Of a DNA stretch of 32,000 nucleotides, positions 1 to 32,000 are shown piece by piece. How positions within the stretch are numbered: position 1 is the first letter of the stretch; the number at the start of each line of letters is the position of its first letter. The DNA comes from Hungatella hathewayi (GTDB lineage: Bacteria > Bacillota > Clostridia > Lachnospirales > Lachnospiraceae), in assembly GCF_025149285.1 (NCBI RefSeq), contig NZ_CP102274.1; one strand, 5' to 3'. Under the pieces are notes generated by a model. It saw nothing but the letters and a program-made list of their open reading frames with translations. It did no database searches and had not been told where the DNA came from. A program made the position numbers and the translations under genes.

Positions 1-56
1 TGTAGAAGATGAGAATTGATTTATCGATAGACAAAATAGAGAAAATGTCTGGTTTT

Positions 57-87
57 GCGACACCATATTCACGGTGTCGTTTTTTTT
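57..87 (+). terminator. Rho-independent terminator of a gene lying off the left edge
   Basis: 7-bp stem cgacacc (58-64) / ggtgtcg (73-79) with an 8-nt loop, followed directly by a T8 run (80-87). Confidence 0.65.
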
Positions 88-109
88 GACATTAAAAAAT
101 TCATGTATG

Positions 110-138
110 GTGACAGGCCAGATGAAGTATGCTAATAT
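110..138 (+). promoter_or_regulatory. Candidate sigma-A promoter for the oleate hydratase gene
   Basis: -35 GTGACA (110-115), 17-nt spacer, extended -10 TGcTAATAT (130-138). It lies 47 nt upstream of the ATG. Confidence 0.35.
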
Positions 139-185
139 TAGGCTATGAACAGTAACCGATTGATGAGGTAAGAAAGGAAACGGAT

Positions 186-1919
186 ATGAAGAAGAAAAAT
201 GGACTGGGAAAAGCGATTGTCTGGGGCGCAGCGGCAGCGGCAGCCGGTGTAGCGGCAAAAAAGGCATACGATAATTCAAAAAAGAGACAGGAAGAGAAAG
301 TAGAGAACGTATCGGATCAGGTTATGGAGAACCGCAGTTACGAAGGAAAGAACGCCTATTTTGTTGGAGGCGGTCTCGGAAGCATGGCAGGAGCGGCGTA
401 CTTAATCCGTGACTGTAAGTTTCCGGCAGAGCAGATCACAATTTATGAAGGCATGCATATCCTCGGCGGCAGCAATGACGGAATCGGCACTCCGGAAGGC
501 GGATTCGTCTGCAGGGGCGGCAGAATGTTAAATGAAGAAACGTATGAGAATTTCTGGGAGTTATTTGGTTCGATTCCATCACTCAATAACCCGGACAGAA
601 GCGTGACTGAGGAGATATTGAATTTTGATCATGCACACCCGACGCATGCGAAGGCTCGTCTGGTCGATAAGGATGGCAATATCCTTGATGTGAAGAGCAT
701 GGGATTTACTCAGGAGGAGCGCATGGCTCTGCTGAAGCTGATGAACACACCGGAGGATAAACTGGATGATATGACGATCGAGCAGTGGTTTGCGGACATG
801 CCGCATTTCTTTACCACGAATTTCTGGTATATGTGGCAGACGACCTTTGCATTCCAGAAATGGAGCAGTCTGTTTGAATTCCGCCGCTATATGCGCCGGA
901 TGATTCTGGAATTTTCCCGGATTGAGACACTGGAAGGCGTAACGAGAACCCCGTTAAATCAGTATGACAGTGTTATCAAACCTCTGGAGACGTATTTGAG
1001 AGACAAAGGTGTTCATTTTATTGAAAACTGTACCGTAACGGATATTGACTTTGCAGATGGCGATGGAATTACTGTAAAAACTCTTCATCTGGATGACAAC
1101 GGAGAGGAAAAGGCCGTGGAACTCCAGGAAGGAGATATCTGCATTATGACCAATGCGTGCATGACGGACAGCGCGACTCTGGGCGATCTCCATACACCGG
1201 CTCCGGAACCGGAATTAAAGCCGATTTCGGGTGAACTCTGGAGTAAAGTGACAATGAAGAAACCGGGACTGGGGAATCCGGAACCATTCTTTGGCGATGT
1301 GCATGAGACGAACTGGGAGAGCTTTACCGTGACGAGCCGTGGAAATAAGCTGTTAAAAATGATTGAGAATCTCACAGGCAACGTTCCGGGAAGCGGAGCT
1401 CTGATGACATTTAAGGATTCAAGCTGGCTGATGAGTATCGTTATCGCAGCGCAGCCGCATTTTATCAATCAGCCGATGGATGAGACCATTTTCTGGGGAT
1501 ACGGTCTGTATACGGATCAAGTGGGCGATTATGTGAAGAAACCGATGAAGGATTGTACTGGTGAGGAAATGCTGACAGAACTTCTTCATCATCTGCATAT
1601 GGAAGATCATCTGGATGAGATTATGGCTGATGTGGTCAATGTCATTCCATGCATGATGCCTTACGTAGATGCGCAGTTCCAGCCCCGTAAGATGACAGAC
1701 CGTCCGAACGTGGTTCCGGAGGGATCAACTAACTTTGCCATGATCAGCCAGTTTGTGGAGATTCCGGATGATATGGTATTTACAGAAGAATATTCCGTAC
1801 GTGCGGCCAGAATCGCGGTATATACATTGATGGATGTGGATAAGGCAGTCTGCCCGGTTACGCCATACGTAAAGGATCCGAAGGTGTTATTAAAAGCAGT
1901 ACAGACGGCATACCGTTAA
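186..1919 (+). CDS. ohyA: Oleate hydratase (MCRA / fatty-acid double-bond hydratase family, FAD-dependent)
   Basis: 577-aa ORF with SD aaaggaaa. It has the FAD dinucleotide motif YFVGGGLGSMAGAAYL and the family-typical blocks RGGRMLNEETYENFWELF, TNFWYMWQTTFAFQKWSS and FEFRRYMRRM. The length is typical of MCRA proteins. Confidence 0.9.
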   Translation: MKKKNGLGKAIVWGAAAAAAGVAAKKAYDNSKKRQEEKVENVSDQVMENRSYEGKNAYFVGGGLGSMAGAAYLIRDCKFPAEQITIYEGMHILGGSNDGIGTPEGGFVCRGGRMLNEETYENFWELFGSIPSLNNPDRSVTEEILNFDHAHPTHAKARLVDKDGNILDVKSMGFTQEERMALLKLMNTPEDKLDDMTIEQWFADMPHFFTTNFWYMWQTTFAFQKWSSLFEFRRYMRRMILEFSRIETLEGVTRTPLNQYDSVIKPLETYLRDKGVHFIENCTVTDIDFADGDGITVKTLHLDDNGEEKAVELQEGDICIMTNACMTDSATLGDLHTPAPEPELKPISGELWSKVTMKKPGLGNPEPFFGDVHETNWESFTVTSRGNKLLKMIENLTGNVPGSGALMTFKDSSWLMSIVIAAQPHFINQPMDETIFWGYGLYTDQVGDYVKKPMKDCTGEEMLTELLHHLHMEDHLDEIMADVVNVIPCMMPYVDAQFQPRKMTDRPNVVPEGSTNFAMISQFVEIPDDMVFTEEYSVRAARIAVYTLMDVDKAVCPVTPYVKDPKVLLKAVQTAYR

Positions 1920-1932
1920 TTAGATCAGGATG

Positions 1933-1967
1933 CCGGGAAGCAGAGCAAATCTGCTTCCCGGTTTTTT
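1933..1967 (+). terminator. Rho-independent terminator of ohyA
   Basis: Perfect 11-bp stem ccgggaagcag (1933-1943) / ctgcttcccgg (1951-1961), 7-nt loop, T6 run 1962-1967. It starts 14 nt after the stop codon. Confidence 0.88.
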
Positions 1968-2022
1968 GATTACTTTTTTGATACATCCATGAATCTTCCA
2001 AAAAATGAAAGAATTTTACGGA

Positions 2023-2051
2023 TTGCAAGAAACTTAAATATATGATATGCT
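2023..2051 (+). promoter_or_regulatory. Candidate promoter of the substrate-binding protein gene
   Basis: TTGCAA (2023-2028), 17-nt spacer, TGaTATGCT extended -10 (2043-2051). A 7-bp hairpin ctgtctg/cagacag follows in the leader (2061-2077). Confidence 0.4.
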
Positions 2052-2109
2052 ATAGACTGCGCTGTCTGCCACAGACAGACAAAGAGAAAAGATATGGAGG
2101 GAAAGTAAC

Positions 2110-3783
2110 ATGAAAAAAATGGCACTTGTATTAGCTGCTGTTCTGGCTTCCGGTATGGTTCTGACCGCGTGCGGCGGATCCGGCAATGGGGCAAAGGAAA
2201 CAACAGGTAATCAGGCATCGACCACAACTACAACAACAACCGGCGGACTTGATCTTGCTGTTCAGATCGGACCTGATCCGGAGACGGTAGATCCGGCTTT
2301 AAACACAGCAATTGATGCATCTAATGTCATTCTGCATGCATTTGAGACGCTTCTTACCTTTGACGAGAACAATGATATTGTTCCAGGACAGGCTGAATCT
2401 TTTGACGTGAGCGATGACGGACTTACTTATACATTCCATCTTCGGGATGGCTTAAAGTGGAGCGACGGCTCTGATTTTACGGCGGAAGACTTCGTTTATT
2501 CCTGGAAGCGTCTGGCAGATCCGATGACTGCGGCTCCGTATGCGGCAGACATGCTGTCTATGGTAAAGGGATATGATGAGGCCGCAGCAGGTGATATTGA
2601 TGCTCTTGGGGTATCTGCACCTGACGCAAAGACTCTGGTAGTAGAATTATCCAGTCCTTGTGTTTACTTTGATAAAATCATCACTCATGCAAGTATGGCT
2701 CCTGTGAAAAAGGATGTCGTAGATGCCAATGGCGATCAGTGGGCTCTGGCTCCTGAGACCTATATCTCTAACGGACCGTTAAAGATGATCGAGTGGGTAC
2801 CGGGATCTCATATGACTTTTGCAAAGAACGAAAATTACTGGAACGCTGATAAAGTTACCTTAAACTCCTTAAAGTTCGTTCTGATGGAAGATTCCAACGC
2901 AGCTTACAGCGCTTACCAGACTGGCGAAGTGCAGATGATTAAGGATATTCCGACGGAGGAGATTCCGAGCCTTCAGGATAGTCCGGATTACCATCTGGAT
3001 CCTCGTCTTGCAACTTCTTATACAATCTTTAACACACAGAAGGCACCGTTTGATGATGCAAAAGTGCGTATGGCCCTGAGCCTTGCCGTTGACCGTGAGT
3101 ATGTAGCAAATACGCTGATGATCGGCACGGTTGCCCCGGCAACTAACTTCGTAGGCCCTGGCATCTCTGATGCAGAAGCTGGTTCTTCCTTCGAAGAAGT
3201 AACACGTAAGAATAACGGCGGAGACTTCTTCAATGTAAATAATTATGAAGCTGACCTGGAAAAGGCAAAAGAACTGCTTGCCGAAGCTGGATATCCGAAT
3301 GGAGAAGGCTTCCCGATTATTGAGTATATGACAAATGATGCCGGATATAATAAACCGGTTGCAGAATATTTACAGAGCGCCTGGAAAGATCTTGGCATAA
3401 CCATGGATATCAAGATCGTAGAGTGGTCTACCTTTACACCAACCCGTCGTGCCGGTGATTTTGAAATCTGCCGCGGCGGCTGGGTATATGACTATGATGA
3501 TCCGTCCAATATGCTGAACTTACTTGCAAGCACCAGCGGAAACAACGATGGAAAGTATTCCAATCCGGAAGTTGACAAGCTGCTTGAAGAAGCTCGTTCC
3601 ACGGCTGATAAGGCAGAGCACTATGAGAAGCTTCATGCTGCTGAGAATCTGATTATGGAAGACGCAGCAGTTTCTCCGCTTGTATATTCCAGTGACTTCT
3701 ATCTGCAGAATCCGAAGTTAAAGGGAACATGGCATTCTCCATACGGTTACTGGTACTTTATGTACGCAACCATGGAAGAGTAA
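2110..3783 (+). CDS. ABC transporter substrate-binding lipoprotein, family 5 (peptide/nickel, OppA/DppA-like)
   Basis: 557-aa ORF with a signal peptide and lipobox (MVLTAC-GG), then a Gly/Ser/poly-Thr tether. Typical SBP_bac_5 blocks are present: LTYTFHLRDGLKWSDGSDFTAEDFVYSW, and FKFVLMEDSNAAYSAYQTGEV. Confidence 0.88.
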   Translation: MKKMALVLAAVLASGMVLTACGGSGNGAKETTGNQASTTTTTTTGGLDLAVQIGPDPETVDPALNTAIDASNVILHAFETLLTFDENNDIVPGQAESFDVSDDGLTYTFHLRDGLKWSDGSDFTAEDFVYSWKRLADPMTAAPYAADMLSMVKGYDEAAAGDIDALGVSAPDAKTLVVELSSPCVYFDKIITHASMAPVKKDVVDANGDQWALAPETYISNGPLKMIEWVPGSHMTFAKNENYWNADKVTLNSLKFVLMEDSNAAYSAYQTGEVQMIKDIPTEEIPSLQDSPDYHLDPRLATSYTIFNTQKAPFDDAKVRMALSLAVDREYVANTLMIGTVAPATNFVGPGISDAEAGSSFEEVTRKNNGGDFFNVNNYEADLEKAKELLAEAGYPNGEGFPIIEYMTNDAGYNKPVAEYLQSAWKDLGITMDIKIVEWSTFTPTRRAGDFEICRGGWVYDYDDPSNMLNLLASTSGNNDGKYSNPEVDKLLEEARSTADKAEHYEKLHAAENLIMEDAAVSPLVYSSDFYLQNPKLKGTWHSPYGYWYFMYATMEE

Positions 3784-3825
3784 TCAAAGATAAGAGACAT
3801 CGCAGATTTACAGAAATATAGAAAG

Positions 3826-3869
3826 GGTTCCGCCACTATTCAGACATTGTGGCGGGACCTTTTTCTTTT
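3826..3869 (+). terminator. Rho-independent terminator, possibly bidirectional between convergent genes
   Basis: Stem ggttccgccac (3826-3836) / gtggcgggacc (3849-3859) with one G-U pair, 12-nt loop, then tttttctttt (3860-3869). It sits between the + SBP gene and the - DUF436 gene. Confidence 0.8.
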
Positions 3870-3938
3870 GGCGGGAATGTCGGCCCTGCAGTCGTATATG
3901 CTGCCTTCGGGGAGGTACATCCCACTCTAAGGATAGTA

Positions 3939-4499
3939 TCACATGAGTTCAGGATCGTAATGCGCCCGCTCTCCGCCGATAAATTTAGGCCTGGTTCTTG
4001 CGCAGACGACACGGGCGGCACCTACGTACCTGGTCGTGATGCGCACCGGAACCGCCACCGGTTTTAAATGCATGCCAATCAGGGTGTCTCCGATATCAAT
4101 GCCGGCTGCGGCCTGGATATGTTCGACTGCCACCGGATGCCGTAACGTCCGGTAAGCGGCTGTGGCAAAAGAACCGCCGGCCTTTAACTGGGGAACTGCG
4201 TTCACCGGTTCATAGCCATAGCGTGCGGCAGCTTCCGCTTCCAGAATCAGGGCACGGTTTAAGTGTTCGCAGCACTGGGCAGCCACGTCAATGCCGTGTG
4301 ACGACATAACCTGATAAACAGCGGTGAATACAGCCTCGCCGATCTCTTCACTGGAGTGGGATCCGATGCGGTATTCCGCAATTTCACTGGAAGAGCAGCC
4401 GATCACTACAAGATCGTGTTCTTTCAGATGAGCTGCCTCCAACAATTCCGCGGCGGCATCGGCCGCCTGCTTACTGATATCTTCTAACATGAATTTCAC
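3939..4499 (-). CDS. TIGR01440 / UPF0340 (DUF436, YwlG-like) family protein
   Basis: 186-aa ORF. Its size and the blocks LVVIGCSSSEI, HLNRALI and IGDTLIGMHLK resemble the conserved Firmicute YwlG family. Recognised from memory, not searched. Confidence 0.72.
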   Translation of the reverse strand: MKFMLEDISKQAADAAAELLEAAHLKEHDLVVIGCSSSEIAEYRIGSHSSEEIGEAVFTAVYQVMSSHGIDVAAQCCEHLNRALILEAEAAARYGYEPVNAVPQLKAGGSFATAAYRTLRHPVAVEHIQAAAGIDIGDTLIGMHLKPVAVPVRITTRYVGAARVVCARTRPKFIGGERAHYDPELM

Positions 4500-4520
4500 A
4501 CTTTCTTTCTGCGTTTATCA

Positions 4521-4940
4521 TTATAATGCGGCGCGGATCGCAACGGCCATATCTTCATACTCCTCATCGGTCAAGTAGACCTTGTCCGGATTCATGGCAA
4601 AGGTTCCGCCCCATTCATCCCCGCCATTATACTTGGGAACAATATGCATATGGAGATGGCAGCCGGTATCGCCGTAAGCGCCATAATTAACCTTGTCCGG
4701 CTGGAATACCTTGTGTACCGCCCTGGAAACCTTTGCAACATCTGCAAAAAATGCGCTGCGCTCGTCATCGCTGATATCGATCATCTCACTGACATGGTCT
4801 TTGTACGCGAGAATGACTCTGCCGCGTTTGCTCTGTTCCTTAAATAAATATAAAAAACCTGTTTCCATTTCGCAGACCGGATAACCAAATTTGGCAACCA
4901 GTTCTCCCTGCATACAGTATGCGCAATTCGGATCTTTCAT
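4521..4940 (-). CDS. HIT (histidine triad) family protein
   Basis: 139-aa ORF with N-terminal CxxC (CAYC) and the histidine-triad motif GCHLHMHIVP. It lies 21 nt upstream of the DUF436 gene on the same strand, so the two are probably an operon. Confidence 0.88.
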   Translation of the reverse strand: MKDPNCAYCMQGELVAKFGYPVCEMETGFLYLFKEQSKRGRVILAYKDHVSEMIDISDDERSAFFADVAKVSRAVHKVFQPDKVNYGAYGDTGCHLHMHIVPKYNGGDEWGGTFAMNPDKVYLTDEEYEDMAVAIRAAL

Positions 4941-4981
4941 AATATTAGTACCTTCTTTCTTATATTTTTATTATTCTGGCT

Positions 4982-5851
4982 CTATTTTATCAAACTAGAG
5001 TGGGGATGGGAAGAGGGCAGATCGTTAACTTTCTCAATATAGAGATTAAACAGCAGGTCAAAAAAGTAACTGACACCGTATCGGGTATATACATTTTGAA
5101 TTCCCTCGGTAATGCGGTCACTGGAATGGAATTTGTGACTGAGATAAATGACACTGTCATAGCAGGATTCAAATTTTTCGGAATGGTTGAGGGTAATCAG
5201 TACTTTGTGGGCGTGAACGTTCTGCAGATCAGTGAGTGTGGCGATAGCGTAATTACCGGTAGTGGAGGTGACAATGACCAAATCCTCAGGTTTAAGATTC
5301 CGAAGGAGATTTGTATCGGGGTAGGCGTCGGTAACAATTCGAATCAGCTTGCCGATGGCAGCCAGTCCCTGCTGCAGTACTCTTGCCGGAAAGCTTGAGA
5401 GATCTGCGGCCAGGATGACGACCTGTTCACTGTCATGAATGCGTTTGACGAGAACCTCCAGATTTTGAGAGGCAAACATCTCATTCATATCCTGCATCAT
5501 GTCATCCATGGACAGGCGAAGATACTGATCAAATTCCGGATGACAGGCGTAGTGAACAAACGCATCCATGTGCTGCCGGGTTATCGGTGCGTTCTGCTTC
5601 ATCGCAGTAAAACTCTCATAGCCGATTAGCTTGGCAAATCGTTGAATACTGCTGCGGGAAACGTAACATTCCTCTGCCACATCATAGATACTCAGTTTTT
5701 TTAATTCATGAAAATGTTCCAGCAGGTACCTTGCCAACACCAGATTGGTGTCGTCATCTTCATTGGAATTCAGGACTGCCAATAAAGATGTCATCAAATT
5801 AAAATAACTCAAACTAAAATTGTTTTGGATTTTATCTGTGCTCATAGCCAA
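4982..5851 (-). CDS. MurR/RpiR family transcriptional regulator (N-terminal HTH_6 + C-terminal SIS phosphosugar-binding domain)
   Basis: 289-aa ORF with the HTH segment SIYDVAEECYVSRSSIQRFAKLIGY and a SIS-like half (VVILAADLSS...IVTSTTGN). It is divergent from the GH1/PTS operon. The track start is TTG at 5851; ATG at 5845 is an alternative. Confidence 0.85.
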   Translation of the reverse strand: MAMSTDKIQNNFSLSYFNLMTSLLAVLNSNEDDDTNLVLARYLLEHFHELKKLSIYDVAEECYVSRSSIQRFAKLIGYESFTAMKQNAPITRQHMDAFVHYACHPEFDQYLRLSMDDMMQDMNEMFASQNLEVLVKRIHDSEQVVILAADLSSFPARVLQQGLAAIGKLIRIVTDAYPDTNLLRNLKPEDLVIVTSTTGNYAIATLTDLQNVHAHKVLITLNHSEKFESCYDSVIYLSHKFHSSDRITEGIQNVYTRYGVSYFFDLLFNLYIEKVNDLPSSHPHSSLIK

Positions 5852-5969
5852 ATCATATCACAGGTTTTTTATTCTGTCATCGGTATTCACAATAAATTCT
5901 TTTGTAATCTCCTGAAAATGCAGTAATTTTAACAAAATATGGATTCAAATCTTGCACCCCATCGTTTTC

Positions 5970-6006
5970 TTACCTTTGTTACACTGGTTATATGAAACAA
6001 AGGTAA
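5970..6006. promoter_or_regulatory. Perfect 11-bp inverted repeat in the rpiR / GH1-PTS divergent region (candidate operator or leader hairpin)
   Basis: ttacctttgtt (5970-5980) and aacaaaggtaa (5996-6006) are exact reverse complements separated by 15 nt. It ends 35 nt before the GH1 start codon and no T-run follows. Confidence 0.35.
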
Positions 6007-6041
6007 AAACGGAACACAAATTTTGAAAGGGGACATAATTT

Positions 6042-7517
6042 ATGAAGTATTCAAAGAATCCGGTATTTCCAGAAGGCTTTCTGTGGGGAGCCTCCAGCGC
6101 TGCATGGCAGGTAGAGGGGGCGACTGCCGAGGATGGCCGCACTCCTGCGATTATCGATCTGAATTCTCAGACCAAAAAGCCTTATGCAGATAATTCGGTG
6201 GCATCTGATCACTACCACCATTATAAAGAGGACGTGGCTCTGATGAAGGAATGCGGGTTTACCAGCTACCGTTTTTCTATTTCCTGGTCCCGTGTTATTC
6301 CTGCAGCGGATCGTAAGGTAAACCCTATGGGAATCGCCTTTTATAACAATCTGATCAACGAACTGCTGGCAGCGGGGATTACTCCCATTGTCACACTGTA
6401 TCACTATGATATGCCCTGCTGGGTCGATGAGAAATACGGCGGCTGGCATAACCGGGCCATTATTGATGAATTCGATTATTACTGCCATGTCTGCTTTGAG
6501 AACTTCGGTGACCGTGTAAAATACTGGCTGTCCATCAATGAGCAGAATATGCAGATTGTCTATGGCGACTGGTTAGGCGTATCCAGGGGGTGCACAGACT
6601 GGTTCAGGGAAAAGTGGCAGATCAATCACATTATGAATTTATGCCATTCCAAAGCCGTTATTGCCTGTCATGAGCTGGTAAAAGACGGAAAGATCGGTCC
6701 GGTGCCGGGATATGTACCGATTTATCCTTACTCCTGCCGGCCTGAAGACCAGATTGGCGCAATGAATGCGGAAGAACTGACACAGAAAATATGGGATGAC
6801 TTATATGTATTCCGCGAGTACAGCAGTTTCGTAAAAAATTACTGGAAAGAAAATGATATTGATCCGGACATTCGTCCCGGAGACATGGAACTGATTGGCC
6901 AGGCGAAAATCGATTTTATCGCGGTTAACTGCTATCGGTCGGATGTGGGAATGGCACCTGATGACAGCTATAAGCAGGAAATTGGTCTGAATAAATCCGG
7001 GATCAAGGGTGAATTCGTATATCCCAACCTGCCGGGCGAATATGCGCTGGCCAGAAATCCATACGTAGAAGTGACGGATTGGGACTGGCATATTGATCCT
7101 GTCTGCATGCGCTATGCACTGCGTTATCTGTGGGATCATTACCATCTGCCCATGGTTATCACGGAAGCAGGTTTTGGTGCTCATGAGGATGTGGGAGAAG
7201 ATGGTAAGATTCATGACCAGGCCCGTATTGATTATCTCAGAGAGTATGTTTATAATGTAGGTCTGGCAATTGAGGATGGGGTAGAGGTGTTCGGGTTTAA
7301 TCCCTGGTCTTTTACGGATCTTCTCAGCACCGGAAATGGTATGGCAAAACGTTATGGTCTGGTCTTTGTAAACAGGACAGACGATGATTTAAGGGATCTG
7401 AAGCGGATAAAAAAGGACTCGTTTGACTGGTATTCTGTGTTAATACGTTCTAACGGCCAGGAATGGGGAACCGATATGTCACAGTGGCGTGATTTTGCCA
7501 AAGATAAGGCAGAATAA
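6042..7517 (+). CDS. Glycoside hydrolase family 1, 6-phospho-beta-glucosidase
   Basis: 491-aa ORF starting FPEGFLWGASSAAWQVEGA. The acid/base motif is SINEQN (Glu codon 6540-6542) and the nucleophile motif is ITEAG (Glu codon 7164-7166). The C-terminal phosphate-binding block WSFTDLLS...AKRYGLVFV is typical of the phospho-specific enzymes. Confidence 0.9.
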   Translation: MKYSKNPVFPEGFLWGASSAAWQVEGATAEDGRTPAIIDLNSQTKKPYADNSVASDHYHHYKEDVALMKECGFTSYRFSISWSRVIPAADRKVNPMGIAFYNNLINELLAAGITPIVTLYHYDMPCWVDEKYGGWHNRAIIDEFDYYCHVCFENFGDRVKYWLSINEQNMQIVYGDWLGVSRGCTDWFREKWQINHIMNLCHSKAVIACHELVKDGKIGPVPGYVPIYPYSCRPEDQIGAMNAEELTQKIWDDLYVFREYSSFVKNYWKENDIDPDIRPGDMELIGQAKIDFIAVNCYRSDVGMAPDDSYKQEIGLNKSGIKGEFVYPNLPGEYALARNPYVEVTDWDWHIDPVCMRYALRYLWDHYHLPMVITEAGFGAHEDVGEDGKIHDQARIDYLREYVYNVGLAIEDGVEVFGFNPWSFTDLLSTGNGMAKRYGLVFVNRTDDDLRDLKRIKKDSFDWYSVLIRSNGQEWGTDMSQWRDFAKDKAE

Positions 7518-7538
7518 ACAGAAGGAGGGGGTACCGAT

Positions 7539-8924
7539 ATGGCGAAAAAGAATTATGCGGCAATATGCAGCTCTATCATTGCGGTATGTGGCGGTGAAGA
7601 TAATATATCCAGTGTCAGTCACTGTATGACTCGTTTACGCGTACAGCTTTTTGATGGAAACAAATTAAACAGAGAGAAAGCGGGGAAAATTCCAGGTGTT
7701 CTGAACCTGGTGATACAAAATGGTGAATATCAGTTTGTTATCGGACAGGATGTTCCAAATCTGTATGCGGAATTTATCAAACGCGAGGGGATCAAGACAA
7801 GCGGAGAAGTGGCGGATGCCGCTGCATTAAAACAGGATACGGAAGCGAAGAAGGGGAATGTAATGAATACCGTGATGTCCTTTATCGGCGGAACCTTTTC
7901 TCCGGTTATTCCGGTGTTAATTGCCGGGGGGCTTACCGGCGCCGTATTGACACTGTTGACTACGCTGTTCGGAGTATCCACAGAGTCCGGTACTTATACG
8001 GTAATCTATGCAATCAATCAGGCGACTTTTTATTTCCTTCCGATTTTCATCGGTTTTTCCGCGGCAAGCAGGTTGAAGTCCAACGGATTTTTAGGCGCCT
8101 TTTTGGGAGCAATCCTGCTGTTTTCTACTATTAATAACGTGGAGGGACTTAATTTCCTCGGGATTCCTATTCAACAGATCAGTTATAATTCCACGGTATT
8201 TCCAGTTATCCTGGGCGTGCTCTTTATGGCGGTCATTTACCGTTTTCTTTCCAGAGTGGTTCCCGTGTATCTGCGGACGATCTTTGTACCGCTGATTACG
8301 ATGCTGATTACAGTGCCTGTCACTTTGATTGTATTAGGGCCGATCGGCAACCTGATGGGAACCTGGCTGGCAAATGGTGTATTTGCCATCTACCGCGCGG
8401 CTCCTCCTGTTGCTGTTATGATTATCGGAATTACGACGCCGCTGATGGTGTTCTTTGGTATGAATAATGCGACTTATCCCATCGTATTTGCTCTGCTGGC
8501 GGAGGTCGGCTCAGACCCGCTGATCTGCACCGGTATGGCGCCGGCCAATGTAGCTGTAGGGGGAGCCTGTCTGGCGGCTGCACTGATTGCAAAGGACGTG
8601 AATGACCGGAGTGTGGCTACCGGTGCGGGTATTACTGCACTATGCGGAATTACTGAGCCGGGAGTCTATGGAGTATTGTTTACTAAGAAATATCCGTTGA
8701 TCGGCGCCATGGCCGGAGGCGGAATCGGCGGATTGCTGGGCGGTCTGGCTGGTATGACGCAGTACGTGATCTCCACTCCGGGATTTATCTCAATTCCTGC
8801 ATACATCAATCCTGATGGTACTTCGTCCAACCTGATATGGGCTATGGCAGTCATGATTCTTGCAGTAGCGGTTGCTTTTGGTGTTACTTACGTATTAGGC
8901 AGAAGAATGGAGAAACAGAGTTAG
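7539..8924 (+). CDS. PTS glucose/glucoside-family EIIBC component (no EIIA domain)
   Basis: 461-aa ORF. The N-terminal EIIB domain has the phospho-cysteine motif SHCMTRLR, followed by a polytopic EIIC domain. It starts 21 nt after the GH1 gene with SD aggaggggg. Confidence 0.9.
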   Translation: MAKKNYAAICSSIIAVCGGEDNISSVSHCMTRLRVQLFDGNKLNREKAGKIPGVLNLVIQNGEYQFVIGQDVPNLYAEFIKREGIKTSGEVADAAALKQDTEAKKGNVMNTVMSFIGGTFSPVIPVLIAGGLTGAVLTLLTTLFGVSTESGTYTVIYAINQATFYFLPIFIGFSAASRLKSNGFLGAFLGAILLFSTINNVEGLNFLGIPIQQISYNSTVFPVILGVLFMAVIYRFLSRVVPVYLRTIFVPLITMLITVPVTLIVLGPIGNLMGTWLANGVFAIYRAAPPVAVMIIGITTPLMVFFGMNNATYPIVFALLAEVGSDPLICTGMAPANVAVGGACLAAALIAKDVNDRSVATGAGITALCGITEPGVYGVLFTKKYPLIGAMAGGGIGGLLGGLAGMTQYVISTPGFISIPAYINPDGTSSNLIWAMAVMILAVAVAFGVTYVLGRRMEKQS

Positions 8925-8931
8925 AGTGTGA

Positions 8932-8992
8932 CAGTTCAGCCTTCACTTCCGGCAGCCGCTGTCCGGTCCTGCCGGAAGTGAAGGCTGAACTG
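8932..8992 (+). terminator. Long perfect hairpin after the PTS gene (terminator-like but lacking a U-tract)
   Basis: 24-bp perfect stem cagttcagccttcacttccggcag (8932-8955) / ctgccggaagtgaaggctgaactg (8969-8992) with a 13-nt loop. It begins 8 nt after the stop codon and is followed by ctgcgtcgg, with no T-run. Confidence 0.45.
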
Positions 8993-9025
8993 CTGCGTCG
9001 GATCAATGGGTCCCTGTCGTGCTGC

Positions 9026-9054
9026 TGGACATTAAAAAAACGGTATGCTATGAT
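9026..9054 (+). promoter_or_regulatory. Candidate promoter of the MerR-family gene
   Basis: TGGACA (9026-9031), 17-nt spacer, TATGAT (9049-9054). Confidence 0.4.
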
Positions 9055-9086
9055 TTAAGAAATGCATGAAGCAAAGGGGCAGTCCC

Positions 9087-9923
9087 ATGAATAAATTATT
9101 TACCATCGGTGAGATGGCGAAGTTGTTCGGAATTAATGCGAAAACGCTGCGTTATTACGATGAAATAGGCCTGATTCGTCCGGAACATACAGACCCGATG
9201 ACAGGATACCGTTACTACTCTACTGGGCAGTTTGAACGCCTTAATACTATCAAATATCTGAGAGCACTGGATATGCCTCTGGCTAAAATCAGGCGGTTTT
9301 TTGAAAATAAGGATATCGGTCAGATGATGGAAATATTAAAGGAGCAGCAGGAGGAAGTATTTGTAAGACGGAGGGAGCTGGAACGTATCGAACATAAGAT
9401 CAGTGAACGCCTGTCTCAGCTTCACGATGCACTGTATACCGTTTATAATCGGGTGGAGGAGGTTACGCTGCCGAACCGAAAGCTTGCTGTGCTGCGAACT
9501 GAAATACCCGCTACGGATGACCTGGAATTTCCGATCCGCCAACTGGAACGGCAGACTCAACTGGAGGCCGCCATGTTCTTGGGAAAGGTGGGAGTGTCGA
9601 TTTCGATGGATCATGTGAAATCCCATAAGTTTGATGAATTTTGTTCTATCTTTGTCGTGCTGGAACCGGGGGATTCTTATGATGGAGAAGCTGTGGATAT
9701 TCCTGGCGGGCAGTACCTGACACTGAGGTACTGTGGAACTCATACGCAGTCCTCCTTCTATTATGAAATGCTGCTGAAGGAAATGTCAGAGAACGGTTAT
9801 GAGCTGGGTGGAAATTCGATTGAGATTACGTTAGTGGATGCGGGAATGACAAATGATACTTCCCGGTTTGTAACAGAGCTGCAGCTGCCGGTAAGCGGTG
9901 GGAACAATGCGAAGGGAATTTAA
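9087..9923 (+). CDS. MerR family transcriptional regulator with C-terminal GyrI-like effector-binding domain (BmrR-like)
   Basis: The N-terminus MNKLFTIGEMAKLFGINAKTLRYYDEIGLIRP is the canonical MerR HTH. A coiled-coil linker follows, then an approximately 150-aa GyrI-like half (GGQYLTLRYCGTH...IEITLVD). I prefer ATG 9087 (SD aagggg 8 nt upstream) to the track start at 9066. Confidence 0.85.
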   Translation: MNKLFTIGEMAKLFGINAKTLRYYDEIGLIRPEHTDPMTGYRYYSTGQFERLNTIKYLRALDMPLAKIRRFFENKDIGQMMEILKEQQEEVFVRRRELERIEHKISERLSQLHDALYTVYNRVEEVTLPNRKLAVLRTEIPATDDLEFPIRQLERQTQLEAAMFLGKVGVSISMDHVKSHKFDEFCSIFVVLEPGDSYDGEAVDIPGGQYLTLRYCGTHTQSSFYYEMLLKEMSENGYELGGNSIEITLVDAGMTNDTSRFVTELQLPVSGGNNAKGI

Positions 9924-9950
9924 AGTAAAACAGAAATAGTGAGTTAATCG

Positions 9951-9980
9951 CAGAGCTGCCGGCAGGCAGCTCTGTTTGAT
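9951..9980 (+). terminator. Rho-independent terminator of the MerR-family gene
   Basis: Perfect 10-bp stem cagagctgcc / ggcagctctg with a ggca tetraloop (9951-9974), followed by tttgat. Confidence 0.65.
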
Positions 9981-10076
9981 CTCATACGGGACAAATGTTC
10001 CTGTGATATCAAATATAGCTGTATTATGTATGGTGTGAGATGTAACTTCCTGTCAGTAAGGGCTGATGTTTTTCCG

Positions 10077-10448
10077 CTACGATTCTTGTTCCGGATTGCT
10101 GTTACTGCAGAGATTCTCTTTGTGCTTCTGGAAAGTCTTAATCATATCCAGGACATAATCCTGCTCTTCTTTTGAAAGAAGGGTGGATAGATGATAGATC
10201 TCAGCCAGAAGCTGGGCACTTCGTTCCGCATCTTTTTCTGATTCCATGGGGCCTTCGCCCTGGAGAAGCCATGAACTGTTAATTCCAAGCTCGTAACAGA
10301 TTCCACGGATGACGAGCATCTGCGGTTCTGATTTTTCATGTTCAATATTTGTTATGACACCGCGGGAGACACCAATTGCATCGGCAAGAGAATTCTGTGT
10401 ATACCCTTTTGAACTGCGGGCCTGTTTGAGACGGGCACCTATTCCCAT
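10077..10448 (-). CDS. XRE-family (HTH_3) transcriptional repressor with an approximately 55-aa helical C-terminal tail
   Basis: The HTH is IGARLKQARSSKGYTQNSLADAIGVSRGVITNIEHEKSEP. I prefer the start at M5 (10448) because GGAG lies 6 nt upstream; the track start is 10460. Confidence 0.82.
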   Translation of the reverse strand: MGIGARLKQARSSKGYTQNSLADAIGVSRGVITNIEHEKSEPQMLVIRGICYELGINSSWLLQGEGPMESEKDAERSAQLLAEIYHLSTLLSKEEQDYVLDMIKTFQKHKENLCSNSNPEQES

Positions 10449-10568
10449 ATGATACTCCATTCCGCGTAGACGCGTGCCATGATCTTTACGATGGCAAACA
10501 TACGCCGATCCGCCATTTGATTTTAATTAATACAGGACCTTAAATAGTTTTGTAAATCCTGATATCTA

Positions 10569-10659
10569 ATCTTATCATGATAAAAATGATTTGTCAATAC
10601 AATTGTGTATTGAAAAGACATATGAATGCCTTGACAATGCGTAAAAAACGTGTTAGCAT
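10569..10659. promoter_or_regulatory. Back-to-back divergent promoters with an inverted-repeat operator candidate
   Basis: Minus strand: TTGACA (comp. 10592-10597), 17 nt, TGaTAAGAT (-10 comp. 10569-10574). Plus strand: TTGACA (10631-10636), 17 nt, TGtTAGCAT (-10 10654-10659). The inverted repeat caataca-attg-tgtattg (10595-10612) overlaps the minus-strand -35. Confidence 0.45.
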
Positions 10660-10718
10660 GTATTTATAAAACATAAAAATGATTTGGAAAAGCATGGCTG
10701 AAGACATAGGGGGTAGTT

Positions 10719-10889
10719 TTGAAGTCGATAGGAAGAGATCAGGAAAAGAATCGTGCGGAAATCATTCTCGAGGAGTCCGGAAAACTTTCTGTTGAAGAGC
10801 AGGAGCGTGTTCTGGCAACTTTAAAGGGAATGGTGTTTACAAGAGACTGTATATTGAAGAATGGTGTGGATGAAGACAAAAAGGAGTGA
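10719..10889 (+). CDS. Small 56-aa ORF (TTG start) resembling the C-terminal tail of the adjacent XRE repressor
   Basis: It is not in the ORF track because it is under 60 aa. SD aGGGGGt ends 5 nt before TTG 10719. Translation: LKSIGRDQEKNRAEIILEESGKLSVEEQERVLATLKGMVFTRDCILKNGVDEDKKE. It has its own promoter at 10631-10659. Confidence 0.35.
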   Translation: MKSIGRDQEKNRAEIILEESGKLSVEEQERVLATLKGMVFTRDCILKNGVDEDKKE

Positions 10890-11080
10890 GTCCGTTTATG
10901 ACAAAGTATTGTCATTTGATTTAGATTGGATTGAAGTGAAAGAACCCGGCCATGCCTGAGTCCTGTTTTGTGGGCCTGTCTGAATATCTCACAGAGTTTA
11001 GAAACATATCGTTTGTCTATTCTAAGTCCCAAAGTCTGTAATTATAGATAAGTTTTCGTGTTGATTTGTATTGAATATTG

Positions 11081-11125
11081 TTGACATTGCTCATGTAATG
11101 TGCTATTGTATGAATGTACAAAATA
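11081..11125 (+). promoter_or_regulatory. yhfZ-like gene promoter plus candidate operator
   Basis: TTGACA (11081-11086), 17 nt, TATTGT (11104-11109). The 13-mer AATGTACAAAATA (11113-11125) recurs exactly at 12384-12396. Confidence 0.45.
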
Positions 11126-11165
11126 ATGAATATTGAAATAATGACGAATAAAAGCAGGTATACAG

Positions 11166-12098
11166 ATGGAATATGAAGTTGGAAAGAGCATCTTATATCA
11201 AAAAACCGGATTAGCCAAGAGTCTCCTTGCATTAGATTTACTGTCAAAGAATGCAGGGGACAGAATACAGCCCATATCCGAGTATCAGGAGAAGTTTGGA
11301 GTATCCAGAGGGACTGTCCAGAATGCTTTTACATATTTAAAAGAGTGTGGCGCTGTGAAACTGGAGCACCACGGTCACCAGGGTACTTATATCGAAAAGC
11401 TGGACTATCGCAAGCTTCAGGAAAACTGTATGAGAAAAGAGCTGCTGGGCATCATGCCGCTGCCGTATTCACTGACTTATGAGGGGTTTGCCACAGCAAT
11501 TTACTCGGAACTGGATGAGCTGAATTTTAATATGGCGTACGCGAGAGGCGCGGTTGGCAGAATCGAGCTTGTAGAGTCGGGAACCTATCAATTTGCCGTC
11601 TGTTCACGCTATGCCGCGGAGCAGTCCATCAGCTGCGGGAAAGAGATCGAGATAGCCTTTGATTTCGGGCCGGGAAGCTTTCTGTCAAAACACGTACTTC
11701 TTCTGGCTGATGAATCAAAAGACGGTATCTGTGATGGTATGAAGGTCGCATACGACAGCAAGTCTCTTGACCAGAGCCGTATAACAGATAATATCGTTAA
11801 GGGAAAAGAGATAACTTTAATTCCAATCAGGACACAGCAGACCATCGGGGCTCTGATGGATGGGACCATAGACGCCGGTGTGTGGAATTATGACGATGTA
11901 TTGGAGAATCATCACGACAGACTGAAGGTGGTTTCGCTGCCGGAATCGGACTATAATAATTCCTTTTCCACTGCAGTTCTGGTGATAAAGACGGGCGACG
12001 AAGCACTGAAGGCACTGCTTAAAAAATATATAAGTGTGGAACGCGTATTGGGAATTCTTTCTGAAGTCAGAGAGAAGAGGCGGGAGCCGTTCTTCTGA
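11166..12098 (+). CDS. yhfZ: YhfZ-family regulator (GntR-like winged HTH + C-terminal ligand-binding-like domain)
   Basis: 310-aa ORF with the GntR-type HTH ISEYQEKFGVSRGTVQNAFTYLKECGAV. Its size and its position at the head of a yhfY/T/U/S/X/W-type gene set match E. coli YhfZ (about 300 aa, from memory). Confidence 0.8.
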   Translation: MEYEVGKSILYQKTGLAKSLLALDLLSKNAGDRIQPISEYQEKFGVSRGTVQNAFTYLKECGAVKLEHHGHQGTYIEKLDYRKLQENCMRKELLGIMPLPYSLTYEGFATAIYSELDELNFNMAYARGAVGRIELVESGTYQFAVCSRYAAEQSISCGKEIEIAFDFGPGSFLSKHVLLLADESKDGICDGMKVAYDSKSLDQSRITDNIVKGKEITLIPIRTQQTIGALMDGTIDAGVWNYDDVLENHHDRLKVVSLPESDYNNSFSTAVLVIKTGDEALKALLKKYISVERVLGILSEVREKRREPFF

Positions 12099-12233
12099 CC
12101 GGAGAGAAAGCGCTATATTAGCGTCTTATCTTCTGCGGTGGACCGCAGATCAAGGGCAGCCGTGGGCAGAAGGTATCCGCAGTGGAATTCTGGCAGATGT
12201 TTGTCACACCTGTTACGGCTGCCGGCGGCTTTC

Positions 12234-12284
12234 CCGGCTCATCAGCTTTCAGGTCTCATCAGCTTTCCCGGCTCATCAGCCAAT
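12234..12284. repeat. Three tandem 17-bp units in the yhfZ-yhfY intergenic region
   Basis: The units are ccggctcatcagctttc (12234-12250), aggtctcatcagctttc (12251-12267) and ccggctcatcagccaat (12268-12284). The 19-mer gctttcccggctcatcagc occurs twice, at 12228 and 12262. Confidence 0.8.
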
Positions 12285-12375
12285 CGGCCAGTCAGCCGTA
12301 CTGACAATCTGAATAGAATATAAGAAACCGGGATAGTGGGTGGAGTGTCGTAAAAAATAAGTCAGGACAGAAATT

Positions 12376-12405
12376 TTTACAGCAATGTACAAAATATTGT
12401 ATATT
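12376..12405 (+). promoter_or_regulatory. Candidate promoter of the yhfY-W operon with the shared 13-mer in its spacer
   Basis: TTTACA (12376-12381), 18-nt spacer, TATATT (12400-12405). AATGTACAAAATA (12384-12396) lies inside the spacer. Confidence 0.4.
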
Positions 12406-12419
12406 AAGAAAGGAGTATT

Positions 12420-12782
12420 ATGAACCTGGAGGAAGCGTTAAATCAGCGTCTTGAGATTCTTTTAAACAGTGGTGTCATATCACAGAGAATTTCAGATTAT
12501 TGCAAAACAGCAGTGAAGCTGCTGATAAAACAAAAACCGGAGGCAGACGGCGACAGGGCTGCTATGTTTATTACACATCTGGCTATGGCGGGACAGAGAA
12601 TTTTAGAGGGAAAGGAGGAAAAACCATTGGATGGCCAGATTCTGGAGTCTGTAAAACAGGAACCTGCTTATAGTAAGGCATTGGACTTTCTGACGTATAT
12701 GCTGAATCAGACAGATCTGGAATTTCCGGATACAGAAAAAGATTTTTTGACGGTTCATCTGTGTAACCTGTTTATGCCATGA
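12420..12782 (+). CDS. yhfY: YhfY-family PRD-domain-only protein
   Basis: 120-aa all-helical ORF, the same length as E. coli YhfY. Two His residues sit in PRD-like contexts, FITHLAMAG (His53, 12576-12578) and LTVHLCNLF (His113, 12756-12758), 60 residues apart. Confidence 0.8.
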   Translation: MNLEEALNQRLEILLNSGVISQRISDYCKTAVKLLIKQKPEADGDRAAMFITHLAMAGQRILEGKEEKPLDGQILESVKQEPAYSKALDFLTYMLNQTDLEFPDTEKDFLTVHLCNLFMP

Positions 12783-12867
12783 GTTTGAAGGCCGTGATGT
12801 AGAGAGTATGCTTACGGGGATGAGATGCTGCAGGAGTATTGAAATTTAAAATTCAGGAGGGAAAAAT

Positions 12868-14148
12868 ATGCGGTATATAGTTATATTTTTAGCCGGAGCG
12901 TTTGGGGCACTTTTGGCTAACAGGGGAATTGCGGTTTTTAATGATGCGGTCAGGCCGGTTGTTCCGGAATACAGAGAGGGACGTATGACAAGGCTGGAAT
13001 TTGCAACAACCACATTTGCCTTAAGCTTTGGTCTGGTCATTGGATTTGGAATACCTTATTCGATTATGTCACCCATTATACTGGTACATTCTCTGTGGCT
13101 TGGAACCGATGTTATCGGTATCTTCTTTCCGGCAAAAAACATTGAAAAATGGTACCTGGACAAAGAAAGCCTGATCGGCGCCGGCCTTTCCGTTCTGGCA
13201 GGTGGTCTGTACGGAGTGCTTCTGCTGGCGGGGCTTCAGAGCTTTGTCAATATGATGCAGGCTCTGCCGGTTAATATCTTCGATGCATGGCAGAATATTT
13301 CCGGCCCTGTCATTTCCGCATTTATTGCGTTCCCATGTGTTGTAATTACCATGGATTACGGTTGGAAAAAGGGTCTTGTTTCACTGGTTGTTTCGGTTCT
13401 GCTTCGCCAGATCATGGTATTTTTCGGAAAAGGAGATATCGCGGACGGTGTTGCCTTATTAACCGGCCTCGTGTTCATCATTGTATTTGCAGTCAGGGAC
13501 AAATCTGAATCGACGGGAAATCTGGCTTCTATATTTGGAGACCGTGTGAAGAACATCAGAAAGAATATCATCTGGATTGCAATTATGGGTGCCATTTACG
13601 GACTTGCCTGCAATATGCATCTCCTGATGGAAGGTCCGCAGTCTCTGGTTGCATTAAAGGATGGAAATGTGTCTTCTGCAGTCAGCATCAGCTTTGCGAG
13701 AGCGCTGTCCTTTATCCCATTAAAGGCGCTGACCTCGCTGACGACAGGCACCTTTGTAACGGATGGCTTCGGTTTCACCGCAACAGCAGGCCTTCTGGCT
13801 CCAAACGGAGTGCTTGCCGCAGTATTTGGCGCAGTGGTCATGTCTCTGGAGGCATTGTCTCTGGCAGTAGTTGCAAAGCTGTTTGATAAGGTTCCAAGTA
13901 TTAAGAAATCGGCCGACAGTATCCGTGTGGCGATGACCAGGCTTCTGGAGGTTGCCATTTTAGTGGGATCCATGTCGGCGGCGGAAGGTATGGCCCCCGG
14001 ATTTGGATTTTTGGTAGTTGGTGGATTCTTTGTCATGAATGAGTATTTTAAGAAACCAATCGTACGGATGGCAGTAGGCCCGATCGCTGTTATCGCAGTG
14101 GGAGTTCTGGTCAATGTACTGGCAGTTTTAGGTCTGTACAGTGTTTAA
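12868..14148 (+). CDS. yhfT: YhfT-family polytopic inner-membrane protein (putative transporter)
   Basis: 426-aa ORF, highly hydrophobic with about 11 TM segments. The N-terminal block AVFNDAVRPVVPEYREGRMTRLE resembles my recollection of E. coli YhfT (AVFHDGIRPILPQLIEGYMNRRE). SD caggaggg. Confidence 0.82.
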   Translation: MRYIVIFLAGAFGALLANRGIAVFNDAVRPVVPEYREGRMTRLEFATTTFALSFGLVIGFGIPYSIMSPIILVHSLWLGTDVIGIFFPAKNIEKWYLDKESLIGAGLSVLAGGLYGVLLLAGLQSFVNMMQALPVNIFDAWQNISGPVISAFIAFPCVVITMDYGWKKGLVSLVVSVLLRQIMVFFGKGDIADGVALLTGLVFIIVFAVRDKSESTGNLASIFGDRVKNIRKNIIWIAIMGAIYGLACNMHLLMEGPQSLVALKDGNVSSAVSISFARALSFIPLKALTSLTTGTFVTDGFGFTATAGLLAPNGVLAAVFGAVVMSLEALSLAVVAKLFDKVPSIKKSADSIRVAMTRLLEVAILVGSMSAAEGMAPGFGFLVVGGFFVMNEYFKKPIVRMAVGPIAVIAVGVLVNVLAVLGLYSV

Positions 14149-14182
14149 ATGTGTGCAGTGATGCGTGAAAGGAGCAGTCAGC

Positions 14183-14539
14183 ATGAAAATTGTAATTGGC
14201 GGACAGATGGGAAAAGAGGAAATAAAAGATCTGATAGTCACGACTATGGGAACTGAATGTGAGGTTGCCATCCGGGATGATGTGGCAGCTGCCATGGATG
14301 TAAAGAGCGGAAATGCCGACTTATATCTGGGGGCATGTATGACCGGGGGCGGAGGCGCACTTGCGATGGCCATTGCAATTTTGGGTTATGGAGCGTGTAT
14401 GACGGTAAGTGACGCGGATGAAAATGCCATTCGTGACGCACTGAAATCGGGGAAAAAGGCGTTTGGTTTTACCCCATCCATGTCGAGAACGGTGGTTCCA
14501 GTGATTGTAAGGCTTGCGAAGGATGCTGTGAAGAATTGA
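14183..14539 (+). CDS. yhfU: YhfU-family protein (DUF2620)
   Basis: 118 aa from ATG 14183. The aaaggag SD lies inside the longer GTG-started track ORF. It begins MKIVIGGQMGKEE, has a duplicated GACMT motif (Cys codons 14336 and 14396), and matches the size of E. coli YhfU (117 aa). Confidence 0.78.
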   Translation: MKIVIGGQMGKEEIKDLIVTTMGTECEVAIRDDVAAAMDVKSGNADLYLGACMTGGGGALAMAIAILGYGACMTVSDADENAIRDALKSGKKAFGFTPSMSRTVVPVIVRLAKDAVKN

Positions 14540-14620
14540 GATGATGGTGCTGTCTGGTTTAAAGAGATGATATACCGTGTCTTCTTAGCCAGCCAGACAG
14601 CATCCGTGAAAGGAGAAAGG

Positions 14621-15715
14621 ATGCAGACATATCCGTTACAGAGCATGTCCGTGGAAGAAGCAGCGATGCTTCAGTTCCAGGTAGTGGACTGTATAACAAA
14701 AGTATTTGAAGGGCATGAATCACTGACCAGGGGAGATTTAGGGGTCGTCATGGGGATTAATATGCCGGTGACAACCAGAAAAGCGGAAAAGGTGATTGCC
14801 GAAGTATTTGGAGCAGAGGCGTGTATCCTGGTACGGGGGGCGGGGAGTGCCGCAATCCGTTTTGGACTTCATTCCATGATGGGGCCCGGCGACCGGCTCC
14901 TGGTACACCGGGCTCCCATCTATAATACTACGGCAGCCTCTCTCGAAATGATGGGAATAGAAGCGGTGGAAGCTGATTTTAATGATTCGAAAGAAATCCG
15001 GCGGGTTTTGACGGATAATCCCGATATTAAGGGGGCGCTGGTCCAATATACGAGACAGCTCCCGGAAGACCGCTATGATATGCATGAGGTAGTACGCGTC
15101 ATCAAACAGACCGCTGATATCCCTGTACTGACCGACGACAATTACGCAGCAATGAAAGTAAAAGATATCGGTGTGCAGTGCGGTGCGGATCTTTCCTGCT
15201 TTTCCGCGTTTAAGCTGCTGGGGCCGGAAGGTGTGGGCGTCATCGTCGGTAAGCAGGAACTGGTCGGCAGACTGGTAAAGGAAAGTTATTCCGGCGGGAT
15301 GCAGGTACAGGGGCATGAGGCGCTCGATGTTCTGCACGGAATGGTCTATGCGCCGGTCTCCCTGGCTCTTTCTGCGAGGGTCAATGAGGAATGTGTCAGA
15401 CGCTTGAACAGCGGAGAGATACCGGCGGTAAAACAGGCATTTCTGGCAAATGCCCAATCTAAGGTTCTTCTGGTGGAATTCAGGGAGAATATTGCGGAAC
15501 GGGTACTGGAGGAAGCCGAAAAATCGGGCGCTGCACCGAATCCGGTTGGCGCGGAATCCAAATATGAGCTGGTACCCATGTTTTACCGGATTTCCGGTAC
15601 GTTTCGCAAGGCAGATCCGGAACTGGAACATCGGATGATACGGATCAATCCCATGCGGGCCGGAGCGGACACTGTTTTAAGAATAATAAAAGAATCAGTA
15701 GAAAGAGTGGTGTAA
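14621..15715 (+). CDS. yhfS: YhfS-family fold-type-I PLP-dependent enzyme (SelA/aminotransferase-like)
   Basis: 364 aa from ATG 14621, which has SD aaaggagaaagg. The candidate PLP-lysine motif FSAFKLLGPEGVG closely resembles the SelA motif SGDKLLGGPQAG. The size matches E. coli YhfS (361 aa). Confidence 0.82.
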   Translation: MQTYPLQSMSVEEAAMLQFQVVDCITKVFEGHESLTRGDLGVVMGINMPVTTRKAEKVIAEVFGAEACILVRGAGSAAIRFGLHSMMGPGDRLLVHRAPIYNTTAASLEMMGIEAVEADFNDSKEIRRVLTDNPDIKGALVQYTRQLPEDRYDMHEVVRVIKQTADIPVLTDDNYAAMKVKDIGVQCGADLSCFSAFKLLGPEGVGVIVGKQELVGRLVKESYSGGMQVQGHEALDVLHGMVYAPVSLALSARVNEECVRRLNSGEIPAVKQAFLANAQSKVLLVEFRENIAERVLEEAEKSGAAPNPVGAESKYELVPMFYRISGTFRKADPELEHRMIRINPMRAGADTVLRIIKESVERVV

Positions 15716-16873
15716 ATGTTCCTGGAACAAACTGTAAAACGGAATCCGGAACTGGTCCGGCTGGCATTCAGTCTCCACAGGCAGGGAATCATAGAACCGG
15801 ATTCCTATCTCATTGATGTGGACACCTTTTTGCAAAATGCGGAGGAAATGCTGGAGTGCTCCAGGCAAAATGGCGTAAAGCTTTACTTTATGCTGAAACA
15901 GCTGGGGCGCAATCCCTATCTGGCAAAGGAGCTGATGAGGCTGGGATATTCCGGCGCGGTGGCTGTTGACTATAAAGAGGCCGCCGTAATGATGGAGCAT
16001 GGGATTCCGATCGGAAATGCAGGGCATCTGGTACAGATACCGACGGCTCAGGTAAGACAGATTGTCTCCTGCCGCCCGGAGGTCATCACCGTCTACTCAG
16101 AAGAGAAAATACACCAGATTGATCAGGCCGCGTCGGAACTGGGCGTGATACAGGAAATTCTGCTGCGGGTGTATGGTGAAGGTGATATGATTTATTCCGG
16201 GCAGACAGCCGGTTTTCATTTAAATACCCTGGAAGAACTGGCGGATCGTATCGTTGGTTCATATCCCCATGTGAGAATTGCGGGTGTCACCTCTTTTCCC
16301 TGTTACTTATATGATGAGCAGCTGGATGACATCGTTCCTACGGCTAATTTAAAAACCGTAACGCGTGCGGTAGCAATCTTAAAGTCGCGGGGAATTCTCT
16401 GCCGTATCATCAATACTCCCTCAGCAACCTGCTGTCGTACCATTGAACGGATGAAGCGGGACGGGGGAAATTGTGGTGAGCCGGGACATGGCTTTTCCGG
16501 AACAACCCCCATGCATGCCGCCCATGAACTGCCGGAACGACCGTGTGTAGTTTACATAAGTGAAGTTTCTCATAATTTCGAAGGCCGCGGATACTGTTTT
16601 GGAGGCGGTCATTACAGGCGATCCCATATGAAGAATGCATTGGTAGGAGACAGTTTTTTAAATGCTAGGCACGTGGAGGTAATTCCTCCGGCGGATGACA
16701 GTATTGATTACCATTTCGGATTAACAAAAGAGTGCCCTGTAGGCCAGACGGTGGTGATGGCGTTTCGGTATCAGATATTTGTTACCCGTTCAGATGTTGT
16801 GCTGGTCACCGGACTTAGAAAGGGAGCGCCGAGGATTGAAGGAATCTATGACAGCGCGGGCAGAGAGAAATGA
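15716..16873 (+). CDS. yhfX: YhfX-family fold-type-III PLP enzyme (alanine-racemase-like N-terminal barrel)
   Basis: 385-aa ORF. Its ATG directly follows the yhfS stop codon (15713-15715). The early candidate PLP lysine YFMLKQLGRNP and the overall size match E. coli YhfX (387 aa). Confidence 0.82.
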   Translation: MFLEQTVKRNPELVRLAFSLHRQGIIEPDSYLIDVDTFLQNAEEMLECSRQNGVKLYFMLKQLGRNPYLAKELMRLGYSGAVAVDYKEAAVMMEHGIPIGNAGHLVQIPTAQVRQIVSCRPEVITVYSEEKIHQIDQAASELGVIQEILLRVYGEGDMIYSGQTAGFHLNTLEELADRIVGSYPHVRIAGVTSFPCYLYDEQLDDIVPTANLKTVTRAVAILKSRGILCRIINTPSATCCRTIERMKRDGGNCGEPGHGFSGTTPMHAAHELPERPCVVYISEVSHNFEGRGYCFGGGHYRRSHMKNALVGDSFLNARHVEVIPPADDSIDYHFGLTKECPVGQTVVMAFRYQIFVTRSDVVLVTGLRKGAPRIEGIYDSAGREK

Positions 16874-18081
16874 AGAAGAGATTTATTGTTATTATACTGG
16901 ATGGATTTGGGATCGGGGCGATGAAGGATGCCTGTATCGTGAGGCCGGGCGATGAAACAGCCAACACGCTCGGAAGTATTTTAAAGGACTCCCCCGACAT
17001 GAAGCTGCCGGTCCTGGAACGGCTGGGGCTGATGAATGCGTTCGGGAGGGAGAGCGCAGCCATGAAATTCAGCCCTTCCGCTAATTACGGGAGATGCGAA
17101 CTGATGCACTATGGTGCGGATACTTTTATGGGGCATCAGGAAATCATGGGAACACTGCCAATAAAACCGACGGCGCATCCATTTCTGGAGAAGGCGGAGG
17201 AGGTAAGCCGGTATTTGAGGCAGAACGGGCATGATGTCCATGTTATCGAGAAACAGGGGCTTAAATATCTGATTGTAGATCGGTACGCCACGGTGGCAGA
17301 CAACCTGGAGGCGGATCCGGGAATGTGCTATAATGTGACGGCGCCTCTTGATTTTATGCCGTTTGAGGAAGAGGTGGAGATCGCCCGCCTGGTCCGCGAG
17401 GTAGTGACCGTGGGCCGTGTGATCGTGTTTGGCGGCACCGGCAACACAATGGAAGATTTGCAGAGGGCGGAAGAGATAAAGCTTGGAAATTATATCGGCA
17501 TTGCATCTGCAAAATCAAAATCGTATGAGCACGGTTATCAGTGCAGACATCTGGGATATGGAGTGGATAAACAGGTACAGGCGCCGACCATACTGACAAA
17601 TGCCGGGGTTCACTGTACGCTCATAGGGAAGGTGGCTGACATTGTGGCTAATGACGGCGGTGAGAGTATTTCCTGCGTCCCGACGGAGGAAGTGATGCGG
17701 CTTACGGTTCAGGCGGTAAAGAACATGGAGAAGGGCTTTGTCTGTACCAATGTGCAGGAGACCGATCTGGCGGGTCATTCACAATCTGCGGCGGCTTACC
17801 GGGAGATACTGGAGACCGCGGACCGGGGAATCGGTGCAGTGCTGGAGGAGATGGAGGCGGAAGATATCCTGGTTGTCATGGCAGACCACGGTAATGATCC
17901 CAATATCGGGCACAGCCGGCATACGAGGGAATGCGTGCCGTTACTCATTTATACAAGGGGGATGAGCGGACGGGAGATTGGTACCAGAAAGACACTTTCG
18001 GATGTTGGGGCATCTGTATGCAGTTTTTTTGGGGTGAAGAGTACGCAGAATGGGACGTCATTTCTAGAAGATCTTCGTTGA
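16870..18081 (+). CDS. yhfW: YhfW-family phosphopentomutase-like metalloenzyme (DeoB / alkaline-phosphatase superfamily)
   Basis: 403-aa ORF with an ATGA overlap onto yhfX. The N-terminal metal/phospho-acceptor block VIILDGFGIGAMKDA resembles DeoB MVLDSFGIGA. The C-terminal block VVMADHGNDPNIGHSRHTRE resembles DeoB TADHGCDP. Confidence 0.85.
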   Translation: MKKRFIVIILDGFGIGAMKDACIVRPGDETANTLGSILKDSPDMKLPVLERLGLMNAFGRESAAMKFSPSANYGRCELMHYGADTFMGHQEIMGTLPIKPTAHPFLEKAEEVSRYLRQNGHDVHVIEKQGLKYLIVDRYATVADNLEADPGMCYNVTAPLDFMPFEEEVEIARLVREVVTVGRVIVFGGTGNTMEDLQRAEEIKLGNYIGIASAKSKSYEHGYQCRHLGYGVDKQVQAPTILTNAGVHCTLIGKVADIVANDGGESISCVPTEEVMRLTVQAVKNMEKGFVCTNVQETDLAGHSQSAAAYREILETADRGIGAVLEEMEAEDILVVMADHGNDPNIGHSRHTRECVPLLIYTRGMSGREIGTRKTLSDVGASVCSFFGVKSTQNGTSFLEDLR

Positions 18082-18132
18082 ACGAAACATGTAAATGCGT
18101 GTTAGGAAGAATTGAAGCTGGTTAAAAAACAC

Positions 18133-18161
18133 TTGAATTTCAGGTTCGAATTGAGTATAAT
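18133..18161 (+). promoter_or_regulatory. Near-consensus orphan sigma-A promoter pointing at the IS3 left end
   Basis: TTGAAT (18133-18138), exactly 17 nt, TATAAT (18156-18161). No ORF with an SD follows before the IS boundary at 18255. Confidence 0.5.
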
Positions 18162-18315
18162 AAAGACATAAAAGGAACAACCGCCCACAAAGTGGTTAAC
18201 CCGATTAATAAGTTACATTCATAGAAATGCCACCCAGTAACTGGTCAAAGTATATGATATGATACCTCTTAAGTAGACAAGATAAATAACCAAAATCTAC
18301 TTAGGAGGTATTTTT

Positions 18316-18993
18316 ATGTCCAAATCCCCTCATACTTCGGAATTCCGTGCAAAGGTGTCACAGGAATACCTTGATGGATTGGGTTCCTATAATTATTTAG
18401 CCACTAAATATAATATCGGGTGTAAAACATTGAAAGAGTGGGTTGCTAAATACAGAATTCATGGAATCGGAGCATTTATTCGTAAAACGGGGAATGCTTC
18501 TTACTCATCCGATTTTAAAACCATGTGTGTCGAAGCGGTTTTATCTGGTGATGGAAGCGTAGATGATATCGCTGCTAAATATAACATTTCTTCAAGAAGG
18601 GTACTCAGCCAATGGGTTGTGAGTTATAATGCCAATAGAGAACTTAAGGATTATGTTCCGAAAAGGGAGGTCTATATGGCAGAGGCCAGAAGAAAAACAA
18701 CCGTTGCTGAACGCAAAGAAATCGTTGAGTATTGTATTAAACATAACCATGATTATAAAGGGACTGCAGGCATTTATAACGTTTCATACAGCCAGGTTTA
18801 TTCCTGGGTAAAAAAGTATGATGTGAATGGAGAAGACGGTTTAACAGATAAACGCGGCCATCACAGAGCAGATAATGAAGTGGATGAACTGGAGCGTTTA
18901 CGGCGGGAAAATCTCAGGTTGAAACGCCAGCTGGAAGAAAAGGATAAGGCTGTTGAACTACTAAAAAAAGTGAAAGAATTCGAAAGGATGTGA
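18316..18993 (+). CDS. IS3-family transposase OrfA (multiple HTH motifs + leucine-zipper-like C-terminus)
   Basis: 225-aa ORF with SD taggaggt. It has repeated HTH-like segments (YLATKYNIGCKTLKEWVAKY, DIAAKYNISSRRVLSQWV, TAGIYNVSYSQVYSWVKKY) and a coiled-coil ELERLRRENLRLKRQLEEKDKAVELLKK. Confidence 0.9.
   Translation: MSKSPHTSEFRAKVSQEYLDGLGSYNYLATKYNIGCKTLKEWVAKYRIHGIGAFIRKTGNASYSSDFKTMCVEAVLSGDGSVDDIAAKYNISSRRVLSQWVVSYNANRELKDYVPKREVYMAEARRKTTVAERKEIVEYCIKHNHDYKGTAGIYNVSYSQVYSWVKKYDVNGEDGLTDKRGHHRADNEVDELERLRRENLRLKRQLEEKDKAVELLKKVKEFERM
18963..18969 (+). other. Programmed -1 ribosomal frameshift heptamer (A AAA AAA g) for the OrfAB fusion
   Basis: An A7G run sits in orfA frame as cta.aaa.aaa.gtg. 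The -1 (orfB) frame is open from 18957, after the stop at 18954-18956, so slippage here reads through ...KK|SERIRKDVKLGKL... into orfB. Confidence 0.7.
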
Positions 18994-19955
18994 AGCTTGG
19001 AAAGCTGCGTTACGAATCAAAATATTTAGCAATCAGACATTTCCATGAAACAGAGCAGTGGAGCATTGCATGGATGTGCAAACAGCTTGAAATCTCAAGG
19101 GCGGCTTATTATAAATGGCTGGACCGGGAGATTCCGAAACAGGAATCGGAAAATCTTAAGCTGGCAGAACTGATTAAAGAATACGATCAACGCTTTGGCC
19201 ATATCTTAGGCTATCGAAGAATGACTTCATGGGTCAATCGCTTTAACCATACTGCTTATGGAAAAAAGCGGGTACATCGGATTATGAAGAAACTGGGTAT
19301 TCAATCTGTAATCAGAAAGAAAAAGAAAAAATATGTATCTTCTCCCCCGGAAACAACCGCAGAAAACAAGCTATGCAGGGATTTTTATGCGTCTGCACCA
19401 AACCAGAAATGGTCTACAGATGTAACTGAGTTTAAAATACCGGGCGAAAAAAAGAAGCTGTATCTAAGTGTAATCATTGATTTATATGACCGATACCCTG
19501 TTTCCTATGTAATCAGCAGCCGGAATGATAATCAACTGGTGTTTAAAACATTTGATAAGGCGGTGATCTCCAATCCGAACGCAGCGCCGATTTTTCATAG
19601 TGACAGAGGTTTTCAATATACGAGCAGAGTGTTTCAGAAGAAACTAAAGGAACATGAAATGGAACAATCCATGTCAAGAGCAGGACACTGTATTGATAAT
19701 GGCCCCACAGAAGGTTTCTGGGGAATTATAAAATCAGAAATGTATCAGATGTATGAAATTACTGATGAAACGACATTGAGACATGCAATAAAGGAATATA
19801 TGAAGTTTTATAGCGCAGAACGTCCTCAAGACAGGTATCATTGTAAGACACCGTTAGAAGTAAGGAATGAGGCAATCGCTGCTGAACATCCAGAAGAATA
19901 CCCTATTCCTAAAAACAAGCGAATCGAAAAATATAAAGAAAAATGGTGTGCATAG
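18990..19955 (+). CDS. IS3-family transposase OrfB (DDE / rve integrase core)
   Basis: 321-aa ORF with the DDE triad contexts WSTDVTEF, IFHSDRGFQYTS and IDNGPTEGFWGIIK. It is in the -1 frame relative to orfA. Confidence 0.9.
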   Translation: MKLGKLRYESKYLAIRHFHETEQWSIAWMCKQLEISRAAYYKWLDREIPKQESENLKLAELIKEYDQRFGHILGYRRMTSWVNRFNHTAYGKKRVHRIMKKLGIQSVIRKKKKKYVSSPPETTAENKLCRDFYASAPNQKWSTDVTEFKIPGEKKKLYLSVIIDLYDRYPVSYVISSRNDNQLVFKTFDKAVISNPNAAPIFHSDRGFQYTSRVFQKKLKEHEMEQSMSRAGHCIDNGPTEGFWGIIKSEMYQMYEITDETTLRHAIKEYMKFYSAERPQDRYHCKTPLEVRNEAIAAEHPEEYPIPKNKRIEKYKEKWCA

Positions 19956-19959
19956 AAAA

Positions 19960-19980
19960 ACGGCCACAAAATGTGGCCGT
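19960..19980. terminator. Hairpin just inside the IS3 right end
   Basis: 9-bp stem acggccaca / tgtggccgt with an aaa loop. An A5 run precedes it on the plus strand, which gives a T5 run after it on the minus strand. It would therefore block inward antisense read-through. Confidence 0.45.
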
Positions 19981-20069
19981 TCATCAGCCCCTCGTTTTAA
20001 ATATTTCACCTGTCTACTTGACAGGGGGCATATCAATAGAGGGTGGTTTTTCTATGCCTTAAATAAGCA

Positions 20070-20153
20070 CTATCGACAGAACGTAAATACGAACGTCAGC
20101 AATGCCAGGATGAACAGTCCAAAAGTCATTAAATCCTTAAAGTCAAATTTCAT
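20070..20153 (-). CDS. 27-aa hydrophobic peptide, putative holin-like / type I toxin
   Basis: It is not in the ORF track. Translation: MKFDFKDLMTFGLFILALLTFVFTFCR. GGAGGTG lies 8 nt upstream of the ATG. It has a single TM helix with a charged N-terminus and basic C-terminus, and resembles the short Firmicute putative holin-like toxin peptides (from memory). Confidence 0.5.
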   Translation of the reverse strand: MKFDFKDLMTFGLFILALLTFVFTFCR

Positions 20154-20161
20154 CCGCATCA

Positions 20162-20188
20162 CCTCCATTCTATGTAGTAGAATGGAGG
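20162..20188 (-). promoter_or_regulatory. SD-sequestering hairpin in the toxin 5' UTR
   Basis: On the mRNA the structure is CCUCCAUUCU-acuacau-AGAAUGGAGG, a perfect 10-bp stem with a 7-nt loop. The 3' arm contains the GGAGG SD of the 27-aa ORF. Confidence 0.55.
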
Positions 20189-20304
20189 TCAACCACCCTG
20201 TAACACGATTGTTCCATAAAATGGTTTATCATAATAAAAAGTATATTTCAATTAAAAACGTTGTATTTCCCGCGGCGTATTTCTGTTCTGCAACAATTTA
20301 TTTT

Positions 20305-21351
20305 CTACGATTTTTTCCAACTAAAATACAATCTTGCTATCACATCTTCAATAGGCGCTCTTCTGATTTCCACATCCTCAATACCTTCAAATTCCGCAAG
20401 GTAACCAAGAACCTCATGGATTGCGGTCTGATTTCGGTTGAACTCGTATTCGTAAATCCCTCCATTGGAAGAGAGCAGCTGTAATCCTGGAATTGCAGGA
20501 GCACTTAAGAGCCCCCCAGCTGCGGCAGACTGCTTATCAGAGCCGGGGCTTCTCATGGTGACAACGATTCTGGAACAGGCGCCGGCCGTATTTCTGAGTT
20601 CATCAAAATTTCCGTCAAATGCAATCTGCCCTTTATTCAGAAGAATAATCCGCTGTGCCATCTCCTCCAGATCATCCATGTCATGGCTTGTGACGATAAT
20701 CGTGGTTCCGCATTCCCGGTTAATTTCCTTTAAAAAGTGTATCATCTGCTGTTTGGCCAGCACATCCAGGCCCAGTGTCGGCTCATCTAGGAAAATTACG
20801 GAAGGATCGTGCAGAAGCAGCATCGCAATATCCGCCCGCATGCGCTGTCCAAGGCTCAGTTCCCTGGCAAATGTGTGAAGGAGGTCTTTCAGATCGAGCA
20901 GTTCCGTTACAAGTGCCAGATTTTTTTTGTATACTGCATCCGGGATTCCCCATACCTCCTTTTTCCATTCGAAGCTGGTAATGACGGGATGATCCCACCA
21001 GGTTTCCGTCCGCTGTCCGAACAGTACGCCAACATGACGCATGAGTTCGATCCGGTCTGTGGCAGGATTGAAACCGGACACGGACACCGTGCCCTCTGAA
21101 GGGCTTAAGATACCGGAGAGGATCTTAATGGTTGTGCTCTTGCCGGCTCCGTTGGCTCCGGCGTAAGCGACAAACTCACCCGGAGCCACTTCGAAGGAAA
21201 GATGATCGAGTGCTGTGATGATGCGTTTCTGAGGGCGAAGCATATTTTTTAAGATATCCCGTGCGTGGCCGCTTCTCTGCCATTGGGAATACTGTTTTGT
21301 AACATTATCGATGACCAAAGCCGGAGTATCGTGGCGAACCGTTGACTGCAT
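20305..21351 (-). CDS. ABC transporter ATP-binding protein (uncharacterised ABC-2 system, COG4586-like) with an approximately 100-aa C-terminal extension
   Basis: 348-aa ORF with Walker A GANGAGKST, signature LSLGQR, Walker B VIFLDEPTLGLD and the H-loop TSHD. It overlaps the upstream permease gene by 47 nt. Confidence 0.9.
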   Translation of the reverse strand: MQSTVRHDTPALVIDNVTKQYSQWQRSGHARDILKNMLRPQKRIITALDHLSFEVAPGEFVAYAGANGAGKSTTIKILSGILSPSEGTVSVSGFNPATDRIELMRHVGVLFGQRTETWWDHPVITSFEWKKEVWGIPDAVYKKNLALVTELLDLKDLLHTFARELSLGQRMRADIAMLLLHDPSVIFLDEPTLGLDVLAKQQMIHFLKEINRECGTTIIVTSHDMDDLEEMAQRIILLNKGQIAFDGNFDELRNTAGACSRIVVTMRSPGSDKQSAAAGGLLSAPAIPGLQLLSSNGGIYEYEFNRNQTAIHEVLGYLAEFEGIEDVEIRRAPIEDVIARLYFSWKKS

Positions 21352-22165
21352 AATATTTCATTCCTTTCTTAAATACATAAATTGTGAACAGTGATAATGC
21401 CAATGCCGCTGCCGGCAGATAACATGCCTGCAAAAGCAGTACAGCGCTTAAGCCGCCGTTCCCTGCTTTTAAAAGCAGCTCCGACGGAAACCAGGCAGCC
21501 AGCCCCACTGGAAGCACGGTCAGGAACAGCCGTTTGACGGAATGGTTCATCGTGCCCAGCGGATAAGTCTTCAGAGAAGTAAATAAATCCCTGCCTGTCT
21601 GGGCGATCTCCTCGGCTGCCGCAGGTGCGTAAAATGCTGCGCAGGACAGGAGGACCATAACGGATAAGACCAATATGGTGGAGCTGACCGCATAGATAAG
21701 CAGCAGAAGCAGCCAGGGCAGTGTGGCGGATAGGGGCAGCCGTCTGACTGTATACGCCGTCAGTCCGATTCCGCATACCAGCATACTGCTTCCAGACAGC
21801 GGGGAAAAGCCCTGGGCCAGCAGTTCTGCCCATAGGGGAACCGGCTGTATCATTATGTGATCCAGCTGCCCCCGTCCTATGATGCGGCTTATCATAGACG
21901 TATTATTACCGATAAAAAACATCATATAGATTCCGTCAACGAGAGTGGAGAAGCCCATCATAAAGAGTATCTCCCCCTGATTCATGCCTCCGAAGCCGCC
22001 GAATTTTTCGGAAAGCAGGAAAACGCCTGCGATGGTACAAACCGCGCATACCGTGTCTGAAAAGATTTGAAGCAGACAGTAGCGGGTGTCCCGAAGAAAC
22101 CACAGGAGGTCCATTTTTGTGTATTGCCTGTAAAGACGAAACAGTATTTTTAAATTATCCACCAA
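21305..22165 (-). CDS. ABC-2 family transporter permease (COG3694/COG4587-type)
   Basis: 286-aa polytopic ORF with about 6 TM segments. It is translationally linked to both neighbours by an 11-nt and a 47-nt overlap. Confidence 0.78.
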   Translation of the reverse strand: MVDNLKILFRLYRQYTKMDLLWFLRDTRYCLLQIFSDTVCAVCTIAGVFLLSEKFGGFGGMNQGEILFMMGFSTLVDGIYMMFFIGNNTSMISRIIGRGQLDHIMIQPVPLWAELLAQGFSPLSGSSMLVCGIGLTAYTVRRLPLSATLPWLLLLLIYAVSSTILVLSVMVLLSCAAFYAPAAAEEIAQTGRDLFTSLKTYPLGTMNHSVKRLFLTVLPVGLAAWFPSELLLKAGNGGLSAVLLLQACYLPAAALALSLFTIYVFKKGMKYYAVNGSPRYSGFGHR

Positions 22166-22985
22166 AAGAAATCATCCTTTCTTTGCTTTTTTTAAATACC
22201 ATGGCCGCTGTAATCCACAAAATCACATTCCAGATAAGCTGCAGCCCAATGGTTCTAAAGGGGGATGCGGCCATGCCGGTATAGATGGTGAGCGGTGCAT
22301 GGGCGATCGAGCCAAAAGGGAGACAGGAAAAAAACTTATCCAGTCCCCATGGAAACAGGGCAAAGGGAATCATTTCCCCTGACAGGAGGGAAAATGCTGC
22401 CTCCCGTATACTGGCTGCTGCCCAGCAGCCATTTTTTAAGAACATGGCAAAAGCGGCAAACAGCAGGTCGAGGGCAAATCCCAGAGAGGCCGAAAGCATC
22501 AGACTGATGAACGCCATCAATCCGGAGGCAGAGTCTGCCGGAGCCGGATTTACATGTAAAAACGGCGAGATGATCAGCAGAGGAAGGCCAAAAAACAGAA
22601 AATTCGGAATCCACCACCGTCCGATCGTTTCAGCGATGAAACTGACCGGAACGGGCACCGGCCGGGTAAAACGTCCAATGACAGAACCTTCCCACAGTGA
22701 GGAGGTAGCCGGTGAAATAATATTTAATTCCTGATGAAAAACGGTTGCCATCAGCGTATATGTCATCAGCTGATTTAATGTCATGCCTCCTAAACCGGCA
22801 CCTTCCCGGTCCAGGGCGGTCCAGATAAAAACGAGCATGACAAACTGAACGGCAGAAACAAGATATCCGCCTGCGATGCACAGGATACCGCCGTCAAAAA
22901 TTTGTTTTGTACACATCAGTACAGTGGAAACAATGGCGCGGGGCCCGCAGCCATGTCCGGCAAGAAATGTCTTAAATTTATTCAT
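22155..22985 (-). CDS. ABC-2 family transporter permease (second subunit)
   Basis: 276-aa polytopic ORF, the first gene of a permease-permease-ATPase operon on the minus strand. Confidence 0.78.
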   Translation of the reverse strand: MNKFKTFLAGHGCGPRAIVSTVLMCTKQIFDGGILCIAGGYLVSAVQFVMLVFIWTALDREGAGLGGMTLNQLMTYTLMATVFHQELNIISPATSSLWEGSVIGRFTRPVPVPVSFIAETIGRWWIPNFLFFGLPLLIISPFLHVNPAPADSASGLMAFISLMLSASLGFALDLLFAAFAMFLKNGCWAAASIREAAFSLLSGEMIPFALFPWGLDKFFSCLPFGSIAHAPLTIYTGMAASPFRTIGLQLIWNVILWITAAMVFKKSKERMISFGG

Positions 22986-23072
22986 GATAGAACTGCCTTT
23001 CTAAAAAATGGAATAATAGAACCCATTTTCCGAAAAGGGCAGATTTTATGTAAAGGGGGCTAATCCCAGAAC

Positions 23073-23106
23073 ATAAAAATACCCGAAAGCGCAGGCACCT
23101 TCGGGT
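23073..23106 (-). terminator. Rho-independent terminator after the 52-aa ORF
   Basis: On the minus strand: acccgaa-(12 nt)-ttcgggt followed by atttttat. Confidence 0.55.
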
Positions 23107-23132
23107 AGAGAAACCATCATGAAAACCGGTCG

Positions 23133-23291
23133 TTAAGACAGCCGGAAAATCGATGAATACGAAGGGAGGACGCTGCTGTTATCGCAAAAATGGGCGCACT
23201 GATACACGGAAGCGTCATTTTTGTACGTAATAACGGCGACATTGTCAATATTTAACCACAGTGTTGTGGCCTTGATTGTGATGCAATGCAT
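23133..23291 (-). CDS. 52-aa hypothetical protein with its own promoter, SD and terminator
   Basis: It is not in the ORF track. Translation: MHCITIKATTLWLNIDNVAVITYKNDASVYQCAHFCDNSSVLPSYSSIFRLS. SD aaGGAGGTGgacgcc precedes the ATG. I recognise no homologue. Confidence 0.35.
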   Translation of the reverse strand: MHCITIKATTLWLNIDNVAVITYKNDASVYQCAHFCDNSSVLPSYSSIFRLS

Positions 23292-23325
23292 GGCGTCCAC
23301 CTCCTTTTTCTAAAATGTTTGTTTT

Positions 23326-23354
23326 AGCATATCATGACAGTGGAGGTGAGTCAA
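23326..23354 (-). promoter_or_regulatory. Candidate promoter of the 52-aa ORF, abutting the IS target duplication
   Basis: On the minus strand: TTGACT (comp. 23349-23354), 17 nt, TGaTATGCT (-10 comp. 23326-23331). Confidence 0.45.
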
Positions 23355-23381
23355 GAATAATATGCCTCTTGATTGTCCCCA
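23354..23381. repeat. 28-bp direct repeat, left copy (target-site duplication)
   Basis: agaataatatgcctcttgattgtcccca is identical to 25192-25219. Confidence 0.9.
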
Positions 23382-25191
23382 TATGAGCCATTTATGATAA
23401 TGTCCTTATATACCGCAAGGGAAAATGTCCCAAGTATGGTATAATCCTCTGGATATACATCTAAGAAGGAGGACATCACGATCAGAAAGGTAATACTATC
23501 AATGGACGAACAGAAGAAATATGAAGTTATCAAAGGATTGTCAGATCATCCAGGCTCCAGCAAAGAAAGAGCCGCCCTGACTCTTGGTTATTCCGTACGC
23601 CATATTAACCGTATGCTTGCCGGATATCAGAAATCCGGTAAAGAGTACTTCTCACATGGAAACAAGGGACGTAAACCCGCTAATACAATCAAAGATGAGA
23701 CCAGGTCTGTTATTGTTGATCTCTATCGCAGCAAGTACTATGACGCTAACTTTACTCACTACACGGAATTACTTGAGAAACATGAATGCATTTCTGTTTC
23801 TCCGTCCTCTGTTTCTAAAATCCTGGAGGAGGAATATATTCTTTCTCCTAAAGTTACCCGTGCAAAACAAAAACGAATCAAAAAGCACTTAAAAGATCTG
23901 AAGAAGGCGGCCAGGCCACAGAAGGAAGCCGATACGATCCAAACCAACCTCGTTGCTGTGGAGGATGCCCATTCCAGACGTCCCAGAGCTGCTTATTTTG
24001 GTGAGCTGATCCAAATGGACGCCACCCCGTATGCATGGATTCCTGGCGTTGTATGGCATCTTCACGTCGCTATTGATGATGCAACCGGAAGGATTGTCGC
24101 TGCATGGTTTGATACGCAGGAAACCTTAAACGCTTACTATCATATCTTTCACCAGATTTTAACCACCTATGGCATCCCGTATAAGTTTTTCACTGACAGG
24201 CGCACTGTATTTACCTATAAAAAGAAAAATTCCCCATCTCTCGATGAGGATACCTATACCCAGTTTGCCTATGCTTGTAACCAACTCGGCGTCGAATTAG
24301 AGTCAAGCAGTATACCACAAGCCAAAGGGCGCGTAGAACGATTAAACCAGACCCTACAGTCGCGCCTGCCAATTGAAATGCGTCTGGCAGGCATTACGAC
24401 GATAGAAGCTGCCAACGAATTCCTCAACCTCCAAGTAAAAGAATTCAATGAGAAGTTCTCACTTCCTCTTAATACTATCAAATCCGTATTCGAAGTGCAA
24501 CCATCAGATGAAAAAATCAATCTGATCCTCGCTATTCTGAGTGAACGTACTGTGGATACCGGCCATTGTCTCAGGCACAATAACCATTACTACAGGATGC
24601 TCGACAAAAATGGAGTACAGGTACACTACCGTAAAGGAACCAAAACTATGTTTATACAGGCTTTTGATGGCAATCAATACTGTTGTGTAAATGATACGAC
24701 AATCCATGCGCTCGACTGTATTCCAGAACACGAAGCCAAATCAAAAGATCTGGACTTGGATTACAAAGAACCTAAGCCGAAAAAACAATACATTCCCCCG
24801 ATGAATCATCCATGGAGAAAGTCCGTATTCGGGAAATTTGTCAGGAAACAAGAACATCATTGGAATGATGACGAAAAAGTATATGCTTCCTAGAAATGGA
24901 GCGGAATCGTTGACAAGAGAACCGTGGAATAACAGGGTTATGCCCTGTTATTCCGTGAAAGTCTCTTGACATAAGATTCACGGCCCCCCCTTATCCGCCA
25001 GAAAGAAACAATGTTTCTTTCCCTGCCTTCCCGGCGAGGGATAACGGATCAAGGGCTCTGTTGTGATACCCAAAAATGAAGAAACACATCTGATTCAAGC
25101 TTAACAACACAAACGAAACTTAAGAAAAGCCCCAGCGATTTGCCGGGGCTAATGTTTCACTTATTTTGGGACATTTTCAAAAACGCTTGAC
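23382..25191 (+). mobile_element. IS1202-group (ISNCY-like) insertion sequence, about 1810 bp
   Basis: It is bounded by a perfect 28-bp direct repeat. The imperfect terminal inverted repeats are atgagccatttatgataatgtcc (left) and the reverse complement of ggacattttcaaaaacgcttgac (right), which match 16/23. An extra inverted copy of gaaaatgtcccaa lies at 23422-23434 and 25167-25179. There is a single 463-aa rve-type transposase gene. Confidence 0.8.
23502..24893 (+). CDS. DDE (rve-core) transposase, IS1202/ISNCY-like
   Basis: 463-aa ORF with SD aaggagga. It has an N-terminal HTH (LGYSVRHINRMLAGY) and the catalytic contexts LIQMDATP, KFFTDRRTVF and AKGRVERLNQTLQ. Confidence 0.88.
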   Translation: MDEQKKYEVIKGLSDHPGSSKERAALTLGYSVRHINRMLAGYQKSGKEYFSHGNKGRKPANTIKDETRSVIVDLYRSKYYDANFTHYTELLEKHECISVSPSSVSKILEEEYILSPKVTRAKQKRIKKHLKDLKKAARPQKEADTIQTNLVAVEDAHSRRPRAAYFGELIQMDATPYAWIPGVVWHLHVAIDDATGRIVAAWFDTQETLNAYYHIFHQILTTYGIPYKFFTDRRTVFTYKKKNSPSLDEDTYTQFAYACNQLGVELESSSIPQAKGRVERLNQTLQSRLPIEMRLAGITTIEAANEFLNLQVKEFNEKFSLPLNTIKSVFEVQPSDEKINLILAILSERTVDTGHCLRHNNHYYRMLDKNGVQVHYRKGTKTMFIQAFDGNQYCCVNDTTIHALDCIPEHEAKSKDLDLDYKEPKPKKQYIPPMNHPWRKSVFGKFVRKQEHHWNDDEKVYAS

Positions 25192-25219
25192 AGAATAATA
25201 TGCCTCTTGATTGTCCCCA
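25192..25219. repeat. 28-bp direct repeat, right copy (target-site duplication)
   Basis: Identical to 23354-23381. Confidence 0.9.
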
Positions 25220-25260
25220 AATTTGATCAGTAAAGTTAAGCTTACTGTAAGGCTGGGGTT

Positions 25261-25300
25261 AAACGAAAAGCCCCTTTCGGTATTAAACCGATTGGGGCTT
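25261..25300 (-). terminator. Rho-independent terminator of nagB
   Basis: On the minus strand: aagcccc-(19 nt with an inner cggt/accg stem)-ggggctt followed by ttcgttt. It begins 34 nt after the nagB stop codon. Confidence 0.7.
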
Positions 25301-25333
25301 AAATTATGTACTGTTTAGTCAGTACCACTCTTA

Positions 25334-26074
25334 CTATTTACAGCAGTCGCCAAGTTTCGCGAGGGCAGCTTCGTCTGCTACGATTGTTACATCCGGATGC
25401 AGCTGTAAAATGGAAGCAGGAACGCGAGGAGTAACCGGACCGCAGATCACTTCCCGTAAGATGGCAGCCTTATCCTCGCCGCTTACTACCAGCAGGATCT
25501 TTTTTGCACTCATGATGGTTCCGATTCCCATGGTGTAAGCCTGACGCGGAACGTCATCGATGGAAGCGAAGAAACGCTTGTTTGCTTCGATGGTACTTTC
25601 CTGTAAATCAACGATATGAGTTTCCTTCGGATACTCATCGGCCGGCTCATTAAAGCCGATGTGACCGTTGTGGCCGAGGCCTAAAAGCTGGAGGTCTACG
25701 CCGCCTAACTCATGGACTACATTTTCATAGCGCGCACACTCTTTTGCAGCGTCCGGCTCTGTGCCATCAGGGATATTGGTGTTCTCTTCCTTGATATTGA
25801 CATGCTTGAACAGATTCTCATGCATAAAATAGTAGTAGCTTTGATCGTTATCTCTTGTCAGTCCTTTATATTCATCCAGATTGGCAGTCTTTACTTCAGC
25901 AAAATCCAGATCACCGTTGTTGTACCATTCAATCAACTGCTTGTAGGTTCCGATCGGTGTGGAACCTGTAGCGAGTCCCAGTACGCAGTCTGGTTTCATG
26001 ATAACCTGAGCGGAAATAATGTGTGCCGCTTTGCGGCTCATGTCATTGTAATCCTTTGCGCGGTAAAGTCTCAT
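25334..26074 (-). CDS. nagB: Glucosamine-6-phosphate deaminase
   Basis: The blocks MRLYRAKDY...VLGLATGSTPIGTYKQLIE...ANLDEYKGL...LLGLGHNGHIGFNEP are the canonical NagB motifs. The start is set at ATG 26074, which has GGAGGG 7 nt upstream, rather than the track start at 26089. Confidence 0.92.
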   Translation of the reverse strand: MRLYRAKDYNDMSRKAAHIISAQVIMKPDCVLGLATGSTPIGTYKQLIEWYNNGDLDFAEVKTANLDEYKGLTRDNDQSYYYFMHENLFKHVNIKEENTNIPDGTEPDAAKECARYENVVHELGGVDLQLLGLGHNGHIGFNEPADEYPKETHIVDLQESTIEANKRFFASIDDVPRQAYTMGIGTIMSAKKILLVVSGEDKAAILREVICGPVTPRVPASILQLHPDVTIVADEAALAKLGDCCK

Positions 26075-26193
26075 TTTATAGCCCTCCATGTTCTTGAAAA
26101 AAAATTTTATTCCATTTATAGCTTTAGGATAACATTTTTATGGCATAGTTTCAATGGCTATTTGCATAAAATATTTATAAAAGGGGTGATATC

Positions 26194-28329
26194 ATGTCCA
26201 ATTATCGGAGACTAATCTCATATATCTATGCCTATGAAGGCGGAATCAAAGGAAAAAACATTGGGTTCGCGAAAATAGAGACGCGGGGCAGCCAGTGCAA
26301 GATTACGGTGAATGTGAAAAAGGTTTATGTGGGCGGCAATGATATCGGTGTCTATCTGCTGGCCGGTGAAAAAGAAATTTTGCTGGGAAATATTTTTATC
26401 CGCGGAGGTTCCGGGGAATTTCGTACGGTCGTTTCGGTAAGCGATGTGGAACACTCCGGAATTCCCATGGACCAGTGCTACGGACTGACAGTCCATGATG
26501 TGGAAAATACATGGCGGTCTTACACGACGATCTGGGAGGATGCAGTGGCCCACGCTGCAGAGGTGGAACTTTCCAACACACTTCCCGAAACAAAAGAAAG
26601 AGAAGAAACGGCGCAGGAGGCGCAGATTAAAAAGGCGATAAAAGAAATCGAAGAAGAGTTCCCGGTAGAAAATGAACAGGATACAAAGGAAAGTGAAAAG
26701 CAGGATAAAATGTCCCGGGAGCAGCTTAAGGCATTTACGGAAAGTGCCAGAGAACAGTCGAAGGCATTTGCAGAAAGCATCAGAAAACAGGTGGAACAGT
26801 CTGCAGATACGACGGAGCAGACGGCGGAGGCATGGATCCGGCAGCAGGAAGCCAGGATGGAATGGTCCAGAGCAAAAGCTTCTTACATAGAATCCGTGAA
26901 TGAACCTGCGAAGCCGGAAATGGCGCCGGTGGAGGAACCGCCGCGCAATGTTCACGGTACGAAGGAGCCTGCCGCAGAGCAGGAAATTCCAATACGGGAA
27001 CCGGTACGGCAGCAGCAGGAGCCTCTGACAATGGCGCACACGTCGGAACTGTCTTATGGCAAAAAGGATAATTCGCTGCGCAGCTATACCGTATTTTCCG
27101 GAGTTCCGGCCGTAGAATATGCTTCTGAACTGATGCCGGATATCGAGACTGTTACAACACTACATACAGGAATGTTGGAGGCGGAAGCAAATAATCAGCC
27201 TCCGTTTATGGAAGAGAGGCAGTCTGCCGGGGAATCGGCGGAGATGCTGTATAACCAGGAAGAAAAGGAAATTCAGAGTGAATTTCTGGAAGAGATCCAG
27301 GGCGAGACGATTTGCTATCGGGCCGATGCATCGAGGCCATTTGCCGTCCGGCCGGAAAGCAGGATGTACCCGCAGCAGGAAGCAGATATGGGAGCACCGA
27401 AATCTGCAGATGAAAATCTGACGGATTTCCATGCATCAGAACACAGGCAGGAACAAGTGGACCGGTATGAAACTCAGAACACAGATGAGATAACCGGCAT
27501 TCATTTGTTGGCGGACAGAGAAAAAATACCAGGTACAGAGTCTGTGGGGAACACGCAAAATCCAGAGATGCCAGACAAAGCGATGTCAGTCAAAGCAATG
27601 CCAGACAAAGCGATGTCAGACACAACGATGTCAGACACAGCGTCCGGTACGCAGAACAGTTCTGATTCCGGTATGGAGGAATTCATGCAGGAACGGCCAG
27701 AGATGTATTTAGCGGACGACGCACAGGATTGTTCGGAAACGAGCGCGTCAGAAAATCAGGCAGCACAGTCTGTACAGGAGAACAGAGACGCAGCAGAATC
27801 TTATGGTACCGATGAGGGGGCAGCAGCCACGCCCTCACATGCAGCGGTAGAAAGACAGAAGGAGCCGGAGATCCAAAAAGCCCAGGAGGCACAGCCTGTT
27901 CCAGGCGATCCAATGGAACTGGAACGGCTTTTAAAGACTGAGGAAGAGGAAGAAAACTCCAGTGACCGGATATGGGATCAGTTAAGGCGGGAACATACGA
28001 AAATCCTGGATTTTGACTATGAGAAGGGCTGCGAAATCCTGACTATTAAACCACAGGATATCGGCCTTCTGCCCAGAGAGACATGGGTGTACGGAAATAA
28101 CAGTTTCCTGCTTCACGGATACTATAATTACCGTTATTTAATTCTGGCAAAGCTGTTTAACCCGGAGGGGACTCCGCGTTATCTGCTGGGGGTTCCCGGC
28201 CATTATTACAGCAATGAGCGGTATATGGCGTCGATGTTCGGTTTCCCGAATTTTGTGCTGTCAAAGAACCAGCCTATGGAAGACGGACGTTTCGGCTACT
28301 GGTATACCGATGTAAAAATTGGTAACTGA
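26194..28329 (+). CDS. Large hypothetical protein: conserved-looking N- and C-terminal domains joined by an approximately 450-aa acidic low-complexity region
   Basis: 711-aa ORF with SD aaggggtg. The N-terminal roughly 125 aa look beta-rich (ISYIYAYEGGIKGKNIGFAKIETRGSQCKITVNV). The C-terminal roughly 130 aa are aromatic-rich (WVYGNNSFLLHGYYNYRYLIL...GVPGHYYSNERYMASMFGFPNF...GYWYTDV). The middle is rich in E/Q/A/P/S. It may belong to a Clostridial DUF family, but I cannot confirm which. Confidence 0.75.
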   Translation: MSNYRRLISYIYAYEGGIKGKNIGFAKIETRGSQCKITVNVKKVYVGGNDIGVYLLAGEKEILLGNIFIRGGSGEFRTVVSVSDVEHSGIPMDQCYGLTVHDVENTWRSYTTIWEDAVAHAAEVELSNTLPETKEREETAQEAQIKKAIKEIEEEFPVENEQDTKESEKQDKMSREQLKAFTESAREQSKAFAESIRKQVEQSADTTEQTAEAWIRQQEARMEWSRAKASYIESVNEPAKPEMAPVEEPPRNVHGTKEPAAEQEIPIREPVRQQQEPLTMAHTSELSYGKKDNSLRSYTVFSGVPAVEYASELMPDIETVTTLHTGMLEAEANNQPPFMEERQSAGESAEMLYNQEEKEIQSEFLEEIQGETICYRADASRPFAVRPESRMYPQQEADMGAPKSADENLTDFHASEHRQEQVDRYETQNTDEITGIHLLADREKIPGTESVGNTQNPEMPDKAMSVKAMPDKAMSDTTMSDTASGTQNSSDSGMEEFMQERPEMYLADDAQDCSETSASENQAAQSVQENRDAAESYGTDEGAAATPSHAAVERQKEPEIQKAQEAQPVPGDPMELERLLKTEEEEENSSDRIWDQLRREHTKILDFDYEKGCEILTIKPQDIGLLPRETWVYGNNSFLLHGYYNYRYLILAKLFNPEGTPRYLLGVPGHYYSNERYMASMFGFPNFVLSKNQPMEDGRFGYWYTDVKIGN
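27568..27640 (+). repeat. In-frame tandem repeats inside the 711-aa ORF
   Basis: atgccagacaaagcgatgtcag occurs at 27568-27589 and 27598-27619 (30-nt period). cgatgtcagacaca then occurs twice with a 15-nt period (27611-27640). Together they encode MPDKAMSVKAMPDKAMSDTTMSDT. Confidence 0.85.
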
Positions 28330-28345
28330 TACCGTCAGCCGTCCG

Positions 28346-29041
28346 TCAGTAATCGATTCCGCGCAGAGAAACGTCAGCAATATAGGGGTGCAGGATTTCT
28401 GCAAATGCCAGAAGCTCCTCCTTTGTGCAGGAAGTAAATCCGGTGCATAAGACTTCACCGGAGTCCACATAATTCTGGAGATAGTAGTGGGAACAGCCCT
28501 TAAGCCATTGGCCGATATCCAGGAAATCCCGGCTGCCGTGAAGTTCCTTTACGACAGTAGTCCGGAACTCATACGGGATGGAGCCGTTCATCAAAAATGC
28601 CGCACTTTCCTCTATATATTTTATCTGAATGCCGGGAATGCCTGCTGTGCGCGGGTAATTTTCCCGGCCGGCCTTGATGTCCATGGCAATATAGTCGAGA
28701 AGGCCTTTCCCGGCGAGATCCTTTAAGACGGCGGGCCTGTAGCCGTTGGTATCCAGTTTGATCAAGTACCCCATCTGCCTGATCCGGCGGATAAATTCTT
28801 CCAGATCGTCTGAGAGTGTTGGTTCTCCGCCCGTGATGCAGACCCCTTCCAGAACCGAGGTACGCCGTTTTAAGAAGGTGAAGAGCGAATCCTCTGTCAT
28901 GGCTTCCTCGGCGTCATTTCCCAGAAGCCCGCTGTTGTGGCAGAAGGGACAGCGGAAATTGCAGCCGCCTAAAAATATGGTGGCTGCTACATGGCCGGGG
29001 AAATCCAGGAGAGTAGTTTTTTGCAGACCGCAAATTTTCAT
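28346..29041 (-). CDS. nrdG: Anaerobic ribonucleoside-triphosphate reductase activating protein (radical SAM)
   Basis: 231 aa from ATG 29041, which has SD aaggaag. The N-terminus MKICGLQKTTLLDFPG, the radical-SAM cluster motif CNFRCPFCHN and GVCITGGEPT are all present. The track ORF extends upstream to 29128 without an SD. Confidence 0.88.
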   Translation of the reverse strand: MKICGLQKTTLLDFPGHVAATIFLGGCNFRCPFCHNSGLLGNDAEEAMTEDSLFTFLKRRTSVLEGVCITGGEPTLSDDLEEFIRRIRQMGYLIKLDTNGYRPAVLKDLAGKGLLDYIAMDIKAGRENYPRTAGIPGIQIKYIEESAAFLMNGSIPYEFRTTVVKELHGSRDFLDIGQWLKGCSHYYLQNYVDSGEVLCTGFTSCTKEELLAFAEILHPYIADVSLRGIDY

Positions 29042-29067
29042 TATTTTCGCTTCCTTATTTTCATGGT

Positions 29068-29265
29068 ATACTAGTATGATCCGCACGAAATACCTTACTG
29101 TTTCGCTGGTCTGATTTACCGACAGCACAGACGCAAAAGCCTCAGCATAGCCCCACTACGCCTGCGTTTTTGCGTCTGCACTCTCGAAAAATCATCCTCA
29201 TCGAACCAGTAAGGCATTTCGTGCGGGTCATACTGGTACTGCATTGCGCAATGCAGTACCAGTAT
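29068..29265. repeat. Nested inverted repeats in the nrdG-tadA divergent intergenic region
   Basis: 32-nt arms at 29068-29099 and 29207-29238 are reverse complements at 29/32. An inner 11-bp stem is formed by cagacgcaaaa (29128-29138) and ttttgcgtctg (29168-29178). A perfect 36-bp palindrome, atactggtactgcattgc|gcaatgcagtaccagtat, lies at 29230-29265. Confidence 0.85.
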
Positions 29266-29300
29266 ACCATATTCTAAAACGAGTGGAAAGAGGGACCGGC

Positions 29301-29798
29301 ATGAATGCTGATGAAAAATATATGCGCGCTGCAATTGGACAGGCCCGGAAGGCGGGAGCGATCGGTGAGGTACCTATTGGCTGCGTCATTGTTTATGAGG
29401 ACAAGATTATAGCGAGGGGATACAACAGGAGGACGATCGACAAGAATGTTCTGTCCCACGCAGAGATTATCGCGATAAAAAAAGCATGTAAGAAGATTGG
29501 TGACTGGCGGCTGGAAGGCTGTACCATGTATGTGACCCTGGAACCGTGCCCCATGTGTGCCGGGGCTATCGTCCAGGCAAGAATTCCCAAAGTTGTAATC
29601 GGCTGTATGAATCCCAAAGCCGGATGCGCCGGCTCTGTGCTTGATCTGCTTCATGAGGACGGGTTTAATCATCAGGTTGAAATGGAGAAAGGCGTTCTGG
29701 AGGAAGAGTGTTCGCGGCTCATGAAGGAGTTTTTTAAGGCGCTGAGGGAAAAGAAAGCAGCTGTGAAAAAACAAAAACAGGAAGAGACGACTCCTTGA
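29301..29798 (+). CDS. tadA: tRNA adenosine(34) deaminase
   Basis: 165 aa from ATG 29301. It has the CDA zinc motifs HAEIIAI and TLEPCPMCAGAI, and the start EKYMRAAIGQARKA...GEVPIGCVIV is typical of TadA. The K/E-rich C-terminal tail is also typical. Confidence 0.92.
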   Translation: MNADEKYMRAAIGQARKAGAIGEVPIGCVIVYEDKIIARGYNRRTIDKNVLSHAEIIAIKKACKKIGDWRLEGCTMYVTLEPCPMCAGAIVQARIPKVVIGCMNPKAGCAGSVLDLLHEDGFNHQVEMEKGVLEEECSRLMKEFFKALREKKAAVKKQKQEETTP

Positions 29799-29823
29799 CA
29801 AATGGACCGATTGCATGTATACT
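29795..29823 (+). promoter_or_regulatory. Promoter of the SRP RNA gene
   Basis: TTGACA (29795-29800, overlapping the tadA stop codon), 17 nt, TATACT (29818-29823). It lies about 90 nt upstream of the mature 5' end inferred from homology. Confidence 0.6.
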
Positions 29824-29917
29824 AAATTGGCTATACATTGAAACAGATGTATAGGTGTGTGCAGTAATGTTAATCGATGGAATGTCAGCATACAGACCAA
29901 CATATGTCATAAAGTTT

Positions 29918-30180
29918 CCGTGCAGCCGGGGAGATAGCGGTGCCCTGTACCTGCAATCCGCTCCAGCAGGGGTGATGTCTCACCTCGGATCGTCTACTGC
30001 AGGGCTGCCCCTGATAAGTGGCGATGACGTTTGGGTCTTACGCAACAGGAATTCATGAACCGTGTCAGGGCAGGAATGCAGCAGCACTAAGTGGAACCTC
30101 CTGTGTGCCGTGAGGCAGCCTGGACTGAGTTAACTGTCAGGGTAACGCCTGTGGTAACGATACAAAGTGAGACGCACGGA
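29918..30180 (+). ncRNA. ffs: Signal recognition particle RNA, long Bacillus-type (scRNA with Alu domain)
   Basis: ccgtgcagccggggagatagcggtgccctgtacctgcaatccgctccagcagggg is nearly identical to the B. subtilis scRNA 5' Alu domain as I remember it. The domain IV core is gtcagggcaggaatgcagcagc. The 5' ccgtgc pairs with the 3' gcacgg (30174-30179). Its position between tadA and dnaX is the classical Firmicute synteny. Confidence 0.9.
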
Positions 30181-30221
30181 TTAATAATATAACTATAAAT
30201 AAAATACAGCGAATAGAAGAC

Positions 30222-30262
30222 AATAAGACACCGGGGAAGAAAATCCGGTGTCTTATTGTTTC
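30222..30262 (+). terminator. Terminator of ffs
   Basis: Perfect 13-bp stem aataagacaccgg (30222-30234) / ccggtgtcttatt (30245-30257) with a 10-nt loop, followed by gtttc. Confidence 0.75.
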
Positions 30263-30398
30263 ACAGGAAAAGCCGTCCGTGTATCAATCCTCCCTTTGAG
30301 GGGCCGCAAAGCCGGCTTGCCGGACTCTTTGGTATATTACAATCATTACCATTTAACTGGTAATTTTCTTACATTTCCCGATAGAACAAAGTTTTCCC

Positions 30399-30427
30399 TT
30401 GCCCCACCCTTCCCTTTGTATTATAAT
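30399..30427 (+). promoter_or_regulatory. Candidate pfkA promoter
   Basis: TTGCCC (30399-30404), 17 nt, TATAAT (30422-30427). Confidence 0.35.
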
Positions 30428-30491
30428 TATGTACAAAATGGGTATATAGTATCTATTTCCTAAACATGAATCTAAGAAGGGGTGTGCTTTG

Positions 30492-31571
30492 ATGATGAGA
30501 GTTGGAATGCTTACAAGCGGCGGCGACTGCCAGAGCTTAAACGCGACAATGCGCGGTGTTGCGAAGGCGCTGTACAGAATGTATGACGATGTGGAAATAA
30601 TTGGTTTTGAGGACGGATACAAGGGCCTGATCTATGCAGATTACCGTGTTATGAAGCAGTCGGAGTTTTCAGGAATTCTGACAGAAGGCGGGACAATCCT
30701 TGGCACCTCACGGCAGCCGTTCAAACTGATGCGTACGCCGGATGAGAACGGACTGGACAAGGTAGAAGCGATGAAGCACACCTATAAAAAGCTGAAGCTG
30801 GAATGTCTCGTTGTTCTGGGAGGAAACGGCAGCCAGAAGACAGCGAATCTTCTTCGCGAGGAAGGGCTGAATATCATTCATCTGCCGAAGACCATTGATA
30901 ACGATTTATACGGAACCGATGTGACTTTTGGTTTTCAGAGCGCCATTAACGTGGCGACCAATGCCATAGACTGCATCCACACCACGGCGGCATCCCACGG
31001 CCGCGTATTTATTGTGGAAGTCATGGGACATAAAGTGGGCTGGCTCACCCTGTACGCAGGAATCGCAGGAGGCGCAGACATAATTTTACTTCCCGAGATT
31101 CCCTACGATCTGGATATTGTGGTGGAAGCTTTAAAGAGCAGGACAAAGAGGGGAAAACGCTTCTCTATCCTTGCAGTGGCAGAAGGCGCCATATCGAAGG
31201 AAGATGCCGCTCTCACCAAGAAAGAACTGAAAGAAAAGAAAAAAAGCGGAGTGATCTATCCGTCAGTCGCTTATGAGATTGGCGCTCAGATTACAGAGCG
31301 CACGGGCCAGGAAGTCCGTGTGACTGTTCCGGGCCATATGCAGAGAGGCGGCGAACCGTGTCCGTATGACAGGGTTCTTTCCACGCGTCTTGGCGCAGAG
31401 GCTGCTTATCTGATTAAGAATAAGGAATACGGCAAAATGGTGGCGGTTATCAACAATGAGATTGTGAAGGTGCCGCTGGAAGAAGTTGCAGGAAAATTAA
31501 AGACGGTCGATCCTGAGAGCTCTATCATTAAGGAAGCCAAGATGATAGGTATCAGCTTCGGCGATGAGTAA
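30492..31571 (+). CDS. pfkA: ATP-dependent 6-phosphofructokinase
   Basis: The blocks VGMLTSGGDCQSLNA, LVVLGGNGS, PKTIDNDL, EVMGH and HMQRGG are the PFK family motifs. ATG 30492 lies 7 nt after GGGGTG; the track begins at TTG 30489. Confidence 0.9.
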   Translation: MMRVGMLTSGGDCQSLNATMRGVAKALYRMYDDVEIIGFEDGYKGLIYADYRVMKQSEFSGILTEGGTILGTSRQPFKLMRTPDENGLDKVEAMKHTYKKLKLECLVVLGGNGSQKTANLLREEGLNIIHLPKTIDNDLYGTDVTFGFQSAINVATNAIDCIHTTAASHGRVFIVEVMGHKVGWLTLYAGIAGGADIILLPEIPYDLDIVVEALKSRTKRGKRFSILAVAEGAISKEDAALTKKELKEKKKSGVIYPSVAYEIGAQITERTGQEVRVTVPGHMQRGGEPCPYDRVLSTRLGAEAAYLIKNKEYGKMVAVINNEIVKVPLEEVAGKLKTVDPESSIIKEAKMIGISFGDE

Positions 31572-31584
31572 GGAGCCATAGAGC

Positions 31585-32000
31585 ATGTCATATACGGCAT
31601 TATACCGGAAATGGCGTCCGGCTTCCTTTGAGGATGTCAGAGGCCAGGACCATGTAGTACAGACATTAAAAAACCAGATGGTATCCGACCGTATCGGACA
31701 TGCATATCTGTTCTGCGGTACCAGGGGTACCGGTAAGACCAGTATTGCAAAGATATTTGCAAAAGCGGTTAACTGTGAGAGCCCGGTGGACGGCAGTCCC
31801 TGTGGAGAATGCCGGACGTGTAAGAACATCGCGGCAGGTTCTTCCTTAAACGTGGTGGAGATCGACGCCGCTTCCAATAACGGCGTCGAGAATATCCGTG
31901 AGATCAGGGATGAGGTTCAGTATCCTCCTACAGAAGGAAAATACCGGGTTTATATTATTGATGAGGTTCATATGCTTTCTACGGGAGCCTTCAACGCCCT
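31585..32000 (+). CDS. dnaX: DNA polymerase III subunit gamma/tau (5' partial, runs off the window)
   Basis: It is not in the track because no stop codon falls in the window. From ATG 31585 (SD aaggag) it reads MSYTALYRKWRPASFEDVRGQDHVVQTLKNQ...HAYLFCGTRGTGKTSIAKIFAKAVNC...GSPCGECRTC...IDEVHMLS, which covers the canonical DnaX N-terminus, Walker A, zinc module and Walker B. Confidence 0.92.
   Translation, partial: MSYTALYRKWRPASFEDVRGQDHVVQTLKNQMVSDRIGHAYLFCGTRGTGKTSIAKIFAKAVNCESPVDGSPCGECRTCKNIAAGSSLNVVEIDAASNNGVENIREIRDEVQYPPTEGKYRVYIIDEVHMLSTGAFNA

Follow-up and report, generated by a model that had tools for sequence, protein, structure and literature searches.

The seven-gene cluster analysed here is a variant without php, carried by a gut Hungatella, of the known orphan yhf system that is also present in E. 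coli. As a tentative explanation, which we favor while giving it somewhat less than even chances, the cluster would be a YhfZ-repressed, PTS-linked and substrate-inducible operon for catabolism of a phosphorylated amino compound resembling an amino-sugar acid. The system is an old orphan, for which the genome comparison now provides concrete experiments. The search of open-access full text in PMC and bioRxiv found no published substrate or biochemical assignment, as the initial annotation had supposed. The E. coli yhf genes are still listed as "putative" or "uncharacterized" in RefSeq, the PDB entries 4J8L and 4KBX have uncharacterized in their titles, and papers of 2025-2026 still call the yhf genes putative.

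In the whole analysed stretch of 32,000 nucleotides (the window), the genes are tightly packed on the plus strand at 11166-18081. They are yhfZ (11166-12098, 310 aa), yhfY (12420-12782, 120 aa), yhfT (12868-14148, 426 aa), yhfU (14183-14539, 118 aa), yhfS (14621-15715, 364 aa), yhfX (15716-16873, 385 aa), and yhfW (16870-18081, 403 aa). The seven ORFs, their lengths and the sequence motifs quoted in the initial annotation were all recovered. We also found the two described junctions, with the yhfS stop TAA at 15713-15715 followed at once by the yhfX ATG at 15716, and an ATGA overlap of yhfX and yhfW at 16870-16873. Two of the starts deviate from the mechanical ORF list. For yhfU we selected ATG 14183, preceded by an AAAGGAG ribosome-binding site, while the list has GTG 14165; for yhfS we selected ATG 14621, preceded by GGAG, while the list has ATG 14567.

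Family membership of the seven proteins is far beyond chance. Pfam and NCBIfam profile searches placed all of them in the named yhf families, and the K-12 counterpart of each can be aligned to it end to end, with identities of 27-53%. The lengths that the initial annotation gave for E. coli (301, 120, 434, 117, 361, 387, and 408 aa for YhfZ, Y, T, U, S, X, and W) were exact for the K-12 proteins. Also correct were the E. coli gene order, yhfZ-yhfY-yhfX-yhfW-php-yhfU-yhfT-yhfS (b3383-b3376), and its position beside frlABCDR. The two clusters thus share seven full-length, co-directional and tightly packed homologs, and neither has an assigned function. Unlike the E. coli cluster, the window cluster has the order Z-Y-T-U-S-X-W, is without php, does not adjoin an frl operon, and has YhfT of another subtype, 33% identical to E. 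coli YhfT.

For the neighborhood comparison we used 79 genome loci and 3 metagenome loci. All seven core genes were present in 49 of the 79 genome loci, across many phyla. The pair Z-Y was adjacent in 49 of 52 loci and U-T in 68 of 73, while the X-W adjacency was near-universal. The gene php was present in 37 of the 49 seven-gene loci and missing from 12; it adjoined yhfT or yhfU in 56 loci. No tblastn match to php was found across the 32-kb window, in line with the initial annotation, which took the absence as helping to define a minimal core. The seven-gene core and its php-less form are indeed recurrent. The lack of php does not reflect random loss, however, since it coincides with a separate subtype of YhfT.

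We observed that the presence of php tracks the subtype of YhfT and not the enzymes. The window YhfT showed a mean identity of 59% to the copies from php-less loci, compared to 45% on average (49% at maximum) to the php-linked copies; YhfS, YhfX, and YhfW of the window had the opposite tendency. The php-less subtype of YhfT would probably import a form that does not have to be ring-opened, such as a free acid rather than a lactone. The Php proteins of related yhf clusters belong to the phosphotriesterase family, as do the PTS-linked phospho-furanose lactonases of M. synoviae and M. agalactiae (PMC10971088). Phospho-furanose lactonase was also the second-best NCBIfam match of one cluster-linked Php, though at 100 bits it was far under the model cut-off of 630.

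YhfZ matched the Pfam models YhfZ_C (9.5e-58) and HTH_41 (2.2e-16) and the NCBIfam equivalog YhfZ_full (379 bits, cut-off 260); its full-length identity to E. coli YhfZ was 27%. It is a regulator with an HTH_41/GntR-type DNA-binding domain and a YhfZ_C domain, the latter probably the ligand-binding part. A consensus scan predicted two promoter-like sites on the plus strand, each with a score of 10/12. The site 5' of yhfZ (11081-11109) has TTGACA and TATTGT hexamers, a 17-nt spacing and a TG extension, and the one for yhfY-T-U-S-X-W (12376-12405) has TTTACA and TATATT with an 18-nt spacing. Under the explanation that we favor, the cluster would consist of two transcription units, yhfZ alone and yhfY-T-U-S-X-W. 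A pattern scan also placed a terminator-like hairpin 3' of yhfZ (12110-12134, plus strand), which is weak evidence, the total of terminator-like sites in the region being no higher than in shuffles. No RAT element, terminator element or Rfam match was found.

A palindrome resembling TGTACAAAATATTGTACA overlaps both promoter-like sites. Box 1, AATGTACAAAATAATGAATATT (11113-11134, plus strand), lies 4 nt past the -10 hexamer of the yhfZ site. Box 2, AATGTACAAAATATTGTATATT (12384-12405, plus strand), a near-palindrome TGTACAA-N4-TTGTATA, lies between and over the -35 and -10 hexamers of the second site. The 18-nt box core had two matches in the window compared to 0.03 expected. In H. effluvii, Box 1 is kept in the same place and Box 2 is identical despite the diverged spacer around it. 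Box 1 is also seen 5' of yhfZ in many taxa, and the same box stands 5' of yhfY in loci of Clostridium and Thermoanaerobacter. Across the loci, the box was enriched 20-fold near the starts of cluster genes (26 hits in 108 kb vs. 11 in 934 kb). Because distantly related taxa have it 5' of yhfZ or yhfY as well, the palindrome is probably the YhfZ operator. This Firmicute box was not found 5' of yhfZ in E. coli, where the cluster differs from that of the window in this respect as well.

YhfY has a single PRD domain (Pfam PRD, 4.1e-08), which aligns to the PRD2 region of LicT. As in the LicT/BglG antiterminators and the MtlR/LicR activators, a phosphorylatable histidine is kept; His53 is conserved in 60 of 60 orthologs and His113 in 42 of 60. 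Unlike these regulators, YhfY is a lone PRD without a nucleic-acid-binding domain, and DNA binding would fall to the separate GntR-type YhfZ. PRDs of the LicT family are phosphorylated directly by HPr. In MtlR and LicR, the PRD is combined with an EIIB-like domain, a layout of which the recurrent DUF2620-PRD (YhfU-PRD) fusion, seen on 14 contigs, is reminiscent.

YhfU is a small alpha/beta protein (Pfam DUF2620, 4.6e-34) with weak matches to Gly_rich_SFCGS (E 4e-4) and TIGR03577; many DUF2620 proteins match both Pfam models. Its AF2 model (pLDDT 94) had RpiB/LacAB as the best PDB folds, with TM of 0.62-0.66. In the invariant Cys52-x-Thr54-GGGG loop past beta-strand 3, C52 and T54 align with Cys66 and Thr68 of RpiB, though the hhalign match is non-significant. 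These two RpiB residues have a catalytic role. On the other hand, past beta-strand 1 YhfU has an invariant GGQ in place of the GxDH motif of RpiB. YhfT (Pfam YhfT, 1.5e-128) is a polytopic membrane protein, presumed to be a permease. Its AF2 model was all-helical (pLDDT 79) with no fold match in the PDB (best E 0.09, TM <0.2), and no other Pfam family matched even at E<=10.

The link to the PTS comes from related loci. Genes ptsH and ptsI are located inside the cluster or directly 3' of it in Allofournierella, in two Thermotogae, and in a high-GC environmental lineage (L086-88). Among the 79 genome loci the association is thus seen in 3, and with the high-GC lineage added it covers three or four lineages; ptsHI is absent from the clusters of the window and of E. 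coli. None of the clusters encodes an EIIA.

Among the enzymes, YhfS is a fold-type I PLP enzyme (Pfam YhfS-like_C, 2.3e-45, and Aminotran_5) that matched PDB 4J8L at 3.5e-122. The next solved relatives were methionine gamma-lyase and the Cys-Met PLP enzymes (1e-10), so that beta/gamma-lyases are nearest. Lys198 in SAFK and Asp172 are present, and Arg341 and Arg346 are conserved. YhfX has the fold-type III, alanine-racemase-type barrel with a YhfX C-terminal domain (Ala_racemase_N; YhfX-like_C, 1.3e-36) and an invariant Lys61. After PDB 4KBX (1.3e-107), its nearest relatives were alanine racemases (6e-5) and D-threonine or D-3-hydroxyaspartate aldolases (4e-4 to 2e-3). YhfW is a putative phosphomutase, a phosphopentomutase-like metalloenzyme judging by its profile matches (Pfam Metalloenzyme, 8.3e-41; NCBIfam PRK12383, 573 bits, cut-off 254) and PDB phosphopentomutase 3M8W (1e-30). 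Its conserved residues are D11, D84, T/S85, D299, H303, D339, H340, and H351. Conservation in the cluster enzymes covers the PLP lysines as well as the metal and nucleophile residues of phosphopentomutase.

From the gene content, family membership, conserved residues, operator conservation and neighborhood associations observed above, we infer the substrate, the direction of regulation and every biochemical step. YhfZ would bind the palindromic box over both promoters and repress them. Derepression would involve its C-terminal domain and YhfY, via His53, upon the presence of substrate and a permissive phosphorylation state of the PTS. YhfT would take up the compound, and YhfU, with its Cys52 loop, may be either a phospho-carrier of the EIIB type, supplied by HPr, or an RpiB-like isomerase. 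With the first option the substrate would enter already phosphorylated; the seven-gene core has no kinase although a phosphomutase is present. YhfW would then shift the phosphate, YhfX invert or cleave at the alpha-carbon, and YhfS carry out a PLP-dependent elimination and deamination. The end product, a keto-deoxy-sugar-acid phosphate or a hexosamine phosphate, would enter central metabolism.

The phosphorylated amino compound suggested in the initial annotation is consistent with the ptsH/ptsI, NagB and KDPG aldolase genes that related clusters contain. By analogy with D-glucosaminate, the most likely substrate would be a sugar-derived alpha-amino acid, e.g., a 2-amino-2-deoxy-aldonate. In the Salmonella pathway for D-glucosaminate, DgaABCD is a mannose-family PTS, DgaE a PLP ammonia-lyase, and DgaF a KDPG aldolase (PMC9529869). 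The yhf system resembles it in the suggested PTS-linked uptake of an amino compound, in the fold-type I PLP enzyme and, in a variant operon (L086 and L088), in a KDPG aldolase 3' of ptsI. Unlike Dga, it has an unrelated transporter and adds a fold-type III PLP enzyme, a phosphomutase, a PRD protein and a GntR-type regulator, while YhfS falls outside the DgaE family (17 bits only, cut-off 385).

Several observations speak against the favored explanation. YhfT is unlike known EIIC proteins or any solved transporter; stand-alone yhfT genes occur with neither yhfU nor PTS genes nearby, and the association with ptsHI is rare. The best fold of YhfU is that of an isomerase, not of a PTS EIIB, and we know of no precedent for direct phosphotransfer from HPr to YhfU. 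The lack of an EIIA, the low score of YhfS as DgaE, and the missing palindrome 5' of E. coli yhfZ point the same way. KDPG aldolase and NagB, each found in few lineages, imply different end products, and the role of YhfW would be hard to account for if the PTS already phosphorylated the terminal carbon.

In an alternative that we consider rather unlikely, the operon would be catabolic but the PTS would act as a regulator only. HPr would phosphorylate YhfY alone for catabolite control; YhfT would be an ordinary secondary carrier and YhfU an RpiB-like Cys/Thr sugar-phosphate isomerase of the pathway, with the kinase encoded elsewhere or the substrate imported phosphorylated. No missing EIIA is then required, because HPr phosphorylates PRDs directly. 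The fold and the aligned Cys and Thr of YhfU, the stand-alone yhfT genes and the PfkB-family kinases near the cluster in five loci agree with it. Still, YhfU is ~30 residues shorter than RpiB, without its C-terminal third, and has neither a Pfam match to it nor a profile match that is significant. The U-T adjacency and the U-PRD fusion suggest a YhfU facing the transporter and regulator rather than a pathway enzyme, and keeping ptsH and ptsI in an operon merely for regulation would be odd.

The initial annotation had also considered a glycated amino acid. For such an Amadori or Heyns compound, YhfU would interconvert aldose and ketose, and NagB-like chemistry would free the sugar phosphate. 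The frl adjacency is real, a bona fide nagB stands 3' of yhfW in five loci, and the RpiB-like fold of YhfU would fit. The adjacency is, however, limited to E. coli and its relatives, where the two gene sets are convergent and do not form one operon. The core has no deglycase or kinase, and neither an FrlB-type deglycase nor an FrlD-type kinase turned up among the recurrent neighbors in the 79 loci, the PfkB-family kinases near five of them aside. Known deglycase pathways use neither two PLP enzymes nor a phosphomutase. The compound remains a minority candidate, and an improbable one.

We consider it quite improbable that the cluster serves to salvage an amino-sugar fragment that derives from the cell wall or contains D-amino acids, with YhfX as racemase, amidase- and PBP4B-like proteins trimming peptide or acyl groups, and NagB completing the sugar. 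Suggestive of it are accessory genes for an amidase-signature-like protein (28 loci) and for a PBP4B/AmpH-like serine hydrolase (nine loci), the nagB loci, and the similarity of YhfX to alanine racemases. Against it, the window and E. coli have none of these accessory genes, no MurQ-, NagA-, or NagK-type genes are among the recurrent neighbors, and Php and KDPG aldolase have no place in such a scheme. A pentose or nucleoside pathway, in which YhfW would be a true ribose-1-P/ribose-5-P mutase and YhfU would isomerize pentose phosphates in the manner of RpiB, is highly improbable: all phosphopentomutase catalytic residues are kept in YhfW, a nucleoside hydrolase lies 5' of the cluster in four loci and PfkB kinases are near it in five, but YhfW scores below the deoB equivalog TIGR01696 cut-off (135 vs. 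341 bits), two PLP enzymes are left over, and the hydrolase is confined to one Lactobacillales clade (Enterococcus, Streptococcus, Carnobacteriaceae).

A parallel layout is seen in the SFCGS cluster, which combines a small Cys/Gly-rich protein, membrane proteins, an amidohydrolase, a DgaE-family enzyme, and a KDGP aldolase (PMC11934601). This SFCGS/DUF4312/DUF4311/DUF4310 cluster, of the EF_0830/AHA_3911 family, is carried on an E. faecium composite transposon and is also uncharacterised. Its membrane families differ from those of yhf, and it has no YhfX or YhfW. The yhf clusters share with it a small Cys/Gly-rich protein, membrane protein(s), an amidohydrolase-superfamily enzyme and a PLP enzyme.

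The seven co-directional open reading frames reported by the initial annotation were recovered on the + strand (11166-18081), with product lengths exactly as it had listed them. For yhfU and yhfS it had chosen the starts ATG 14183 and ATG 14621, which are better than the upstream starts of a mechanical ORF list since a GGAG-type ribosome-binding site precedes each of them. The stop-start abutment of yhfS and yhfX (15713-15718) and the ATGA overlap of yhfX and yhfW (16870-16873) were confirmed. In profile searches against Pfam and NCBIfam all seven products fell in the claimed families, with the diagnostic models scoring above curated cut-offs. The Pfam domains were YhfZ_C and HTH_41 in YhfZ, PRD in YhfY, YhfT in the protein of that name, DUF2620 in YhfU, YhfS-like_C and Aminotran_5 in YhfS, YhfX-like_C and Ala_racemase_N in YhfX, and Metalloenzyme in YhfW, while NCBIfam gave the YhfZ equivalog 379 bits and assigned YhfW to PRK12383 (572.7 bits vs. 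a cut-off of 254). Each protein aligned over its full length to its E. coli counterpart in BLASTP. We find the annotation accurate in its finding and sound in its interpretation.

The claim that the cluster has no biochemical or physiological assignment also held in a literature search of open-access PMC and bioRxiv, which could miss a paper in a subscription journal. The top PDB matches of YhfS (4J8L) and YhfX (4KBX) are deposited as uncharacterized proteins, and YhfZ and YhfW were still termed putative in papers of 2025 and 2026. Published phenotypes come from screens without biochemistry (peptide resistance for a yhfZ knockout, antibiotic survival for yhfW), and yhfZ was a weak sigma-54 candidate in one array study of 2009; sigma-54 controls dga and gfr in Salmonella. 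The yhf system is therefore a known orphan and the window carries a variant of it, not a new kind of system, because its families have names, two of its structures have been determined and its genes occur in E. coli K-12, where they form one of the larger multi-gene blocks without an assigned function. The variant is distinct in having no php (yhfV, the phosphotriesterase homologue), a different YhfT subtype and the order T-U instead of U-T. The present analysis leaves the function unsolved; its value lies in comparative clues that make an old question testable. These are a defined candidate operator for YhfZ, a phosphorelay hypothesis running through Enzyme I, HPr, Cys52 of YhfU and His53 of YhfY, and a possible reason why php is present in some versions of the cluster and absent from others.

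For the comparison, 79 loci (numbered with the prefix L, as are three metagenome loci) were retrieved from one-genome-per-species contigs by YhfT alignment; their ORFs were called and searched with the seven window proteins. Of the 79 genome loci, 49 had the complete set of seven genes and 62 had the five genes T, U, S, X and W. The cluster was observed in Clostridia, Negativicutes, Erysipelotrichales, Thermotogae, Fusobacteria with Leptotrichia, Chloroflexi, Brevinema, Enterococcus with Vagococcus, Pasteurellaceae and Enterobacterales. Gene order differs between these clades, yet three pairs persist: 68 of 73 loci keep U-T together, 61 of 62 keep X-W and 49 of 52 keep Z-Y. Side by side on one strand in the window, the seven genes form a set that is conserved in different taxa. 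The same cluster is carried by H. effluvii DSM 24995, whose YhfT is 98% identical to that of the window. The exact YhfW sequence of the window occurs on many gut-metagenome contigs and is indexed in 515 blocks of a metagenome and assembly collection, so this version of the cluster is common in gut samples. Five loci (L009, L010, L013, L021 and L046) hold a stand-alone yhfT with the other six genes absent; in the three from Erysipelotrichaceae (L009, L010 and L013) it lies among unrelated genes, e.g., those for riboflavin kinase, DUF2500, DUF885 and AcnX.

The reported absence of php from the window was borne out by a tblastn search with E. coli Php, which gave nothing at E < 5. A gene of this phosphotriesterase (PTE) family was present in 56 of the 79 loci, always beside yhfT or yhfU, and in 37 of the 49 complete clusters, so it is an accessory rather than a defining gene. 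We observed that php status follows the type of YhfT. Scored against the YhfT of the window, the YhfT proteins of php-less clusters reached at least 466 bits and the php-linked ones at most 373 bits. The sole exception was the complete php-less cluster of Atlantibacter, with a YhfT score of 310 bits. Atlantibacter hermannii (L060, 8692-9526) has the enterobacterial gene order with a W-U gap of ~830 bp that holds no ORF of php length. Since related Enterobacterales carry php in this gap, the gene may have decayed here, possibly to a pseudogene. Three loci (L011, L019 and L025) hold both YhfT types, and there php adjoins the low-scoring type, distant from that of the window; in the latter two an NYN-domain gene lies between the second yhfT and yhfU. 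Identity to the YhfT of the window averaged 45% (maximum 49%) for php-linked proteins vs. 59% for php-less ones. For the enzymes the means ran the opposite way: 56% php-linked and 51% php-less for YhfS, 47% and 44% for YhfX, 49% and 44% for YhfW. Judged from these comparisons, php behaves as a module that would be tied to the uptake step and not to the enzyme core.

One cluster-linked Php (L075) matched the phosphotriesterase-related model, and its second-best NCBIfam match was the phospho-furanose lactonase model, far below that model's cut-off. Characterised members of the latter family hydrolyse phosphorylated sugar lactones (PMC10971088). On this basis, the php-linked YhfT may import a ring form of the substrate, e.g., a lactone, and the subtype of the window an open form.

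With regard to regulation, a 22-nt box (AATGTACAAAATAWTGWATATT) occurs in exactly two copies in the 32-kb window, compared to 0.03 expected. The first copy (11113-11134) starts 4 nt past the -10 hexamer of a promoter-like site before yhfZ (TTGACA-17-TATTGT), and the second (12384-12405) spans the spacer and the -10 hexamer of a promoter-like site before yhfY (TTTACA-18-TATATT). The core of the box is a near-palindrome, TGTACAA-N4-TTGTAYA; palindromes of the GT...AC type are usual for GntR-type regulators. H. effluvii retains both boxes while the remainder of its yhfZ-yhfY spacer is unrelated. The same 18-mer stands directly 5' of yhfZ or yhfY in Thermoanaerobacter, Clostridium hydrogeniformans and one uncultured Clostridia genome. 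When up to three mismatches were allowed, 26 copies were found in 108 kb around the cluster gene starts compared to 11 in the other 934 kb, a 20-fold enrichment, and the copies were mostly located before yhfZ (16) and yhfY (9). With four mismatches the box also precedes yhfU and php in the Enterococcus-type arrangement. The box was not evident upstream of E. coli yhfZ.

The N-terminal winged helix-turn-helix of YhfZ matched HTH_41 (59 bits), with the GntR family PF00392 below its Pfam cut-off. A winged HTH together with a conserved palindrome that overlaps its own and its predicted target promoter would make YhfZ a GntR-type repressor, and the box is probably the YhfZ operator, with binding predicted from sequence. 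From the position of the boxes relative to the promoters alone, we conclude that YhfZ probably represses its own gene and yhfY-W. A riboswitch or antitermination of the RAT type in the 321-nt yhfZ-yhfY spacer was rejected: the only match of the window to Rfam at gathering thresholds was an SRP RNA outside the spacer, YhfY lacks an RNA-binding domain, and H. effluvii keeps nothing of the spacer except the box. A 17-nt unit (GCTTTCCCGGCTCATCA) also stands in the spacer as three tandem copies with a spacing of 17 (12228-12280); these repeats are missing in H. effluvii.

YhfY is a lone PRD that aligns to the PRD2 region of LicT. All 60 orthologues have its His53; the other canonical histidine (113) is kept in 42 of them and is Asn in 16, E. 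coli among these. Genes for phosphotransferase system (PTS) components accompany the cluster in several lineages. In Allofournierella (L007) ptsH (HPr) and ptsI (Enzyme I) lie within it (Z-HPr-EI-X-W-Y-U-S-T), and in two Thermotogae (L026 and L027) they follow directly downstream. On 14 contigs a DUF2620-PRD fusion was present, in the form of three sequences that are nearly identical. The U domain precedes the PRD, the reverse of the usual Y-U gene order, so the fusion is no read-through product. In the high-GC environmental lineage of the metagenome loci (L086-L088) the layout is YhfT, SDR, a protein of no known kind, a GntR/UTRA regulator on the opposite strand, the U-PRD fusion, YhfW, YhfX, HPr, EI and KDPG aldolase (noted in L086 and L088), with YhfS close by, and the HPr gene starts before yhfX ends. 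In these loci (L086, 291-12672; L087; L088) the GntR/UTRA regulator replaces YhfZ, and genes for an SDR, a 2-hydroxyacid dehydrogenase and a cupin-type GPI are also found.

The seven-gene core has a phosphomutase and no kinase. A PRD with an invariant histidine, embedded ptsHI genes, the U-PRD fusion and a phosphomutase without a kinase make it likely that the cluster depends on PEP-driven phosphotransfer, be it to the substrate or to the regulator only. On the other hand, no EIIA was seen in any cluster examined. The cluster of the window has no ptsH or ptsI, and searches of the rest of the window for php, KDPG aldolase, ptsH and ptsI were likewise negative. The window does hold a beta-glucoside-type unit (4982-8924) that consists of a GH1 6-phospho-beta-glucosidase-like gene (6042-7517), a PTS EIIBC (7539-8924) and, on the - strand, the gene of an RpiR-family regulator, so the host has a conventional PTS.

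A stretch Y-x-G-A-C-x-T-G-G-G-G-A-x-A-M-A is invariant among 40 homologues of YhfU, and the AlphaFold model (pLDDT 94) is an alpha/beta sandwich with the invariant Cys52 in a Gly-rich loop at the end of strand 3. In Foldseek the best solved folds were RpiB/LacAB sugar-phosphate isomerases (TM 0.62-0.66, E from 4.5e-4), followed by flavodoxins and receiver domains; PTS EIIB was not among the best 50 fold matches, and the fold resembles RpiB rather than EIIB. When YhfU and E. coli RpiB were aligned as profiles (hhalign), Cys52 fell on Cys66 and Thr54 on Thr68, at a non-significant E of 0.077. Cys66 and Thr68 are the catalytic pair of RpiB. YhfU lacks the C-terminal third of that enzyme, and no sequence-level homology to it was found by this alignment or with Pfam. 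None of the best 150 of 176 DUF2620 profile matches in 1.84 billion representatives was of RpiB length or of RpiB or EIIB type. Ten longer or atypical matches were scanned with Pfam; all have DUF2620, some are fused to other cluster domains, and none has an RpiB domain. The matches listed are DUF2620-sized proteins, fragments and fusions, and the YhfU family is therefore small and isolated, with a weak relationship to the Gly-rich SFCGS family.

YhfU lends itself to two readings. It may be an EIIB-like phospho-carrier acting through its cysteine, which is favoured by the adjacency of U and T, the U-PRD fusion and the missing kinase, or an RpiB-like isomerase, which is favoured by the modelled fold and the Cys/Thr alignment. 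The second reading belongs to the strongest rival of a PTS-linked uptake route, namely, that the role of the PTS is purely regulatory and YhfU is an isomerase. The lack of EIIA would suit a regulatory role; the persistence of the U-T pair speaks for a transporter-facing part of YhfU.

YhfT was modelled as an all-helical membrane protein (pLDDT 79). It had no PDB structural match (best E 0.09, TM < 0.2) and no other Pfam family at E <= 10, which gives no support to kinship with a known transporter or EIIC. Stand-alone yhfT genes occur without yhfU, and the unrelated neighbours of these genes (riboflavin kinase, DUF885, AcnX) led us to discard them as a source of PTS partner genes. A bolder and, in our estimate, rather unlikely proposal is that YhfT and YhfU form a new PTS Enzyme II family, in which a permease of unsolved fold works with an RpiB-fold carrier phosphorylated on Cys52 by HPr, YhfU reports to the split regulator YhfY/YhfZ, and the phosphorylated amino-sugar acid that is delivered enters a new pathway made up of a mutase and two PLP enzymes. 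If true, the new permease family would extend a system deemed well catalogued.

For the enzymes, YhfS retains the PLP lysine, the aspartate and the C-terminal arginines, and its nearest solved relatives are methionine gamma-lyase-type enzymes. Membership in the DgaE family of ammonia-lyases was rejected (TIGR01437, 17 bits vs. a cut-off of 385; TIGR03576, 25 vs. 304). YhfX has a fold-type III barrel (PF01168, 44.7 bits vs. 24.1) with an invariant PLP lysine, K61, and is about equally near to alanine racemases (6e-5) and to D-threonine and D-3-hydroxyaspartate aldolases (4e-4 to 2e-3). An alignment to 3M8W shows that YhfW has kept the metal-binding residues of phosphopentomutase as well as its nucleophilic Thr/Ser. 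Among 61 orthologues the conserved residues were D11, D84, T85 (T in 48, S in 13), D299, H303, D339, H340 and H351, whose roles as metal ligands and phospho-acceptor we presume from B. cereus phosphopentomutase.

Taken as a whole, the cluster could be a YhfZ-repressed, PTS-linked operon by which a sugar-derived amino acid is taken up and degraded, a model to which we would give somewhat less than an even chance. A specific amino-sugar-acid substrate is a good deal less likely than the model itself and on balance improbable. Two accessory genes suggest keto-deoxy-sugar-acid phosphates or hexosamine phosphates as products: one for KDPG aldolase, in L086 and L088, and a bona fide nagB (TIGR00502, 310 bits vs. 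a cut-off of 237) directly 3' of yhfW in five other loci. Among worked-out pathways the closest precedent is that for D-glucosaminate in Salmonella, where PTS uptake yields the 6-phosphate, a PLP ammonia-lyase converts it to KDPG and an aldolase splits the KDPG (PMC9529869). The architecture of the cluster is also paralleled by that of the enterococcal SFCGS cluster, which encodes DgaE- and KDGP-aldolase-family proteins (PMC11934601). The weak points of the model are the missing EIIA, the isomerase-like fold of YhfU and the fact that ptsHI, aldolase or nagB occur in few lineages. As candidate substrates we would place amino-sugar acids and their lactones first, then Heyns and Amadori compounds and cell-wall fragments.

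That the substrates are glycated amino acids is the likeliest of the remaining rivals, all of them improbable; the E. coli copy adjoins the frl operon. Cell-wall fragments would suit two recurrent extra genes, for an amidase-signature-like protein of ~360 aa (28 of the 79 loci) and a PBP4B/AmpH-like serine hydrolase (9 loci), neither of which belongs to the seven-gene core. Pentose or nucleoside metabolism is the weakest, with PfkB kinases in 5 loci and a nucleoside hydrolase in 4 on its side and YhfW failing the DeoB equivalog (TIGR01696, 134.7 bits vs. a cut-off of 341.2; PRK05362, 184.5 vs. 256). In Chloroflexi (L020, L023 and L024) genes for an MttB-family methyltransferase and a B12-binding corrinoid protein trail yhfW, and in L020 (11835-13920) the methyltransferase start overlaps the yhfW stop, which hints at an N-methylated substrate in this clade.

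Immediately 3' of yhfW the window carries an IS3-family element (18316-19955) whose orfA (225 aa, HTH domains) and orfB (321 aa, rve integrase core) overlap at 18990-18993. No transposase-sized ORF separates yhfW from the ABC-transporter genes that come after it in H. effluvii (L004), so the element appears to have inserted recently; it is also carried by the gut-metagenome contigs L001 and L002. A nagB-like gene on the - strand (25334-26089) is 49% identical to the NagB encoded behind yhfW in Clostridium sp. OS1-26 (L031); separated from the cluster by 7 kb and opposite to it in strand, this gene is not part of the operon. The bacterial large SRP RNA (Rfam RF01854, 194.7 bits) is located at 29918-30179 and is followed by a phosphofructokinase gene (30489-31571). 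The left end of the window is occupied by a gene for an MCRA-family protein of the fatty-acid hydratase family (186-1919, 682 bits), after which comes one for a family-5 solute-binding protein (2110-3783).

Follow-up and report, generated by a model that had tools for sequence, protein, structure and literature searches.

What is encoded between positions 18133 and 20251 of the window (the whole 32,000-nucleotide stretch of Hungatella hathewayi DNA analysed here), and what has happened to it? A preliminary description proposed a type I toxin-antitoxin (TA) locus that had been split by an insertion sequence (IS). We put a probability of roughly 0.7 on the reading that a conserved Lachnospiraceae module of type I TA architecture, present in multiple copies, has one of its copies here, and that an IS3-family element interrupts it. 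The intact module, as seen in IS-free Hungatella, is about 330 bp long and holds two convergent genes, one for a short membrane peptide and one for an RNA with no open reading frame (ORF).

Peptide gene and its family

20070..20153, minus strand: 27-codon ORF encoding the membrane peptide MKFDFKDLMTFGLFILALLTFVFTFCR, a putative type I toxin

The ORF lies where it was first described, with a GGAGG (the complement of 20162-20166) 8 nt before its ATG. Its product has a single predicted transmembrane helix (hydrophobic stretch LMTFGLFILALLTFVFTF) and the family core motif FDFKDLMTFGLF[IL]LALLTFVFTFC[KR]. Homologues of 27–33 codons, about 90% identical across genera, occur in Hungatella, Lacrimispora, C. 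symbiosum, Roseburia, Blautia, Dorea and mouse-gut isolates. Among species-representative genomes, tblastn confirmed at least 479 loci; they are spread over many Lachnospiraceae genera, and a single genome often has several. One protein search returned 94 clusters and another 303 clusters at 50% identity, with the motif retained across the 303. Fifteen residues are invariant in an alignment of 17 diverse members. Over 25 codons, variable columns are distributed 9/4/25 among codon positions 1/2/3, and the corresponding entropies are 4.7/1.3/13.6; judged by this pattern, the ORF is a real gene under strong purifying selection. Such conservation is unusually high for a type I toxin, and a specific cellular role would account for it no less well than toxicity.

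Known protein models match the family weakly. The helix (..FG.FI.ALLT[FY]) resembles those of Hol_Tox and ComI, each of which gives weak matches in 16 of the 17 members (best E 2.4e-4 and 6e-5, respectively). The window peptide scores 14.2 bits against the Hol_Tox threshold of 23.3 (Pfam PF16935) and 16.2 bits against the ComI cut-off of 55 (NCBIfam NF052249). PepG1 (NF041589) matches four of the 17, the best at 0.034, below its cut-off, and searches with peptide models gave no Fst-family match. A literature search for the peptide motif found no paper containing it, and no match to the peptide came from tblastn searches of phage and plasmid collections, in which the low-complexity filter may have masked the query. 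Standard gene callers do not handle an ORF this short, and it lacks a Pfam, NCBIfam or Rfam model; current annotations therefore miss it or call it with false N-terminal extensions.

Peptide mRNA

20223..20251, minus strand: probable promoter, TTGAAA-17-(TGa)TAAACC
20189..20216, minus strand: conserved 5' leader, GGAACAAUCGUGUUACAGGGUGGUUGACC
20162..20188, minus strand: hairpin sequestering the Shine-Dalgarno (SD) sequence, anti-SD CCUCC / SD GGAGG
20039..20056, either strand: other half of a shared bidirectional terminator (5' arm of the peptide-mRNA terminator; 3' arm and U-tract of the convergent RNA)

The probable promoter occupies a position conserved in the family, and 45 of 59 family loci have a TG-extended -10 box there. 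In the IS-free allele the promoter reads TGTGATAAACT; in the window an alternative -10, TATGAT, overlaps the TAAACC box. A weakened toxin promoter in IS-bearing alleles was considered and set aside as ambiguous: TAAACC replaces the TAAACT of the IS-free allele, yet the window allele gains the alternative TATGAT. The leader, about 30 nt long family-wide, has near-invariant columns, among them CAGGGUG; it also contains GUUACAGGGUGG (20193-20204) and resembles the leader of the convergent RNA in the same sense.

The perfect 10-bp hairpin first noted around the SD, CCUCCAUUCU/AGAAUGGAGG (20179-20188 / 20162-20171), is present and has a 7-nt loop. Folded alone it reaches -17.5 kcal/mol (z -7.3), and the whole 63-nt 5' UTR folds at -21.6 kcal/mol (z -2.65). 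The suggestion that it marks a translationally silenced mRNA gains weight from the family, in which all 43 distinct variants fold with at least three of six SD-region bases paired (mean -11.4 kcal/mol, mean z -3.7). Intact modules have 9–13 bp here, and the stem is kept despite changes of register and of base, some of them compensating (e.g., U-A to C-G in L080 and L006).

Predicted convergent RNA gene

18133..18161, plus strand: promoter, TTGAAT-17-TATAAT
18168..18254, plus strand: retained 5' part of the small RNA (sRNA), comprising leader AAAAGGAACAACCG, 5' hairpin, linker, terminator 5' arm and loop
about 18179-18197, plus strand: sRNA 5' hairpin, loop CCACAAA
18220-18235, plus strand: terminator 5' arm, CATAGAAATGCCACCC
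18236-18254, plus strand: sRNA-side terminator loop up to the IS

The promoter matches consensus at 10 of 12 positions. Taken alone it is not above chance, since five promoter-like sites were found where 7.7 were expected; the argument for it comes from comparison. An equivalent promoter (TTGAAA/TTGACA/TTGCAA, about 17 nt, TGnTATATT/TATAAT) recurs in the aligned loci in the same position and orientation, and in nearly all of them its -35/-10 pair with TG extension stands at a fixed distance. As described before, it faces the hairpin with no ORF between, and no conserved ORF was found there. The 5' hairpin is paired in 99% of cells of the family alignment and the inner stem of the terminator in 99.5%. 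The IS-free sRNA is predicted to fold into these two hairpins at -32.4 kcal/mol (z -4.2). The predicted RNA of about 100 nt is thus conserved as promoter, 5' hairpin and covarying terminator, which at the sequence level points to a separate gene for an ORF-less antisense RNA, equipped with a promoter and a terminator of its own. An Rfam scan of the window at gathering score matched only SRP RNA; with E-value thresholds, the best Rfam match of the intact locus L056 reached 23 bits against a threshold of 91. An sRNA homologue without any peptide gene is present in Blautia.

Shared terminator and the empty site

The two arms that were first matched across the IS, GGGTGGTTTTTCTATG at 20041-20056 (13 nt beyond the stop codon) and its partner at 18220-18235, have those coordinates, and deleting the IS with one ATA rejoins them as a hairpin with 14 of 16 positions paired and a 21-nt loop. 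This exact junction occurs in nature. Six IS-free Hungatella contigs (L086-L091) have the hairpin exactly as reconstructed, with the same gene on either side, and L086 has a single TAT/ATA at the target site. In L005 the sequence is likewise continuous across the insertion point of the window, and an IS sits 14 nt away. Of two matches to the junction in metagenomes, one (L004) is a chance match in unrelated sequence.

The hairpin, an A-tract/stem/T-tract structure common to both strands, covaries across 61 loci. In the shared terminator and sRNA 5' hairpin together, 92.3% of cells are paired, as against 34–55% when the partners are slid. Compensatory changes occur at four pairs (25 cells), a number that none of 500 shuffles reached; one base pair appears as A-U in 32 loci and as C-G in 22. 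On the toxin strand the terminator folds with z -3.7. Since both transcripts would end in this one hairpin, their 3' ends are perfectly complementary over about 55 nt, loops included, in intact alleles.

Predicted pairing between the two RNAs

This 3' overlap is the extended pairing of the intact module. In the window the IS lies in the terminator loop, so that the cognate overlap is lost and only an 11-of-12 contact, CCACCCAGUAAC:GUUACAGGGUGG, is left. The preliminary description had singled out that contact, between CCACCCAGTAAC (18230-18241) of the sRNA and the complement of 20193-20204 in the peptide 5' UTR. The 11 of 12 matches hold for the window; across the family only a 6-bp core, CCACCC:GGGUGG, is universal. 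Extension beyond this core occurs in some loci (12 of 12 in L038) and is absent from the largest subgroup. For cognate sRNA-mRNA combinations the predicted energy is more favourable than for non-cognate ones by only 0.7 kcal/mol (equally good in 5 of 5000 permutations), with a median cognate rank of 20.5 of 54. These comparisons lend weak support to a contact beyond the 6 bp.

More generally, the sRNA 5' domain does not pair better overall with the peptide mRNA (5' UTR plus ORF) than dinucleotide shuffles do (-26.9 versus -24.5 kcal/mol). One subgroup reaches z about -3 through CCGCCC pairing with a GGGGG SD, which is not general in the family. A kissing interaction of leader UUGACC with an sRNA loop GGUCAA was also tried and rejected: by eye it is compensatory in some loci (TTGGCC/GCCAA) and broken in many others. 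Paralogous sRNAs have at least 16 nt of perfect complementarity to the terminator arm that the window mRNA retains.

The insertion sequence and its target

18255..20035, plus strand: IS3-family insertion sequence, 1781 bp
18252..18254 and 20036-20038: target-site duplication (TSD), ATA
18262..18311, plus strand: hairpin with a 16-bp stem (fold of 18168-18317) beside the left inverted repeat, then AUUUUUAU
18316-18993, plus strand: orfA, HTH_28/HTH_Tnp_1 domains
18963-18970, plus strand: slippery run A7G
18990-19955, plus strand: orfB, DDE transposase, rve domain
19950..19985, minus strand: inward-facing intrinsic terminator at the right end, GGCCAC-AUUUU-GUGGCC then GUUUUUCUAUGC

The element has the marks of the IS3 family: orfA and orfB overlap in the -1 frame at an A-rich run, the ends are of the TG...CA type (inverted repeats TGATATGATACC... 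and ...GGGGGCATATCA, TGATATG...CATATCA), and the duplication is 3 bp. Its transposase, named IS3 family transposase and assigned to Hungatella hathewayi, occurs in at least 1000 contigs. Contigs of 1781 and 1768 bp consist of hardly more than the IS, and look-ups with variant transposases gave no new insertion sites. As the preliminary description held, the IS has parted the sRNA promoter, along with the sRNA 5' part, from the terminator and the peptide gene.

That description treated the insertion as an accidental disruption. The junctions say otherwise: of 12 distinct IS junction flanks, 11 consist of one half of the family hairpin, and they come from five loci in two genera.

Window locus (window and L005): two insertion positions, in opposite orientations
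Toxin-B locus L106: IS in the family hairpin, TSD GTG
L103-left, L105-left and L105-right: further junctions with hairpin halves
Blautia L108: IS in the family hairpin, TSD AAA

The element has thus entered the loop of the same repeated hairpin independently at several loci, each time at one of two defined points that flank the loop core CTTTGACC, and its left inverted repeat always adjoins the core. IS ends that resemble the target, as in IS911-type targeting beside IR-like sequence, were considered and dropped, because only one alignment reached z 2.8.

Both ends of the IS carry structures that bear on transcripts of the module. Any transcript that enters from outside is predicted to pair the orfA SD, AGGAGG, in the left-end hairpin. 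The right-end terminator, which a scan for terminator-like sites also picked out, has an 11-mer, CATAGAAAAAC, in common with the terminator of the peptide gene, and a chimeric peptide mRNA folds with a 12-of-12 stem, GCAUAGAAAAAC/GUUUUUCUAUGC, at -44.9 kcal/mol (z -4.9). In this fold model the right end probably supplies a surrogate terminator for the peptide mRNA.

We tentatively propose, at somewhat less than even odds, that this IS3-family element is specialised on the TA-like terminator loop, that the modules serve as its landing pads, and that the peptide/sRNA family and the IS co-evolve. The left-end hairpin would then shield the transposase from strong incoming promoters, and the borne copy of the terminator tail would keep the interrupted transcript terminated. 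Copies of the IS in different modules could recombine and invert chromosome segments, leaving toxin-IS-toxin and sRNA-IS-sRNA hybrids.

Alternative interpretations

The strongest alternative, though an unlikely one, is a regulated small membrane protein with a specific, non-lethal role, for instance within a membrane complex as one of its subunits or as its modulator, for which the convergent RNA would be a cis-antisense regulator. The extreme conservation of the peptide speaks for such a role, as does its nearest NCBIfam match, ComI, a competence inhibitor by name. In H. hathewayi (including DSM 13479), moreover, alleles that are split by the IS but keep the ORF intact are widespread and evidently viable, so that loss of the cognate antisense overlap is tolerated. 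The paralogous sRNAs described above could explain this tolerance for a toxin as well, and the architecture is that of a type I TA locus point by point, in its short hydrophobic peptide, silenced SD, constitutive-looking antisense promoter and paralogy.

The leaders raise two further questions. The repeat that they form is inverted in the DNA, so the sRNA and peptide-mRNA leaders have the same sense; they are similar with a mean z of 6.1 over 55 loci and co-vary within loci (0.866 versus 0.839; none of 2000 permutations as high). One could ask whether the sRNA is a gene at all, or whether the conserved downstream block lies at the 3' end of an extended peptide mRNA and pairs over a long distance with the leader of that mRNA in hok-like fashion, the promoter being coincidental. 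A read-through transcript of the IS-free allele would form a leader/3'-extension helix of about 28 bp at -93.7 kcal/mol (z -8.1, as against -3.1 for the terminated form). Substitutions in the first leader block lean towards G-U-compatible types on the peptide-mRNA strand; the second block reverses this bias, which overall is weak (74 versus 50, p 0.04). Given also the fixed spacing of the TG-extended antisense promoter and the A-tract/T-tract symmetry of a bidirectional terminator, we regard a module lacking the sRNA gene as very improbable. A separate sRNA and a 5'-3' fold-back of read-through mRNA are not mutually exclusive.

Equally hard to sustain is the idea that the unit is primarily repetitive DNA, either a landing pad or a miniature mobile element with inverted repeats of about 30 nt at its borders, in which ORF and 'sRNA' are incidental: the co-varying imperfect inverted repeat, the multi-copy unit and its use as a preferred IS target would fit, but the codon-position pattern proves selection on the peptide, conservation reaches outward past the repeats into both promoters, and neither TSDs nor a transposase association of the unit itself was seen.

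Proposed mechanism and significance

On the preferred reading, a type I TA-like module, the peptide promoter would drive the leader, then the SD hairpin, which would keep basal translation low, and then the ORF of the single-helix membrane peptide. A strong promoter on the opposite strand would drive the ORF-less RNA of about 100 nt with its 5' hairpin. By analogy with txpA/RatA, bsrG/SR4 and par, this sRNA may meet the peptide mRNA through the complementary terminator loops (core CUUUGACC/GGUCAAAG), and the contact may grow into an extended duplex that leads to degradation, keeps the ribosome-binding site closed, or both. The invariant GGGUGG next to the SD hairpin could offer the C-rich CCACCC of the sRNA a second point of contact. 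With the IS in place, as in the window, the sRNA would run into the left-end hairpin of the IS and the peptide mRNA into the IS-borne terminator, which restores the outer stem.

We know of almost no RNA regulators described in Lachnospiraceae such as Hungatella, Roseburia, Blautia and Dorea. If, as we infer, the peptide is toxic and the RNA its antitoxin, the family is a large, previously unannotated group of type I TA systems in this dominant gut clade. Its complete, conserved architecture gives defined RNAs, and Hungatella itself offers natural alleles with and without the IS that can be compared genetically as they stand. A further point of interest is the hairpin-specific IS, a case from the Firmicutes of IS3-family transposition into a loop, with visible consequences for genome rearrangement.

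Comparison with known systems

The generic features of type I TA loci are recognisable in the sequence of this family: a small hydrophobic peptide, an antisense RNA gene, extended pairing and an SD structured in the mRNA. The family is best read as new type I TA-like modules that combine txpA/RatA-type and par-type architecture. Fozo et al. (2010, PMC2887945) equate the TxpA family with 'holin-like toxins', find TxpA-like sequences in Clostridiales and detect an RNA of about 110 nt over the 3' UTR of the TxpA relative EF3263. The present family appears to be undescribed; those Clostridiales TxpA-like sequences may include members of it.

The likeness to txpA/RatA and bsrG/SR4 that was first suggested is apt. 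The peptides of txpA/RatA, bsrG/SR4 and bsrE/SR5 (Bacillus subtilis) and of EF3263 (Enterococcus faecalis) are likewise short and single-helix, the hosts are Firmicutes, the ribosome-binding site is structured and poorly accessible, and a convergent antitoxin RNA of about 100 nt covers the 3' end of the toxin mRNA, as predicted here. The present peptide differs in being shorter (27–33 aa) and in having no charged tail beyond a single K/R. Its overlap with the antisense RNA is about 55 nt, essentially the shared terminator hairpin, rather than 75–123 nt. A 5' hairpin is conserved in the sRNA itself, and the sRNA leader resembles that of the toxin.

In the par system of the Enterococcus faecalis plasmid pAD1 (fst RNA I / RNA II), toxin mRNA and antitoxin RNA converge on a single bidirectional intrinsic terminator, and their interaction could begin at its complementary loops. 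Translation is limited by a 5' stem-loop, and owing to direct repeats the 5' regions of the two RNAs are complementary around the start codon. The convergent transcripts predicted here likewise end in one A-tract/stem/T-tract hairpin used by both strands. Unlike in par, the leader repeat is inverted in the DNA rather than direct, and the leaders are same-sense.

For the insertion, the closest parallels are IS1397 and ISKpn1, IS3-family elements that insert into the loops of palindromic units (REP). The present element also repeatedly enters the loop of a repeated chromosomal hairpin. It differs in its Firmicute host, in its target, the bidirectional terminator of a peptide/antisense-RNA pair rather than a REP, in inserting at two defined points beside the loop core, and in carrying a terminator whose tail copies that of the target.

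The window locus and its peptide family

The elements of the split module in the window are as follows.

Features of the window locus (coordinates, strand, description)
18133-18161 (+): putative small RNA (sRNA) promoter, TTGAAT-17-TATAAT
18220-18235: terminator half-site CATAGAAATGCCACCC
18252-18254: ATA duplication, first copy
18255-20035: IS3-family insertion sequence (IS), 1781 bp, ends TGATATG...CATATCA
20036-20038: ATA duplication, second copy
20041-20056: terminator half-site GGGTGGTTTTTCTATG
20153-20070 (-): 27-codon membrane-peptide ORF
20162-20171/20179-20188 (-): hairpin over the peptide Shine-Dalgarno (SD) sequence

The ORF, with GGAGG 8 nt upstream, was proposed in the preliminary description, as were the perfect 10-bp hairpin with the SD as its 3′ arm and the half-sites on either side of the IS; all were recovered here. 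Folding of the window allele gives -17.5 kcal/mol (z -7.3) for the SD hairpin alone and -21.6 kcal/mol (z -2.65) for the 63-nt 5′UTR of the peptide mRNA. The proposed sRNA promoter is present with 10/12 matches, but the match alone proves nothing because such matches are common in this AT-rich stretch (5 found versus 7.7 expected). In the IS, orfA encodes HTH domains and orfB an rve integrase core (Pfam), and an A7G run (18963-18970) lies within the orfA/orfB overlap. The module's neighbours are two convergent operons (15716-18081 (+) and 20305-22985 (-)), one a YhfS/YhfX-like and phosphopentomutase-like cluster (NCBIfam PRK12383, 572 bits) and the other an ABC-2 type transporter with two permeases and an ATPase.

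The peptide family is large. A search with a 40-codon extended frame found 94 protein clusters, a profile search of 1.84 billion representative proteins gave 303 peptide clusters at E ≤ 0.001, and one peptide cluster was found on 885 contigs. A degenerate-pattern scan of species-representative genomes confirmed at least 479 loci, often several per genome; the matches listed include Hungatella, Lacrimispora, [Clostridium] symbiosum, Robinsoniella, Roseburia, Blautia, Dorea, Murimonas, Mediterraneibacter, Kineothrix, and many unnamed Lachnospiraceae. The clusters share the core FDFKDLMTFGLF[IL]LALLTFVFTFC[KR] behind polar, variable N-termini. Across 67 distinct loci, third codon positions of the core vary in 25 of 25 codons and second positions in four (entropy 13.6 versus 1.3), a pattern indicating that the small ORF is a real gene under strong purifying selection. 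In many database entries the ORF is extended too far and translates the conserved 5′UTR in frame; the true gene is shorter than gene callers can handle. Individual loci depart from the common form: L018 carries two tandem module copies (1921-2020 and 2479-2578, 558 bp apart), L050 has lost its stop codon and terminator to yield a 49-aa fusion, and L083 sits on a contig assigned to 'Bacteroides sp.', which probably reflects faulty binning.

Conserved layout and RNA structure

Family loci were aligned on the ORF to find their common parts.

Parts common to the aligned family loci
Peptide gene -10 box: TG-extended
Peptide mRNA leader, ~30 nt: GGAACAAyCGUGUUrCAGGGUG..yUGrCC, followed by the SD hairpin and then the ORF
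Terminator hairpin, immediately downstream of the stop codon: ACATAGAAAAACCACCC before and GGGTGGATTTTTCTAT after a 17-25-nt loop whose core is CUUUGACC
After the terminator hairpin: GGTCAACCCACCTTGTGGGCGGTTGTTCCTTTT
sRNA promoter, opposite strand: -10 TGnTATATT/TATAAT, -35 TTGAAA/TTGACA/TTGCAA
Predicted sRNA: leader AAAAGGAACAACCG; 5′ hairpin CAACC/GGUUG with loop GCCCACAAGG; terminator hairpin read in reverse

The conserved parts on the opposite strand imply that an ORF-less RNA of ~100 nt is encoded there. It would begin about 7 nt downstream of its -10 box and stop at the terminator hairpin, and the peptide mRNA would be ~215 nt long. In 61 sRNA-strand sequences, 92.3% of the cells in the proposed helices pair, versus 34-55% when partners are slid by 1-3 columns, and compensatory changes occur in four pairs and 25 cells, a number attained in none of 500 shuffles. 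At one outer-stem pair, 32 loci have A-U and 22 have C-G. Since indels defeat MAFFT alignment of the SD hairpin, its variants were folded one by one: all 43 distinct variants form an 8-13-bp hairpin with at least three of the six scored SD-region bases paired (mean -11.4 kcal/mol, mean z -3.7), and the stem is kept despite register shifts and base changes (e.g., U-A to C-G). Folding of the IS-free sRNA yields both expected hairpins (-32.4 kcal/mol, z -4.2), and the toxin-strand terminator gives -20.9 kcal/mol (z -3.7).

In the loop of the sRNA 5′ hairpin, L026 and L060 carry 17-18-nt inserts between CCGCCCA and CAAGG (e.g., TATATGCCCTATGGGTA), and L073 shows a larger rearrangement at the same point. 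The short inserts contain (A)TATGCCC, a sequence also present where the right inverted repeat of the IS ends, and may be traces left at a second hotspot of insertion. A Blautia producta contig (L108, ~640-770 and 2546-2700) also holds an orphan sRNA homologue that lacks an adjacent peptide gene. Its terminator is of the family type, and its 5′ hairpin keeps the loop GCCCACAA on a changed stem (GGCCUGCC/GGCAGGCC), which suggests that this loop has a function of its own.

IS-free alleles

The proteins flanking the module and the transposase are identical to H. hathewayi proteins; three of these four genes correspond to EFC98801, EFC98802, and EFC98804 of strain DSM 13479. Contigs with the exact ABC ATPase all carry the IS, and those with a slightly different Hungatella ATPase (P0129) are without it. 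In the IS-free loci L086-L091, the same two genes are separated by a 439-bp spacer with the sequence ...CATAGAAAAACCACCCTCTATACTTTGACCAGTTACTGGGTGGCATTTCTATG...; next come the 5′ region of the sRNA and its promoter, TATAAT/TTGAAT. The empty-site hairpin that had been reconstructed from the window is matched exactly, and it stands beside the small ORF in these relatives, as the preliminary idea required. On a metagenome contig (L005) the same IS lies 14 nt away in the opposite orientation, and the window's junction is uninterrupted.

The peptide ORF in the window is undamaged and matches that of the IS-free allele exactly. Three control-region SNPs separate L086-L091 from window 20160-20235. 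The promoter sequence is TGTGATAAACT in L086-L091 versus TATGATAAACC in the window, and the anti-SD arm is CCTCCTTTCT versus CCTCCATTCT, so that a U-U mismatch interrupts the SD hairpin in the IS-free allele only. In L092-L097 and L100 (H. hathewayi GCA_022834955.1 and others), the peptide-side junction is CCACCCCAATA/IS rather than CCACCCTCTAT/IS; the other junction is unchanged and the clean 3-bp duplication is absent. A separate event or remodelling of the junction could account for this difference.

The IS targets the family hairpin

Other IS copies were retrieved through the transposase and their junction flanks compared. Of the 12 distinct flanks, 11 are halves of the family terminator hairpin; the window insertion appears to belong to a targeted pattern rather than to be an accident. 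Two of the sites lie in the window's own locus, one lies in Blautia, and three or more other Hungatella modules are also hit; the target-site duplications (TSDs) are ATA, GTG, and AAA.

Further IS junctions in family loci
L103, left flank: another family sRNA, cut after ...GGCCAAAGTAT
L105 and L107: two more peptide-gene halves
L106: another family peptide gene, cut after ...CTTTGACCGAGTG; TSD GTG; then the matching 3′ arm and the reverse-complement sRNA
L108: related IS in Blautia producta, in AAAAAACCACCCC-TACGTTTGACCAG(AAA)-IS-(AAA)CGGGGTGGTTTTTCT

The left inverted repeat always adjoins the loop core CTTTGACC: it lies 2 nt on the core's 5′ side where the IS reads in the sRNA direction and 5 nt on its 3′ side where the IS reads in the peptide direction. 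An inversion between IS copies in two modules appears to have given L103 (sRNA-IS-sRNA) and L105 (peptide-IS-peptide) as its reciprocal products. The left flank of L093 is rearranged. Likeness between the IS ends and the target was considered as the cause of the site preference and is too weak to explain it. The IS3-family elements IS1397 and ISKpn1 insert into REP loops, which is the closest known behaviour.

Consequences of the insertion for the window module

With the IS in the terminator loop, the cognate overlap of the two RNAs is lost. Transcripts from the sRNA promoter would now run into the IS left end, where a 16-bp hairpin (18262-18311 (+)) pairs the orfA SD and is followed by the U-run AUUUUUAU (fold). 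Hairpins that hide the transposase SD in read-through RNA are the usual protection of such elements against outside promoters, and this one would serve that role facing the strong sRNA promoter. The peptide mRNA would enter the IS right end in antisense, where an inward-facing terminator (19950-19985 (-)) reads GGCCAC-AUUUU-GUGGCC then GUUUUUCUAUGC. All positions of this 12-mer pair with GCAUAGAAAAAC in the mRNA itself (20044-20056; -44.9 kcal/mol, z -4.9), and through this complementarity the IS would give the interrupted transcript a surrogate terminator. The 11-mer CATAGAAAAAC is common to the IS right end (19951) and 20046-20056; by rough estimate, a 1.8-kb element would match by chance about once per thousand trials, and chance is an unlikely source.

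Several features could make the split tolerable: the strong SD hairpin, perfect in the window versus mismatched in the IS-free allele; the promoter differences, whose effect is ambiguous; a residual 11/12 contact between sRNA and leader; or paralogous sRNAs, with conserved 3′ arms that match the complement of the mRNA's retained arm at every position.

Leader likeness and a possible second contact

The residual contact had been proposed between sRNA 18230-18241 and the peptide mRNA 5′UTR (complement of 20193-20204). The pairing is real in the window, but only its GGGUGG:CCACCC core is universal, and the largest subgroup of loci has the core only. In both RNAs, the 5′ arm of the terminator contains CCACCC, the complement of the universal leader GGGUGG. 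In a few loci the pairing extends over a perfect 12-mer and includes compensating bases (GCAAC:GUUGC in L038, GUAAC:GUUAC in L065). Among 54 distinct loci, duplexes between the leader and the sRNA (arm plus loop) average -17.68 kcal/mol for cognate versus -17.01 kcal/mol for non-cognate pairs, an advantage equalled in 5 of 5000 permutations, with a median cognate rank of 20.5 of 54. A secondary leader-sRNA contact is possible on this evidence.

The first ~30 nt of the two RNAs, their leaders, also resemble each other. That of the peptide mRNA (20189-20216 (-)) and that of the sRNA (18170-18200 (+)) are ~80% identical in the same sense and co-vary within loci; in DNA they form an inverted repeat (mean z 6.1 over 55 loci). 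In a peptide transcript that reads through, the leader would pair with the complement of the sRNA leader in a ~28-bp 5′-3′ helix (-93.7 kcal/mol, z -8.1). Substitutions in the two leader blocks were biased in opposite directions in a G-U asymmetry test of this pairing.

Proposed mechanism and comparison with known systems

Comparative analysis shows two convergent, conserved predicted transcription units with mutually complementary terminator hairpins, and a ribosome binding site predicted to be locked in a hairpin. As far as sequence analysis reaches, the earlier type I interpretation is supported, and we put the probability that the module works as a toxin-antitoxin pair at roughly 0.7. By analogy with txpA/RatA, bsrG/SR4, and par, the sRNA and the peptide mRNA would make loop-loop contact through the conserved core CUUUGACC/GGUCAAAG, and the contact would extend to a ~55-bp duplex, leading to degradation and/or continued SD occlusion.

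At gathering scores, Rfam gives only the bacterial large SRP RNA in the window (RF01854, 29918-30179 (+), 194.7 bits) and no family in an intact locus. The window peptide falls below the cut-offs of Pfam Hol_Tox (14.2 versus 23.3 bits) and NCBIfam ComI (16.2 versus 55 bits), and its motif occurs in none of the papers searched. Among 17 diverse members, 16 weakly match Hol_Tox and ComI (best E-values 2.4e-4 and 6e-5) and four touch the type I toxin model PepG1; the likeness lies in the helix (..FG.FI.ALLT[FY]). The family is possibly a distant Hol_Tox relative.

The architecture resembles that of txpA/RatA-type systems. Fozo et al. (PMC2887945) treat the TxpA family as equivalent to 'holin-like toxins', record TxpA-like sequences among Clostridiales, and report that a ~110-nt RNA overlaps the 3′UTR of the relative EF3263. 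The par (Fst) system has one bidirectional terminator common to both RNAs, as in the module; the direct repeats that define par are absent, and the module's leaders are instead alike in the same sense. We therefore regard the module, rather than as a demonstrated Hol_Tox member, as a new family with txpA/RatA-type architecture.
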